The notes beneath the pieces are model-generated. The model did not search any database, was not told the origin of the DNA, and saw nothing but the letters and a program-made list of their open reading frames with translations. Source: an uncultured Burkholderiales bacterium (GTDB lineage: Bacteria > Vulcanimicrobiota > Xenobia > Xenobiales > QWHO01). Taken from it: a DNA stretch of 64,000 bases. The first letter of the stretch is position 1; each line of letters starts with the position of its first letter. The position numbers and the translations under genes are program-made. Location: the NCBI GenBank assembly GCA_964471395.1, contig CAYYHB010000002.1, positions 15,313-79,312 of the forward strand. The letters run 5' to 3'. Positions 1-64,000 of this stretch are shown in pieces.

Positions 1-2
1 TC

Positions 3-509
3 GTGCGCTCAAACCCGGCCTTCCACATGCCCGAGTCGCCAGCTACACCTCTCGTGATGGTGGGCCCGGGCACGGGCCTGGCTGCCTTCCGAGGTTTTCT
101 GCAGGATCGGGCCGTGCAGAAGGCCCAGGGACAGGAGCTGGGGCCAGCCATGCTCTTCTTTGGCTGCCGTCATCCCGAACAGGACTATCTCTACCAGGAT
201 GAGCTCGAGGAATACGCCCGCGAGGGAGTCAACGAGCTGGTGGTGGCCTACTCGCGGGTGGATCCGAACCGCAAGGTCTATGTCCAGCACAAGCTGGCCG
301 AGATGAAGGAGCGGGTGTGGGAGCTGTTGCAGCAGGGCGGCGTCATCTATGTGTGCGGCGACGCGGCCCACATGGCCCCCGACGTGCGCGCGGCGCTGGC
401 GGCGCTCTACCGGGAGAAGACCGGTCAGGGCGAGGCCGAGGCCGAGAAGTGGCTGCAGGAGCTGGCTGCCTCCAATCGCTATCGGCTGGATGTGTGGGCC
501 TCTAGCTAA
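3..509 (+). CDS. FAD/NADPH-binding oxidoreductase, CysJ / cytochrome-P450-reductase family, C-terminal fragment (5' end outside window)
   Basis: GPGTGLAAFRGF (NAD-binding GTGxAP-like) and C-terminal ...YVCGD...RYxxDVW typical of sulfite reductase flavoprotein/CPR FNR-like module; ORF enters from upstream window edge. Confidence 0.6.
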   Translation: MRSNPAFHMPESPATPLVMVGPGTGLAAFRGFLQDRAVQKAQGQELGPAMLFFGCRHPEQDYLYQDELEEYAREGVNELVVAYSRVDPNRKVYVQHKLAEMKERVWELLQQGGVIYVCGDAAHMAPDVRAALAALYREKTGQGEAEAEKWLQELAASNRYRLDVWASS

Positions 510-773
510 ATTGGTTCGCCCTGGAAGAGTCCGAATTGACACACCTCATCCGACTTCACCACCCTATGAGCGGTTGATGTTGCTGGATTTTATGCTCGGC
601 TGATTTCCTCGGCCTATGCAGCAACCATCCGACGCGTATTGCGGGCCCGAGTAGCGCATGGATTCTCCCAGGAGCCGTGTTTGTAAAGTGCAAGACCAGG
701 CCTTGCGCTTAGAGATCTACGCCGGACCCATTCAGCATCAAACGGTGCGGCGCCTTATCTGAAGCACGGCACA

Positions 774-1532
774 TCAGACACTCTCGATCAAACGGCGGGC
801 TGTCATCAGGATAGCTTCGGGCTCGGCCCGGGGCAGGCAGTCGACACTGGTAAGCCAGCCCGCCTCACTGCAGCCAGCCACCAGCTCGCCAGGCCAGCAT
901 GGCCCCAGGCCGCCCACTGTCAACAGGCGCCCGTGCGAGCGGCGCAGCGAGTCCTCCCAGGCGGACAATCGCAGGGGTTGGAGCTCGATCGGCACCAGCA
1001 GCTCGCAACCCGGCAGGTGGGCCAGGACCTCCAGGCAGGGGCCCGCGTCCGGGCCGGTGCAGCTGAGTGTCAGGCTCGCAGGGCCAGGAGCGCGGATCAG
1101 CCGAGTAGGGTAGGGGAAGGGCTCGGCGCAGCTATCGAGGCCTAGCTCGAGTTGCAGCGGCTGCTCGAGCAACTCGAGGGGCTCGTAGAGCACCACTGTC
1201 TGTTCGTCCTCACGGGCAGCAGTGAGCAGCATCGACTCGGCGTCGTGCAGCGGGCTCAGGCACAGCACCCGCACCTGAGGCAGCCCGGCCAGCACTCCCA
1301 GCGCGGCCAGTTGGGAGGTGCGCACCACCAACCTCCCCTGGCCCTCTCCCAGGGCGCGTAACAGTCGACCAAGCGGGTCGCGCGGGCGTACTGGAGGCGC
1401 CGCCAACACCTCAAGGCGCACCACCAGCGTGCCCGTGCTTTCGCGCAGGCTGGCCTCGGCCCGGCCGAGTGCCACTCGAAGTGGCTCGCCCTGCTCGCTG
1501 GCTCCAGGAACCTGGTTCACACGCTCCTCCAA
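774..1532 (-). CDS. hypothetical protein (252 aa), Leu/Ala/Arg-rich; start uncertain (TTG 1532 or GTG ~1520)
   Basis: Long ORF with strong GC3 bias consistent with coding; no recognisable motif. Confidence 0.4.
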   Translation of the reverse strand: MEERVNQVPGASEQGEPLRVALGRAEASLRESTGTLVVRLEVLAAPPVRPRDPLGRLLRALGEGQGRLVVRTSQLAALGVLAGLPQVRVLCLSPLHDAESMLLTAAREDEQTVVLYEPLELLEQPLQLELGLDSCAEPFPYPTRLIRAPGPASLTLSCTGPDAGPCLEVLAHLPGCELLVPIELQPLRLSAWEDSLRRSHGRLLTVGGLGPCWPGELVAGCSEAGWLTSVDCLPRAEPEAILMTARRLIESV

Positions 1533-1570
1533 AAAAAAGAAAGAATCCCCTGCCCCGGCGGGGGATTCTC
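1531..1570 (-). terminator. rho-independent terminator downstream of thioredoxin-like gene
   Basis: Minus strand reads GAATCCCCCGCCGGGGCAGGGGATTC hairpin followed by TTTCTTTTTTTT. Confidence 0.5.
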
Positions 1571-1594
1571 GCTCGATTGCCCCGGCCAGGAGAG

Positions 1595-2044
1595 CTACTT
1601 CTTCTTGAGCATCTTCTCGGCGTTCTTAGTCCAAACCGAGGGGCCGCCCTTGTCGTAGCCATACTTACCGAGCACGTCCCCCTTGGCGTTCACGAACAAG
1701 ATAGTGGGGTAGCCCTCAATGCCGTATTTGTCAGAGAGAGCTGCATTCTGCTTCTTTAACTCGGCGCTCTGGGGCTTGCTCTGGGGGAAGTCGATCTCCA
1801 GCAACACCACGTTCTTCTTGGCCCAGGCTGCAAACTCAGGGGTATCAAAGACCTCCTTTTTCAGCTTGATGCACCAGCCGCACCAGTCGCTGCCGGTGAA
1901 GTCGATCAGGATCGGCTTGCCGGATTTCTTGGACTGCTTGGCGGCTTCGTCCCAGGAGGTCAACCAGTCTCCCTCGGCGCGCGCAGCGGCGCACAGGAGC
2001 AAGCTCAGGCTGAGGGTCAGGGCCATAACAGACAGTTTGCGCAT
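1595..2044 (-). CDS. secreted thioredoxin-family protein (thiol:disulfide oxidoreductase, WCGWC active site)
   Basis: N-terminal signal peptide MRKLSVMALTLSLSLLLCAAARA; WCGWC motif; thioredoxin-fold length (149 aa). Confidence 0.8.
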   Translation of the reverse strand: MRKLSVMALTLSLSLLLCAAARAEGDWLTSWDEAAKQSKKSGKPILIDFTGSDWCGWCIKLKKEVFDTPEFAAWAKKNVVLLEIDFPQSKPQSAELKKQNAALSDKYGIEGYPTILFVNAKGDVLGKYGYDKGGPSVWTKNAEKMLKKK

Positions 2045-2127
2045 TTGCTTGATTTCGTCTCCTCTGGTTGATCCGGCCGTCGTTTTCGCTACCTCCGGTC
2101 GGCCCCCTGTTCAACCTGCTGGCGAGC

Positions 2128-2442
2128 TCAAAGTTTCTCCACCTGGACCTTGCCGTTCTCGACCCGCGTCGGGTAAGCGCGCACGCACTCGCCCGGTATA
2201 TCCAGGCACTCGCCGGTCTCGACCTTGAACTGCCAGCCATGCCAGGGGCAGCTCACCACCCCGTCGCCGTCCAGGTCACCCTCGCCCAGAGGGCCGCCCT
2301 GATGGCAGCACTCGTCGTCGAGCGCTTTCACCTGCCCACCCTGCAAAAACAGGGCGTAGACGTGGCCGTCGGGCCCTTTGACGCTCATTCCCTGGCCTTC
2401 GATCAGCTCGTCCAGGGCCACCAGCTCTATCCATTCACTCAT
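2128..2442 (-). CDS. Rieske [2Fe-2S] domain protein (NirD-like small subunit / Rieske ferredoxin)
   Basis: CCHQGGPL ... CPWHGW Rieske CxH/CxxH boxes; start set at internal MSEWIELVALDEL (ATG 2442) rather than longest ORF 2541. Confidence 0.65.
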   Translation of the reverse strand: MSEWIELVALDELIEGQGMSVKGPDGHVYALFLQGGQVKALDDECCHQGGPLGEGDLDGDGVVSCPWHGWQFKVETGECLDIPGECVRAYPTRVENGKVQVEKL

Positions 2443-2497
2443 AGCGGGCCACGCGTTCGCAGCCTGAGCGCGGCCTCCCTGCTGGCGGCTCAGGGGG

Positions 2498-2590
2498 GGC
2501 TGCGCGTTGAGCGCTACAGGAATAAACGCGGCGCCGTTCAACAGATGTCCACACTCCCGCGCGTTCTGATTCTGGACAGGTCAACGCGCT
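2498..2590 (+). repeat. copy A of novel ~95-105 bp double-hairpin intergenic repeat family (MITE/REP-like)
   Basis: Shares ...GCGCGGCGCCGTTCAACAGAT(T)GTC(T/C)ACACTCCCGCGCGTTCTGATTCTGGACAGGTCAACGCGC with copies at 10662-10763(rc), 17025-17118, 44199-44304. Confidence 0.7.
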
Positions 2591-2687
2591 CTGACAAAGG
2601 TTCCCGACGAAGAGGAGATTTGAGGCCTCTGGCAAAAACCTCGGCCACAGCAACAATTGAGAAAAATTCTACATCGGGGGCTCCCAT

Positions 2688-3005
2688 ATGGTTCACAACG
2701 TCGTCGCCACGACCTTTTACAAGCTTGAGTGCACCTGCTATCAGTGCAGCCACTCGCTTGAGTGCTCGGTATGCGATCTGCTCGAAGAGAATCCATGGAA
2801 GCTGGCTCCCGAGGAGTTGCGGCGGTTGCGGGACGATCTGGTCTGCGAGCAGCTGGCCGGCGGGGCCGGATTGACCGGGGCGGCCGTGTGCCCAAACTGT
2901 GATCTCCTGGTGGCCTGCCATCATTGCCGACTGGAAGCTCCCATCGACCTGGAGCAGGTGGATGATCGAGCCAGGCGGCGCCGGCCCAGCCGCTCGGCCG
3001 CCTGA
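2688..3005 (+). CDS. small Cys-rich protein (105 aa; CxxC x4, putative zinc-ribbon/metal-binding)
   Basis: CTCYQC, CSVC, CPNC, CHHC motifs; GGGGG-like SD ~8 nt upstream of ATG; lies immediately downstream of repeat copy A. Confidence 0.5.
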   Translation: MVHNVVATTFYKLECTCYQCSHSLECSVCDLLEENPWKLAPEELRRLRDDLVCEQLAGGAGLTGAAVCPNCDLLVACHHCRLEAPIDLEQVDDRARRRRPSRSAA

Positions 3006-3042
3006 AGCTGAGACCTCGGGCGTTGCAGTCAAGGCGACGACT

Positions 3043-3675
3043 TCAGCCTTTGAGCAGCCCCAACTTGCGCAGGTCGACCAGCAGCTGGGTCGGGCTGGTG
3101 AAGAGCACAGCCTGCCAGCCGGCTACACGGGCTCCTTCGCAATTGTCCTCGCGGTCATCCACCAGCAGGCATTGTTTGGGCTTGAGCTTGGCCAGCTGGG
3201 CGGCCAGCTTGTATATCTCCTTTTCAGGCTTGCGCAGCCCCACCTGACAAGAGAGCACGCAGGGCCGAAACGGCTGGTAAGCACCCAGATCGTGCAGCAC
3301 CTTGACGTGGTCGATGATGGTGTTGCTCAGGGCAGCAACCGTGTACCCGCGTTTACCGAGATTCCAGCAGAAAGTGAGCATATCTTCATCGATCTTGGCG
3401 GTGGCCCGCATGGTATCGCGCCAGAGCCAGCGACACTCATCCCCCTCCGGGGGGCGGCCCTGGCCGGCCCTCCACAGGTTCTCGCCCACCTGCTTCCAGA
3501 ATTTCAAGGTGTCGATCTTGCCCCGCTCGAGGTCGGGAACCAGGGCCAGCACCTCGCGCCGGACTGCCGTCGGGCTGCTCTGCAGAAGGCCAGCTCCCAC
3601 CAGCATCCACCTGTCCATATCGGCGTGCACGATCACGCCGCCGATGTCGAAGAAGAAGCCTTTGACGCTGCTCAC
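3043..3675 (-). CDS. HAD-superfamily hydrolase (haloacid dehalogenase-like phosphatase)
   Basis: N-terminal FFFDIGGVIV (motif I DxG), ...LVDDREDN (motif IV-like); 210 aa. Confidence 0.75.
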   Translation of the reverse strand: MSSVKGFFFDIGGVIVHADMDRWMLVGAGLLQSSPTAVRREVLALVPDLERGKIDTLKFWKQVGENLWRAGQGRPPEGDECRWLWRDTMRATAKIDEDMLTFCWNLGKRGYTVAALSNTIIDHVKVLHDLGAYQPFRPCVLSCQVGLRKPEKEIYKLAAQLAKLKPKQCLLVDDREDNCEGARVAGWQAVLFTSPTQLLVDLRKLGLLKG

Positions 3676-3733
3676 CGGGCTCTCTTTGCCGGCTCAAGGC
3701 AGGATCCTGGCAGCTGCGACAGAACGCGCGCTG

Positions 3734-4204
3734 GTGCGTTATAAGTTGGAGGTCGACCAGGTCGCATGCACGGTCGAGATCGGTTCCGGTTTGGTGCGGT
3801 TGAATGGCCGCGACCTGGCTGTGGACGACCGGCCGGGTCACTTGCTGCTCGGTAATCGCTCGGTGGCTTATCAGGTGGTGCTCGACCCCGACGGCACACC
3901 TCGTGCGGTGGCCCTGCTAGGCAAAGTGATTCCCGTGCGTTACCTGCGAGAGGGACAGAGCCGACAGCGGCGCGAGGGAGCCAGCGATGGCGCGGTGAAG
4001 GCTCCCATGAACGGCGTCGTTGTTCGGATACTGGCTCGCCCTGGCGAGACTGTGCAAGCCGGTCAGGTCGTGCTGGTACTGGAAGCGATGAAGATGGAGA
4101 ACGAGGTCGCCGCGCCGATGGCCGGCCGGCTGACCGAATTGGCCGTGCAAGCAGGCCAGACGGTCAACCCTGGCGAGCCGCTCTTTACGGTTGGAAAGGA
4201 TTGA
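3734..4204 (+). CDS. biotin/lipoyl attachment domain protein (biotin carboxyl carrier-like); start uncertain (GTG 3734 preferred; ATG 3644 would overlap divergent HAD start)
   Basis: C-terminal [13 protein letters not shown] biotinyl-lysine motif (EAMKM); N-terminal M/V-RYKLEVD resembles short BCCP/decarboxylase gamma N-termini. Confidence 0.55.
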
Positions 4205-4211
4205 GATACCC

Positions 4212-5471
4212 ATGGCACTCGACGTAGCCCGCTATCCCGAGCCCCAGCTCAGCCCCAGGGTCAAGCCACGCCGCCCTCGGCCCGATCTGGCCCAGCCGGT
4301 GATCGTTTCGGCCGTGCGCACGCCCATCGGTCGCTTCCTGGGGGGATTGTCCGAGCTGACCGCCCCACGTCTGGGCTCGGTGGCCATTCAGGCGGCCCTG
4401 CAAAGAGCTGGTCTGGCGAGCGACCAGGTGGACGAGGTCATCATGGGCAACGTGCTGGGGGCCGGTGTGGGCCAGAACCCCGCTCGCCAGGCCACCATAC
4501 TGGCCGGGCTGGACAACTCCACCCCGGCCCTGACCATCAACAAAGTCTGCGCGTCAGGCCTGAAAGCCATCGTGCTGGCCTGCCAGGCCATCCGATGCGG
4601 GGATGCTGAGGTGGTGATCGCGGGTGGCATGGAGTCGATGTCCAGGTCTCCCTACCTGCTCGATCGGGCTCGCACTGGCTATCGGTTGGGGCACGGGCAA
4701 CTGCTCGACTCAATGGTCTGTGACGGCCTCTGGGACTGCTACTACGATTTTCACATGGGCAACACCGGCGAGCTGGTCGCGGAACGCTACCGGCTCAGCC
4801 GCGCCGAGCAGGACGAGTACGCCTACCACAGCCACCGCAAGGCGCTCGAGGCGCAGAAGGCTGGTCGCTTTGAGGCCGAGATTGTGCCAGTGGAGGTGCC
4901 AGGCAAGAAGGAGCCCACCCGGGTGGTGAACGACGAGTCGCCCCGACCTGATACCAGCCCGGAATCCCTGGCCAGGCTCAAACCGGCCTTCATGCAGGGA
5001 GGGACGGTGACGGCTGGCAACGCTCCTTCGGTCAACGACGGGGCGGCTGCGCTGGTGGTGATGGCCGAGAGCCGAGCTCAAGAGCTGGGCCTCAAGCCCC
5101 TGGCCCGGGTGCTCGATGCGTTTAGCTCGGGGGTGGATCCCGCCTGGGTCATGCTCACCCCGGTGCCCGCCGTGCGCGGTCTCTTGGGGCGCAACCCCGA
5201 ATGGAAGCTGGGCGACTTCGACCTGATCGAGCTGAACGAGGCGTTCTCGGTGCAGGCCCTGGCCGTACAGAAAGAGCTGAGCCTCGACCCCGTCCGAGTC
5301 AACGTGAATGGCGGCGCTGTGGCGCTGGGTCATCCCATCGGAGCCTCGGGTGCGCGCATCGTGGTCACCCTGCTGCACGCCCTGCAATCGCGCGGAGGCG
5401 GGCGGGGTCTGGCCACGCTCTGTCTTGGCGGCGGTAATGGCGTGGCGGTAGCTTTTGAAAGCTTGAGTTGA
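4212..5471 (+). CDS. acetyl-CoA C-acetyltransferase (thiolase II)
   Basis: [24 protein letters not shown] (active-site Cys), C-terminal [15 protein letters not shown] and [10 protein letters not shown] motifs; GGAAAGGA SD before ATG 4212. Confidence 0.85.
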
Positions 5472-6346
5472 AGGAACCGGGCACGGCGAGAAGAACTAAC
5501 CGCCGCGCCAAAGCCGTGTTCTTTAATCTCTTCAAGAAGCCGCCGCCCGACCCGGGGGACGAGCCGGAGCCCAGGGCTTCGGCTGATTTGAGTTGGGCTG
5601 GCGAAGTGACGCCTCCACCTCCACCCCCGACCGCCTCCTTACCACCTGCCACCCCCCCCGCGAGCCGCCATCGCACCCACCACCCCAATATTCCCGCTTT
5701 GCTGCGCGGCGGCCTGACGGTCAAGCTGGCCCCCGAGCGCCAGCCGGGCACACCCCGCACCTGGGATTCGCGCATCGCCCGCCTTGACCAGGAAGGCTTC
5801 TGGGTTACCCAGGAAAAGGACCCTGATTCCTATTTGGTCAAGGAGGGCGATACCATGACCGTGGTAGTCGTGGAGCAGGGCGAACGACACATCTTTGACT
5901 GCCCCGTGCTTCGCATCGAGCACACTCCCGGCAACAACCGCCCCAACGAAGTGCTGCTCGCCCCCCCGGTGCAACGAAACAAGGAGTTCTCCAGCAGTAC
6001 CGGCCAGGGTAAGCGCAAACACCTGCGAATTCAGGCTGATTTGCCCGGGGAGTGTCGTGAGGTGCGCCCCGACCACGAGCTTGGTCCACCGCTTGGCATC
6101 CACACCTTGAATGTCAGCTTGAGTGGTCTGGCTTTCACCTGTAACCGTAGCTTCGACGCCACTCGCGAGGTGGATATTCGCCTGCTGGCCTGGAAGTTTC
6201 CGCTGCACCTGCGGGCCACCGTGGTGCGCTCCACCCGTCAGCCTGACGGAACCTACCTGGTGGCCATCCACTTCCCGCCCGACATCTCGCCCATCACCCG
6301 CGATCTGATCTCCCAGTTCATCCTCGACAATCAGCGCTCACGCTGA
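5468..6346 (+). CDS. PilZ domain protein (putative c-di-GMP receptor) with Pro-rich N-terminal region
   Basis: RKHLRIQ (RxxxR) followed by NVSLSGLAF (D/NxSxxG) PilZ signature, second degenerate PilZ-like half upstream; ATGA overlap with thiolase stop. Confidence 0.6.
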
Positions 6347-6399
6347 AGGATCTGGCTGCCGGGCAAAAGAAGAGCCGGCGCCGTTAAGGAGCTTTTCCC

Positions 6400-7272
6400 A
6401 TGAACGTTGATACCGTCGCCGTCATTGGCTCGGGCACCATGGGCAGCGGCATCGCCCAGGTCTTTGCCCAGAGCGGCTATACCGTCTACCTCATCGATGC
6501 CTCGGAGGCCGCACTCGAGCGGGCTCGCAAAACCATTCAGGCCAGCCTGGACAAGCTGGTCTCCAAAGGAGCGCTGAGCGATGCCGCCGGTTCATTGGCC
6601 CGCCTCCAGCTCACTTCTCAACTGCAGCAGGCGGCTCGAGCTCAAGTGGTGGTAGAGGCCGTCTTCGAGGACCCCGAGGTCAAGGAGGGCGTGTTTCGCG
6701 AGCTGGCCGGGGTCTGCCCGTCCGAGACAGTGCTGGCCTCTAATACGTCCTCCATCTCCATCACCCGACTGGCGGCCGCTTCGGGACGTCCCGAGCGTTT
6801 CATGGGCGTGCATTTCATGAATCCAGTGCCGCTGATGAAGCTGGTGGAGCTGATCCCGGGCGAGCGCACCGCCCCTGAGGTGCGCAGCCTGGTGGTAGAG
6901 TTGTGCCACAAGCTGGGCAAGACGCCGGTGGAGTGCGCTGACTACCCGGGCTTTCTTTCCAACCGCATCTTGATGCCCATGATCAACGAGGCAGTGTTCT
7001 GCTTGATGGAAGGCGTGGGCACTGCAGAGGCCATCGATACCGTGATGAAGCTGGGCATGAATCACCCGATGGGGCCGCTTGCTCTGGCCGACCTGATCGG
7101 TCTCGACGTGTGCCTGCACATCATGGAGGTGCTGCACGAGGGGCTGGGCGACAAATACCGCCCCTGCCCTCTTCTGCGGCGGATGGTCCAGGCCGGCAAG
7201 CTTGGCAAGAAATCAGGCCTTGGTTTTTACGACTATGAACCCAAACCTGTCAGCGCTGGAGCCCCGTTATGA
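6400..7272 (+). CDS. hbd: 3-hydroxybutyryl-CoA dehydrogenase
   Basis: [16 protein letters not shown] Rossmann motif, 3-hydroxyacyl-CoA DH family length and C-terminal domain (GFYDY). Confidence 0.85.
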
Positions 7273-8297
7273 GAATCACCGCTTCCACCCCTACCCGCAT
7301 CGATCTGGCCGGTGGCACGCTCGACCTCTATCCCCTGTTTTTGTTCGAGCCCCGCAGCCTTACCGTCAACGCTGGCATCAGCCTTCGCTCGCATGTGATC
7401 CTGGAAGAGCTTGGGGGCACGAAGGTGCGCATTCGCTCGCAAGACTTCGACCGCCAGGTCGAGGCTGATAGCCCGGCCCAGCTCGACCCTCGGGGAGAGC
7501 TTGGTTTTTTGGCGCTGGCCGTGCAGCACTACCTGCCCGAGGGCGGGGTGGCTGTGACCACGCGCAACACCGCTCCGCGCGGCTCGGGCCTGGGGGCTTC
7601 CTCCAGCCTCCTGATGGCCCTGTCAGCAGCGCTCTGCAAGAAGGCTGGTCGCGAGCTCTCCCGCGAGGAGATCATCCGCATTGGATCGGGCCTGGAGGCA
7701 CGGAGCCTGGGCATTCCCACCGGCCTGCAGGACTATTTCGGGGCCATGTTCGGCGGCTTTCAAGCCTTGCGCTTCGACGCCGAGGGCAGCCACCGCGAGA
7801 GCCTGGAGTTCTCCCCCGCTTTCCGGCAAGAGCTCGAGCAGGCGGTGGTGGTCTCGTTCACGGGAGTGAGCCATTTCTCGGGTACCTCCAATTGGAACAT
7901 GCTCAAACGCTACATCGAGAAAGAGGGCGATACCGTGGCCCGTATGCAGGCTATTGCCGAGACCGCCTGGGAGATGAAAGCAGCCCTGCAGGCTGAGGAC
8001 CTGGCCCGGGTGGCTCGCGCGCTGGGGCGTGAGTGGGACAATCGCAAGGGTTTGGCCGACGGGGTGACGACCACCGAGATCGACGCCATGATTGCGGTCG
8101 CTGCGCAGGCCGGGGCACTGGCTTCGAAGATCTGCGGGGCCGGTGGGGGAGGGTGCCTGCTGACGCTCGCTTCTCCCGCGTCGCGGTCGGCTGTGGCCCG
8201 GGCACTGGAAGGGGCGGGGGCGCAGGTGATGGATGTCAAGCTCGACCCGCAGGGGCTCATGCTGGAGACCGACGTCCCATCGCCTGCCCATGGCTGA
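7269..8297 (+). CDS. GHMP-family sugar kinase (heptose-7-P kinase / fucokinase-like)
   Basis: [21 protein letters not shown] motif II; ATGA overlap with hbd stop. Confidence 0.7.
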
Positions 8298-9093
8298 CGA
8301 AGTCGACGTCGAGCTCGACGAGCCCACCCTGGGCAACCGCAGTCTCTCAGTGGCCCTGGGGGTGCTGGTTGTGCTCTCTTTGCTGGTGTTGGGCTATTAC
8401 TACAGGCGTCCGGTCGACAGTGAGGCCGCCGTGCTGGTCTCGCCTTCCGCCAGCCCGATGGCCAGCCCCTCGCGACGCGAGCTACCGCCCGTGCCTGAGC
8501 CTACCGGAACGATTAAGGTCTATGTAGCGGGAGAGGTTCGCAAACCTGGAGTGGTGGCCTTGCCGGCCGGCAGTCGGGTGGAGGATGCTCTGGCCAAAGC
8601 CGGGGGGATGACCCCGCGGGCCGATCCGCTGGCCATCAACCTGGCCTCGCGGGTCAAGGATGAGCAGATGATCGTGGTGCCGGCACGGGGCCAGCTGGAA
8701 GCATCTCCGGTGGACGTGCATCCTTCGGCTACTCCCGACGAGCCTGCACCGGAGGCTCACGAACCCGAGCCGGAGGCCACGGAGTCGGCCGCCGAGCCGT
8801 CAGGCGAGCCCCCGTCCTCGCCCGGGCCGTCCGCGCCTGCGCCGGGCCCTCAGTCGCAGACCGACTGGAGTCAGTACATCAACCAGAAGCCCTCTGACAG
8901 CGTGGCCAGGGTCAGCCTGAACAAAGGTACCCGCGGCGAGCTTGAATCGGTGCCCGGCATCGGCCCGAGCTCGGCGGCGGCTATCCTGGAGTATCGCAAG
9001 AAGCAGCGCTTCACCTCGGTAGATGATCTGCTCAAAGTACCCGGGATCAAACAGAAGAAGCTCGAAGGGATCCGTCCCTACGTCGATCTCTAG
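8290..9093 (+). CDS. comEA: competence protein ComEA (membrane anchor + SLBB + helix-hairpin-helix DNA-binding domain)
   Basis: N-terminal TM, SLBB-like IKVYVAGEVRKPGVVALPAGSRVEDALAKAGG, C-terminal HhH GELESVPGIGPSSAAAILEYRKK...VDDLLKVPGI; start ATG 8290 overlaps upstream stop. Confidence 0.75.
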   Translation: MADEVDVELDEPTLGNRSLSVALGVLVVLSLLVLGYYYRRPVDSEAAVLVSPSASPMASPSRRELPPVPEPTGTIKVYVAGEVRKPGVVALPAGSRVEDALAKAGGMTPRADPLAINLASRVKDEQMIVVPARGQLEASPVDVHPSATPDEPAPEAHEPEPEATESAAEPSGEPPSSPGPSAPAPGPQSQTDWSQYINQKPSDSVARVSLNKGTRGELESVPGIGPSSAAAILEYRKKQRFTSVDDLLKVPGIKQKKLEGIRPYVDL

Positions 9094-9203
9094 TGTTCAG
9101 CGTTACGAGATGATAGTATTGCCTGTCCATCGTGAGAGGATAAGGGGACCTGGGCGAGGCGACGAAGTGCAACCTGTCGTTATCTGGAATCAGGAGGAAG
9201 AGT

Positions 9204-9422
9204 GTGAGCAAGTATACGGGTGTGCTGAAGAAGTCGGACCTCGAGGGTGGCGTGTGGGTGTTCGTCACCGAGTCGGGCGAGCGATTTCACCTGACCGGCC
9301 TGGAGGACAGGTTCTTGAAGGATGGGCAGAAGCTCGAGCTTGAAGGCGACTTCGACTCCAATTCCATGGGCATCGGCATGATGGGACCCACCCTGGCGGT
9401 CGCGCGGGCAAAGGCTCTCTAG
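9204..9422 (+). CDS. small hypothetical protein (72 aa)
   Basis: AGGAGG SD 6 nt upstream of GTG start; compact ORF. Confidence 0.5.
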   Translation: MSKYTGVLKKSDLEGGVWVFVTESGERFHLTGLEDRFLKDGQKLELEGDFDSNSMGIGMMGPTLAVARAKAL

Positions 9423-9460
9423 CCCTGCTGCAGAATTCGCCCGAGGCCTTTCAAGCGCAG

Positions 9461-9940
9461 TTGCGCGAGGGCCACTACAACGAGCTGCGGGTGGCCTTGC
9501 TCTTTATGCTGCGCGGCTACCACAGCCAGATTCGCTTCATTAACGGGCGCTACGACATCACCTTGATGCGGGCCGGTCAGGATGGCACGCGCTCGGTGGA
9601 AGTGAAGTGGGACAAACGCGCCTCGGAGTCGGGCAATCTCTACTTTGAGGTGGAGAACACGCGCCAGCAAAAGCCCTCTGGCGTAATGGCCACCACCGCC
9701 GACCTCTGGTGCCACGTGCTGGGGGCGGGTGAGCGGGGCCTGCTTATCAGCGTGGCCAACTTGCGCCGTTTCTTGAGCGGTGGGTCCTGGCGGTCAGTGC
9801 ACACCCGCGGGGCCGACTCCAACAGCCGGGGGCTGCTGGTCCCCTGGGCGGCGGTAGAAGCTTGTCCTGACTTCCGCAGAGTACGTCTGCCCACCGTGGA
9901 GGACTACTTCGGGGCCATCTTCCGGCAGGCCAGCTCCTGA
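9461..9940 (+). CDS. hypothetical protein with PD-(D/E)XK nuclease-like motif (Hjc/restriction-endonuclease-like fold candidate)
   Basis: E...GRYDITLM...SVEVKWD arrangement (E, D, E-x-K spacing typical of PD-(D/E)XK); TTG start, no obvious SD. Confidence 0.4.
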   Translation: MREGHYNELRVALLFMLRGYHSQIRFINGRYDITLMRAGQDGTRSVEVKWDKRASESGNLYFEVENTRQQKPSGVMATTADLWCHVLGAGERGLLISVANLRRFLSGGSWRSVHTRGADSNSRGLLVPWAAVEACPDFRRVRLPTVEDYFGAIFRQASS

Positions 9941-10470
9941 TGCGCTGGACGCGCACGTTCTTTATCTACGGCGTGTTGTGGCTGACCGTCATCGTGATGG
10001 TCAAGCTGAGCTATCTGGTGCTCGCCAGCTGGTTGTTCGTGGAGGCCCAGGAGAGCTTGCCTGACTTCCGCCAGCAGGTTGAAAGTCTGCAAAAGACCCA
10101 CGCCACTGACCGCGAGGCCCTGGCGAAGGCGCTTTTTGAAGCCATGCAACCGGTCATCGACCGGGAGGACTGGGTATCGATCCGACTGTTGTTGAGTCTG
10201 GTCGTTTTTGCCCCGGTGGGCTTTCTGGCTGGCCGCCTGAGCGGGGATCCTCGTTGGGCCGGTGGGCTTCCGGTGCTCGCGCTTATCCCTCCCGATCCCT
10301 CCAACCCGGCACTCTTACAGGACTTCCCGGGTGTGCAGGCGCCCGAGCTGCACCTCCTGATCGTGCTCCTGGCAGTGCAGATGATCTCGGTCTACCTGTT
10401 TGCCTGGGGCGGAGCGGTGATCTACTGGCGCAAGAAACGTGTCCATCGCGAGGAGGATACCTTTCGTTAA
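9940..10470 (+). CDS. hypothetical integral membrane protein (3-4 TM)
   Basis: Hydrophobic segments; TGATG overlap with preceding ORF suggests translational coupling. Confidence 0.55.
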   Translation: MRWTRTFFIYGVLWLTVIVMVKLSYLVLASWLFVEAQESLPDFRQQVESLQKTHATDREALAKALFEAMQPVIDREDWVSIRLLLSLVVFAPVGFLAGRLSGDPRWAGGLPVLALIPPDPSNPALLQDFPGVQAPELHLLIVLLAVQMISVYLFAWGGAVIYWRKKRVHREEDTFR

Positions 10471-10661
10471 CAAGCTGGATCACGCGGACGTGCTAGATTT
10501 CCGCTCGTGAGCAACGAACGCAACAAATTCCAGCGCATCCCCACGGGCCTGCTGCCCTCGCGCCGCTCGACCGGCCCGTTCAGCCTGCCCTCAGCCGGTC
10601 GCCTGACCCTCGGCCGCCTGACCGGCGCCCCTCGGCTCCCACGTAAACCGGTCTCTCGCTG

Positions 10662-10763
10662 CAGTCCCGCGCGTTGACCCGTCCAGAATTGGAACGCGCG
10701 GGACTGTAGACAATCTGTTGAACGGCGCCGCGCTAATTCCAGAAGTATTCAACGCGCGGCGCA
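10662..10763 (-). repeat. copy B of double-hairpin intergenic repeat family (reverse orientation)
   Basis: Reverse complement matches copy D over ~100 nt including both hairpin modules. Confidence 0.7.
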
Positions 10764-10788
10764 TTAAGTGGGCCAGCGCGCGGGGCCT

Positions 10789-11067
10789 TCAGGGTGGGGC
10801 CCAGCGCACATCGAATCCGCGTAGCTGCTGGGGAGACTCGTCGGTACACTCCATCTGACCCACCCAGGACCCCTCCGGACCCCGGCTCAGGGCTGTCAGC
10901 CAGTGATCCACCGCCTCCGAGGCTCCCTGCGCCCAGGCTTCCACCGTGCCCTCTGGTCGGTTCAGCACCCAGCCAGTCAGGCCCAACCGCTGGGCGTGGG
11001 CTCTCGTGAAGTAGCGAAACCCCACCCCCTGGACGTCCCCGTGCACAATCACTCGAACCGCCCGCAT
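10789..11067 (-). CDS. acyP: acylphosphatase
   Basis: VIVHGDVQGVGFRYFTRAHAQRLGLTGWVLNRPEGTVE acylphosphatase signatures; start at MRAVRV (ATG 11067). Confidence 0.75.
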   Translation of the reverse strand: MRAVRVIVHGDVQGVGFRYFTRAHAQRLGLTGWVLNRPEGTVEAWAQGASEAVDHWLTALSRGPEGSWVGQMECTDESPQQLRGFDVRWAPP

Positions 11068-11225
11068 GCCCGGCCAGGTTCGCATCCACCGCCCAACACG
11101 CCTTCGTGTCACGGTAGAAACATCCGGGTAACACCTTCGACCCGGTCACCGGATAGGATGGTAGCGACCTGAGGGGCTGGTCGCATTTCCATGGGCCAGC
11201 CGAGAACGAAAGGGGCTCTATCAAA

Positions 11226-12419
11226 GTGAACGTCCAGATGACCGCCCATCGGCCCATTCCCGCCACCGGCGCTCCGCCTGCCCAGACCCAGCAGCCGGCC
11301 CAGCCGCCCGCCGGCAAGAGCGATGTGGACGAGTTCCAGGCCAACAGCCCCAGCCGCCACGAGCGCACCTTCGAGACGATTTACAACGGCGTGGGCACTC
11401 TGGGAGCCCTGACCGACATCGCCGCCAAGACGGGCCAGGTTCTCAGCCTGGCCGGGCCGCTGGCCGGGTTCCAGGCCGGACCCCTGGCCGGCTCGGCCGC
11501 CCTGGTGGCGGGCACCTTCGACATCGCCCGGGGCGCCTCGGCCGCCAAGCAGGCTGCCGTCAATCGCGACGGCCTGGGGTCGCTGGCCGGCAGCCTGCAG
11601 GTGATGCAGGGCCTGGCCACCTATGCGGCCGCCCTGGCCCCCGCCTTCGGAGGCCCAGGCGTGGCCAGCGCTGTCGCAGCTGGCGTGGCCGTAGCCGCCT
11701 GGGCCGGACGCAAGGGCGTGGCCGCCTACGCCAAAGCTCAGGCCGCTCGGGCCGGTGAAGAGAAGGAAGCCACCCAGCCTTCTCAGTCCGCCACTCCCAC
11801 GAATCCGTCCGCTCCCTCCAACCCTTCCGTGCCTGGCGCCTCGCCCCAGCCTCTGGCCCTGGCTTCGACCCCGTCGGGCTCGACGGGCCTGTCCACCACT
11901 GGCATCGAAGAGGCTGACCGCAGCCGGAAGTTCGAACAGAGCTTCGCTTTCGTGAACTCGGTAGATCAGTTCTTCCGCGGCATCGGCGGAATCGCTTCCT
12001 TCTGGAACGTCGCCGGCGGTGTCTTCTCCGGCAGCGCCAGCGGCGGACTGTTCGGCATCCCGGGCCTGGGCTTCATCGGCTCGGGCTACACCGTGGCCAC
12101 GGGTGTGGCAATGACCAAGCATTCGGCCATCAACCGCAACATGGACGGCACCATCGACGGCGCCCTGCAGACCGTGGGCGGTCTGGCCGCGGTGGCCACC
12201 TGCCTGCTCGGTCCGGCCGGAATGGCCCGTATCCCGGCCATCGTGGCCGCCGGCGCCTTCGTGGCCCGCACCGCCTATCAAATCTACTCCACCTCCAAGC
12301 GTCTTGGCGACGGGGATGACAAGGAAAAGAAGAGCCTCCCCCTGATCGCGGCTCAGGCGCTCATGGACAAGGCCAACCCGTTCGTTGACTCGCGCGGGAT
12401 GGAGAAGGCCGCCCTCTAG
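11226..12419 (+). CDS. Gly/Ala-rich hypothetical protein (397 aa) with glycine-zipper-like segments
   Basis: Strong GC3 codon bias in + frame (antisense 480-aa ORF is artefact); AAAGGGG SD; Gly-rich GIGGIASFWNVAGGVFSGSASGGLFGIPGLGFIGSG. Confidence 0.6.
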   Translation: MNVQMTAHRPIPATGAPPAQTQQPAQPPAGKSDVDEFQANSPSRHERTFETIYNGVGTLGALTDIAAKTGQVLSLAGPLAGFQAGPLAGSAALVAGTFDIARGASAAKQAAVNRDGLGSLAGSLQVMQGLATYAAALAPAFGGPGVASAVAAGVAVAAWAGRKGVAAYAKAQAARAGEEKEATQPSQSATPTNPSAPSNPSVPGASPQPLALASTPSGSTGLSTTGIEEADRSRKFEQSFAFVNSVDQFFRGIGGIASFWNVAGGVFSGSASGGLFGIPGLGFIGSGYTVATGVAMTKHSAINRNMDGTIDGALQTVGGLAAVATCLLGPAGMARIPAIVAAGAFVARTAYQIYSTSKRLGDGDDKEKKSLPLIAAQALMDKANPFVDSRGMEKAAL

Positions 12420-12423
12420 AGCA

Positions 12424-13053
12424 GTGGGGGGGCTGTTCAAGCAGGCTGATCCGCGGAGCGTCCTGCCCCGGCTCTGCAAGCAGGCGCTGGAGACCGAGTC
12501 GGCCAGCACGCCGGCCATGGTCGAGGCGGCAGCCCGCGTTGGTCTGCCCATGTCGGAGGCTCAGAGGGCTGCCCTCGACTATGAGCAGGCCAATGTTCTC
12601 TGGCTGGCCCTGATCCTGGAGAAGAAGGTGGATACAAGGGTCCTGGCTCCTCTGGCCATGCCGGCGACCACCTCCGGAATCGACCTTATGAAGGATACGC
12701 CCCGCATCAACTGGCTGCGCAAGGGGGCTCGCTGGCTGTACGAGGCCAACGACGAGAAGGCCTTCGAGAAGCTGTGGGACATGGCCAATGTTCCCTTTGA
12801 GTTCCCGCCTGACGGCGCCTGGAAAGACTTCATCATGCAGTGGCTCATGCGCTTGTTCAATAATATCACCGACCTCGCTCCCGCCCCGCGTCGCCCGCTG
12901 CCGGTGGAGATTCGCATCGAAACGGTGGGAAACAAGTTGGCTGCCCGCCTGTTCCCCGATCTGCCTCACCTGCCCGAGCGCGACAAGAAGGAGCTGAGCC
13001 TGGCCATCGGAGGTCCCATTCAGGCCATGCTGAAAGGCAAGATCAAGGTTTAG
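12424..13053 (+). CDS. hypothetical protein, partner of Gly/Ala-rich protein (start uncertain: GTG 12424 / TTG 12385 / ATG 12517)
   Basis: ORF begins 4 nt after upstream stop; helical, no motif recognised. Confidence 0.4.
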   Translation: MGGLFKQADPRSVLPRLCKQALETESASTPAMVEAAARVGLPMSEAQRAALDYEQANVLWLALILEKKVDTRVLAPLAMPATTSGIDLMKDTPRINWLRKGARWLYEANDEKAFEKLWDMANVPFEFPPDGAWKDFIMQWLMRLFNNITDLAPAPRRPLPVEIRIETVGNKLAARLFPDLPHLPERDKKELSLAIGGPIQAMLKGKIKV

Positions 13054-13738
13054 GCGCCAGGATTCGCCCACAGTTGGGGCAGCGGTCCAGCTCTTCCTTA
13101 GCGAGGGCGCGCAGTTTGTGGTCGGGCAGGCCCATTTTGCAGCCTCCGCAGGTTCCTGACTCCACCATCGCCACGGCGGTTCCCTTGGCAGCGCGCAGCT
13201 TGCTGTAGAGAGCCACAGTGTGGTCGGGCAGGCCGGTGACCAGCTCGCTGCGGGTACGGCGCAGGCCCAGGAGGCTCTCGCGGATCCTCTCCAGGCGCTG
13301 GCTTACCTCGTTCTCGCGACTCTTGAGGTCTTGCTGAGCGTGCTCTACGCGGGCGAGCTGCTGGGCGCATTCGGCTTCGAGCAGGCTGACCTGGTCGAGT
13401 AGCTCCAGCAACTCGGTCTCCAGTCGGTCTTTGTCGCTCTTGACGCAGGCCATTTCGGTCTCGAGCGCGGCCAGTTGAGTGGGGCTGGTCACCATGCCCC
13501 CATAGAGCTTCTGGTCCAGTGCCAGGGTCTTTTTCTCCAGGGCTCGCACATCTTGCTCGCCCTGCCGCAGCCGGTCTTGGAGCTGCTTCAACCGCTTGAC
13601 GCGAGCGGCGACCTCGTTCTGCTCAACCTGCACCTGAGCCAGCGCGGCGGCCACGTCCAGCCCCCGCAGCTCTTTCTCGTATCGGTCGGCCTCCTGGTCG
13701 AGCTGCTCGAGCTCGAGCAACCGGGCCGCCAAAGTCAT
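13043..13738 (-). CDS. zinc-ribbon domain protein, COG1579 family (coiled-coil + C-terminal C4 zinc ribbon)
   Basis: Long coiled-coil then CGGCKMGLP...CPNCGRIL zinc ribbon. Confidence 0.7.
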   Translation of the reverse strand: MTLAARLLELEQLDQEADRYEKELRGLDVAAALAQVQVEQNEVAARVKRLKQLQDRLRQGEQDVRALEKKTLALDQKLYGGMVTSPTQLAALETEMACVKSDKDRLETELLELLDQVSLLEAECAQQLARVEHAQQDLKSRENEVSQRLERIRESLLGLRRTRSELVTGLPDHTVALYSKLRAAKGTAVAMVESGTCGGCKMGLPDHKLRALAKEELDRCPNCGRILAPKP

Positions 13739-14292
13739 TCGCTCACCATCTCGGGCCGGATGATCCCGATGTAGGGCAACTGGCGATAATGGTTGTTGTA
13801 GTCGAGCCCGTAGCCGATCACGAAGTGGTCTTCGATGGTAAAGCCAAGATAGTCGATCTTCACCTCGACCTTACGCCGGGCGGGCTTTTCGAGCAGCGCA
13901 CAGACCTTCAAGCTAGCGGGCTTGCGAAGGGTGAGGGCGTTGAGCAGGTAGTTCAGGGTCAGGCCCGTGTCTACGATGTCCTCCACCACGAGGACGTGGC
14001 GGTCTTCGATGCGCTCTTCGAGGTCCTTGACGATTTTGACCACGCCCGAGCTCTTAGTGGAGGCGCCATAAGAGGAGATGCCCATGAAGTCGACCACCAC
14101 GGGCACGTCCAGAGTCCGCATCAGGTCGGCCGTGAACAGCATGGAGCCTTTGAGGATGCAGATCAAGATCACCTCTTGCCCGGCGTGGTCGGCCGAGACC
14201 TGCTTGCCCAGCTCGCGAATGCGGTTCTGCAGGGTCTCGCTGTCGATCAGCACCCGCTGCACGGCCTCGTGCACGGTTCCCGAGGGCGTCAT
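13735..14292 (-). CDS. hpt: hypoxanthine-guanine phosphoribosyltransferase
   Basis: HVLVVEDIVDTGLTL PRPP-binding motif; start at MTPSGTVHE (ATG 14292) overlapping upstream stop (ATGA). Confidence 0.85.
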   Translation of the reverse strand: MTPSGTVHEAVQRVLIDSETLQNRIRELGKQVSADHAGQEVILICILKGSMLFTADLMRTLDVPVVVDFMGISSYGASTKSSGVVKIVKDLEERIEDRHVLVVEDIVDTGLTLNYLLNALTLRKPASLKVCALLEKPARRKVEVKIDYLGFTIEDHFVIGYGLDYNNHYRQLPYIGIIRPEMVSE

Positions 14293-14570
14293 CGGAGGTA
14301 GAGCGGCATCCAGGCCAGCAAAGAGGCCTGGCTCAGCACAATGAAGGAGGCTGCCAGGGCCGAGCGGCGCCAGGAGGAATCGAGGTTCTTCTGAAAACCG
14401 GCCGACAGGAGCAAGAAGGAGACCAGCTGCAGCAATAATACCGTGCCGTCTCGTCGGCTGAAGCCGATGGCTGCCAACTGCTCGGGCCACAAGAAGACAG
14501 CCGCGAAGCCCGTGACCAGGGCAAAGAAGGCGGCCAGATTACACCACAGGGTGAACACTTTCCAGCTCAT
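14289..14570 (-). CDS. small hypothetical membrane protein (93 aa, 2-3 TM)
   Basis: C-terminal portion of track ORF 14289..15014; hydrophobic; ATGA-coupled to hpt. Confidence 0.45.
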   Translation of the reverse strand: MSWKVFTLWCNLAAFFALVTGFAAVFLWPEQLAAIGFSRRDGTVLLLQLVSFLLLSAGFQKNLDSSWRRSALAASFIVLSQASLLAWMPLYLR

Positions 14571-14763
14571 GATGCCGGGGTGCTTCCTGGAAGAGGCCGG
14601 GTTTACCTGCTGTTTGGTAGAATTTAATTCAATTCCCTTCGCGGCCCCGAACCATTCGGTTGCCGAGTCCTGGCTGCAACACCACGGTGGTGACATTGCT
14701 GCTGGCCTGGATGATCGCCTGACCTTCAGAGGTTCGCGGCAGGCAGACCCAGAATTTCCAAGC

Positions 14764-16416
14764 ATGGCAAGACGAAGGGGCGTCGGCCTGGGTACCACCC
14801 TGATCGTGACCGCGATCGTGGCCCTGCTGGGTTTTGCCCTGGCCGGCGCCAGTGTGACCCACATCAACCTGATGACCCACACCGGCAACGCCTCGGTGGC
14901 CCTCGATCTGGCCCGCAGCTCGGTGCACGTGGCACTCGGGCACCTCTTTACCGATAAGGACTTCCTCCAGACGGTCACCGTCAATGGCCCGGGCGGAGCG
15001 GTCGGACAACTCACCTTCGACCCTGCTCAGGCGACCAACCTCGGGATTCCCCTCTCGGAGAACAATCTGACCGGAGGCAGCTCCAAGCTGGCCGCCGACA
15101 ACCAGATGGTGCCCGAGGAAGGGGCGTACCTGGTGGGAGTTGCCACCGTGCGCGGGGTAACCCGCCGGGTGAGGGCTATCGTGCACCTGCCTCCTTTTCC
15201 CTTTGCGGCGGCCTCGGACGGGCCTATCGTGTCTCCTGGGAGCCTGGTGGTGGGCTCGCTGCGGCCGGGGCAAGATCCCAACTCTCCCCCCATCCGCCTG
15301 CTGCCGGCCGACCTTCTGACCAATGACACCGGGCTGGCAGCCCTGACGTTGGGCCCGGCCACCACCGTGCGAGGCGACCTGCGCTCGGGGGGCGGGGTGA
15401 GCCTCGATCCGGGTGTGCAGGTCGGCGGTCGGGTGCTGACCAGCCAGGCCCCCCGGCTGGTGCCGCAAATGAGCGTGTCTGCTCTTGATCCCGACCAGCC
15501 AGCTCCCAACGGTCACCCGTTTCTGGCCCTCGAGCCTACCTACCCTGCTACGACCTTTACCGGAACCCTGCGGGGAACCGGCACGGTCACCGTCAACGGT
15601 CGGCTCAAGCTGGACCGGGCCCTGGTATACATCGATGGCGACCTGGAGATCAACGGGGGAGTGGATGGTACGGGTGTGCTGGTGACGACCGGCAACCTGA
15701 CGGTGAACGGCCAGGCCAGCGTCGTGGCTGACAGTCGGGTCGCCATGCTGAGCCAGGGAAAAATCACGCTGGCGGGCAACGGTCCGGCGGGCTCGAGCAT
15801 CAAGGGATTGGTTTATGCTGAGGGCGGAGTAGACGCAAAGCAGCTCAAGCTGCAGGGGGCCCTGGTGGCGCGCAACCAGCCTCCGGTTCAGTTGGACAGG
15901 GCTCGGGTGCTCAATGACGGAGGGTTGCTCCAGCCGCCCTTTAACACCCTTCCTCACAGCGAGCCCGAGCCGCAGGTTCGCTGGGTCGTGGGCTCAGGAA
16001 GTGAGCTCATGGGCGGCGAGCCCACCGCAGGATATCCGCCGACGACTCCCCCTGGAGCGTCCGATCCAACTCAGGTTTCCAAGAGCAAGATCGAGGTCAA
16101 GATCGGCCGAGACGGGAAAATCTCAGGCACGGTCACGACCTACGTCTGGACCTTCAATACGACAACGCAAACCTGGGACTTTACCCAGGAGGAGCCGGTG
16201 CAGTTCGATCCCGGTCGTCTGGTTGAGCTGGTGCCATTCGGCTACATCGCTCCGGGTGATCCTCGCCATGATCCTTCCAAAGACAACATTTTCAACCCCG
16301 AGTCCAGCGCGCCCCCGCCATCTGCATCCACCTATCCCCTGGTGCTCGACCCGGCGGAGCTTTTGCCCACCAAAGACCGGGCCCGCATTTTGCTATGGCG
16401 CGAGGGCGCTCAGTAG
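14764..16416 (+). CDS. TadE/TadG-like N-terminal domain membrane protein (putative pilus-associated surface protein)
   Basis: Start at MARRRGVGLGTTLIVTAIVALLGFALAGASV (Tad-like N-terminal TM, PF13400-like); large Gly/Thr/Val-rich extracellular region. Confidence 0.5.
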   Translation: MARRRGVGLGTTLIVTAIVALLGFALAGASVTHINLMTHTGNASVALDLARSSVHVALGHLFTDKDFLQTVTVNGPGGAVGQLTFDPAQATNLGIPLSENNLTGGSSKLAADNQMVPEEGAYLVGVATVRGVTRRVRAIVHLPPFPFAAASDGPIVSPGSLVVGSLRPGQDPNSPPIRLLPADLLTNDTGLAALTLGPATTVRGDLRSGGGVSLDPGVQVGGRVLTSQAPRLVPQMSVSALDPDQPAPNGHPFLALEPTYPATTFTGTLRGTGTVTVNGRLKLDRALVYIDGDLEINGGVDGTGVLVTTGNLTVNGQASVVADSRVAMLSQGKITLAGNGPAGSSIKGLVYAEGGVDAKQLKLQGALVARNQPPVQLDRARVLNDGGLLQPPFNTLPHSEPEPQVRWVVGSGSELMGGEPTAGYPPTTPPGASDPTQVSKSKIEVKIGRDGKISGTVTTYVWTFNTTTQTWDFTQEEPVQFDPGRLVELVPFGYIAPGDPRHDPSKDNIFNPESSAPPPSASTYPLVLDPAELLPTKDRARILLWREGAQ

Positions 16417-17129
16417 CGCACGTTACGCAGCATCAGGCGGCGGGTCAGCTCGAAGCTCTCTTCGCCGACCTTGAGGACCAGCTGAATGCGGGGCGGGTCC
16501 ACGCTCAGATCCACTGTGAAGGCCTCCACGTGGCCGGCCAGCACAGTTCCCCCCATGGCCAGGGTAGCAAGCTCGGTGGCGATAGGAGCCGCGGGCGGCG
16601 GGGGGTTGGGCTGCTCGAAGAAGGGCTCATCGGGCTGGGGCACTCGTCCCACCGAGGGCGGCTCGGGGGGCCACTGGCGGCGATAGAGCTTGCGCTCCAC
16701 CGGGTGGTAGCGGTAGAGAGCCAGGGTGGTGCTCCACTCCTGGCCACCAGTGCTGGTGACCGTGGTCAGCGGCTGGACGGATAGCAGGGTGGGGTCGCTG
16801 GCGGGGTTGGCAGGCGACACCAGGTTGATGCCCGTTCGGGGGGCGCCGGAGAGGTCGGCGGCCAGGCGGTCCATGGCCACTTGAGCCAGCTGTTGCAGCT
16901 CGATCTGGGTGGCTCCCCGGCGCGTCCCCCTGCCCATGGGCACCAGCACCTGGGCCAGAAGGGTGAGCAGGATGATCAAGAGGGCCATGGCCATCAACGT
17001 CTCGAGCAGACCAAAGGCTCGTCTAAGGCGCGCGCGGCGCTCTTCAGCACTGAGCGCGGGGCCGCTCAACAGATTGTCTAAAGGCCTGTGCGTTCTGACT
17101 CTGCACAGCGGGACTTTAGATGCGTACAT
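16410..17129 (-). CDS. pseudopilin (prepilin-type N-terminal cleavage/methylation domain, GspJ-like); true start uncertain
   Basis: RRA|FGLLETLMAMALLIILL class-III signal-like motif (E at +5); N-terminal 35 codons of longest ORF are encoded by repeat copy C. Confidence 0.55.
   Translation of the reverse strand: MYASKVPLCRVRTHRPLDNLLSGPALSAEERRARLRRAFGLLETLMAMALLIILLTLLAQVLVPMGRGTRRGATQIELQQLAQVAMDRLAADLSGAPRTGINLVSPANPASDPTLLSVQPLTTVTSTGGQEWSTTLALYRYHPVERKLYRRQWPPEPPSVGRVPQPDEPFFEQPNPPPPAAPIATELATLAMGGTVLAGHVEAFTVDLSVDPPRIQLVLKVGEESFELTRRLMLRNVRY
17025..17118 (+). repeat. copy C of double-hairpin intergenic repeat family (diverged, with compensatory stem changes)
   Basis: ...GCGCGGGGCCGCTCAACAGATTGTCTAAAGGCCTGTGCGTTCTGACTCTGCACAGCGGGACTTTAGA; stems TCTAAAG/CTTTAGA and CTGTGC/GCACAG maintained. 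Confidence 0.65.
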
Positions 17130-17511
17130 CGCAACGCACTGCCTCGCGCAAGATTTCCCGGGGCACCTGGTGATCCGTCCAGGTCACCCGGACCCTCACA
17201 CCCACCAGCAGGCCCGGATCCACCCCGACTCGGTTCACGGTGAAGAACTGAACTGAGGGCTGGAACATGGCTCCCCGTCCGGGCGCGGCTGGCAGGGCCT
17301 GGGCCGGCCCGGGCACCAGCTGGCTGAAGGGGCGCGTCAGCTGCTCCTCCAGGATCGAGTCAGCCAGGGCGTTGGCCTGGAGCCGCTGGCCCGAGACCCG
17401 CACGGCCGCCACCGAGGTGGGGTAGAGGTTGAAGATCAGCAGCACCACCAGGGTGAGGATGGCAAAGCACAGGATGGCTTCGGCCAGCGAGGCTCCGCGC
17501 CGCCGCCTCAC
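17116..17511 (-). CDS. pseudopilin (prepilin-type N-terminal cleavage/methylation domain)
   Basis: GTG start 17511 gives MRRRRG|ASLAEAILCFAILTLVVLLIF (G-1, E+5); GTGA overlap with upstream gene stop; only C-terminal third of track ORF 17116..18405 is real. Confidence 0.6.
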   Translation of the reverse strand: MRRRRGASLAEAILCFAILTLVVLLIFNLYPTSVAAVRVSGQRLQANALADSILEEQLTRPFSQLVPGPAQALPAAPGRGAMFQPSVQFFTVNRVGVDPGLLVGVRVRVTWTDHQVPREILREAVRCDVRI

Positions 17512-19082
17512 AGGGTCTGCACCAGCTTGACCATGGGCAGCAAGGTGGCCAGGGCCACGACCCCGGCCATCAGGCCCATGGCCAGCATCATCAGGGGCTC
17601 GAGGGCGGCGGCGGCCATCTCCATGGTGGCCTCCAGCTCGAGCTGGTAGAGCTTTGCCAGCCACTCCAGGGTGCCGGCCACGTGCCCCGACTCCTCGCCG
17701 GCGGTCACGGTGGAGAGAAAGGCGGTAGGGAAAAAGTCGGCCGCAGCCAGGCTCTGGTCGAGTCCGGCTCCCTCGCGCAGGGCGGCCACGCTGGCCTGGA
17801 GGCGCCCCTGAAGCACGGGAGAGCCGGCGGCGGCGCCCGCCTGGGGGACGGCCTCCAGGACGGACAGGCCGACCCGCAACTGCAAAGCCAGAGCCTGGGA
17901 AAACTGGGCCACCGCCACCAGGCGCCACAGGCGGCCGACCCGGGGAATCTCGAGCAAAATGCGGTCGAGCTGGTAGCGGCCTGTCTCGGTTTGCAGAAAA
18001 CGCCAGCCGAGGACCGAGAAGAAAGCCGCTCCGGCGCCCAGGGCGAGCAAGACGCGGCCGTCCGAGAGCGTGAACAGGGCTCTGGTGAGCCAGGGCAGCT
18101 CGCCCCCGATCTGGTCGAGCATCTTCAGCTGACCTTTGAGGAGGAAAGGCGGGGCGGCCAGGATCATGGCCATGCACAGCACGAACAGCACGGCCGGGTA
18201 AGTGAGGGCCGAGCGCAGCCGCAGCGTCAGCGCCCGGGCCCGCTCTTCGTGGTCGGCCAACCGGGCCAGCACCTCGACCAGGCTGCCGGTGGCCTCGCCC
18301 ACCTTGATCAGCTTCAGCTGAAAGTTGGTGAACGAAGGGGAGGCCTTCTGCATGGCCACCGACAGGGGTTTGCCCTGCTCCACCTCGGTCAGCATGCGCC
18401 GGCACACGGCGACCGCCGAAGGCTCGTCTCCCAGCACTGTCAGGGCTCGGGTCAGGGGCACGCCGGCCGCCAGCAGTACCGGTAGCGAGCGCATGAGCAC
18501 CACCAGCGAACGGTTGGAAAGGCGCAGGGCCCTGTCCGGAGCGGGCTTGCTGGCTGGCTCGGGCTGGTAGGACTTACGGGCCGAGGGCAGCGGCGGAGCA
18601 ATCGGGAGCGGAGGGAGGGGAACCAGCTCGGGCGTGGGAGGTCGCTCCAGCTGCCACAGCTTCTGCTCCAGGTCGCGGGCATGGCTGCAGACCTTCATCA
18701 GGTCGAGCGAGGAGAAGGCAACCGCCCTGGAGCAATGGTCGGCGTAGAGCACACCCCGCACGCGTCGCTCAGGGTCCTGCAAAGGCACGCACAGCACCGA
18801 GCGGATGCCGGTCAGGAGTACGCTGGAGTTGTCGGCGAACTCGGGATCCTCGCGCAGGTCACCCGAAAGTAGCGGCAGCCCCGAGTCGATCACCTGGTGC
18901 ACCAGGCCCAGGCTGACCGAGGCGCTCCACAGACCGCGCAGCCCCCGAGAGGCCTGCACCTGGAGCTCTCCTGTGCCGGTGCGGTCATAGAGGATCAGCA
19001 CCCGCTCGGCCTGCAGGCCGTCCAGCACCCGGAACGACTCCTGGAAGAGCCTGGCGATGCTGGAGTCGGTGAGGGTGCCCAT
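17508..19082 (-). CDS. GAF domain - type II secretion/type IV pilus platform protein (GspF/PilC) fusion
   Basis: N-terminal ~150 aa GAF-like fold; two T2SS-F domains (…LPVLLAAGVPLTRAL…IKVGEATGSL… and …LQLRVGLSVLEAV…TAGEESGHVAG…) with three TM regions. Confidence 0.65.
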   Translation of the reverse strand: MGTLTDSSIARLFQESFRVLDGLQAERVLILYDRTGTGELQVQASRGLRGLWSASVSLGLVHQVIDSGLPLLSGDLREDPEFADNSSVLLTGIRSVLCVPLQDPERRVRGVLYADHCSRAVAFSSLDLMKVCSHARDLEQKLWQLERPPTPELVPLPPLPIAPPLPSARKSYQPEPASKPAPDRALRLSNRSLVVLMRSLPVLLAAGVPLTRALTVLGDEPSAVAVCRRMLTEVEQGKPLSVAMQKASPSFTNFQLKLIKVGEATGSLVEVLARLADHEERARALTLRLRSALTYPAVLFVLCMAMILAAPPFLLKGQLKMLDQIGGELPWLTRALFTLSDGRVLLALGAGAAFFSVLGWRFLQTETGRYQLDRILLEIPRVGRLWRLVAVAQFSQALALQLRVGLSVLEAVPQAGAAAGSPVLQGRLQASVAALREGAGLDQSLAAADFFPTAFLSTVTAGEESGHVAGTLEWLAKLYQLELEATMEMAAAALEPLMMLAMGLMAGVVALATLLPMVKLVQTL

Positions 19083-20377
19083 CAGCCCCCCCAGCGACCC
19101 AGCGCGGCCACCAAATGCGCCCCGGCCTCCTCCACGCTGGCAAAGCGAGATTCGGGGGCTTTGGCCAGCATGCGCAGCAGGATCTGCTCCACCTCGGCCG
19201 GCAGGTCGGCGCGCAGACGCGAGGGCGGCTCGGGCTTCTCGCCCACATGTTGGAAGAGCACCTGAAGCGGATCGGGAGCCTGGAACGGCTGGCGGCCCGT
19301 CAACAGCTCGTAGGCCATCACGCCCAGGGCATACTGATCGATGGCCCTGTCATAGCTCACCCCCTGAATCTGCTCAGGGGCCATGTAAGCGGGAGTGCCG
19401 AGCACGGTACCGGTCTGGGTCAGGTTGGTGGAGTTGTCCGCCCGGCTGAGGCCAAAATCCATGACTTTGAGCTTACCCGAGGCTGTGAACATCACGTTCT
19501 CGGGCTTGAGGTCGCGGTGGACCACCCCGCGCGAATGGGCGTAGGCCAGGGCCTGGAAGAGTGGCAGGAGGACCTCGGCCGCCTGCTCCGGGGAAAGGCC
19601 CTCGCCTCTCAGCCGCTCGCGCAGGGTGCCGCCTTCCACTAGCTCCATGACCAGGTAGACCAGTCCGTGCTCCTCGCCCCAGTCGTAGAGGCGCACGATG
19701 TGGGGATGATCCATCTCCTTGCACAGGCGCACCTCGCGCTTGAAACGCTTGAACAGCTCGGGGTCGCCGCTCAGGGTGGCTTGGAGCACCTTGACGGCCA
19801 CCTCCTCGCTGCCCTTGCGGCCCCGGTAAACTCGGGCCATTCCGCCCGCTCCCAGCTCACCCAGCAAGTAGTAGCCGCCCAGCTCGGAGCCTTCCAGCAA
19901 GCCCCCACCGTCGGTCCGGGCCAGCAGGTCTTCCAGCCGACGGGCCCGGCGGTGACTGCGGGTGTGAAAGAGCACCATTCCTCCCGCTCCGATCAGGATC
20001 ACGGTGGCGAAAGCCAGCGGTGCTCTCAGGGCCGCCAGGTGAGCCGCCAGGCTGGCGGGCTTGAGGGTCGCGGGGGCCGGCTTGCCCCCGGCTCCCAGCG
20101 GCAGCTCGCGGGCCAGCTTGAGGCGCGACTCCTGGATGGCGAACGGCTCGACTGCGTAGCCGGGCAGGCTGAAGCTGAACTCGAGAGTCCGCTCGTCTTG
20201 TCCGGTCAGGGGAACGGCCAGCGGAGTGCCGCTCAGCCCCAGCGTGCGGGGGCCCAGCTTGACCACGGCTCCCTCGGGGCGGGTGTGGAAGGTCACTCGA
20301 TGCTCGCTCGGAGGCGGCTGGGCCGCAGCCAGCTGCGTCAGCAAGCAGAACGTGACCCCCAACAGCGCGCTTCTCAC
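19082..20377 (-). CDS. membrane Ser/Thr protein kinase with N-terminal signal/extracytoplasmic domain
   Basis: Hanks kinase motifs [36 protein letters not shown]; GTG start 20377 yields signal-like [20 protein letters not shown]; TM before kinase domain. Confidence 0.75.
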
Positions 20378-20417
20378 TCTTTGAAGCGAATTCGCGTTTG
20401 AAGCGGCACTTCCCCGC

Positions 20418-21626
20418 TCAGATCGACCTGAGCTCGTTCTCCAGGGCTTTCTGGCGAGCGCGGGCGGCCTCGATCTCGACCTTGGGCAGGCCCCCCATTT
20501 CGTAGAGCTCTTCCAGCTTCTTGAGGTGCTCGCGGCCATCGGTGACCTTCTTCTTGAGCTGGGTCAGCTTGGTGCTCTTGCCCTCGACGGCGTTCCTCTT
20601 GTAGTCGAGCACCTCTTCTTTGAGCTGGGGGCTCCTGGCCACCACCTTGTTGACCATTGCTTCAACGTTCTTCCAGCTCAGGCCCCGCGATCTGGCTTCC
20701 TGCTCGATGACGGTCAGACGATTGGCGGCCTGGTTGCGCTGGCCTTCCAGCATGGCCAGCGAGCGCTCATTGACAGCCAGCAAAGGGCCCACGTTCTTGG
20801 AACGCTTCTTGGCGTTGGCCAGCTCCTGGCGGGCCTGCTCGACTTCCTTGCGGGCCACCAGGCCCCTCTCGGCGTAATCTTGCATCTGCTTGACGGTTTT
20901 CTCGAGCTCGGGCACGCGGTTCTTGAGCGATTTCGCGTCCGCTTTCAGGCGGACCCGCTCCCACTTACGCATGGCCAGCTCGGAGTCAGATTCTTGCAAG
21001 GTGGCCTTGGCCACCAGCCAGGTGACCAGGAAAGACTCGGTGGAGTTGCTGGCCAGCCCGGCGAAGGGGCTGTTGGGGATGGTGGCCCCCTCTCCGAAAG
21101 GGATGTAGTTGCCGACCGCGTCGCGCATCTTGACATCCACGTGGTCGAGGGCGATGGTGCCGAGCACGTCGCCGGGAAGGATTTGCTGGCCCACCGAGAC
21201 GCTGGGGCTGAGGTGCCCGTAGGTCACTGTCCAACCGGTGGGCATCTGCACCGTCACCCCGTACTGGGGACCGTACCAGTGGGCGATGGAGATGACCGTG
21301 CCGGCCCAGCCAGCGGCGCAGGGGGTGCCGAAGGGCATGGCGATATCGTAGCCCAGGTGCAGTCCGGCGTTGCGTCGGTAAACCGAGACTGTGCGCCAGT
21401 CGTAGAAGGTGCTGCTGACAAAGGCGCTGGGGAAGTAGCGCTGCTGGAAGGCCACCAGCTCGCCCAGGCCCTTGACATCCCCTCTGGCCCGCCGGCTGTC
21501 GATGATGCCATAGTCGTCCCTGAGCTTCTCGACCACCGCCGGAACGCTGGTGGAAGAAGGCGTCTCGGGCTGCTGGGCCGCTGCGGTCACGGTCAACAAC
21601 AGACCGGCAAGCAAAATCCTTCGCAT
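20418..21626 (-). CDS. M23-family metallopeptidase (LytM domain) with C-terminal coiled coil
   Basis: GLHLGYDIAMPFGTP...HWYG..VTVQMPTGWTVTYGHL (HxxxD / HxH); signal peptide MRRILLAGLLLTVTAAAQ; GGAGGA SD before ATG 21626. Confidence 0.75.
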   Translation of the reverse strand: MRRILLAGLLLTVTAAAQQPETPSSTSVPAVVEKLRDDYGIIDSRRARGDVKGLGELVAFQQRYFPSAFVSSTFYDWRTVSVYRRNAGLHLGYDIAMPFGTPCAAGWAGTVISIAHWYGPQYGVTVQMPTGWTVTYGHLSPSVSVGQQILPGDVLGTIALDHVDVKMRDAVGNYIPFGEGATIPNSPFAGLASNSTESFLVTWLVAKATLQESDSELAMRKWERVRLKADAKSLKNRVPELEKTVKQMQDYAERGLVARKEVEQARQELANAKKRSKNVGPLLAVNERSLAMLEGQRNQAANRLTVIEQEARSRGLSWKNVEAMVNKVVARSPQLKEEVLDYKRNAVEGKSTKLTQLKKKVTDGREHLKKLEELYEMGGLPKVEIEAARARQKALENELRSI

Positions 21627-21704
21627 ACGTCCTCCAATATACCCGATTGTGCTTGTAAAGAAAAGTTGGCGATTTTTACCAGCACGTTCTGCGGTTGAGA
21701 AACC

Positions 21705-21733
21705 TTGATCCGTCCGGACAGCCATGCTATAAT
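21705..21733 (+). promoter_or_regulatory. sigma70-like promoter for tRNA-Asn
   Basis: TTGATC -35, 17-nt spacer, TATAAT -10 ending ~9 nt before tRNA 5' end. Confidence 0.45.
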
Positions 21734-21742
21734 GCGGGTCAT

Positions 21743-21817
21743 TCCGGAGTAGCTCAGTGGTAGAGCAACCGGCTGTTAACCGGTTGGCCGTAGGTTCGAA
21801 CCCTACCTCCGGAGCCA
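21743..21817 (+). tRNA. tRNA-Asn (anticodon GTT)
   Basis: Cloverleaf: acceptor TCCGGAG/CTCCGGA, D-arm GCTCAGTGGTAGAGC, anticodon loop CTGTTAA, T-arm GTAGGTTCGAACCCTAC, 3' GCCA. Confidence 0.9.
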
Positions 21818-21820
21818 GCG

Positions 21821-21856
21821 AAAAGGCCCCCGCCAGATGACGGGGGCCATTTTCAT
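21821..21856 (+). terminator. rho-independent terminator after tRNA-Asn
   Basis: GGCCCCCG-ccagatga-CGGGGGCC hairpin followed by ATTTTCAT. Confidence 0.6.
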
Positions 21857-21895
21857 GATGTGGAGGCCCCTCCTCGGGGGACGGGCCATGGCCTA

Positions 21896-23377
21896 CTACT
21901 CTTTTTGAGCACCGGGAGCCTCGCGCAAAAGCTTCAAGCCCTTCTCGGCGTGGGCTCGATCTTCGGCCCTGGTGGCCGGGTCGGCCAGAACGGCCTGATA
22001 GCGAGTTTCCTCCGATTTAGCGAAGGCTGCCATGGCTTCAGGCTTGGTGGAGAAGGCCGGGTAGCTTGGCTGCACTCCGTATTTCGCCATCGCATCCGCA
22101 CGCGCTTCCAGCTCTTCGCGACCCAGGCCCAGGTCTTTGGGGAACTTGGCGACCAGGAATACGTCGCGGGCGGGATCGAGATCCAGGATGGTGGGCCGGA
22201 TGAACTCAGTCTCGCCCCGGAACGTGGTCAGATCCCAGATTTTGAACGTCTCAGCCGGAGTGCGGCCGCCCCGCTCCTCGTAGTCGCGCACCAGTCGACG
22301 CAGCAAGCGGTCGTCGGCACTGGGGCTGTCGAGGTAGACCGCTTTATAGGGCAGGCCCAGTTTCTCGAAATGCTCAACGACCTGAGGGTTGGTGGCGTGG
22401 ATGCTGTCGAGCACGATGATGCTGTCCGAGCCGACCTCCACGTGGTTGGGCTTCTCCTCGCGGAAGCCGGTCACTTTCACGCCTTCCATGCGCCAGCCGC
22501 CGGGGCGGATGTCCTGGAAGTTGTAGACGGGCAGGTCGGCTTCTCCGGTCTGCACCAGGGTGCTCAGGTCTTCCTTGAGCTTTTTCATGTCCATGAAGTC
22601 GGCGTGATCCCAGTAGTAGGAGCCGTCGGCAGCTTGCGGATAGCCCGGCTGGTCGACATCCTTGAAGTACATGTCGCCCATAACGGTGGTCACCGGGCGA
22701 TCGCCGGCGAATTTCTGGATCTCGCGGATCAGGGTGGATTTGCCCGCCGCCGAGGGTCCGCCCACCAGGATGACGACTCGCTCGCCCTGGGGCAGGCCCT
22801 TCACCAGGGCTTCGAGCTGCTCATACTGGTTGTGGGTGCGTCCTTCGTCCAGGGCCTGGGCCACATCGGCTTCGTCCAGGGCACCGGGCAGTCGCAACAC
22901 GTGGGCTCGGCCCTGAGAGTCGACCTGCTGCACTTTCTCGTAGCTGACGGGATACTTGCCGGCCATCTCCTTGATGAGATCGCTGGAGCCGAAGCGCTGG
23001 TTTACCTCGAAGGCGCCTTCCAGGCTGGCCGCGTTGACGGCGTCGGGGCGACTGATGACCAGGGCCCTGGTTTGCTCGCCCTCGGCTGGCATGACTCCCA
23101 CCACGCCCTTGAAGGTGGGGTAGCGGTCCATCTGGTCGATGAGGACTTTGGTGGTGGCCGCCAGGGCTTCCGGGTTGGCCACCTGGGCGGCCGTGAGGGT
23201 GGTGGTAGCCAGATGGGGCTCTCCCTGAACCGTAGCGAGGAGCTGTTGCTTCAGGTTCTGAGCCGGCCGCGGGCCACCAAGTTTGACTTGATCCCCCTCG
23301 GATGGGCATGAGCTGCATGCGCTTTGGGGTCGAGCCACAAAGGATTGGGTGGCCGCGGTCAGGGTCTGCACGGTCAT
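21896..23377 (-). CDS. phosphoribulokinase/uridine kinase-family P-loop kinase with ~200-aa N-terminal extension
   Basis: VVILVGGPSAAGKSTL Walker A in PRK/URK-like context; GGAAGGA SD before ATG 23377. Confidence 0.6.
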   Translation of the reverse strand: MTVQTLTAATQSFVARPQSACSSCPSEGDQVKLGGPRPAQNLKQQLLATVQGEPHLATTTLTAAQVANPEALAATTKVLIDQMDRYPTFKGVVGVMPAEGEQTRALVISRPDAVNAASLEGAFEVNQRFGSSDLIKEMAGKYPVSYEKVQQVDSQGRAHVLRLPGALDEADVAQALDEGRTHNQYEQLEALVKGLPQGERVVILVGGPSAAGKSTLIREIQKFAGDRPVTTVMGDMYFKDVDQPGYPQAADGSYYWDHADFMDMKKLKEDLSTLVQTGEADLPVYNFQDIRPGGWRMEGVKVTGFREEKPNHVEVGSDSIIVLDSIHATNPQVVEHFEKLGLPYKAVYLDSPSADDRLLRRLVRDYEERGGRTPAETFKIWDLTTFRGETEFIRPTILDLDPARDVFLVAKFPKDLGLGREELEARADAMAKYGVQPSYPAFSTKPEAMAAFAKSEETRYQAVLADPATRAEDRAHAEKGLKLLREAPGAQKE

Positions 23378-23496
23378 CGTCTCTCGTCCTTCCTTCCAGA
23401 CAGGTAGATCTATGTGTTCTCAGCAAGTATGCCTTGAGCGGCTGAAAAAAGTTGGAAACAGGATGGTAACCTATTTCCGGGTCGAAGGGTCGCAGC

Positions 23497-24036
23497 ATGT
23501 TGAAAAATCTTACTTTGTTGGTCGTCGCGCTGGTAGGCCTGGCCACCGGGTGCACGTCCCCAGGGCCCGAGGTCTCTCCCAGCTTAACCCCCAGTCCCAC
23601 CACCAGCGGTTCGCCCTCACCCGAGCCGAGCCAGGTGGGCGGGCCAAGCAAAGAGGCGGCACTGAGCGTGCTGCTTTCCCTGGCGCGAGCCATCGAGGCC
23701 GGTCAGGTCGAGGAGGCCAGCAAGCTGGTGATGGTGCCCAAGGGAATGCCGCCCGAAGAGATCGGCCCGGAGCTGAAGAAGTCGCTCGAGCGGGGTGAGA
23801 TCTCGGTCAGCGGGGTGGAGAAGCTGGGCAAGCTGGGCAGTTACGGCACAGCCCGCGAGATTTTCGAGGATCGGGCCGACAACTGGGCCAAGAAGACCGG
23901 GGTCGATCCCGAGCAGTGCTGGGCTTTTAGCTTTCAAGAAGCCGAAGCGGTGCTCTTCTGGGACGGTTCGGCCTTCAAGGCCATCCGCTTTGACGACATC
24001 GGCAAGCTGACCGAGAACAAAGACGACGAAGACTAG
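23497..24036 (+). CDS. hypothetical lipoprotein
   Basis: MLKNLTLLVVALVGLATGC lipobox; Pro/Ser-rich linker. Confidence 0.6.
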   Translation: MLKNLTLLVVALVGLATGCTSPGPEVSPSLTPSPTTSGSPSPEPSQVGGPSKEAALSVLLSLARAIEAGQVEEASKLVMVPKGMPPEEIGPELKKSLERGEISVSGVEKLGKLGSYGTAREIFEDRADNWAKKTGVDPEQCWAFSFQEAEAVLFWDGSAFKAIRFDDIGKLTENKDDED

Positions 24037-24055
24037 AGTCCGGCTGGCCGGACTT

Positions 24056-25042
24056 CTAGGAGGTCTGCTGGGCCTGCACAGACGTAATGACCGTGGCCTG
24101 CACGATGTCTTCGGCCTTGCAGCCGCGCGAGAGGTCGTTGGAAGGGCGCTCCAACCCTTGCAGGATGGGCCCGATGGCGGTGGCCCCGGCCAGCCGCTCG
24201 ACCAGCTTGTAGCCGATGTTGCCTGACTGCAGGTCGGGGAAGATAAGCACGTTGGCATGACCTGCTACAGGTGAGCCGGGCGCCTTGCTCGCCCCCACCG
24301 AGGGCACCAGGGCGGCGTCCAGTTGCAGCTCGCCGTCCACGGCCAGCTCGGGTCGCCGCGCCTGCAGCGTGCGGACAGCCTCGACCACCTTGTCCACCAG
24401 CGGATCCTTGGCGCTGCCCTTGGTGGAGAAGCTCAGCATGGCTACCTTCGGCTCTGCCCCCAGGAGTGCACGGCAGGTGTCGGCCGTGCAGGAGGCGATC
24501 TCGGCCAGTTGGGGAGCGGTGGGGTTGACCACCACCCCACAGTCGGCAAAGAGCAGGGGAGTGCCGTCCTTGAGCACCATCAAAAAGAAACTCGAGACGG
24601 TTTTGATGCCCGCTTTCAGGCCCAGGCAGAGGAGGGCGGAACGGACGGTGTGGGCGGTGGTGTTGGTGGCCCCGGCCACGGTACCATCGGCCTCTCCCAA
24701 GCGCACCATCATGTTGGCGAAGTAGAGCGGGTCCTCCATGGCCTTCTCGGCCTCCATCTCGGTCAGGCCTCGGTGGCGGCGAGAGTGAAAATACTCCCTC
24801 ACATAGAGGGCCCGTTCGGGATGGTCCTTGGGATCGATCAACTCCACTCCGGACAGCTCGATTCCAGCCCGCGAGGCCCGCTGAGCCAGCGCTTCGGGAC
24901 GGCCAAGAACGCCCACCCGAGCCAGGCCTCGCTCGGCGACCCAGCGGGCGGCCTGCAGCACGCGCTCGTCTTCCCCTTCGGGAAGCAAGATGAATCGCGG
25001 GTTTGCCCGGGCTCGTTCTTGAAGATGATGCAAAACTTCCAT
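24056..25042 (-). CDS. pta: phosphate acetyltransferase (class I, Pta domain only)
   Basis: Pta signatures ([38 protein letters not shown]); start at [10 protein letters not shown] (ATG 25042) rather than longest ORF. Confidence 0.8.
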
Positions 25043-25094
25043 GGTCAGGGCAGGGTTCCAGGGGGGGGACAAGAAGACCTTCCCCCCAGAACTT

Positions 25095-26219
25095 ATGAGA
25101 CATAGAGCCCTTTCCCTTACCTTTACTCTGCTTGTGACGCTGCTCTTTCTGACCCTCGGATTGACGGCCCAGGAACCACCCGCCAGCCAGGCGAGCCCGA
25201 GCCCGAGTCTGAGCCCCGGTGCCGGCGAGGCCAGCCCCGGCGAAGCCAGCCCATCTCCGTCGCCCGAGCCGGTCTCCACTCCCACCCCGTCGCCCAGCCC
25301 CAGCGCCTCGCCCTTCAAGATCTATATTTCGGACAGCGAGAATGGCCGCATCGTCATCATGGACGACCTCAAGGGCACCAACCTCAAAGGGTTGGGGGGG
25401 GCCGGACGCGGCCCAGGAAAGTTCCTCGACCCGGGCCAGGTCTGGGTGGACCAGGACCGCTTTCTCTATGTGGCCGATCGCGGTAACGATCGAATCGTCA
25501 AGCTCGATCTCAAGCCTGAAGAGGGTTTGCCTGTCTGGACCGAGCTCAAGAATCTGAATAAGCCCGAAGGCGTTGCCGTCTGGGGTGATGAGGTTTTCGT
25601 CTCGGAGACCGGGGCCAACCGGGTCGTGGTCTATAAAGACGGTGAGGGCGACCCGATCCGTACCATCACGGATCCGATGCTCAAACAGCCGGGCAAGCTC
25701 TGGTTCGACGATACCGGACGCCTGTTTTTATGCTGTGGGGAATACCCGCCGGGCGGCTCGGTCGTGATGATCCCGCCAGGCACCGACCAGAAGCCCAAGG
25801 AATGGGAGGCCTACCAGGGTGCAGGTCTGCGTCCCACGGGGTATCAGCCGCGCCAGGCTGTGCTGCGCAAGAACCGCATTTTGTCCATCGATTCCAGCTC
25901 CAACCGGCTGACCGCCACCGACAACGCGGCCGGTCGAGCCACCCGAGAGATCGGGAGCTACGGCTCGGGTCTGGGACGATTCATGCGGCCCGAGGGCATG
26001 GCGCTCGACAGCGAAGGCCGCATTTACATCGCCGATACAGGCAACGACCGGATTGTGCGCATCGACGACCCGACCGGGGCCGGCTGGCGGGAGTACCAGC
26101 CTGGTCGCAATCCCAACAATCTGCTGCGGGGCCCCAAGAGCATCTTCATCTGGGCGCCTACCAAGCCAGTGCCGCCCGAGCCGCCGCCCGAGGACAAGAA
26201 GGACAAGAAAGAGAAATAA
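25095..26219 (+). CDS. secreted NHL-repeat protein
   Basis: Signal peptide [26 protein letters not shown]; repeated ...[11 protein letters not shown] / GANRVVVY / [14 protein letters not shown]-type beta-propeller blades; Pro/Ser linker; Lys-rich tail. Confidence 0.7.
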
Positions 26220-26225
26220 CCGTTA

Positions 26226-26482
26226 TGGATTCCGAAGAGCAGGTTGCCAATCGGGAGAGCCAGTCCGCCCTGGCGGCCCGTCGACCCGACGACTGGCAGG
26301 CGCTGGGAGAGGCCTTCGAGGCCATGGGCAAGGCCGGACTGGCTTTGACCATCGGCTTCACGGTGGCCGCAGGGGTGTGCAAGATGGCCCAGCAGGGCAA
26401 GCTTAAGCTCCCCGACTTTCTTGGGATGGTAGGCCTGACGCCCCCTGCGCCCGCAGGAAAGGAAGAGCGCCCTACTTCTTGA
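26226..26482 (+). CDS. small hypothetical protein (85 aa)
   Basis: ORF immediately downstream of NHL gene; weak SD. Confidence 0.3.
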
Positions 26483-26915
26483 GTTGCGGCGCGAGCTCAT
26501 CTCGCAGCTTCGCGTATTCAGAGTAGGCTTTATCGGCCGAGCGACGCACCGCCTCGGGGGCCCCTTTGGGGCCGGTAGCCAGATAGTGCTGCTCTTGCGT
26601 CATCCAGTCCATCTCGTAGCCGATCAGGTCGCGTAGCTTGCTGTGCAAGACCTTCAACTCTTGCTTGTCGGGCTCGGGACCGAGGCCCTTCTGGGCCTGG
26701 GCCAACTCCTTCTTCAGCCCTTCCAGCACTATGTCGTCGCGCTCGATCTGGCGGATCTCGGCCGGGCTCAGCCCGGCGGGCTTTTTGATGGACAGGGCCT
26801 TCTTCTCCGAAGCCAGCACAGTGGCGTAGGCCTTCTTCATGGTGGCCAGGCTCCGGGCGTCGTCGGCCAGGGTCGGCAAGAGCAACAGCAACAACAAAAC
26901 GGCCAGTTTTCGCAC
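26472..26915 (-). CDS. hypothetical secreted protein (147 aa, helical)
   Basis: GTG start gives signal peptide MRKLAVLLLLLLLPTLA; upstream part of track ORF is low-complexity artefact. Confidence 0.5.
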   Translation of the reverse strand: MRKLAVLLLLLLLPTLADDARSLATMKKAYATVLASEKKALSIKKPAGLSPAEIRQIERDDIVLEGLKKELAQAQKGLGPEPDKQELKVLHSKLRDLIGYEMDWMTQEQHYLATGPKGAPEAVRRSADKAYSEYAKLRDELAPQLKK

Positions 26916-26956
26916 GGTCGAGGAGATTCGCGGTCGGCTGGATCGGACCCTGGCGC

Positions 26957-28447
26957 TCAGCTCTTCTTGGCCGCCCTCTTGGCCGGGGTGCGCTTCTTCT
27001 GGCGCACCACCAGCTCGCCTTTCTCGGTCTGCACTTCCACCCAATCGCCCTCGTGGTACTGCTCCTCGAGCATGGCGTGGGCCAGGCGGTTCTCTACCTC
27101 TCGTGTGAACAGGCGGCGCAACGTGCCAGCCCCCTCGGGGCCGCCTTCGGCTTTGCCGATCAAGAACTCGTGGACCTCCGGCCGCACCGTCACCTTGACG
27201 CCGCGGCGCTGCTTGAGGTGGCGGGCCAGATCGTTGGTCCATTTCTCCACCAGCTCGGCCATGTCCGAGCGACCCAGGGGAGGGAAGAGCACCACGTCGT
27301 CCACCTGCTCGAGCGCTTCCGAGCTGAGGGCCCGCTCGAGCTCTGGCAGAAGGGCCCGCTCCAGCTTGTCCTGGGCCGAGAGTCGATGGCGATCCGAAAG
27401 GCGAAAGCCCACCGGCTGCTCGCGCTCGAACATGTCGGCGTCAACCACCACCGACAAGATCACCACGTTGTCGCGAAACTCCACCCGCTGCCCGCGCCCG
27501 TCGATCACGTGCCCCCGGGCCAGAATCTGGTGGATCACGTCCAGCGCTCGAGGATGGGCCCGATCGGCATCTTCGAGGTAGAGCACCGAATAGGGATACT
27601 CCTGGGCCAGCATTGTGAGCACCCCCTCTTGCTCCTGGGGCGAGCCGCCGGCGTGGCCGGCCAGGCGCATTGCCCGCAACTCGTCGGAAAACTCGTCCAG
27701 GTTCAGCCGGATGAGCCGCTCGGGGTCGTTGAACAAGAACTCGGCCAGACTGACCGCCAGGGTGGTCTTGCCGGCCCCGCGTGGGCCGGCGAAGAGAAAG
27801 CTGGCCAGCGGGCGACCGGCCTCCGACAGCCCGGCCCACGAGCGCACCAGGGCGGCTGCTACCCGGTCGACGGCCGCATCCTGTCCGATGATCTTGTCTT
27901 TGAGAGTCTGGGCGGACGCCTTCAATCGCTCACGCCACCTCTTGGCCTCGGCCAGCTGTCCGGGGCGCTCGGCGCCCGAGGCCAGCGAGAACACCCGCGG
28001 ACGGCGACGGGTGGGCTCGCCCATCAGCTCTTCCAGGGCCGCCGACCAGCTGACCAGGTCGGCACCGCGGTTGAGAAGCAGGCTGGCAGCGTCGCTGTCG
28101 CGATCCTGCAGCACGGCCCAGAGCAGGTAGACGGAGTTGACCGGGCGCGAGTAGCTGGAGGCCATATCCTCGGCCAGTCGTAGAGCACCCAGGGCCCGCA
28201 GGCTGGGAGGGGGCACCCAGTCCTCCTCCGAGCTTCCTTTCCCCCTGCCAACCAGTACCAGGGCAGCCTTCTTGACCTTGCTGGCGGTAATGCCGCGCCG
28301 TCGCAGAAAGCGCCCGCCTTCCCCGCTGTCCTCCTCGGCCAGTCCGATCAACAGGTGCTCGGGGCAAAGATAGACATGACCCATGGCCCGGCAGGCTTTG
28401 CGCGCCAGCGACAGAGCCTGCACCACGTCGTGAGCCTGAAAGTACAT
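26957..28447 (-). CDS. Clp_N-domain AAA+ ATPase, single ClpB/ClpA D2-like module
   Basis: Two Clp_N repeats then IIGQDAAVDRV...GPRGAGKTTLA (Walker A), ...YSVLYLEDADRAHP (Walker B region, ED), ...GRGQRVEFRDNVVIL (sensor/Arg finger) colinear with ClpB D2. Confidence 0.75.
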   Translation of the reverse strand: MYFQAHDVVQALSLARKACRAMGHVYLCPEHLLIGLAEEDSGEGGRFLRRRGITASKVKKAALVLVGRGKGSSEEDWVPPPSLRALGALRLAEDMASSYSRPVNSVYLLWAVLQDRDSDAASLLLNRGADLVSWSAALEELMGEPTRRRPRVFSLASGAERPGQLAEAKRWRERLKASAQTLKDKIIGQDAAVDRVAAALVRSWAGLSEAGRPLASFLFAGPRGAGKTTLAVSLAEFLFNDPERLIRLNLDEFSDELRAMRLAGHAGGSPQEQEGVLTMLAQEYPYSVLYLEDADRAHPRALDVIHQILARGHVIDGRGQRVEFRDNVVILSVVVDADMFEREQPVGFRLSDRHRLSAQDKLERALLPELERALSSEALEQVDDVVLFPPLGRSDMAELVEKWTNDLARHLKQRRGVKVTVRPEVHEFLIGKAEGGPEGAGTLRRLFTREVENRLAHAMLEEQYHEGDWVEVQTEKGELVVRQKKRTPAKRAAKKS

Positions 28448-30349
28448 CTAGCCGTCCTCCGGAAGCTGGCGCGCGATGCCGTCGAGCAAATCCTCCACCC
28501 GCTCCACCAGCGTGACCTCGGGCAAAAGCCACAGAGCGGGCGGCAGGCGCAGCAGCTCGGAGGCGCTGGTGCGGGGCAAGAGCAGGCGGCGGTAGGGGAA
28601 CCCTTCGCTGGCGAGCTGGGCCAGCGACCCGCCCGGATCCACGGGGCCCGAGAGCCGACCTTCCAGATCGATTCGGCCCAGGACCACCTGGCCGGGAGCC
28701 GGGTCCTGGTTTTGCAGGGCCAGGGCCAGGGCGGCCATCACCGCTCCTCCAGCGTCCTCGCGCAGGCTTGGCCTCTCCTCCTTCTCCTCGCCTCTGACTG
28801 GCTCGTCCAGTCGGGGGTAGAGCGCTGAGACGTGTACGTGCAGCACCCGGTAGGTGGGATCGTCCAGCCCTAGCTCGTCGAAGCGAATCTGCAACAGCGA
28901 CAGGGCCAGGCGCGCCAGCTCGCCGGCCAGCTTGCCCCCTTCTCCGGTCACGATCAGCTCGCCCCGACCGGGTAGCGAGCGGGCTTGCACCAGGAAGCCG
29001 ACCACCCGCTCGGATCCCACCGGATAGACCAGTCCCGGAGAGACCTCCGGCTCGGATCGCAGGCGCTCGCGCTGCACCCGGGCCAGCGTGCTCAGGCGGG
29101 TTTGACCGGTATGGCGAGCGGCTTCAGCCAGCAGGCTCCAACCCTCTTCCAGGCCGGGGCGCAGTGCCAGCAGTTTCTCAAGGCTCTCCAGGGCCGCAGG
29201 CCAGCGTTCCAGCTCTGCCAGGCAGCGAGCCTCGCCCCACAGGGCGGGCCAGCCCGGCTCTGTCTCCAGCAGGCGGGTGAAGAGCTTGAGCGCGGCAGCT
29301 GGTTTGCCTCGGGCGAACTCTTCCTCGGCCCGGGCCAGAGCCGTCTGGTGCTTGCCGTTACTGGCCTCGACCGCTCGCTCGGGCTCGTCCTCCTCCTCCG
29401 CGCTACTTTCGAGCTGGCTCAGGAAGGCTGCCTCGGCTTCCCTGATTCGGCCCAGGCCTAGAAGGCTTTCCGCTTGATAGGAGTGCACCCAACCAGGGGC
29501 TTGCTCGCCCAGCTCGGGCATGATCCTCAGGGCTTCCTGATAGCGGCGATAGTCGAGCAGCAGCGAGGCAACCTCTTCCAGACGCTCGGCGTCGTCGTCG
29601 CGCGTCTTGAGCGACTCGGACAGCTGACTCAGAGCCTCCTCAGGATCGCCCTGCAAGCGGGCGATGCGAGCCAGCATGAGCCGAGCGGCCGAGGCGTCCC
29701 ACTGCAGGGAAAACCGGTCTTCGTGCCAGGTGCCGTCTACATCCAGCTCCAACACGCGCTCGAACTCGGCTCGGGCAGCCTCAAGGTGCTCGGTGCGGTA
29801 GAACAGAACCCCCAGCAGGTAGCGCATCGAGACGCTGCGGGCGTCCTCCTCGAGCGCGCCGTAGGTGCGCTCGAGGGGCGTGGTCTCTTCGGGGCTGCCC
29901 AACTGGTCGAGCACGAACCCATAGAGGGCCAGCGACTCGCTCAAGCGCGGGTCCGAGCCACTCTGCTGCTCGCGTCGCCGCAAGTAGTGGGGCCGCAGCA
30001 GAACGATGTCGGTCCAACGTTGCAGGCGCACAAGCAGGGTGCCCACCCGATCAAGCGGCTCAACCCCGGCGGGCTCGGCGTCAGCCCAGTTGAAATAGGC
30101 CTCCAGTGCTTCTTCCAGCTCACCGCGGGCCTCGCGCACCCCGCCCAACCACTCCCAGTAGAGCGACTTCAACTCCGAGCGCGGGTCGAGCTCGGCCGAG
30201 CGGGCGTAGGCGGCGGCGGCGTCCTCGACCCGATCGATACGCAGATATGCCTCGCCCAGGGTCACCGCCAGCTCGGCATTCTTGGGCTCGTCCTTGAGGC
30301 GCTTCTCGATCTCCTGGATGCGCTCGGCGGCGTCGGGTTGCAGGGCCAT
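28448..30349 (-). CDS. TPR-repeat protein with C-terminal Lon-protease-like (S16) domain lacking catalytic Ser/Lys (pseudoprotease)
   Basis: N-terminal TPRs; C-terminal ...LIVTGEGGKLAGELARLALSLL...YRVLHVHVSA...EDAGGAVMAALALAL...GRIDLEGRLSGPVDPGGS colinear with Lon proteolytic domain but DGPSAG Ser and GGxKEK Lys replaced. Confidence 0.65.
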   Translation of the reverse strand: MALQPDAAERIQEIEKRLKDEPKNAELAVTLGEAYLRIDRVEDAAAAYARSAELDPRSELKSLYWEWLGGVREARGELEEALEAYFNWADAEPAGVEPLDRVGTLLVRLQRWTDIVLLRPHYLRRREQQSGSDPRLSESLALYGFVLDQLGSPEETTPLERTYGALEEDARSVSMRYLLGVLFYRTEHLEAARAEFERVLELDVDGTWHEDRFSLQWDASAARLMLARIARLQGDPEEALSQLSESLKTRDDDAERLEEVASLLLDYRRYQEALRIMPELGEQAPGWVHSYQAESLLGLGRIREAEAAFLSQLESSAEEEDEPERAVEASNGKHQTALARAEEEFARGKPAAALKLFTRLLETEPGWPALWGEARCLAELERWPAALESLEKLLALRPGLEEGWSLLAEAARHTGQTRLSTLARVQRERLRSEPEVSPGLVYPVGSERVVGFLVQARSLPGRGELIVTGEGGKLAGELARLALSLLQIRFDELGLDDPTYRVLHVHVSALYPRLDEPVRGEEKEERPSLREDAGGAVMAALALALQNQDPAPGQVVLGRIDLEGRLSGPVDPGGSLAQLASEGFPYRRLLLPRTSASELLRLPPALWLLPEVTLVERVEDLLDGIARQLPEDG

Positions 30350-30421
30350 GTCAGACTCGCTTCGCGCGCCCCGGGAGCTTGCCCTGTAAGAGAAGGAGAC
30401 GGGATTGCTCCCGTCTCCTGC

Positions 30422-32614
30422 CTACTGCTGGTACCAGTCCACTTCGCCCGTACCCATCCATCCCTCGGGCGACGCACTTTCGGGCGGCGGCGGGGGAGGG
30501 GGGGCCTTGGGCTTGGGTGCCGGCGGCGGCGCTGGAGCCGGCTCGGGTGTCTCGGGACGAGCCGGCGGCGTCCAGGTGTCTTCTTCATTACTCATCGTGT
30601 CGGCCGCTTGCTCGGCCGACTCGGGCACGGGCAGAGGTCCGACCTTCTCGACGAGCTCTTCGATCCGCCCCTTGATGGTGGGGACTGCCAGGTTGAGTGG
30701 ATCAAGCACGACGAAACGCTGATACAGCTCAAGCGCCCGGCGAAGGTCGTTGCGCTTCTCGGCCACCATTCCCAGGCCGCGCACGGCCACCGAGTCCATG
30801 AAATCGTAGCGCAAAGCGTTGGTATATGCTTCCTCGGCAGCGGTGATGTTGCCCAGCAGTGAGCAGCAGTCACCAAGCAGGCTCCAGAGAGCCGATGAGG
30901 CCGGGGCGCAGCCGGTCTGATGCTCGGCCTGGGTGCGCACCTCTTCAGCCAGCCCCAGGGCTTCCTCTTTCTTGCCCAGGCGCACCATCAGCTTGACCTT
31001 GCGGAACACCTGGTGAATCGAGTCGGGGTAGGCCTCGCAGATCTCCTCCATGGTTTTGAAGGCTTCCTCGACCTGACCCAGCTTCATCTGGGCGGTGGCC
31101 AAAGCCACCGCCAGGTTGGAGTGAACTTCCTCATTAGCATAGCTGCAGCGCAGGCCTTCGCGTCCGGACTCAGCGGCCGTCGCCCAGTCTTCCTGACGAA
31201 CCTTGAACTCGGCCAAGCCCAGGTGGCAGCGGGCGTCACGTGGTGCCTGCTTGACCGATTTGACATAGAGTTTCTCGGCTTCGGCGAGATCCCCCACCGC
31301 TTCGTAGATGGGGGCAATCATGCGCAAGTTGCCTTCGGGGTCGCGATCGTAGATGGCCAGGGCCTCCCGATAGCGTCCGAGCTTGAAAAACAGGTCGGCC
31401 AGGGCGCGCTCGATGGCTCGCCGCACGGACTTCTTCTCGTTGGGGTCGTTGATGATCTCTTCGTAGTAGTCCACCGCGTCCTGGGAACGGCCCATGCGGA
31501 CGTAGAGCCGACCCAGCTCCCACAGGGCCTGGGCGTTCTTGGAGTCGGAGAGGAGGGCTTCCTTGAGGTAGTGAATGGCCTCGTCGAACTCCCCGGCTTG
31601 AATCAGCTGGCCGGTCAGAATCTGCCAGGCTCGTGTGTCGCCGCGATAGGTTTTGACATACTCCTTCAACTCTGCGATCATGCTATCGTTGAGGGCACGC
31701 CATTCCTTGACCATGCCCTTGTTGGAGTAGACCCGCAACAGCTCCACTTTCCATTGGCGGGCATTCTTGTGATCGGTGTTGGTCTTCAGTGAGCGCTCAA
31801 AAAACAGTCGGGCGGCATCCATGTCCTTGACCCGGTAGCTCAGTCGAGCGGCCGAATCGAGCAGGGCAGGCGAGTCGGCTCGGGTCTCGAGGGCCTTGGC
31901 CAGCAGTCGGATGCCCATCTGGTGAAGTTGAATGCGCTTTTCGGTCTCCAACCCCTTGCCCAGCATCTCTTCATAAAAGGTGCCGCCCAGCGGCGCTTCG
32001 TCGGATTGACGCAATTCGAGCAACTTGGTGTAGGAGACTTCGGCGGTCTTCAGGGCCCCGGCCCGCACGGCCGTGGCCGCCAGACGGCGGATGGTCTCGG
32101 GATCGTCGGGTGTGAACTGAGCCACCCACCGACGCCACTCGAGAGCCTTAGTAAAGGATCCTTCCTCTTCCAGTGCCTCGGCCAGCTTGACGCCGAAGAA
32201 GGAGTCGCCGCACACACGAGCCGCCTGTTGCAGGGCGGCCCGCATCGCGGGGCGGTCGTTGGACTTTCGCAGGATGCGGTACTTGCGGATGTGGAGCTCT
32301 TTGTCGTCGGGGTTTTGCTCGAGCGCAGCGTCCACTTCGGCCAGAGCTTCCTCGAGGTTCTCCCTGGGAATATCGCCAAAAATGGGCTTATCACCCTCTT
32401 CGACGGCCATGGGATTCTTCGAGGGAACGTCCTTGCGGACCAGACCGGAGGGCGCAGCGCCGAGCTTCCCACCTTCGGTGGGTGCCTGGCCGGAGCTGCC
32501 CGTGCCTTTGGCAGGCAGCTGCGGTTTGTGCTGCTGATTTCCAGAGCCAAACTTGGGAGTCACCGTATCTCCCTTCCAGAGGCGGGGGCCTGCCCGCCCA
32601 GTTTCATGGTGCAC
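30422..32614 (-). CDS. TPR-repeat protein with Pro/Ala-rich C-terminal tail (start uncertain: GTG 32614 or ATG 32410)
   Basis: Multiple TPR-like helical repeats; C-terminal PETPEPAPAPPPAPKPKAPPPPPPP low complexity. Confidence 0.6.
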   Translation of the reverse strand: MHHETGRAGPRLWKGDTVTPKFGSGNQQHKPQLPAKGTGSSGQAPTEGGKLGAAPSGLVRKDVPSKNPMAVEEGDKPIFGDIPRENLEEALAEVDAALEQNPDDKELHIRKYRILRKSNDRPAMRAALQQAARVCGDSFFGVKLAEALEEEGSFTKALEWRRWVAQFTPDDPETIRRLAATAVRAGALKTAEVSYTKLLELRQSDEAPLGGTFYEEMLGKGLETEKRIQLHQMGIRLLAKALETRADSPALLDSAARLSYRVKDMDAARLFFERSLKTNTDHKNARQWKVELLRVYSNKGMVKEWRALNDSMIAELKEYVKTYRGDTRAWQILTGQLIQAGEFDEAIHYLKEALLSDSKNAQALWELGRLYVRMGRSQDAVDYYEEIINDPNEKKSVRRAIERALADLFFKLGRYREALAIYDRDPEGNLRMIAPIYEAVGDLAEAEKLYVKSVKQAPRDARCHLGLAEFKVRQEDWATAAESGREGLRCSYANEEVHSNLAVALATAQMKLGQVEEAFKTMEEICEAYPDSIHQVFRKVKLMVRLGKKEEALGLAEEVRTQAEHQTGCAPASSALWSLLGDCCSLLGNITAAEEAYTNALRYDFMDSVAVRGLGMVAEKRNDLRRALELYQRFVVLDPLNLAVPTIKGRIEELVEKVGPLPVPESAEQAADTMSNEEDTWTPPARPETPEPAPAPPPAPKPKAPPPPPPPESASPEGWMGTGEVDWYQQ

Positions 32615-32870
32615 AGAAGAGGAAGAATGCTGGCCATTCTCCCCCGACGGATAGGTTCGGGATCTGCTGGGAACCTCCCTGCCACTACGCTACTCCAAAC
32701 ATAAGGCTGATCGCAACCCGTTCGCCGGGTCCTTCCCCCGCCCCCCTGTTTGACCGAGGGCGCCTCTCCCCCTTCCTTGGCCCGACAAGAAGTAGGCAAG
32801 AACCTGTTACCGGGCTGGAAGGAGAGGGCGAGGGAGGACTCAACGCTCAAGATCAGAACATGGCGCCGCC

Positions 32871-34928
32871 ATGGCTGGCGAAAACCAGGAGCCGCGCCGT
32901 CTGGGCGGTCGATATGAAGTTCTGGCCCCGCTCGGCGAGGGCGGGATGTCTCAGGTCTTTCGTGGTCGCGATCTCAAGCTTGGACGCGAGGTCGCCATCA
33001 AGATTCCCCGCCCTGAGATCGCTCGCGACCAGGATGCGCGCCTGCGTTTTGTTCGCGAGGGGAAAAGCGCCGCCAAGCTCAATCATCCCAACATCGTCCA
33101 GGTTTATGACTCCTCTGATGAGCCCGATGAGCCGTTTCTGATCATGGAGCTGGTGCCGGGCGAGGATCTGCGCCAGCGTCTGCAGCGCGGCCCACTTCCG
33201 CACTCTCAGGCAGTGGCTATGATGGTTCAGGTCCTGTCGGCACTCGAATGTGCCCATGCCAACGGGGTGGTGCATCGCGATCTGTCGGCCCGCAACGTTT
33301 TGCTCGATGCCCAGGGCTCGGCCCGCGTCTCGGACTTCGGCGTGGCCCAGGCCCTGGGAGACCAAACCCTGACCAGGACAGGAGAAATGCTCGGCTCGGT
33401 CAGTTACATGTCTCCCGAGCAAGCTCAGGGAAAGGACTCAGGCCCACCCACGGACATCTATGCGGCCGGCGTACTGCTCTTCGAGATGCTGACTGGCCGG
33501 CTCCCCTTCACTGGCGATACTCCGGTGCAGGTGGCCCTCAAGCATATTCAGGAGAGCCCGCCCAGCGCCTCGCAGATCAACCCGGCTGTGCCCCCCGGGC
33601 TCGACCAGGTGATCTTGCAGGCCCTGGCCAAGCGCCCCGAAGATCGCTTCGGCTCGGCCAGCGAGATGGCTCGCGCTCTCCAAGAAGGCTCGGCTCCCGT
33701 TCCCGGGCCGATCCTCGAGCACACGCGGGTGCGACAGCCTGCCGTCCGCCCCCCGGTGGAGCCCAGGGCGTCTGCCCCTTCGCGCGCTCCCTACATTTTC
33801 GGTGTTCTGGCCTTGCTGGCGGTGGTATCGGTGCTGGTCGGAATGCTGCTCATGCCCCCTCCCAGCGTGGTGGTGCCCGATCTGGTCGGACTCGAGCTCA
33901 AGGCCGCGCGCCAGAAGGCTGAGGCCCTGGGCTTGCGATTGGAGGTGTCCGAGCGTCGCCCTGATACCGCGGCGGAGAAGGATACCGTGCTCGAGCAGGA
34001 TCCGACCCCCGGCGAGTTGCGCAAGCAAGGCGACTTCGTGCGAGTGGTGGTGAGTCAGGCTCCCGAGAAGGTGGCCGTGCCCGACCTTTTGGGCAAGACC
34101 GAGCCCCAGGCGGTGGAAACCCTGGAGTCACTCGGTTTTCGCGTTTTGCTCGAGCGTGAGGAGAGCGCGACCGTGCCGGGGGGGCGGGTGATTCGCCACG
34201 ACCCGTTAGCCGGGGAAGAGCTCCCTCGGGGCGGTCAGGTCAAGGTTTTCATTTCGACCGGAGCAGCCAAAACGGCCATCCCCAACCTGGTGGGCATGAG
34301 TCGCCAGGAGGCTGAGGCTCTCCTCAAGAGCCTGGAGATGACGTTGGTCGTGGGCGGGACCCGTCAGGATGCCAGCGCCCCCGAAGAGACGATCTTGGAG
34401 CAGCTCCCGTCGCCCGGAACGCTGGCCGTGAAGGGTCGTAAGGTTTCGGTGATCCTCTCGGCCGGGTCGCTTGGAATGACTGCGCCCGATCTGGAGGGAA
34501 AGTCGCTCAAGGAGGCCGAGGAGATCGCGCGAAGGTCGGGTCTCAAGCTGGTCGTGGAGGGTCCGAGCAGTCCCCAGGACTCGGTGGTCTTCCAGGATCC
34601 GCTGCCCGGCGACCCGATCAAAGGGAGCACGGTGACGGTGAAGACCAACCCCAGCGTGGTGGTGCCCAATCTCAGCGGTCTGGGCGAGGACGATGCTCGC
34701 AATCAGCTAGAGGAATTGGGCCTGAAGGTGGGGGACACCCGCCGCATCAATTCGGCTGCCCCCGAGGGCGAAGTGGTTGGACAGGAGCCCGACTCGGGCA
34801 TGGAAGTGTCGCCGGGCACGCCCGTTCACCTCTACGTGTCCGACCCGAGCGCTCCGCTGCCTACTCCCGACCCTGTTCTGACACCAGTCGAGCCGTCCTC
34901 GCCCGCGCCGCCATGGGTTCCTCGGTGA
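32871..34928 (+). CDS. Ser/Thr protein kinase with TM and five extracellular PASTA domains (PknB/PrkC-like)
   Basis: Hanks motifs (GEGGMSQVF, VAIK, HRDLSARNVLL, DFGVA, SPEQ); TM; repeated VPDLVG...A...L...GL PASTA units. Confidence 0.85.
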   Translation: MAGENQEPRRLGGRYEVLAPLGEGGMSQVFRGRDLKLGREVAIKIPRPEIARDQDARLRFVREGKSAAKLNHPNIVQVYDSSDEPDEPFLIMELVPGEDLRQRLQRGPLPHSQAVAMMVQVLSALECAHANGVVHRDLSARNVLLDAQGSARVSDFGVAQALGDQTLTRTGEMLGSVSYMSPEQAQGKDSGPPTDIYAAGVLLFEMLTGRLPFTGDTPVQVALKHIQESPPSASQINPAVPPGLDQVILQALAKRPEDRFGSASEMARALQEGSAPVPGPILEHTRVRQPAVRPPVEPRASAPSRAPYIFGVLALLAVVSVLVGMLLMPPPSVVVPDLVGLELKAARQKAEALGLRLEVSERRPDTAAEKDTVLEQDPTPGELRKQGDFVRVVVSQAPEKVAVPDLLGKTEPQAVETLESLGFRVLLEREESATVPGGRVIRHDPLAGEELPRGGQVKVFISTGAAKTAIPNLVGMSRQEAEALLKSLEMTLVVGGTRQDASAPEETILEQLPSPGTLAVKGRKVSVILSAGSLGMTAPDLEGKSLKEAEEIARRSGLKLVVEGPSSPQDSVVFQDPLPGDPIKGSTVTVKTNPSVVVPNLSGLGEDDARNQLEELGLKVGDTRRINSAAPEGEVVGQEPDSGMEVSPGTPVHLYVSDPSAPLPTPDPVLTPVEPSSPAPPWVPR

Positions 34929-35003
34929 GGAAAATTCAAAGAGTCTGCCAGGAGACCGTATCAGCAGGAAGAATGTCCTTTTGTAGTTGCTTGAACCGGA
35001 GGA

Positions 35004-36056
35004 TTGATCTTGGCTAGCGAGCCGAAACAGCCCTCGGGGGGTGCCGAGCAGGGGCCGTTGCTCGATCCGCGCATCCCTTTCGAGAAGGAGACCCCGGCCG
35101 AATTTGCTGTGGGTACGTTGAAGACCATCGCACTGGTGCTGGCTGTGGGCATCACCCTGGTCTTCTCGCTCATCTACGGCTGGACCATCTACGAGAGCTA
35201 TTTCAAGCTTCCCGAAGAGGTCGAGGTGCCCGTCATCACCGGGAAGACCGTGGAGGAGGCCAACGAGATGCTGGCCAAGCTTGGATTGCGCCTGCAGGTT
35301 CACGAGTCGCGTTATACAGGCAAACCCGAAAAGGAGATCATCTCTCAGAACCCGGCCCCCAAGCGCAAAGTGCGTGAAGGAAATGAGATCCTGGTCGTTG
35401 TGAGCCTGGGTCCGGAGCTGATGGAAGTTCCTGACCTGATGGGCAAGTCTCTGCGCGAGGTGGAGATCGAGCTGGCCAACAATGCTTTGAAGCTGGGTAA
35501 GGTCACCTGGAGCAAGCCAGACCCCGAGAAGCCCGAGGAGGTTCTCAAGCAAGAGCCGGCCCCCGGCAAGAAGGTGAAGAAGGGCACCAGTGTGGACGTT
35601 AAGATGCAGAAGGGCGGAGGCCCGGAGGCCATGACACCGGTACCAAACCTTAAGGGCAAGCCCATCTATACCGTGACCGAGGCCCTGGCCAGGGCCGACC
35701 TGCAGATGGGCGGCATTACCTGGAAATTCCACCAGGTCGCAGCCCGGGGCGAGGTGATCGAGCAGGGACCGCCTGCCGGCAGCAAGGTATCGGCTCGCAC
35801 CCTGGTTGAGTTTGAAGTCAGCGCAGGCCCCCCCGAAGGTCGTGCCTATCGCTCCCGACAACTGGCCATCGACGTGCCTACCGGGGCCGACGCTCAGCGG
35901 GTGAGCGTGCTCTTGAACAACGGGGTGGGCACCGACACGGTCTTTGATGGACGGCAGGCCTCGGGGGATACCATGAAGCTCCTGGTTTCCGGTCTGCCTG
36001 GCTCGGAGGTCGAGGTCTACATCAATGACAAGCTGACCAAGCGCGAGAAGCTTTGA
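35004..36056 (+). CDS. PASTA-domain membrane protein (three PASTA repeats); start TTG 35004 or 35010
   Basis: GGAGGA SD; TM then VPVITGKTVEEANEMLAKLGL, VPDLMGKSLREVEIELA, VPNLKGKPIYTVTEALA PASTA-like units. Confidence 0.65.
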   Translation: MILASEPKQPSGGAEQGPLLDPRIPFEKETPAEFAVGTLKTIALVLAVGITLVFSLIYGWTIYESYFKLPEEVEVPVITGKTVEEANEMLAKLGLRLQVHESRYTGKPEKEIISQNPAPKRKVREGNEILVVVSLGPELMEVPDLMGKSLREVEIELANNALKLGKVTWSKPDPEKPEEVLKQEPAPGKKVKKGTSVDVKMQKGGGPEAMTPVPNLKGKPIYTVTEALARADLQMGGITWKFHQVAARGEVIEQGPPAGSKVSARTLVEFEVSAGPPEGRAYRSRQLAIDVPTGADAQRVSVLLNNGVGTDTVFDGRQASGDTMKLLVSGLPGSEVEVYINDKLTKREKL

Positions 36057-36697
36057 GGCCATTGCAGGTATCCGCCTCCATCCTGTCGGCTGACTTTGCT
36101 CGCATGGGTGAAGAGGTTCGAGCCGTGGATGTGGCCGGGGCCGATGTGATTCATCTCGACGTGATGGACGGCGAGTTCGTGCCGAACCTGACCTTTGGGG
36201 CCGTTCTGATCAAGGCCCTGCGTCCCGTGACCGATAAGCCTTTCGACGTACACGCCATGGTGGCCGACCCCGGCCGCTTCGTGGAGCCTTTTGCCGACGC
36301 CGGCGCCCAACTCCTCACCGTGCACGTCGAGGCCTGCATCCACCTGCAGCGTGTGTTGGCCCAGATTCGTTTCGCCGGCATGCGGGCGGGTGTGGCGGTC
36401 AATCCAGCCACTCCGGTCGATTTCCTGGAGTATGTGCTCGACGATCTCGATCACGTGCTGCTCATGACCGTCAACCCGGGCTTCTCGGGCCAGTGCTTCC
36501 TGCCTTCGGTCATGGCCAAGGTGTGTCGTGTTCGTGAACTGGTGGCGGGTCGTCCCATCGACATCGGTGTGGACGGAGGGGTAGCGCCGCCGACCGCTCC
36601 GGCCTGCCGCGAAGCCGGAGCCAACGTCCTGATTGCTGCCAGCGCCATTTTCGGACAGCCCGACTACGCCCGCGCAATCGCCGACCTGAGGGGCTGA
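36053..36697 (+). CDS. rpe: ribulose-phosphate 3-epimerase
   Basis: SILSADF, HLDVMDGEFVPNLTFG, MTVNPGFSGQ, DGG motifs. Confidence 0.85.
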   Translation: MRPLQVSASILSADFARMGEEVRAVDVAGADVIHLDVMDGEFVPNLTFGAVLIKALRPVTDKPFDVHAMVADPGRFVEPFADAGAQLLTVHVEACIHLQRVLAQIRFAGMRAGVAVNPATPVDFLEYVLDDLDHVLLMTVNPGFSGQCFLPSVMAKVCRVRELVAGRPIDIGVDGGVAPPTAPACREAGANVLIAASAIFGQPDYARAIADLRG

Positions 36698-36734
36698 GAG
36701 GGGCTCGCCCCGCGCTCACGGAAACTATCCCTTC

Positions 36735-37937
36735 GTGGCCAGACGCTGGATGCTTCTGTTGTGGCTCTTGACCGGGTGCACCATCACCCCGGTGCACCGC
36801 TACGATCTGTCCGTCCAGCTGACCAACGACTCCAACCGCACCTTGACCGTCGAGGGTCGCTCCAATCTACCCGAGGGAGCACCGATTGAAGCCATTTTGT
36901 CTTCCCCCGAGGACGGTCTGTCAGTGGCTCGAGCTCGGGGTCAGGTCAAGCGCGGACGCTACTACCTGGTTTTGGACGTGGCCCGAGCCCCGGGCGGCCA
37001 GCCACTCGATCTGGAGGTGATGTTCGATCCTCTGCTCGCGCCCCTGACACTGCGAGACAAGGTGGGCCCGGCCGGAGTCGGCATGGGGGGCTCGTTGGTA
37101 GAGGACCGCGACGGTCGCAACGTGCTGGTCAAGAGACTGGCGGTGCTTCTTCCCATGGAGAGCCGCGAGGCGGCCCTGCGCAACATCGACCCGACCAATC
37201 CTGAGGCCGGCATCCAGCGCATGGAGTCTTACGTTCTGCGCAACCCCGAGGATACCCAGGCGGCCGTCCATCTGGCCCTGGTCTTGCTGCACTTTCGCGA
37301 GCCCGAGCGACACCCGGGCTCGCGGGCCCACGCCCTCCTGTCGCGAGCCATCGATCTGGCCCCCAGTCTGGAGTATCCTCCCGAAGCGCGACGCTGGCTG
37401 ACCTCGCTGGATACCGAGCAACGTGAGCTCGAAGCCCAACGGGCGCTGCGTGAGCGGCTCGAGAACACCAACCCTCGGCGGATGGTCCAGATGAACGGGG
37501 TGGTGATCCCCGGGGTTCAGTTAGGGGGAGTTGCCATGGGCAGTCCGGCCGGCCGCCTCTTCGCCCAGTTCTGGCCAGAGCCGTTCCCCAGCTACCAGGG
37601 CAGCGAGGTGGAGGTGGTCCGGATCAAGGACCTCTATGACGTGCACATTGGCGTTGATCCGCTTACGCGTCAGATCGTCAGCGCCACCACCCACTCGGAG
37701 TTTTACCGCTTACAGGAAGGGGCCCTGGGAGTGGGCAGCCTGCTGCAGGAAGTTCAGGAGGTGTATCCCCGGGCTCGGGGACAGTATGGCCCACCCACCG
37801 TCCGCGAGGATGGGACCGAGGTCTCGGTGGGGACAGCCGATGTTGGCGGGCTGCGATTCGAGCTGACGCGCCACGTCGACCCGCAATTTCGCTTGCCGGT
37901 CGCGACCGTGACGGGCCTTGAAGTCTACCTTCCCTGA
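36735..37937 (+). CDS. hypothetical lipoprotein (400 aa)
   Basis: MARRWMLLLWLLTGC lipobox. Confidence 0.55.
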   Translation: MARRWMLLLWLLTGCTITPVHRYDLSVQLTNDSNRTLTVEGRSNLPEGAPIEAILSSPEDGLSVARARGQVKRGRYYLVLDVARAPGGQPLDLEVMFDPLLAPLTLRDKVGPAGVGMGGSLVEDRDGRNVLVKRLAVLLPMESREAALRNIDPTNPEAGIQRMESYVLRNPEDTQAAVHLALVLLHFREPERHPGSRAHALLSRAIDLAPSLEYPPEARRWLTSLDTEQRELEAQRALRERLENTNPRRMVQMNGVVIPGVQLGGVAMGSPAGRLFAQFWPEPFPSYQGSEVEVVRIKDLYDVHIGVDPLTRQIVSATTHSEFYRLQEGALGVGSLLQEVQEVYPRARGQYGPPTVREDGTEVSVGTADVGGLRFELTRHVDPQFRLPVATVTGLEVYLP

Positions 37938-38497
37938 GTGATCACGAACTCGCCGTCTCGGTCGCTGCGCAGCCAGACCTTCTGATTTCGCTCGTCGGTT
38001 ACCGAGTCGTAAAGCTCGACCTCCATGCGGCCGGGCTCGATCCGCAGCACCCGCTCGACCCAGTAGGGGGCGCCCTGGTTCTCGGAGAGCTTGAAGGTAC
38101 CCGGCCGTTGGTTTAGAGGGCAAAGATAGCCCTGGCTCACGAGCTTGAGCTCTGAGCCGGTCCAACGGAACCAGCGAAAGCGAGTGGGGCTGACATCCCC
38201 CTTCTGGTAGGTCCCCACCAGGTCGATGGATTTGTCGCCGTCCAGGTCGCCTGCGGCTTGCAGGTCGCCTCCGTCCAGGGGGCCACCAAACATGAACAAC
38301 TCGGTGCGTGGAGCTTCCCACAGGGTTCGACCCTGACTATCGAGCACCACCAGCCTGGCCTGCTCGCCGAGCCGCTTGAGGACGATGGAATCGGGCTTTC
38401 CGTCGTTGTTGAGGTCGGCCCTGAGCGTCTGCACGATCTCGCCATCAGCGGCCCAGGCCGCCCCGATCAAGAGAGCACCGAACAAGAGATGTCGCAT
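37925..38497 (-). CDS. secreted hypothetical protein with FG-GAP/VCBS-like Asp-rich repeats
   Basis: Signal peptide MRHLLFGALLIGAAWA; DLNNDGKPD and GDLDGDKSIDL calcium-binding-like loops. Confidence 0.55.
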   Translation of the reverse strand: MRHLLFGALLIGAAWAADGEIVQTLRADLNNDGKPDSIVLKRLGEQARLVVLDSQGRTLWEAPRTELFMFGGPLDGGDLQAAGDLDGDKSIDLVGTYQKGDVSPTRFRWFRWTGSELKLVSQGYLCPLNQRPGTFKLSENQGAPYWVERVLRIEPGRMEVELYDSVTDERNQKVWLRSDRDGEFVITQGR

Positions 38498-38850
38498 ACG
38501 CCCTGTTTCGCACCCGGCCGGGTCAGCCCTGTCAGGGAAACCCCCGGAAAATGAGACAGGCCGGCGTCATGGCCGGCCCTGGCGTCACGTTCCCATTCTT
38601 CCCACACTGTCCCGAACAATTCGGTCTTAGCGAAGCTCCTGCGTCCCCTCGGGGACAATACACTTCCGGACTCCACGAGCCCTGATCAATCTAGGAAGAA
38701 GTGAACATCAACCATCTGGATTATAGCAAACATGCGCACTGGAGTCAATCGAACAGAAATTCTGGTATATTCGGAATAATCGAGAATTGCTTCATTGATT
38801 GCGACCCGGGCTGAAACGCGACCAGAAAAGCCGCAGAGCGATTCCAGCAA

Positions 38851-40599
38851 TCAGCCTGCCGCTACAGGCTGATCTTCGAACAGGTCCACGAGTTGGAAAA
38901 TGTCCACGTCCACGAGCCCCATGTCGGTTAACTTTAGTGATGGGATGACCGGCAAGGCCAGGAATGCCAGTGACATAAATGGGTGCTCGGCCGTTCCCCC
39001 TAACTTCTTGGCGGCTGCATACATCGCCTCGAGCTGCGTTTTTACTTCACCCAGGGGACGGTCGGACATCAGTCCGGCGATGGGCAGTGGCAGGCTGGCC
39101 AGGACCTCGCCGTCACCGACGGCCGCCAGGCCCCCCCCGATGCGCTGAACTTCCTCCGCTGCCAGCTTCATGTCAGCATCGTTGGCGCCTACCACCACCA
39201 GATTGTGCGAGTCGTGGGCCACGGTCGAGGCCAGCGCCCCCCGCTTGAGCCCGAAGCCTCGCGCCAGCCCCAGTCCGATTTGGCCGCTGGCTTTGTGTCG
39301 CTCGACCACGGCCAGCTTGAGGATATCACGCTTGGGATCAGCCACCACCTGTCCATCCTCCTGGCGCACCTCCTCGACTGCCTGTCGCGTGACGATCTGG
39401 CGGGGAACCAGCTCGATCACCCGGGCCCGAGCTCCCCGGGCCGGGATCTTGAAGGAGTCGTCGGCGAGCGGGGCCATTCGCATAGTGCCCACGACCTGGC
39501 TGTCGTCGACCCGGGTGGCCTCAAATAGCGCCTCGCCGTCCTTGGCCACGAGCTTGCCTGCTTTGTAGACGCGGGAGGGCTTCATGGAGAAGAGGTCCTC
39601 CAATACCACAATGTCGGCCAGGTAGCCGGGCGCCACCGCTCCCCGGCGCCTCAAACCGAAATAGTTGGCCACATTGATGGTGGCCAGCCGAATGGAGGTG
39701 ATGGGGTCGAAGCCCCGCCCGGCCGCTCGACGGATGAGATAGTTGATGTGGCCCTGCTCGACGAGATCGATGGGCTCGCGGTCGTCCGTGCAGAGCATCA
39801 GCCGGCTGAGTCGGTCGGGATTGATCAGAGCGCTCAGGGCATCGAGGTTGCGGGCTACGCTGCCTTCGCGAATCATGATGTAAAGGCCCGCCCGCAGCTT
39901 CTCGAGTGCCTCGTCATAAGTCGTGCATTCATGGTCAGAGCCGATGCCGGCCACCACGTAGGCCGACAGGTTTTTTCCGCTCAATCCGGGGCAATGGCCG
40001 TCGATGGGCCGCTCCCCGGCGGCCAGAATCTTCTTGAGCACTTCTGGGTCAGCCAGAAAGACCCCGGGGAAGTTCATGACCTCGGCCAGCCCGCAGACGC
40101 CCGGACGCTCGAATCGAGTAGCCAGATCCTCGGCCGAGAGATTGGCTCCGGAATGCTCGAGGTTGGTGGCGGGAACGCAAGAGCTCAGGTTGACGTAAAT
40201 GTCCAGGGGGATCTTGCCGTTGAAGCCGAGGATGTAATCGATGCCAGCCAGTCCACACACATTGGCGATCTCGTGGGGGTCGGCGAACACCCCGGTGGTG
40301 CCCAGCGGCACGACGGCTCGTGCGAACTCGGCCGGGCTCACCATGCTCGACTCGAGGTGCATGTGAGCGTCCAGGAACCCGGGGGCGACATAGCTCCCCT
40401 GCAAATCCTCGGTCTGGTGAGCGGGATAGTCGCCCAGGCCGACCACGAAGCCTTGATGAACCGCAACTGAGCAGCTCTGGACCTCGCCGGTGAACACATT
40501 CACCACCCGGGCGTTGGTCAACAGAAGGTCCACGGTGGTATCGCCTCGGGCGGCCGTTATGAGGGTGGTGAGTTGGTCGAGCGGAAGGCTTCTGTTCAT
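38851..40599 (-). CDS. ade: adenine deaminase
   Basis: DAHMHLESSM, amidohydrolase HxH/His/Asp pattern and ~580-aa length typical of Ade; start at MNRSLPLDQ (ATG 40599); upstream part of track ORF overlaps neighbouring gene. Confidence 0.8.
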   Translation of the reverse strand: MNRSLPLDQLTTLITAARGDTTVDLLLTNARVVNVFTGEVQSCSVAVHQGFVVGLGDYPAHQTEDLQGSYVAPGFLDAHMHLESSMVSPAEFARAVVPLGTTGVFADPHEIANVCGLAGIDYILGFNGKIPLDIYVNLSSCVPATNLEHSGANLSAEDLATRFERPGVCGLAEVMNFPGVFLADPEVLKKILAAGERPIDGHCPGLSGKNLSAYVVAGIGSDHECTTYDEALEKLRAGLYIMIREGSVARNLDALSALINPDRLSRLMLCTDDREPIDLVEQGHINYLIRRAAGRGFDPITSIRLATINVANYFGLRRRGAVAPGYLADIVVLEDLFSMKPSRVYKAGKLVAKDGEALFEATRVDDSQVVGTMRMAPLADDSFKIPARGARARVIELVPRQIVTRQAVEEVRQEDGQVVADPKRDILKLAVVERHKASGQIGLGLARGFGLKRGALASTVAHDSHNLVVVGANDADMKLAAEEVQRIGGGLAAVGDGEVLASLPLPIAGLMSDRPLGEVKTQLEAMYAAAKKLGGTAEHPFMSLAFLALPVIPSLKLTDMGLVDVDIFQLVDLFEDQPVAAG

Positions 40600-40681
40600 G
40601 AGGTTCCTCTGTGTCAGGCTCGCTGCGCAGCTTCGCTTGCCGGGTTCTGCGCGCTTGGCTTGCCAGATTTCTCGCCGGCCG

Positions 40682-42448
40682 TCACAGACCCTGCATAATA
40701 GCCTCCAGTGGCGCTGTCGGCTCGCCCAGGGCTCGCGCCTCCTGGATGGCACGTTCCAAGACCTGGCGAGCCCGGGCTGCCTTGCCCAGGTTCTTGAGGG
40801 CCAGGCCCAGATTGTAGGCGGCGGTGAGGTCGCAGGGATACTGGGCCACCTCACGCTCGAGCAACGGGATGGCTCGCGAATCCCCCGTTTGCAGCCAGAG
40901 CAAGGCCAGGGAATTGACGGCGTCTGGGTAGTCGGGGCAGTGCTCCAGGGCTTTCTCGAGCAGTCGCACCTTCCGGGTTGGGTCGCTCTCTTCGAAGTGA
41001 GCAAGGAAGAGGGGGAGGGCCAGTTCGAGGCCCGTAGCAGTTGGCTTGATGCGGTAGACCAGAACTAAAGGAGAGCGATGCACGCACTCGACCAGGCTGC
41101 TGTGATCGGCCCAGCACTCGACGTGGGGGGGAATGTCGTCATGTTTTCGTCCGAAGATGGTTGCCACACCGTCATCGGGCTCGAGCACCATCAGGTCCGC
41201 CCGGGGAACCACAGCGGCGTAAAGATAGCTGCTCCAGGAGGGGGTCGAGCCCGCCTGAGCCACCCTACGACCGGTGTAATACTCCAGGCAGCAGGTCATC
41301 ATGGCTGAGATCAGCGTGTCCGGAGGAGTGTGGTCGCGGATCCAGCCGTAAGCTTGGCGACGAGCCTGCCATTGCTGCTCGGTCAGATGCCCCAATCGCA
41401 CCAGCTCAAGATCACGTGGCACAGCCAGCGCCAGCAGACTGGCCAGCGCGACCGCGGCAGCGCGTCGCGGCACGTTCTGGAGAGCAAAAAAGAGCACCAG
41501 CGGCCAGCCTGGCAACCAGTAACGGCCGTAAAGGAAGGGCCACAGGTTGTGAAAGGCCAGATAACCCAGAAAACCGAGAGTGACGGGCTCGCGGCGGGTA
41601 CGCCAGAGGGTCGGGAGGGCGCCCACAAGGACCAGGATGGCCAGCCAGGTTCCCGGTTGCCTCAGGCCGATGAATTCGCTCCCCAGAAAAATCGGAAGTT
41701 GAGCCCAGAAAGTGAAAAACTGGTCCACCACCGTGGTCTTCTTGAAAAAGTTGACCGCCTGATTGGTGTAGTTTCCCGAACCGGTTGAGAGGAGGATGGA
41801 GAAGATTGTGTAGGGTGCGGCCGCCAGACTGCCCAACAGGAAGAGTCCGATGGCCTTCCAGCGGCGCTGCAGGGCCAGGGCAAGAGTGAAGGCCGGGACC
41901 AGCATCACGCCGGGCAGGCGTACCAGGTACAGAAAGCTGACGAATAAGCCGAGCCAATGCCAGCGGCTGTCGCGCCCAATCTCGAACTCATGCCGTCCCC
42001 AGACCATTGCCGCCAGGAACAGGCAACTGAAAGGGATATCGGACATCACGCTGGTGCCGAAGGTTAGCCCGGCCGGGGTGAGGACGTAGGTCAGGCCCAG
42101 GAGCGTGCTGGCGACCGCGCCCAGGCGGGGGAAAGCCAGCACCACCACGAGAGTGGCTCCGATCAAGGTCAAGAGCAGACAGAAGGCCTGTAAAGCGACC
42201 GGCGAGCCTCCGCCCAGAAGATAAGCCGGGATGAGCATGATCGAGAAGCCCGGAAAATAATGGGCTGAGCCCCCATCTTGCTCGCGTGTGGTCAGCAGGC
42301 GACCGCTCTCGAGCAGGCGCTCGGTGCCGATTAAGTAGCAGGCGTCATCGTTGAACCCACCAAACTGATGGTAGGGCATCGCGGCCACCAGCGCCAGAGT
42401 CATGAGCCCCAGCATAACCCCCCAGATGGCCCAGAAACGACGTGTCAT
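40682..42448 (-). CDS. membrane glycosyltransferase family 39 (PMT/ArnT-like) with C-terminal TPR domain
   Basis: Multi-TM N-terminal region typical of GT39/GT83 (…DDACYL…) and C-terminal TPR repeats. Confidence 0.65.
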   Translation of the reverse strand: MTRRFWAIWGVMLGLMTLALVAAMPYHQFGGFNDDACYLIGTERLLESGRLLTTREQDGGSAHYFPGFSIMLIPAYLLGGGSPVALQAFCLLLTLIGATLVVVLAFPRLGAVASTLLGLTYVLTPAGLTFGTSVMSDIPFSCLFLAAMVWGRHEFEIGRDSRWHWLGLFVSFLYLVRLPGVMLVPAFTLALALQRRWKAIGLFLLGSLAAAPYTIFSILLSTGSGNYTNQAVNFFKKTTVVDQFFTFWAQLPIFLGSEFIGLRQPGTWLAILVLVGALPTLWRTRREPVTLGFLGYLAFHNLWPFLYGRYWLPGWPLVLFFALQNVPRRAAAVALASLLALAVPRDLELVRLGHLTEQQWQARRQAYGWIRDHTPPDTLISAMMTCCLEYYTGRRVAQAGSTPSWSSYLYAAVVPRADLMVLEPDDGVATIFGRKHDDIPPHVECWADHSSLVECVHRSPLVLVYRIKPTATGLELALPLFLAHFEESDPTRKVRLLEKALEHCPDYPDAVNSLALLWLQTGDSRAIPLLEREVAQYPCDLTAAYNLGLALKNLGKAARARQVLERAIQEARALGEPTAPLEAIMQGL

Positions 42449-42504
42449 CGAGGCGCGCTTCGACGATAAGAGGAGCGAGCCTGCGCCAGGAGGAAACGGC
42501 CTTC

Positions 42505-42939
42505 ATGCTGTTTACCACACCAGCCCAAGAGGCTTGTTTTGCCAAAGTCACCCCCTGGATCAGTGAGCTGTTCGGAGAGGCGGCCGTCCGTCGCACCGGC
42601 GAGCCGGTCTTCGATGTTCGGGTTGGCTCAGCCGTGACGGAAGTAGGGGTGTTTCCCTGGAAGGAGGATGAATCGGTCGTCTGTGCGAGGGCTCGGGTCA
42701 TCCACGGGGTGGATTTGAGCCCGGAGTTGCTGCAGTACCTGCTTCGCCAGAACACTGTTATCCGGTTCGGGGCCTTCGGCATCGAGTCAGACAACGAGAT
42801 CTTCTTTTTGCACTCCATCGTGGGCTCAACTTGCGACAAACCCGAGTTGGAGGCCACCGTCCGCTCGGTCTCGAGTCTGGCTGATCGTTACGATGACGAG
42901 ATACGCAATCGCTGGGGTGGTCGGCGCGCGGCCGACTGA
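42505..42939 (+). CDS. YbjN-like (putative sensory transduction regulator/T3SS-chaperone-like fold) protein
   Basis: AGGAGGA SD 10 nt before ATG 42505; alpha/beta ~144 aa; motif-level resemblance only. Confidence 0.45.
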   Translation: MLFTTPAQEACFAKVTPWISELFGEAAVRRTGEPVFDVRVGSAVTEVGVFPWKEDESVVCARARVIHGVDLSPELLQYLLRQNTVIRFGAFGIESDNEIFFLHSIVGSTCDKPELEATVRSVSSLADRYDDEIRNRWGGRRAAD

Positions 42940-42942
42940 AGC

Positions 42943-44103
42943 TCAGCCTGCAGTCGAGAGGCGCCGGGTGAAAGTTGAGCCATTGGCCGATGGCGCAGGC
43001 TGGCCGTTGCTTGCAGGAATGCACTCCCGCTCGAGAAGCTTGAGCATGCGGTGGGCCGAGCGTTCCCAGTCGAACTGGGCGGCTTGAGCTGGGCCGAGCT
43101 CGCGGAGCGTCTCAGCCTGGCTCAATCCCTCCAAAATCCCCTGAGCCATCTCAACCGGCTCCTCAGCGTTAAACCAGCGCACCGCGGTTCCACCGATCTC
43201 AGTCAGGGCACTGTTACGAGCCGCGCAGCAAGGGGCCGCGCAGGCCATGGCTTCGAGCAGCGGCAAACCGAAGCTCTCGTGTAGCGAGGGCATCACAAAG
43301 AGGTCACAGTATTGATAGAGCCGCACCAGTCGCTCGGGCTCAACTTCCTCCAGAAACACGACTCGATTGCCCAGGGCCCGAACTCGCTCCATCACCGGAC
43401 AGGCCCGCCCTATCAGGCGCTGAGTAAGGCTCAACCGAGGACGTCGGCAAACGAGCACCAGGCGGTGAGGAATCTGGCCAGAGAGCCAGGTGAAGGCATC
43501 CAGGAGCCCGCAAAGGTTCTTGCGAGGCTCGGTGGAGCCGACGAACAGGAGATAAGGAATGCCACCCGAGCATTCTTCCAGGAACTCGCTACGTAGCCGC
43601 GGGTCGTGACCCGGAGGAGCGAAGATCGGGTCGACTCCCGGTGTGAGCACCTCGGCTTTTCCCAGGGGAAGCTCCAGGGCGCTCACCAGCTCACGTCGGG
43701 AGAACTCCGAGGGCACCACGATACGATTGGCCACTCGTGCTGCCAGGCACAATCGCTCCCGCTCGGCATCCGGTTTGGCGGAAGCCTGGGGACCCAGGCT
43801 GGCCGTATCGTGGATCCAGACCACCCGGGGACATTCAGGGTCCCAGTCGACCCGAGCGAAAGGGAAGAGCGCTACGTCAAAGCGGGATCCGGCCCCGGAC
43901 CAGGTGCACTCGAAATCCCAGCCCAGCTCATCTTGCAGGGGGGCAAGTTGGTGGCGTTCGCGGGCCACCAGTACGACCCGATGCGACAGCACTCCGCTCT
44001 TTTGTTTCCAGACCTCGAGCAAACTGCGCGTGAGCCGTCCCGCCCCTCGACGGACCCGCGGTAGCTGCGTTGCGTCCACCGCAATGGTCAAAGACCGCGA
44101 CAT
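42943..44103 (-). CDS. glycosyltransferase family 4 (GT1 fold)
   Basis: C-terminal GT4 signature ...FVMPSLHESFGLPLLEAMACAAPCCAARNSALTEIGG (E-x7-E). Confidence 0.75.
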   Translation of the reverse strand: MSRSLTIAVDATQLPRVRRGAGRLTRSLLEVWKQKSGVLSHRVVLVARERHQLAPLQDELGWDFECTWSGAGSRFDVALFPFARVDWDPECPRVVWIHDTASLGPQASAKPDAERERLCLAARVANRIVVPSEFSRRELVSALELPLGKAEVLTPGVDPIFAPPGHDPRLRSEFLEECSGGIPYLLFVGSTEPRKNLCGLLDAFTWLSGQIPHRLVLVCRRPRLSLTQRLIGRACPVMERVRALGNRVVFLEEVEPERLVRLYQYCDLFVMPSLHESFGLPLLEAMACAAPCCAARNSALTEIGGTAVRWFNAEEPVEMAQGILEGLSQAETLRELGPAQAAQFDWERSAHRMLKLLERECIPASNGQPAPSANGSTFTRRLSTAG

Positions 44104-44198
44104 AAGCTCCTGACGTTCTGCTCGGGCGGACGAATTCCTGTTTGGGGAGGACCGGCCTGCCCGGCCGGGAAGCAGTTTCCGTGCGACGTTCCAGCTTA

Positions 44199-44304
44199 AG
44201 GCGCCGCGCCTTGAACGTTTCAGGAATTGGCGCGGCGCCGTTCAACAGATTGTCTACACTCCCGCGCGTTCTAATTCTGAACAGGTCAACGCGCGGGAGT
44301 GTAG
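44199..44304 (+). repeat. copy D of double-hairpin intergenic repeat family (best-preserved; perfect 15-bp stem ACACTCCCGCGCGTT/AACGCGCGGGAGTGT)
   Basis: Two modules: GGCGCCGCGCCTTGAACG...CGCGGCGCCGTTCAA and TACACTCCCGCGCGTTCTAATTCTGAACAGGTCAACGCGCGGGAGTGTAG. Confidence 0.75.
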
Positions 44305-44363
44305 GGGCCCTCTGCCTGGTTGCCTGCCTGACGCTGGTAGCCCTGGCTGTCCCGCCCATCGCC

Positions 44364-45779
44364 GTGCGGCCGGCGCGACTCGTGGTGCCCCTGGGTGAGT
44401 CGCGTAGCGCTGCCTGGCAGGGCCCGAGTCGGCCCGAGGTGGCCGTCTCTGACCCCGAGGTGGCCGAGGCCCGTCTGGAGGGAAACCGGGTGGTAGTGCG
44501 CGGACTCGCCGAGGGCGATGCTCTGATCAGCCTGAGCTTTGGCGCCCGTGAGGTCGGGTTGCCGGTCCAGGTGCGCACTCCAGCCGCCCGCCTGCCTGCC
44601 CGTTTGTCGGTCAGCCTGACGGGAGCGACCGTTTCCAACAGTGTGCTCTCGCAGGCTCTGCGTGTGGCCCTGGATGCCCAGAGCGGCCTCGACCCCCGGG
44701 CTAAACTCAACCTGCAGCCAAGCCGCGCGAATGGCGAGCTGCTGGTGGACGTAAGCGCCAGCGGGCCCGGGCTGCTGCCGGTCAGCCGCACCGTGGGGGT
44801 GGATATTTCCCTGCAACAGGTACCCTTCACCCCGGCGCGCACTCTGGTCGTCAGCAATCGCCCCGAGCTGGTGCTGGCTCCAGGAATACTGCTGGATCGC
44901 CCCCTACCAGCCGGGCCGAGCCGTCTGCTCTATCACCACAGAGGCAGTCCCGACGCTCCTCATCAAGAGCTCGAGGTCTTGCTCAAGAACGTGAATGCGA
45001 CGCCAGCCAGGGTTCGAGTGGCTGTGGCCAGCGTCGGCCCGAGCACCGACGAGATTTTCGCTGGCCACCGGGCGGCCCAGCTGCTGCTCGATCAGCAAGA
45101 GAAGGGAGAGAGCTTCTTCGTCCGCGTGGGTCCGGGGCAGGAGGTGGTGCTCGACCGCAAGCTACTCAAGTCGGGCCACACCATCAGTGGCATGGGTTGG
45201 CTCGAGCCTCTGGACGGATCACAACTGCGGCTGCTGGTTCGGGCCAGCGAGCAGGGGAGGGGCAGAATACCCAACGAGGAGGCGCCCGATACCGGCGGCC
45301 GGACGGGACGAGGCCTCTTCCCCCCGGCCATGGACGTGGCCCACGCCCACAACCTGGGCGGGCCTTTCACCTACATGCCTTTAGGGGAGGCTCCTTTTGA
45401 AGTGGAGCCGGTGACGGGCGAAACCAATTACGGACATTTTGGCATGGTCTACCGGGTACGGGTACTCTTGATCAACACCGACGTCGTTTCCCGCAAGGCC
45501 TGGATCGACTTCGTGCCTCGAGCTGGACCGGCGCGCGGCAGCCTTTTCGTGGATGGCCAGCGAGTGGAAACCGACATGGGCAACTCGGCCAGTGAGATTA
45601 AGGTGGGGGAGTGGGAGCTTGAGCCTGGCGAGCAGCGCGAAGTGCGCATCGAGACTTTCCCCCAGTCGGGATCCAACTACCCCGTTTTTCTGGTGGTCAA
45701 GTCGAGCTACGCCAACGGGGTCATACCGGCCCCGGCCAGGCCTGAGGTGGTGCCAGGCGAGTCGCGGTTCATGTTCTGA
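44364..45779 (+). CDS. hypothetical protein (472-545 aa; start uncertain, GTG 44364 vs ATG 44142 reading through repeat D)
   Basis: Long ORF with GC3 bias; no motif recognised. Confidence 0.45.
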   Translation: MRPARLVVPLGESRSAAWQGPSRPEVAVSDPEVAEARLEGNRVVVRGLAEGDALISLSFGAREVGLPVQVRTPAARLPARLSVSLTGATVSNSVLSQALRVALDAQSGLDPRAKLNLQPSRANGELLVDVSASGPGLLPVSRTVGVDISLQQVPFTPARTLVVSNRPELVLAPGILLDRPLPAGPSRLLYHHRGSPDAPHQELEVLLKNVNATPARVRVAVASVGPSTDEIFAGHRAAQLLLDQQEKGESFFVRVGPGQEVVLDRKLLKSGHTISGMGWLEPLDGSQLRLLVRASEQGRGRIPNEEAPDTGGRTGRGLFPPAMDVAHAHNLGGPFTYMPLGEAPFEVEPVTGETNYGHFGMVYRVRVLLINTDVVSRKAWIDFVPRAGPARGSLFVDGQRVETDMGNSASEIKVGEWELEPGEQREVRIETFPQSGSNYPVFLVVKSSYANGVIPAPARPEVVPGESRFMF

Positions 45780-45791
45780 GGTATTAATTAC

Positions 45792-46994
45792 TCAGTGAAT
45801 GGCCTTGTCGGTCGGGGGCTGGACAGCCAGAATCTCTTTGGTAAGCTGGTGTTGGTAGCGCCCAAGAAGCTCGTTGACCCGATCATAGTCTTTGCCTGCT
45901 ACCACCAGTCCGGCGTGATGGTCTTCAGCATGGCGCCAGACGACCTCGGGAGCATTGAATCGCGATAGATCGGGTTTCTCGGCTCGTGACAGGCAGATCA
46001 AGAGCCCTGCGTGGAGATTCTTGGGTTTGGGGAGCTCGTAGGACCCCTTGACGCAATAGGCATACTCCAGGCGGGCCCACTCGCGCCAGAGGTTGAACCC
46101 CGAGGCCTCCTCCACCAGCCGGTCGATGTTGGCGCCGCCCACCCGGGCTGCCAGCTCGAGGAAATAGAGCTGGCCGTCGTGGCCCTTGATGAACTCGGCG
46201 TGAGTCACCCCCCGCACCAACCGCATGGCCTTGATCAGCTTCTCGTTGAGCTGCAGCAGCTCGCGATTGAGAGAGCTCTTGGGATTCACGGTATGACTGA
46301 GGAACACTCCTCCCTCGTTCCAGATGTTGAAGGGAGGGGTCCCGTAGCGCGAGGCGACCTGAAAGAGCACTTTCTTGTCGTAGACGATCGAGTCGACATG
46401 AAATACGTCGCCTGCCACACAGCGCTCCAGGAGGTGGTAGGATTGCTCGTCGCCGAGCTCGTGCACGCGACGCCACAGCTCTTCCGGACTGTGAATCTTC
46501 TTGATGCCGACCGCCCCGGCCTGACTTCGGGGTTTGAGCATCCAGGGCCCGGGAACCTTGCGGCTGAACTCGTCAATTTGTTTGTGATTGAGCACATGCA
46601 CGAACTCGGGGACGGGAATGCCCTCGTCCCGAGCCTGCACTCTCATGGCCAGCTTATCGCGGAAGAATCGAGCTGTTGTATCCCCCATGCCAGGCGAACG
46701 AAGGTGCTCGCGTAACGAGGCTGCCACTTCCACGTCAAAGTCGTCCAGGGGCACAATGCGGTCGATCTCGCGGGTCCGGGCCAGATAGCTGACGGCCCGG
46801 GTAACGTCGGGCTGCCGGTAGATGTCGTGCATGAAAAAGCGCTCGTCGATCGATTGCCAGGGCCACGGCTTGTCCTTGAGGTGCTCGTTGGTCAAGAGCA
46901 GGGTGTTGCAGCCAAGGGCGCGGCACTCCTCGATGAAGGCGGTGCCTTTGAAGAAGCTCGCCATGCAGAGAAAAGTTACCTTGCGATCGGCCAC
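45792..46994 (-). CDS. ATP-grasp domain protein
   Basis: pre-ATP-grasp KVTFLCMASFFKG, ATP-grasp body (…WMLKPRSQAGAVGIKKI…, …YFLELAARVGG…); GTG start 46994 with GGAGG SD. Confidence 0.65.
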   Translation of the reverse strand: MADRKVTFLCMASFFKGTAFIEECRALGCNTLLLTNEHLKDKPWPWQSIDERFFMHDIYRQPDVTRAVSYLARTREIDRIVPLDDFDVEVAASLREHLRSPGMGDTTARFFRDKLAMRVQARDEGIPVPEFVHVLNHKQIDEFSRKVPGPWMLKPRSQAGAVGIKKIHSPEELWRRVHELGDEQSYHLLERCVAGDVFHVDSIVYDKKVLFQVASRYGTPPFNIWNEGGVFLSHTVNPKSSLNRELLQLNEKLIKAMRLVRGVTHAEFIKGHDGQLYFLELAARVGGANIDRLVEEASGFNLWREWARLEYAYCVKGSYELPKPKNLHAGLLICLSRAEKPDLSRFNAPEVVWRHAEDHHAGLVVAGKDYDRVNELLGRYQHQLTKEILAVQPPTDKAIH

Positions 46995-47092
46995 GAGAAA
47001 CCTCCGACAATGAAAGTGAGGAGCCTGCATTCCCCCTTGGACCCGAACTTGCCTTCCCAGGATCCACCTGCTGGGGCCGGGAAGGGACCTGG

Positions 47093-48271
47093 ATGAATCT
47101 TCAACGCGTGCTGGTAATCGTGATGGACGGCTGCGGGGCCGGAACTGCCCCCGACGCCGAGCTCTTTGGGGATGTGGGGGAGAATGCGGGGGATACCCTG
47201 GTGCACCTGGCTCAGAAAGTAGGCGGGCTACGCATTCCAACCCTGCGCTCGCTTGGTCTGGGGAATTTCCTGGCCCTGCCGGGGGGCCTCCCGGTCGAGC
47301 ACCCGCGGGGCTCCTATGGCCGTTTGACCGAGCGCTCGGTGGGCGGAAAGGATACCGTCACCGGCCATTGGGAGATGATGGGCATCGTGACCGAGAGCCC
47401 CTTTCCCACCTACCCGCAGGGCTTTCCTCCCGAGGTGATCGAGCCGTTCTGCGCCGCTATCGGTTCTCCGGTGCTTGGCAACTGCGCTGCCTCGGGCACC
47501 GAGATCCTCAAACGTTTCGGTCCCGAGCACCAGGCGACCGGTCATCCCATCGTTTACACCAGCGCTGACAGCGTGTTTCAGATCGCTTGTCACGAGGCAG
47601 TCATTCCCATTGAGCGGCTCTACGACTTTTGCCGGGTCGCCCGCGGCCTCTTGACGGGGCAGCACTCGGTACAGCGGGTCATCGCACGACCCTTCGAAGG
47701 AACCTTCGAAGGGGGCTATCGGCGTACCGAGCGCCGCAAGGATTTTCCCCTCTCGCCGCCCGAGAACGTCATCGACCGTCTGGCAGCAGCCGGGGTCAAG
47801 GTTGGGGGTATCGGGGTGATCCCCGAGCTATTCGACGGCCGCGGATTCGCATTTGCTCGCCGCACCCAGTCTAATGAGGATCACTTTCAAGCCACCCTGG
47901 AGGCACTGACCACTGACCTGGGCTTTCTGTTCGTGAATTTCGAGGATTTCGATATGCTCTTCGGGCATCGCAACGACTGCGCTGGCTTTGCTGCCGCGCT
48001 GGAAACCTTCGACGGCTATCTTACCGAGATTCTCAACCGCCTCGGGCCGCATGACCTTCTCATCGTGACCGCCGACCATGGCAACGATCCGACCACACCG
48101 TCCACTGATCACAGTCGCGAATATGCTCCCCTGTTGCTCTTCAGCCCCTCGCTTGCGGGCGGGCGCGACTATGGCATTCGAGAGAGCTTCGCCGACATCG
48201 GGGCGACTCTGGCCGAGGTGTTCGGGGTAGCCCCTCCTCCGGTGGGCAAGAGCCTGCTCGATCAGGGATAA
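47093..48271 (+). CDS. deoB: phosphopentomutase
   Basis: VLVIVMDGCGAGTAPDAELFGDVGENAGDTL and C-terminal TADHGNDPTT metal-binding motifs. Confidence 0.85.
   Translation: MNLQRVLVIVMDGCGAGTAPDAELFGDVGENAGDTLVHLAQKVGGLRIPTLRSLGLGNFLALPGGLPVEHPRGSYGRLTERSVGGKDTVTGHWEMMGIVTESPFPTYPQGFPPEVIEPFCAAIGSPVLGNCAASGTEILKRFGPEHQATGHPIVYTSADSVFQIACHEAVIPIERLYDFCRVARGLLTGQHSVQRVIARPFEGTFEGGYRRTERRKDFPLSPPENVIDRLAAAGVKVGGIGVIPELFDGRGFAFARRTQSNEDHFQATLEALTTDLGFLFVNFEDFDMLFGHRNDCAGFAAALETFDGYLTEILNRLGPHDLLIVTADHGNDPTTPSTDHSREYAPLLLFSPSLAGGRDYGIRESFADIGATLAEVFGVAPPPVGKSLLDQG

Positions 48272-64000: not shown

What the first reader, a model, noticed from the sequence alone, without database searches (positions are those of the whole stretch)
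16410..21626. Atypical pilus/T2SS-like operon: M23 peptidase - membrane Ser/Thr kinase - GAF::GspF fusion - two pseudopilins, facing a TadG-like gene; no secretion ATPase in window
The minus-strand genes are tightly coupled (TGATG and GTGA start/stop overlaps) and look like one operon. It combines a Hanks kinase that has an extracytoplasmic domain with a platform protein whose cytoplasmic N-terminal domain is replaced or augmented by a GAF small-molecule sensor domain, followed by two prepilin-motif proteins. A convergent TadE/G-like protein lies at 14764-16416. In canonical T2SS/T4P loci no GAF domain or eukaryotic-like kinase is embedded next to the platform protein. This suggests a signalling-regulated filament or secretion module whose GspE/PilB ATPase is either elsewhere or not needed.
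Basis: partly seen in the sequence, partly recalled or inferred. Interest (0 to 1): 0.65.

Follow-up and report, generated by a model that had tools for sequence, protein, structure and literature searches.

The report
Kinase-linked pilus-platform gene cassette
Uncultured Xenobia bacteria carry several copies of a conserved five-gene cassette that joins a pilus/secretion "platform" membrane protein, usually fused to a GAF sensor domain, to its own receptor-type Ser/Thr kinase and three pilin-like proteins; the motor ATPase such machines need is never nearby, which suggests an undescribed, signal-gated way of starting type IV filaments.

Summary
Window 16410-21626 (-) encodes an M23 peptidase, a membrane Hanks kinase, a GAF::GspF/PilC platform fusion and two prepilin-like proteins, with TGATG and GTGA overlaps. 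A convergent 550-aa gene lies at 14764-16416 (+). Pfam and a confident AlphaFold model (Foldseek hits to about 40 GAF crystal structures and to PilC) confirm the GAF fold.

It has five genes: kinase, platform, a small E5 pilin, a medium E5 pilin, and the large convergent protein. That large protein is a third, GspK/ComZ-like pilin without E5, not TadG. All five occur in each of 18 complete related modules despite permuted gene order, and no sixth gene is conserved. M23 is specific to one paralogue clade.

Single MAGs of class Candidatus Xenobia (Vulcanimicrobiota/Eremiobacterota) hold 3-6 paralogous modules. The five protein trees share the same clades, so modules duplicated as whole units.

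No GspE/PilB ATPase, prepilin peptidase or secretin was found in about 570 kb of module-bearing DNA, and positive controls worked.

Best reading: signal-gated "initiation cassettes" (platform plus priming pilins) of a type IV filament system that use a motor encoded elsewhere. This is a new variant of a known kind, and its function is inferred.

The parts
19082..20377 (-). Receptor-type Hanks Ser/Thr kinase (core gene 1). Signal peptide aa 1-20; ectodomain aa ~21-116 (nt 20030-20317) with a TDPPGAxV...GY, PEGA-like motif; TM aa ~117-137 (nt 19967-20029); kinase domain aa 171-417 (nt 19127-19867).
   Evidence: Pkinase 194.5 bits. All catalytic motifs are invariant in 13 homologues: K196, E215, HRDLKPxN, DFG, GTPxYMxPE. 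Pfam PEGA matches only 3 of 13 members, best E 0.074. The stop codon overlaps the platform start (TGATG). An alternative TTG start at 20362 was used by the public gene call.
17508..19082 (-). GAF::GspF/PilC platform fusion (core gene 2). GAF aa 1-146 (nt 18645-19082); disordered Pro-rich linker aa 147-189 (nt 18516-18644); platform with two T2SSF repeats aa 190-524 (nt 17511-18515).
   Evidence: Pfam GAF 39.4 bits and T2SSF 129.6 bits. NCBIfam GspF positions 57-400 of 401 and PilC 66-404 of 406. AlphaFold pLDDT 84.6. Foldseek finds PilC of 3jc8 at E 1.6e-9 and about 40 GAF structures at TM 0.55-0.70. Y295-P296 and E495-P496 are invariant and align with E. coli GspF Y166-P167 and E368-P369.
17116..17511 (-). 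ps1: small prepilin-like protein, 131 aa (core gene 3). Leader MRRRRG, then ASLAE with Glu at +5. GspI-like in size.
   Evidence: The GTG start overlaps the platform stop (GTGA). E11 is invariant in 13 homologues. Only weak HMM hints, all below cut-off: XpsI 19.4 bits, GspI 14.4, Verru_Chthon B 15.3, N_methyl 15.0.
16410..17129 (-). ps2: medium prepilin-like protein (core gene 4). Up to 239 aa from ATG 17129, and the mature part is about 200 aa. Cleavage motif RRA|FGLLE with Glu at +5. GspJ/ComGE-like in size.
   Evidence: The [GA]|[FYHL][STG]L[ILV]E motif and the E are invariant in 13 homologues. ComGE 23.6 bits and Verru_Chthon C 22.0 bits are both below cut-off. The start codon is ambiguous.
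14764..16416 (+). 'big': large pilin-like protein, 550 aa, convergent (core gene 5). Leader MARRRG|VGLGT with no Glu5; long N-terminal helix; beta-solenoid aa ~145-385 (nt 15196-15918); hypervariable region aa ~386-520; conserved C-terminal motif DPxxLLPxxDRARxxxWxE.
   Evidence: Present in every complete module. The AlphaFold model has low overall confidence (pLDDT 56), but the solenoid scores 75-87. Top Foldseek hit is the Thermus competence pilin ComZ, 6qvi_B, E 3.7e-4, but TM is only 0.2. No Pfam or NCBIfam hit. The family has 630 cluster representatives at E<=1e-30; all 10 sampled carried no informative name.
20418..21626 (-). M23 (LytM-type) peptidase with signal peptide and C-terminal coiled coil. 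First gene of the operon in this window, but an accessory specific to one clade.
   Evidence: Peptidase_M23 39.7 bits. Homologues are found only in L001, L008 and L009. HxxxD is present, and the HxH position reads H-V-D. It lies 40 nt upstream of the kinase with no terminator between them.
21825..21848 (.). GC-rich bidirectional terminator-like hairpin that bounds the operon on its upstream side, next to tRNA-Asn (21743-21817, +).

Best explanation
The locus is one copy of a multi-copy five-gene 'initiation cassette' of the type IV filament (T2SS/T4P) superfamily, so far seen in Candidatus Xenobia and related metagenomic lineages.

Each cassette encodes an inner-membrane assembly platform (GspF/PilC family). 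It also encodes the three pilin-like proteins that would form its tip or priming complex: a small and a medium Glu5 pilin, and a large Glu5-less capping pilin with a beta-solenoid and a hypervariable region. These are analogous to GspI-GspJ-GspK or PilV-PilW-PilX/ComZ.

The fifth gene is a cognate receptor-type Ser/Thr kinase. Its ectodomain faces the same compartment as the pilin heads, and its kinase domain faces the platform's cytoplasmic GAF domain.

Inferred mechanism: the kinase, possibly together with a ligand bound by GAF, switches its own platform on or off. An active platform recruits the assembly ATPase and uses the prepilin peptidase and probably the major pilin, all encoded elsewhere in the genome. 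The cell can therefore build alternative filaments or endopili with different tips from a shared motor.

What is shown: gene identities, domain folds, intact catalytic and channel residues, conservation of exactly five genes, several copies per genome, duplication as whole units, and absence of a linked ATPase, peptidase or secretin.

What is inferred: assembly into a filament, use of a trans-encoded motor, the kinase-to-platform signalling step, and the biological output (adhesion, motility, secretion or DNA uptake).
For: Domain identities.

GAF fold and PilC-like core.

Functional platform. Both T2SSF repeats are present. The TMS1 Tyr-Pro and TMS3 Glu-Pro residues, described as channel-lining in PulF (PMC10790770), are invariant here. 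The Cyto1 and Cyto2 domains, which that paper models as the ATPase-binding surfaces, are retained. Only the mobile N-domain (Pfam T2SSF_N) is exchanged for GAF plus a disordered linker.

Active kinase: all catalytic motifs are invariant.

Class III signal-peptide motifs: Glu5 is invariant in ps1 and ps2 and absent in 'big'.

Module content. All five genes occur in 18 complete, distinct modules with four different gene orders, and in 3 more modules cut by contig ends. An all-against-all clustering of flanks finds no sixth conserved gene.

Copy number. Six modules lie on contigs of one MAG with similar coverage (4.8-5.3x), and three in Xenobia AMX-MBFR-33.

Co-duplication. The five protein trees recover the same six clades, and their distance matrices correlate at r = 0.84-0.95.

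Precedent. Alternative minor-pilin sets prime distinct filaments on one machine in Synechocystis (bioRxiv 10.64898/2026.02.12.705559). Type IV pili exist in the phylum (V. alpinus, PMC9758169).
Against: - No ATPase, prepilin peptidase, secretin, alignment proteins or obvious major pilin has been shown in any Xenobia genome, because whole genomes could not be searched here.
- Pilin assignments rest on N-terminal motifs. The globular parts match no known pilin by sequence, and HMM scores are below cut-offs.
- The ComZ fold match comes from a low-confidence model (pLDDT 56, TM 0.2).
- No phosphatase, FHA protein or phospho-acceptor site is conserved with the module, so the kinase's target is unknown.
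- GAF is missing from some paralogues (L018, L020, L029), so it cannot be essential to the mechanism.
- Tree congruence would also arise from simple linkage.
- MAG binning could inflate the copy number.
Confidence: 0.5

Rival explanations
1. A motor-less trans-envelope sensing device. The platform (a putative ion channel), the three membrane-anchored pilin-like proteins and the receptor kinase form a static or proton-motive-force-driven complex. This complex senses surface contact or an extracellular ligand and signals by phosphorylation, without any GspE/PilB ATPase and without polymerising a filament.
For: No ATPase is linked in about 570 kb of module-bearing DNA. No major-pilin-like gene sits in the module. 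The kinase is invariably present and co-diverges with the other four proteins. PulF-type platforms are proposed to be ion channels (PMC10790770). The cyanobacterial survey reports pilin-like proteins fused to Ser/Thr kinase domains and suggests that they act as regulators.
Against: The Cyto1 and Cyto2 domains that bind the ATPase in canonical systems are fully retained. ps1 and ps2 keep Glu5, a residue whose known role is subunit-to-subunit contact in a growing filament (introduction; own knowledge). No type IV filament platform is known to work without the ATPase. The kinase ectodomain shows no detectable similarity to the pilins (hhalign).
Confidence: 0.12
2. The cassettes are T2SS-like or competence-type endopilus modules, each with one dedicated output: secretion of specific substrates, or DNA uptake as with ComG/ComZ. 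They would not be alternative tips for surface pili.
For: The best NCBIfam match of the platform is GspF (202.8 bits, against 185.4 for Thermus PilC). ps1 gives weak XpsI/GspI hits and ps2 weak ComGE hits. The best fold hit of 'big' is the DNA-binding competence pilin ComZ. A ComEA-like gene lies 6 kb away in this window.
Against: All these scores are far below family cut-offs. ComEA is not conserved next to other modules. Three to six paralogues with hypervariable large subunits fit a single function such as DNA uptake poorly. No secretin or GspC/L/M was found.
Confidence: 0.2
3. An ordinary T4P/T2SS locus fragment, or a decaying remnant. The ATPase lies just outside the window, or the genes are no longer functional.
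For: The window alone cannot exclude a neighbouring ATPase.
Against: The 17 loci compared in the flank clustering, with up to 10 kb of flank on each side and drawn from 10 clades, have no ATPase. Positive controls worked: E. coli GspE detects the L030 ATPases at 2e-72 and 3e-37, and GspO detects the A24 peptidase at 5e-10. All five proteins keep intact motifs, and paralogue clades are conserved across genomes.
Confidence: 0.03
4. An anti-phage defence system built around a PD-T4-6-like Ser/Thr kinase.
For: The kinase domain matches PADLOC PD-T4-6 models at up to 304 bits.
Against: The match covers only the generic kinase domain (aa 166-426). No other module protein matches any PADLOC model at a meaningful score. 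The partners are secretion or pilus components.
Confidence: 0.02

Closest known systems
T2SS inner-membrane platform GspF with the GspI-GspJ-GspK pseudopilus tip complex (e.g. E. coli gspF/I/J/K, Klebsiella PulF)
   Same: The platform has two T2SSF repeats and conserved TMS1 Tyr-Pro and TMS3 Glu-Pro. It is followed by a small and a medium Glu5 pilin and accompanied by a larger Glu5-less pilin. Sizes and order resemble I-J-K (E. coli 125, 195 and 327 aa).
   Different: No GspE, D, C, L, M, G, H or O is linked. The large subunit is 510-630 aa with a beta-solenoid. The platform N-domain is replaced by GAF. A cognate receptor kinase is part of the unit. There are 3-6 copies per genome. Pilin HMM scores are below family cut-offs.
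Alternative minor-pilin (priming-complex) gene sets of type IVa pili, as described for Synechocystis (bioRxiv 10.64898/2026.02.12.705559). From my own knowledge, also the three minor-pilin/PilY1 clusters of Myxococcus xanthus.
   Same: Several paralogous sets of tip or priming pilins in one genome, each thought to start a functionally distinct filament.
   Different: In those systems a single PilC platform serves all sets, and no kinase is encoded with them. Here each set has its own platform and its own kinase.
ComZ, the large competence-associated minor pilin of Thermus thermophilus (PDB 6QVI)
   Same: About 550 aa, with a pilin-type N-terminal helix followed by a large beta-solenoid. It is the best Foldseek hit for 'big' (E 3.7e-4).
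   Different: No sequence similarity. TM-score is only about 0.2, from a low-confidence model. The genomic context differs.
Verru_Chthon cassette proteins B and C (TIGR02598, TIGR02599): multi-copy cassettes of prepilin-like proteins in Verrucomicrobia (description from my own knowledge of the TIGRFAMs entries)
   Same: Repeated cassettes of pilin-like proteins. ps1 and ps2 give weak hits (15.3 and 22.0 bits).
   Different: Scores are far below cut-offs (51.4 and 256.5). As far as I know, those cassettes include neither a platform nor a kinase.
Regulation of type IV filaments by Hanks-type kinases or second-messenger sensors. From my own knowledge: ArnC/ArnD and the Sulfolobus archaellum, SpkA and Synechocystis motility, and c-di-GMP binding by the MshE N-domain, FimX and PilZ.
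   Same: Eukaryote-like Ser/Thr phosphorylation or small-molecule sensing controls filament assembly.
   Different: Known regulators act on transcription factors or on the ATPase, and are not encoded one-to-one with a platform. I found no report of a GAF domain fused to the platform itself.

Membership tests
GspF/PilC platform proteins (Pfam T2SSF, PF00482) | Two T2SSF repeats, each a cytoplasmic helical domain plus transmembrane segment(s) | tested here: met
   T2SSF 129.6 bits in two stretches. GspF model positions 57-400 of 401. All-helical AlphaFold core, with the PilC chain of 3jc8 as top fold hit.
GspF/PilC platform proteins (Pfam T2SSF, PF00482) | Conserved channel-lining residues: Tyr in TMS1 and Glu-Pro in TMS3 (PulF Y168, E370-P371) | tested here: met
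   Y295-P296 and E495-P496 are invariant in 23 family members. They align with E. coli GspF Y166-P167 and E368-P369. The residues are described in PMC10790770.
GspF/PilC platform proteins (Pfam T2SSF, PF00482) | N-terminal T2SSF_N domain (PF28597) | tested here: not met
   The precomputed Pfam lists show PF28597 in canonical PilC hits but in none of the GAF-fused proteins. GAF plus a linker occupies this position.
GspF/PilC platform proteins (Pfam T2SSF, PF00482) | Works with a GspE/PilB-family hexameric ATPase, usually encoded next to it | tested here: not met
   No GspE-family hit in the window or in any flank, about 570 kb in total. Whether one exists elsewhere in the genome could not be tested.
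GAF domain (PF01590) | Sequence match above the curated threshold, and the GAF alpha/beta fold | tested here: met
   39.4 bits against a cut-off of 22.4. pLDDT is about 85-90 over aa 10-146. About 40 GAF crystal structures match at TM 0.55-0.70.
GAF domain (PF01590) | A defined ligand (cNMP, haem, bilin and others) | not testable with these tools
   Read directly, there is no NKFDE-type cNMP motif. Structural neighbours bind different ligands.
Hanks-type Ser/Thr protein kinases (PF00069) | Catalytic motifs: Gly-rich loop, VAIK Lys, alphaC Glu, HRDLKxxN, DFG, APE | tested here: met
   194.5 bits. All motifs are invariant in 13 homologues.
Type IV pilins / pseudopilins (class III signal peptide, PF07963 N_methyl) | Short basic leader, Gly/Ala at -1, hydrophobic alpha1N helix, Glu at +5 | tested here: met
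   ps1 reads RRG|xSLxE and ps2 reads RR[GA]|[FYHL][STG]L[ILV]E, with Glu5 invariant. 'big' reads RRG|VGLGT and lacks Glu5, as GspK and PilX do.
Type IV pilins / pseudopilins (class III signal peptide, PF07963 N_methyl) | HMM score at or above the curated cut-off | tested here: not met
   N_methyl scores 15.0 and 13.8 bits against a cut-off of 21.2. 'big' has no hit.
Type IV pilins / pseudopilins (class III signal peptide, PF07963 N_methyl) | Cleavage and N-methylation by a prepilin peptidase, and incorporation into a filament | not testable with these tools
   No A24 peptidase in the window or the loci. This needs biochemistry.
Complete type II secretion system (Gsp) | Secretin GspD, ATPase GspE, GspC/L/M, major pseudopilin GspG and prepilin peptidase GspO in the system | tested here: not met
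   phmmer with all E. coli Gsp proteins hit only GspF, plus marginal N-terminal pilin hits. This was tested in cis only.
   No Pfam or NCBIfam hit of any Tad family at E<=1. The platform is the two-repeat GspF/PilC type.
ComZ-like large minor pilins | Pilin fold with an inserted beta-solenoid, and pairing with a partner minor pilin | tested here: inconclusive
   Top Foldseek hit is 6qvi_B at E 3.7e-4 and probability 0.97, but TM is 0.2 and the model's pLDDT is 56. No sequence similarity.
Peptidase M23 (LytM) | HxxxD and HxH metal-binding and catalytic motifs | tested here: inconclusive
   Pfam 39.7 bits, but only profile positions 3-72 of 96 are matched. HLGYD is present. The HxH position reads H-V-D.
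PEGA domain (PF08308), for the kinase ectodomain | HMM match | tested here: inconclusive
   Only 3 of 13 family members match, best E 0.074. The 'DPPGAxV ... GY' motif is visible in the alignment.

The most novel reading that the evidence does not exclude
The cassettes are complete in themselves. On this reading a GspF-type platform, which may be an ion channel, together with a cognate receptor Ser/Thr kinase extends, retracts or repositions a three-pilin stub without any GspE/PilB ATPase. That would be a motor-less, phosphorylation- and ion-gradient-driven branch of the type IV filament superfamily, used for surface or ligand sensing.
Probability: 0.07. Interest if true: 0.9.

Novelty: new variant of a known kind. 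Interest (0 to 1): 0.6.

Why it matters
[quoted passage not shown] How they are regulated, and how they recognise the priming pilins, are to my knowledge open questions.

This family has three useful properties:
- It fuses a sensor domain directly to the platform.
- It pairs every platform with its own receptor kinase.
- It supplies several co-diverging platform, pilin and kinase sets within single genomes. That is a natural data set for mapping platform-pilin and kinase-platform interfaces by covariation, and for testing specificity by swapping components.

It also gives five-gene units in an almost uncharacterised bacterial class a working role. The large-subunit family alone has at least 630 sequence clusters, none with a domain annotation. 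If the motor-less reading were true, it would overturn the assumption that every type IV filament machine needs a GspE/PilB ATPase.

Tried and rejected
1. Adjacent ATPase. I searched six-frame translations of the window and 28 loci (about 570 kb) with E. coli GspC-O, and with a PilT-like ATPase, a PilB fragment and an A24 peptidase from L030. Only GspF-type hits and marginal pilin N-termini came back. Positive controls worked.
2. A sixth conserved gene such as a phosphatase, FHA protein, PilZ protein or ATPase. All-against-all clustering of flanks found only the five families plus antisense shadow ORFs. The PilZ (L020), FHA-cyclase (L029), SpoIIE (L002) and CHAT (L002, L027) neighbours are sporadic.
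3. TadG identity of the convergent gene: no HMM support.
4. Sequence homology of 'big', ps1 and ps2 to solved structures. Only a bactofilin-like repeat (E 0.024) and N-terminal helices of Thermus and Geobacter pilins (E 0.09-0.5) matched.
5. Kinase ectodomain as a pilin-like head: hhalign probability below 1%. The PEGA assignment is inconclusive.
6. Defence system: only a generic kinase-domain match to PD-T4-6.
7. Riboswitch or other RNA element: Rfam found only tRNA-Asn and an unrelated group II intron motif.
8. The word-index protein search with 'big', alone and as a profile, returned only 6 proteins. The exhaustive HMM search was needed.
10. Literature searches for Eremiobacterota/Xenobia pili, GAF-PilC, T2SSF+GAF, and kinase plus platform plus minor pilins found no description of this module.

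Full report
**1. What is at the coordinates**

The window is GC-rich (about 64%). On the minus strand between 21626 and 16410 five genes follow one another.

- M23 peptidase, 20418-21626, 402 aa. Peptidase_M23 scores 39.7 bits against a cut-off of 28.7. It has an N-terminal signal peptide and a long C-terminal coiled coil.
- Hanks kinase, 19082-20377 with a GTG start, 431 aa. Pkinase scores 194.5 bits.
- A 524-aa protein, 17508-19082. GAF scores 39.4 bits (cut-off 22.4) at aa 21-129, followed by two T2SSF repeats (129.6 bits).
- A 131-aa protein, 17116-17511, beginning MRRRRG|ASLAE.
- A protein of up to 239 aa, 16410-17129, containing RRA|FGLLE followed by a hydrophobic helix.

The kinase stop and platform start share TGATG. 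The platform stop and the next start share GTGA. The last gene's ATG overlaps its predecessor by 14 nt.

A 550-aa gene on the plus strand (14764-16416) converges on the operon, and its stop codon overlaps that of the last gene. A strong bidirectional hairpin (21825-21848) and tRNA-Asn (21743-21817) bound the operon upstream.

**2. The individual proteins**

*Platform.* The C-terminal 335 aa match GspF over model positions 57-400 of 401 and Thermus PilC over 66-404 of 406. Both repeats are complete, and only the first ~60 residues of a canonical platform are missing.

Canonical PilC proteins in the database carry Pfam PF28597 (T2SSF_N) there, and the GAF-fused proteins do not.

An AlphaFold model built on 23 homologues is confident (mean pLDDT 84.6). 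It shows an alpha/beta GAF domain (aa 1-146), a disordered Pro-rich linker (147-189) and an all-helical core. Foldseek against the PDB returns the PilC chain of the Myxococcus T4aP machine model first (E 1.6e-9). About 40 GAF domain structures follow at TM 0.55-0.70, including DosS GAF-A, cyanobacteriochromes, cAMP-bound Lcd1 and PDE2/5/10.

The PulF study (PMC10790770) describes the platform N-domain as a mobile appendage on a flexible loop. It models Cyto1 and Cyto2 as the ATPase-binding surfaces, and Y168 (TMS1) and E370-P371 (TMS3) as lining a channel. In this family Y295-P296 and E495-P496 are invariant. They align with E. coli GspF Y166-P167 and E368-P369.

The protein therefore looks like a working platform whose mobile N-domain has been exchanged for a sensor domain.

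*Kinase.* It has a signal peptide and an ectodomain of about 95 aa. A single TM (aa ~117-137) follows, then a basic stretch ([10 protein letters not shown]), then the catalytic domain. This gives a type I receptor-like topology (N-out, C-in), read from the sequence and the positive-inside rule.

All catalytic motifs are invariant in 13 homologues. The ectodomain carries a conserved 'DPPGAxV...GY' signature reminiscent of PEGA. Pfam PEGA matches only 3 of 13 members, best E 0.074, so this is inconclusive.

*Pilin-like proteins.* Alignments of 13 homologues each show the following:
- ps1: M-(R/K)n-G|x-S/T-L-x-E.
- ps2: RR[GA]|[FYHL][STG]L[ILV]E.
- Glu at +5 is invariant in both, and about 20 hydrophobic residues follow.

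HMM scores are sub-threshold: N_methyl 15.0 and 13.8 bits; XpsI 19.4, GspI 14.4, ComGE 23.6, and Verru_Chthon B and C 15.3 and 22.0. The globular parts match nothing in the PDB by sequence.

*The convergent 550-aa protein ('big').* It begins MARRRG|VGLGTTLIVTAIVALLGFALAG. This is the same kind of leader and hydrophobic helix, but with Thr/Ser/Asn instead of Glu at +5 in all 15 homologues. Lack of Glu5 is the hallmark of the distal capping subunits GspK and PilX (E. coli GspK N-terminus).

Its AlphaFold model is weak overall (pLDDT 56, from 7 sequences). It shows a long N-terminal helix (aa 9-63) and a better-defined beta-solenoid (aa ~145-385, pLDDT 75-87).

The top PDB fold hit is ComZ, the ~550-aa competence-associated minor pilin of Thermus (6qvi_B, E 3.7e-4, probability 0.97, TM only 0.2). 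Beta-helical ice-binding proteins follow. There is no TadE/TadG or any other HMM hit.

The family alignment shows three zones: a conserved N-terminal half, a hypervariable segment (aa ~386-520), and a conserved C-terminal motif DPxxLLPxxDRARxxxWxE.

**3. The conserved unit and its distribution**

The exact platform protein occurs on an 8-kb NCBI contig. Homologues with GAF+T2SSF form about 20 clusters, and the only named ones are 'Candidatus Eremiobacterota'.

The scans of one genome per GTDB species and of JGI metagenomes, both restricted to a single conserved peptide pattern, returned 12 and 4 loci. The closest (94%) is from 'Candidatus Xenobia bacterium AMX-MBFR-33'. Xenobia is a class of Vulcanimicrobiota, also called Eremiobacterota.

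I searched the window's proteins against six-frame translations of every locus. Kinase, platform, ps1, ps2 and 'big' are present in every locus long enough to hold them. That gives 18 complete, distinct modules and 3 cut by contig ends.

M23 is found only in L001, L008 and L009, the orthologous clade.

Gene order varies:
- Kin-F-I-J with K convergent (window type).
- Kin-F-K-I-J (L022, L027, L028).
- F-K-I-J-Kin (L020).
- K-I-J-Kin with F convergent (L029).
- Kinase moved behind K (L010).

Some paralogues lack GAF (L018, 384 aa; L020, 407 aa; L029, 345 aa). An all-against-all comparison of the flanks of 17 loci from 10 clades finds exactly these five families shared by all. Nothing else is shared except antisense shadow ORFs.

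One MAG (JBDHVW01) carries six modules on contigs of similar coverage (4.8-5.3x). Xenobia AMX-MBFR-33 carries three. Assemblies JAANMT and JAANMU carry three and four, although these may be less clean bins.

Neighbour-joining trees of the five proteins recover the same six clades, and most clades contain a member from JBDHVW01. Pairwise distance matrices correlate at r = 0.84-0.95. The modules therefore duplicated as whole units long ago and have diverged without exchanging parts.

An exhaustive profile search with 'big' finds 630 cluster representatives (50% identity) at E<=1e-30 and 892 at E<=1e-10. The ten sampled carry no informative name (nine unnamed, one called 'hypothetical protein'). 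The family is therefore sizeable and unannotated.

**4. What is missing**

I ran phmmer with E. coli GspC, D, E, G-M and O, and with a PilT-like ATPase, a PilB fragment and an A24 peptidase from an unrelated canonical locus (L030). Nothing turned up in the 64-kb window or in any locus, about 570 kb in all including some redundancy. The only exceptions were marginal hits to pilin N-termini.

The controls worked. E. coli GspE detects the L030 ATPases at 2e-72 and 3e-37, and GspO detects the L030 peptidase at 5e-10.

I could not test whether these genomes encode an ATPase elsewhere. The only cultured member of the phylum, from a different class, has type IV pili and pilMDTC genes (PMC9758169).

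**5. How it most likely works**

*Shown:*
- A complete, apparently functional platform.
- An apparently active receptor kinase.
- Three proteins with class III signal-peptide-type N-termini, in the size and Glu5 pattern of the I-J-K (or V-W-X) tip complex.
- Strict five-gene conservation, several copies per genome, and co-divergence.
- No linked motor.

*Inferred:* Each cassette is an 'initiation unit', that is, a platform plus its cognate priming complex. The Glu5-less, hypervariable large subunit would sit at the tip. The cassette would borrow the assembly ATPase, the prepilin peptidase and probably a major pilin from elsewhere. Precedent exists in Synechocystis, where alternative core minor-pilin sets prime morphologically and functionally distinct filaments on one machine (bioRxiv 10.64898/2026.02.12.705559).

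The new elements are that every set has a private platform and a private kinase. The platform carries a GAF domain where the mobile N-domain normally sits, tethered by a disordered linker next to the ATPase-binding Cyto domains. I therefore propose that kinase input, and possibly a GAF ligand, gates which platform engages the motor.

The target of the kinase is unknown, and no phosphatase or FHA partner is conserved. GAF is absent from some paralogues, so the kinase rather than GAF is the constant regulatory element.

I put about 0.5 on this whole picture. Confidence in the component identities is much higher, at about 0.9.

**6. Rivals**

- A motor-less sensing complex fits the missing ATPase and missing major pilin. 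It conflicts with the retained ATPase-binding domains and the invariant Glu5 (about 0.12).
- Dedicated endopilus modules for secretion or DNA uptake are compatible with the weak GspF, GspI, ComGE and ComZ leanings and with a ComEA-like gene 6 kb away. They fit 3-6 diverged copies poorly (about 0.2). This rival is largely a question of output rather than mechanism.
- An ordinary locus fragment or a relic is contradicted by the survey (about 0.03).
- The PADLOC PD-T4-6 hits are generic kinase-domain matches.

**7. Comparison with known systems, and novelty**

The parts belong to known families: T2SSF, GAF, Pkinase and type IV pilin-like proteins. The module is not a member of any described system type. 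It fails the T2SS, T4aP, Com and Tad definitions because it lacks the ATPase, secretin or alignment proteins, and major pilin in cis.

I found no description of a GAF-platform fusion, or of a platform-kinase-pilin cassette, in the searchable literature. That is absence of evidence within a limited library. I rate it a new variant of a known kind.

**8. Limits**

- Everything comes from MAGs and metagenomes.
- Copy number depends on binning.
- The pilin assignments rest on N-terminal motifs.
- The ComZ similarity rests on a low-confidence model.
- No experiment or whole-genome census was possible.
- Two fold libraries were unavailable.

Noticed in passing
window 8230-9093 (+) and 5459-6346 (+): A ComEA-like gene (SLBB + HHH_3 domains, the competence DNA receptor architecture) lies about 6 kb from the cassette, and a PilZ-domain protein about 8 kb away. 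Neither is conserved next to other cassettes.
   Followed up: partly
window 32796-34928 (+) and 34995-36056 (+): A canonical PknB-type kinase with five PASTA repeats, followed by a separate PASTA-only protein. It shows that the genome also has the usual N-in/C-out kinase topology, the opposite of the cassette kinase.
   Followed up: no
window 51624-51699 (+): Rfam Group II intron motif (RF00029) just above threshold, 41.7 bits against 40. It lies at the start of a transglutaminase-like ORF. No reverse-transcriptase ORF was noticed nearby.
   Followed up: no
window 61880-64000 (+): A three-domain LigD (3'-phosphoesterase, ATP-dependent ligase, primase-polymerase), i.e. an NHEJ ligase, runs off the window end.
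   Followed up: no
window 20418-21626 (-), aa ~155-175: The M23 domain keeps HxxxD (HLGYD) but has H-V-D where HxH is expected. The Pfam match stops at profile position 72 of 96. It may be a non-canonical or regulatory LytM factor, and it carries a ~200-aa coiled coil.
   Followed up: partly
window 16410-16416; also L002 12523-12526, L005 5242-5245, L009 12520-12526, L010 12508-12511, L013 12571-12574: The stop codons of ps2 and of the convergent 'big' gene overlap by 4-7 nt in many paralogues. The two transcripts must therefore overlap, and there is no room for a terminator. More distant modules have 'big' on the same strand instead.
   Followed up: partly
L016 8082-10334 (+); L017 12496-15545 (-); L027 12823-17099: Structural variants of the cassette. 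In L016 a 750-aa unknown ORF is inserted between the platform and ps1. L017 has two tandem 'big' genes. In L027 a second, kinase-less mini-module lies next to the five-gene module: a K-like protein of 635 aa, a T2SSF protein of 349 aa, a canonical pilin of 151 aa and a GspJ-like protein of 252 aa.
   Followed up: partly
L029 6466-7743 (-); L020 15671-17062 (-); L002 16736-17746 (-): Signalling genes occur sporadically near individual cassettes: an FHA + nucleotide cyclase protein, a PilZ protein and a SpoIIE/PP2C phosphatase. None is conserved across cassettes.
   Followed up: partly
L011 and L019 (contigs CAZWUN010000273 and CAZWUN010000344): A MAG labelled 'uncultured Burkholderiales bacterium' carries two Xenobia-type cassettes at 43-52% identity to the window platform. 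The label or the binning is probably wrong.
   Followed up: no
L026 12909-14666 (-), variable region of 'big': The hypervariable segment of this paralogue is a long run of Thr/Gly repeats (GGTTTGG...), unlike any other paralogue. It may be a glycosylated or extended spacer.
   Followed up: no

Follow-up and report, generated by a model that had tools for sequence, protein, structure and literature searches.

A conserved gene pair of the class Xenobia encoding a motor-degenerate ClpC-like AAA+ protein and a TPR protein with a Lon fold lacking the catalytic dyad

Results

The locus and its features

The window, i.e., the whole stretch of 64,000 nucleotides that was analysed, contains two abutting genes on the minus strand. 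The upstream gene encodes a protein with N-terminal TPRs and a C-terminal Lon-like domain, and the downstream gene encodes a protein with a Clp_N domain and an AAA+ module. A gene for another large TPR protein is located upstream of the pair in transcription order. The features are as follows, with their basis in brackets.

30422..32614, minus strand: 730-aa TPR protein (Pfam: TPR families and related helical-repeat models only)
28448..30349, minus strand: TPR and pseudo-Lon gene, 633 aa (ORF; Pfam TPR families and Lon_C; 27 orthologues)
29105..30349, minus strand: TPR region, residues 1 to ~415 (Pfam TPR_2, TPR_19, TPR_16 and TPR_14 between residues 7 and 410)
28451..29092, minus strand: Lon-protease-fold domain without the catalytic dyad, residues 420-633 (AF2, Foldseek, profile search, motif check)
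28748..28759, minus strand: E531-D532-A533-G534 in place of P-S-A-G of Lon, catalytic Ser replaced by Asp (alignments and model)
28616..28633, minus strand: G573-G-S-L-A-Q578 in place of G-G-L-K-E-K of Lon, catalytic Lys lost (alignments)
28445..28460, minus strand: gene junction (GGAGGA, 7 nt, then TAG abutting ATG)
26957..28447, minus strand: gene for Clp_N and a single degenerate AAA+ module, ClpC D2-like, 496 aa (ORF; Pfam, NCBIfam, PDB sequence search, AF2/Foldseek)
28028..28447, minus strand: Clp_N domain, residues 1 to ~140 (Pfam Clp_N, two stretches)
27989..28018, minus strand: family-specific linker motif E144-PTRRRPRVF-153 (24-sequence alignment)
27764..27787, minus strand: Walker A G221-PRGAGKT-228, intact here (motif check across the family)
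27569..27586, minus strand: degenerate Walker B V288-LYLED-293 (ClpC alignment and family motif check)
27401..27415, minus strand: P345-V-G-F-R349, hydrophobic-Gly-Phe loop at the position of the ClpP-docking loop of ClpC/ClpA (alignment)

The two open reading frames and their direct abutment on one strand, as given in the initial annotation, were recovered: the junction reads ...GGC TAG ATG TAC..., and a Shine-Dalgarno-like GGAGGA hexamer ends 7 nt ahead of the ATG of the AAA+ gene. A promoter and terminator scan gave nothing above background.

The upstream protein has a Lon fold without the Ser-Lys dyad

The TPR region is ~50% identical across the class. In Pfam, the N-terminal 415 residues matched TPR-type repeats only; there is no AAA+ module in the same chain, as Lon has; the next gene supplies it. 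The C-terminal region, which had been proposed to be colinear with the Lon protease domain, was confirmed as such. Pfam Lon_C matched residues 452-623 (30 bits against a cut-off of 21.1; E 4.9e-7), residues 420-633 were modelled by AF2 with a pLDDT of 88 and a pTM of 0.85, and a Foldseek search with this model returned LonA protease domains on top (E ~1e-13, TM 0.7-0.8). Hexameric structures of isolated LonA protease domains were among the top matches, and the model also matches the C-terminal domain of BrxL.

The protein thus shares the fold of LonA (S16) and passes the Lon_C cut-off, but differs from LonA in three respects: the catalytic residues are replaced (Ser679 by Asp, Lys722 by Ser/Leu), an insertion of 15-25 residues precedes the 'Ser' helix, and the domain is fused to TPRs instead of an AAA+ module. 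In the AF2 model, the helix that starts at the catalytic Ser in Lon starts at E531. Across the family, D or E predominates in the Ser column besides a few other residues, a conserved Ser never stands there, and no member has a Lys in the GGSLAQ segment. The predicted loss of both residues therefore holds for the window protein and for every relative examined: the dyad is absent from all 27 orthologues, obtained by a full-length protein search, and from every representative that was checked among the ~27 recovered by a profile search of a library of 1.84 billion proteins, without intermediates. Genuine Lons recovered by the same search kept both motifs (DGPSAG and GG[LIV]KEK). A word-indexed search with the Lon-like domain alone yielded a single near-identical fragment.

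A displaced nucleophile was also considered, as phmmer aligned an upstream Ser, S528 (in RPS), with the Lon Ser. This candidate was rejected, since S528 is confined to the window protein and its closest relatives and is already Ala at ~85% identity.

The AAA+ protein is closer to ClpC/ClpA D2 than to ClpB

Two Clp_N stretches (PF02861, E 2.4e-14), AAA_2 (E 2e-21) and ClpB_D2-small (E 4.8e-10) were detected by Pfam in the 496-aa downstream protein, in agreement with the single AAA+ module behind Clp_N repeats that had been annotated; Pfam, NCBIfam and PDB searches found one such module only. In the first Clp_N repeat, the invariant E30-H31 of the (T/P)EH motif is kept, and it is lost from the second.

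The module had been called ClpB-D2-like, and it is indeed colinear with ClpB residues 553-852 of 853 (NCBIfam) and reaches a TM-score, normalised to the target, of 0.89 against NBD2 of Thermus thermophilus ClpB. However, the ClpB equivalog TIGR03346 scored 210.8 bits against a cut-off of 1232.1, the top match in the PDB sequence search was Bacillus subtilis ClpC (E 2e-61; D2 only, query 172-486 against ClpC 496-808), and the structures nearest to the AF2 model in Foldseek were ClpC and ClpC-ClpP complexes. The protein is closer to the D2 of ClpC/ClpA than to ClpB because it keeps a near-invariant loop of the ClpP-docking type that the ClpB references lack, and the earlier assignment to ClpB was not sustained. 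ClpB moreover has two rings and a long M-domain without a ClpP loop, whereas the window protein has a single ring with a hydrophobic-Gly-Phe loop.

With ClpC the protein shares Clp_N, a D2-type AAA+ fold with D2-small, and the hydrophobic-Gly-Phe loop at the same position. It differs by lacking the D1 ring and the M-domain, i.e., the two-ring (D1, D2) architecture of ClpC-type Hsp100 proteins, as well as the DE Walker B, the pore-loop Tyr and the sensor-2 Arg, and by adding the invariant family-specific linker. It may tentatively be regarded as a ClpC paralogue that has lost its D1 ring and M-domain. A two-ring ClpC-like match (P0050) was found on a contig with the classic clpC-radA synteny.

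Motor residues are lost and binding elements are kept

The reversed Walker B acidic pair of the initial annotation was confirmed: the window protein reads VLYLED, ClpC VVLLDE. DE is found in none of the 46 family members, which carry ED, ES, EE, EG, EN, QD or KD. Neither the aromatic residue of pore-loop-1 (GYVG in ClpC-type proteins, GHAGG-SPQEQEG here) nor the sensor-2 Arg (GAR, here GAG) occurs in any of the 46, and the window protein also lacks the sensor-1 Asn (LSVV) and the Arg finger (LSSEA). The Walker A Lys is present in 44 of 46 members and replaced by Arg in two; in most members the Thr/Ser that follows gives way to Ala, Leu, Asn or Gln, and the window protein reads GKT.

The initial annotation had proposed an AAA+ unfoldase beside a TPR-scaffolded dead protease; in this version, the unfoldase would be active and would feed or remodel substrates that the dead protease holds. 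This is very unlikely. The intact Walker A, an acidic pair and a complete Hsp100 D2 fold, as modelled by AF2 and matched by Foldseek, are found in the window protein and argue for it, but the pore-loop aromatic, sensor-1 Asn, Arg finger and sensor-2 Arg are missing, and family-wide the residue after the P-loop Lys varies and Walker B is never DE. Judged from its sequence, the protein is not a plausible unfoldase, as the D2 residues for ATP hydrolysis and substrate threading appear to be lost. As the P-loop Lys is kept, nucleotide is probably still bound, and with GKT and the acidic pair ED the window protein may retain slow residual ATP turnover.

ClpC, ClpA and ClpX dock on ClpP by a hydrophobic-Gly-Phe loop. 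In alignments, the PVGFR loop of the window protein falls on YVGF in B. subtilis ClpC and on the LGF/VGF loops in ClpC- and ClpA-type references; all 46 family members have a hydrophobic-Gly-Phe loop. In a 24-sequence alignment, G347 and R349 are invariant and P345 and F348 invariant or nearly so. In the linker, the same alignment shows no variation at T146, R148, R149 and P150 and a conservation of at least 90% at E144 and R147; this segment is predicted to be disordered (pLDDT <50 over 144-160), a combination that would be typical of a partner-binding linear motif. The loop is likewise flexible or disordered in the AF2 model, and disorder in loop and linker is what docking peptides would be expected to show. 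The hydrophobic-Gly-Phe motif is an established anchor for the H-site of ClpP, and its mutation abolishes ClpC-ClpP binding (PMC12521514); an earlier bioinformatic study took the LGF motif as a criterion for partnership with ClpP (PMC10149685).

The same residues bear on whether the ClpC-like protein might be a decoy or poison subunit, i.e., a sink for ClpC N-domain ligands and adaptors, like mycobacterial ClpC2 for cyclomarin, or a subunit that mixes into ClpC hexamers and damps their activity, with the TPR/pseudo-Lon protein setting its availability. Clp_N is conserved, with E30-H31 invariant in the first repeat, the motor residues are lost, and a partial ClpC homologue is documented as a protective decoy (PMC10030653). 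A pure N-domain decoy, however, needs no conserved D2 fold, P-loop Lys, D2-small domain or hydrophobic-Gly-Phe loop, which makes such a role improbable.

The pair is conserved as neighbours and under purifying selection

Conservation of the two genes as neighbours was borne out in 18 of 18 related loci, on the same strand and down to 36% identity of the AAA+ protein, including two loci whose surrounding genes differ. In these loci, the two genes abut directly (0 nt), overlap by 4 bp (ATGA) or are separated by ~50 nt or less. All 18 are attributable to Candidatus Xenobia, and the pair is found together only in this uncultured bacterial class.

Both genes are under purifying selection. The dN/dS was 0.09 for the AAA+ gene, 0.15 for the TPR/pseudo-Lon gene (the latter against the related locus L004) and 0.14 for the TPR region; per domain it ranged from 0.03 to 0.18, the same range as in two neighbouring genes tested. 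Decaying pseudogenes were rejected on these values.

The large TPR gene at 30422-32614 exists as annotated, but its place as a fixed part of the unit was not upheld: it is adjacent to the pair only in the window and in loci L001-L004, and displaced or inverted in the other loci. It is a loosely linked neighbour.

The remaining neighbours are housekeeping genes (Pta, PASTA kinase, Rpe, adenine deaminase and similar) in a synteny that is conserved across the class. Neither clpP nor clpX was found with Escherichia coli queries in the window or in any related locus, and no BREX or repair genes were found near the pair. This setting bears on the suggestion of an anti-phage defence or conflict module, for which it may be said that Lon-like domains occur in BrxL, the C-terminal domain of which is matched by the model, and that combinations of TPRs and NTPases are reported to be common in conflict systems (PMC7159879). 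The PADLOC matches, however, were weak and generic (BrxL, E 0.0047 at 13 bits; DolB and PDC-M37B, ~28 bits on the P-loop region), the composition is not atypical, and the identity gradient across the class looks vertical. Together with the class-wide housekeeping synteny, this leaves a defence role as the least probable of the alternatives weighed here, and the idea of a defence island was abandoned.

Discussion

Most likely, the role of the pair is to regulate or scaffold proteolysis, not to perform it. The AAA+ protein keeps the Clp_N docking domain, the P-loop Lys, the invariant disordered linker EPTRRRPRVF and a flexible hydrophobic-Gly-Phe loop. The leading interpretation, put forward tentatively, is that the two proteins build a non-catalytic scaffold with ClpP or Clp partners as its docking site, and that they are encoded by what is, with the same reserve, a translationally coupled operon for two pseudoenzymes. 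We infer that the two proteins would interact physically, form rings, bind ClpP and have a regulatory role. The Lon-like domains would assemble into a ring, in the manner of isolated Lon protease domains, and may serve as a platform, with the TPRs and Clp_N as binding surfaces; the TPR and Clp_N/linker surfaces would hold both proteins together. The motor-less ClpC-like ring would then use its hydrophobic-Gly-Phe loops to sit on ClpP, or Clp_N to sit on ClpC adaptors, and the assembly would tune Clp-dependent proteolysis in Xenobia as a cap, a competitor, a gate-keeper or an adaptor that holds substrates. Against a scaffold on ClpP stands the fact that clpP is unlinked to the pair in the window and in all related loci; the loop could have an alternative partner, and a single D2-like ring without the Arg finger may be unable to form hexamers.

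The Clp D2 module and the AAA+ module of Lon belong to the same AAA+ clade. Such kinship favours a split pseudo-Lon that works without ClpP, in which a ClpC-D2-like ring is stacked on a dead Lon ring, like the AAA+ and protease rings in Lon. Here, the loop or the linker would dock on the Lon-like ring, and the complex, with nucleotide bound, would be a holdase or scaffold that catches clients with its TPR and Clp_N arms. Consistent with this are the inseparable, apparently translationally coupled genes, the Lon fold that is intact and under selection, the retained Walker A Lys and the lack of a linked clpP. On the other side, the conserved loop is exactly the ClpP-type tripeptide, and we know of no Clp ATPase that docks on a Lon protease domain. 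Such a split Lon is possible but rather doubtful. About equally doubtful is an inert chimera of a ClpC-derived and a Lon-derived ring, with the preserved hydrophobic-Gly-Phe loops capping ClpP or docking on the dead Lon ring.

Several known systems offer partial parallels to a non-catalytic scaffold. In plastids, ClpT (N-domain only) and ClpR (a dead ClpP) are non-catalytic Clp paralogues that regulate or assemble the Clp system, and in RadA/Sms a Lon-fold domain is a ring-forming or structural module beside a RecA-like NTPase, in a single DNA-related chain. BrxL likewise contains a Lon-fold domain as a ring-forming or structural module beside a P-loop NTPase, with its C-terminal domain as a structural match, but its AAA+ module is BrxL-specific and it is a single, DNA-related chain. 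Mycobacterial ClpC2, with only the N-domain, is also a non-catalytic paralogue of a Clp component that regulates or assembles the Clp system (PMC10030653). ClpC2, ClpT and ClpR all lack a dead D2 joined to Clp_N, and no Lon-like protein is paired with any of them. LonC, a Lon-like protease with a degenerate, ATPase-inactive AAA-like module (PMC3391209), is a precedent for a Lon-family machine whose AAA+ part has lost ATP-powered unfolding; LonC, however, is an active protease in a single chain, whereas here the protease is dead, the AAA+ module is of the Clp type and the genes are separate.

Kinases and rhomboids offer well-known cases of pseudoenzymes that regulate active relatives; such cases are rare in the field of bacterial AAA+ proteases. 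D1, the pore loops and the residues for hydrolysis are gone from the AAA+ protein, and the N-domain, the P-loop Lys and the ClpP-docking loop have been kept under purifying selection. This makes it a natural separation-of-function mutant and suggests that the cell benefits from docking and binding alone. In the literature searched, neither this pair nor a dead ClpC paralogue without D1 was found described; an operon that joins the Clp and Lon lineages through the obligate pairing of the AAA+ protein with a dead Lon domain is, as had been supposed, undescribed there. Should a capping or docking chimera prove true, bacterial compartmental proteases would gain their first 'pseudo-unfoldase' regulator, a gate-keeper or adaptor hub without a motor that is specific to Xenobia. 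If the prediction is true, it would represent a new layer of ClpP regulation and the first functional handle on proteostasis in this uncultured class.

A conserved, adjacent gene pair

Three minus-strand ORFs are arranged in a head-to-tail run:

30422-32614, minus strand: ORF, TPR gene, product of 730 aa
28448-30349, minus strand: ORF, TPR + pseudo-Lon gene, product of 633 aa
26957-28447, minus strand: ORF, AAA+ gene, product of 496 aa

The stop codon of the 633-aa gene directly abuts the start of the 496-aa gene (...GGC TAG ATG TAC...), and a GGAGGA hexamer ends 7 nt upstream of the AAA+ gene ATG. Pfam models identify TPRs and Lon_C (residues 452-623, 30 bits vs. a cut-off of 21.1) in the 633-aa protein, Clp_N (two stretches), AAA_2, and ClpB_D2-small in the 496-aa protein, and TPR-type repeats with related helical-repeat models in the 730-aa protein. 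In NCBIfam, the 496-aa protein aligned to the last 300 residues of the ClpB, ClpA, ClpK, and ClpV models, far under the cut-off of every one of these families. The coordinates and domain calls of the initial annotation for the three ORFs are therefore correct.

The pair formed by the TPR + pseudo-Lon gene and the AAA+ gene is a conserved unit, which bears out the adjacency on which the initial annotation had built. Scanning one genome per species yielded 16 loci encoding AAA+ family members, and at all 16 a TPR + pseudo-Lon gene was found directly upstream on the same strand (tblastn and ORF calling), the two genes abutting (0 nt), overlapping by 4 bp (ATGA), or separated by up to about 50 nt. 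The genes of the two most divergent AAA+ members (36-41% identity) lie on metagenomic contigs next to a two-component system, in a neighbourhood unlike that of the window, yet there too the TPR + pseudo-Lon gene overlaps the AAA+ start by 4 bp. Comparison of the window with related locus L004 (Nei-Gojobori) gave dN/dS values of 0.09 for the AAA+ gene and 0.15 for the TPR + pseudo-Lon gene (TPR part 0.14, Lon-like part 0.18), and of 0.09 and 0.125 for two neighbouring genes; both genes of the pair are functional, under purifying selection, and not decaying.

Genes for the 730-aa TPR protein, an NHL-repeat protein, and a PASTA kinase, as well as pta, usually lie near the pair but are rearranged among loci, so the 730-aa TPR protein, listed next to the pair in the initial annotation, is a neighbour and no fixed component. 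Its N-terminal 85 residues are of low complexity and its C-terminal tail is proline-rich (PAPAPPPAPKPKAPPPPPPPE). This gene and the PASTA Ser/Thr kinase gene at 32871-34928 are divergently transcribed and stay close in several relatives.

Organism and genomic surroundings

The window AAA+ protein is 97% identical to that in MAGs named Candidatus Xenobia and Eremiobacterota, Xenobia being a class in the phylum Vulcanimicrobiota. Named family members originate from Xenobia, UBP9, Eremiobacterota, or Vulcanimicrobiota bins, with a few records under other labels. Such odd labels occur at the related loci L001, L006, L008, L013, L015, and L016 and on the related proteins P0036, P0075, and P0090, the unrelated names including 'uncultured Burkholderiales', 'Selenomonadaceae', 'Candidatus Nitrosotenuis', and the alga Phaeothamnion confervicola. 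These contigs are up to 97% identical to the window or carry the Xenobia-specific pair, and their labels probably reflect mis-binning or contamination in public records.

The initial annotation had also considered an anti-phage role and proximity to defence islands. The neighbours have housekeeping functions (phosphate acetyltransferase, a uridine-kinase-like protein, a PknB-type PASTA kinase, ribulose-phosphate epimerase, and adenine deaminase), PADLOC matches at the window are weak and generic only, and base composition is uniform; none of the three supports a defence island here, and a defence module is the least probable of the explanations considered.

Several other genes of the window were recorded. 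Just downstream of the AAA+ gene, a small minus-strand ORF (26472-26954) with a hydrophobic, signal-peptide-like stretch (RKLAVLLLLLLLPTLA) has no Pfam match, and its conservation is limited to the closest relatives, L001-L004; its true start is probably internal, since the longest form (26472-27242) runs into the 3' end of the AAA+ gene. Also on the minus strand are genes for a 524-aa protein with an N-terminal GAF domain and a T2SSF (PilC/GspF-type platform) domain (17508-19082), a 493-aa uridine-kinase/PRK-family protein whose 180-residue N-terminal extension matches nothing (21896-23377), and a 999-aa, possibly AddB-like protein with a C-terminal PD-(D/E)XK nuclease domain (48262-51261).

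The Lon-like domain has lost the catalytic dyad

Residues 420-630 of the 633-aa protein align with LonA protease domains among PDB sequences (phmmer, E ~1e-8). An AlphaFold2 model of residues 420-633, with 21 orthologous sequences as input, is confident (pLDDT 88, pTM 0.85). Foldseek matched it best to LonA protease domains (E ~1e-13, TM 0.7-0.8), with hexameric protease-domain structures of LonA among the top matches, and next best to the BrxL C-terminal domain. In Lon, the nucleophile lies at the start of a helix, in PSAG. As the equivalent helix of the model begins at E531 of EDAGG, the catalytic Ser is replaced by Asp532, and the GGLKEK segment holding the Lon lysine reads GGSLAQ. An alternative phmmer pairing of the Lon Ser with the upstream Ser528 (RPS) was rejected, as orthologues, even some ~85% identical ones, have Ala, Thr, Leu, or Glu there, and the residue is no conserved nucleophile.

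A search of 1.84 billion representative proteins with a profile of the Lon-like domain returned ~27 proteins of 544-741 aa carrying the domain at the C-terminus (E < 1e-24), below which the score drops sharply to canonical Lons (E ~1e-18). Both dyad residues are missing in every family member, DGPSAG and GG[LIV]KEK are kept by every canonical Lon in the same list, and no intermediates between the two groups were found in this search. The domain is a pseudo-protease: the replacement of both Ser and Lys, proposed initially, is upheld by the structural comparison and extends family-wide. The E. coli Lon, ClpP, and ClpX references served as alignment guides or queries only; the Lon motifs were independently confirmed on database Lons.

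P0143, a 610-aa protein of a GC-rich organism in the representative library, contains an Hsp70 substrate-binding-domain fragment, TPRs, and Lon_C (E 3.5e-39), with GGIEEK at the GGLKEK position. Because it keeps DGPSAG, TPR + Lon_C fusions that retain the Ser occur outside the pseudo-Lon family; they might mark its ancestry.

The AAA+ partner is a predicted pseudo-ATPase

The AAA+ protein had been labelled ClpB-D2-like, but its best PDB sequence match is the D2 domain of B. subtilis ClpC (E 2e-61), with ClpB behind (~1e-47). The AlphaFold2 model of the whole protein (pLDDT 84) has ClpC and ClpC1-ClpP complexes as top Foldseek matches, and its D2 core can be superposed on ClpB NBD2 (TM-score 0.89, normalised to the target). 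The protein and its 45 single-module relatives, of 474-530 aa, were aligned with the D2 domains of genuine ClpB, ClpC, and ClpA.

Table. Motor motifs in genuine D2 domains, the window AAA+ protein, and the family of 46
Walker B: genuine D2, DE; window, ED; family, ED, ES, EE, EG, EN, QD, or KD, never DE
Pore loop: genuine D2, GYVGY; window, GHAGG-SPQ; family, aromatic in 0/46
Sensor-2: genuine D2, GAR; window, GAG; family, Arg in 0/46 (Gly, Glu, Asp, or Ser instead)
Sensor-1: genuine D2, Asn; window, Val; family, Asn in about half
Arg finger: genuine D2, Arg; window, Ser; family, Arg in about a quarter to a third
Walker A Lys: genuine D2, Lys; window, Lys; family, Lys in 44/46, Arg in 2
Residue after Walker A Lys: genuine D2, Thr; window, Thr; family, Thr/Ser in a minority, otherwise Ala, Leu, Asn, or Gln

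The ED order of the Walker B pair in the window, reported initially, is thus confirmed. Judged by these motifs, the family has clearly escaped selection for hydrolysing ATP and for threading substrates, and may retain nucleotide binding. An active unfoldase, as initially proposed, is highly improbable, as DE Walker B, the pore-loop aromatic, and the sensor-2 Arg are missing from all 46 members; the protein is predicted to be a ClpC-derived pseudo-ATPase.

Among the AAA+ subclades (proteins P0020-P0045, loci L011-L015), one combines a GKA Walker A with an ES Walker B and keeps the sensor-1 Asn and, in most members, Arg at the Arg-finger position; its partner Lon-like domain carries a 14-residue insertion (DQLFGWGR...). 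The window's subclade has the reverse pattern, with GKT kept and the sensor-1 Asn and Arg finger lost. Degeneration has followed different routes from branch to branch.

A putative docking loop and a possible scaffold role

Invariant or near-invariant in the AAA+ family are the box II GQ, an RSWAGL element, the linker EPTRRRPRVF between Clp_N and the AAA+ module, and the loop P345-V-G347-F-R349. In alignments, this loop falls at YVGF of B. subtilis ClpC and at the LGF/VGF loops of references of the ClpC and ClpA types, a position that is deleted in the ClpB references. A hydrophobic-Gly-Phe tripeptide anchors Clp ATPases in the H-sites of ClpP, and its mutation abolishes ClpC-ClpP binding (PMC12521514); from the LGF motif, new Clp classes have been inferred to be partners of ClpP (PMC10149685). 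Internal disorder in the model is limited to the linker (144-160) and the loop (344-355), and invariance together with predicted disorder gives both the look of docking peptides.

Tentatively, we propose that the two proteins of the operon form a non-catalytic scaffold of the Clp proteolytic system, a mechanism that we infer at every step past the sequence features. The ClpC-derived protein has shed its working parts and kept those for protein contact, i.e., Clp_N, the hydrophobic-Gly-Phe loop, and the linear linker motif, and may have kept nucleotide binding as well; its partner supplies a peptide-binding TPR solenoid and the Lon fold. The isolated protease fold of genuine Lon forms a hexameric ring. 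A ring of Lon folds could template a hexamer of the D1-less, Arg-finger-less ATPase, which might fail to assemble alone. Docked on ClpP, the proposed scaffold could act as a cap or gate on the peptidase, as a competitor of ClpC or ClpX, or as a holder of selected clients. The main rival, in which the two rings stack on each other as a ClpP-independent 'split pseudo-Lon', is rather unlikely, and a role as decoy or poison subunit is a more doubtful explanation still.

Relation to known systems

Public annotation names the pair proteins 'AAA family ATPase', 'tetratricopeptide repeat protein', or 'hypothetical protein'. Full-text literature searches turned up neither the pair nor a dead ClpC paralogue lacking D1, in agreement with the initial view that the arrangement is undescribed. 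Relatives in spirit are LonC, which combines a dead ATPase with a live protease (PMC3391209), mycobacterial ClpC2, an N-domain decoy (PMC10030653), ClpT and ClpR of plastids, and the ring domains of Lon type in RadA and BrxL. None of LonC, ClpC2, ClpT, ClpR, RadA, and BrxL matches the arrangement of the pair. The pair, confined to one uncultured class, is of real interest to specialists in AAA+ proteases.
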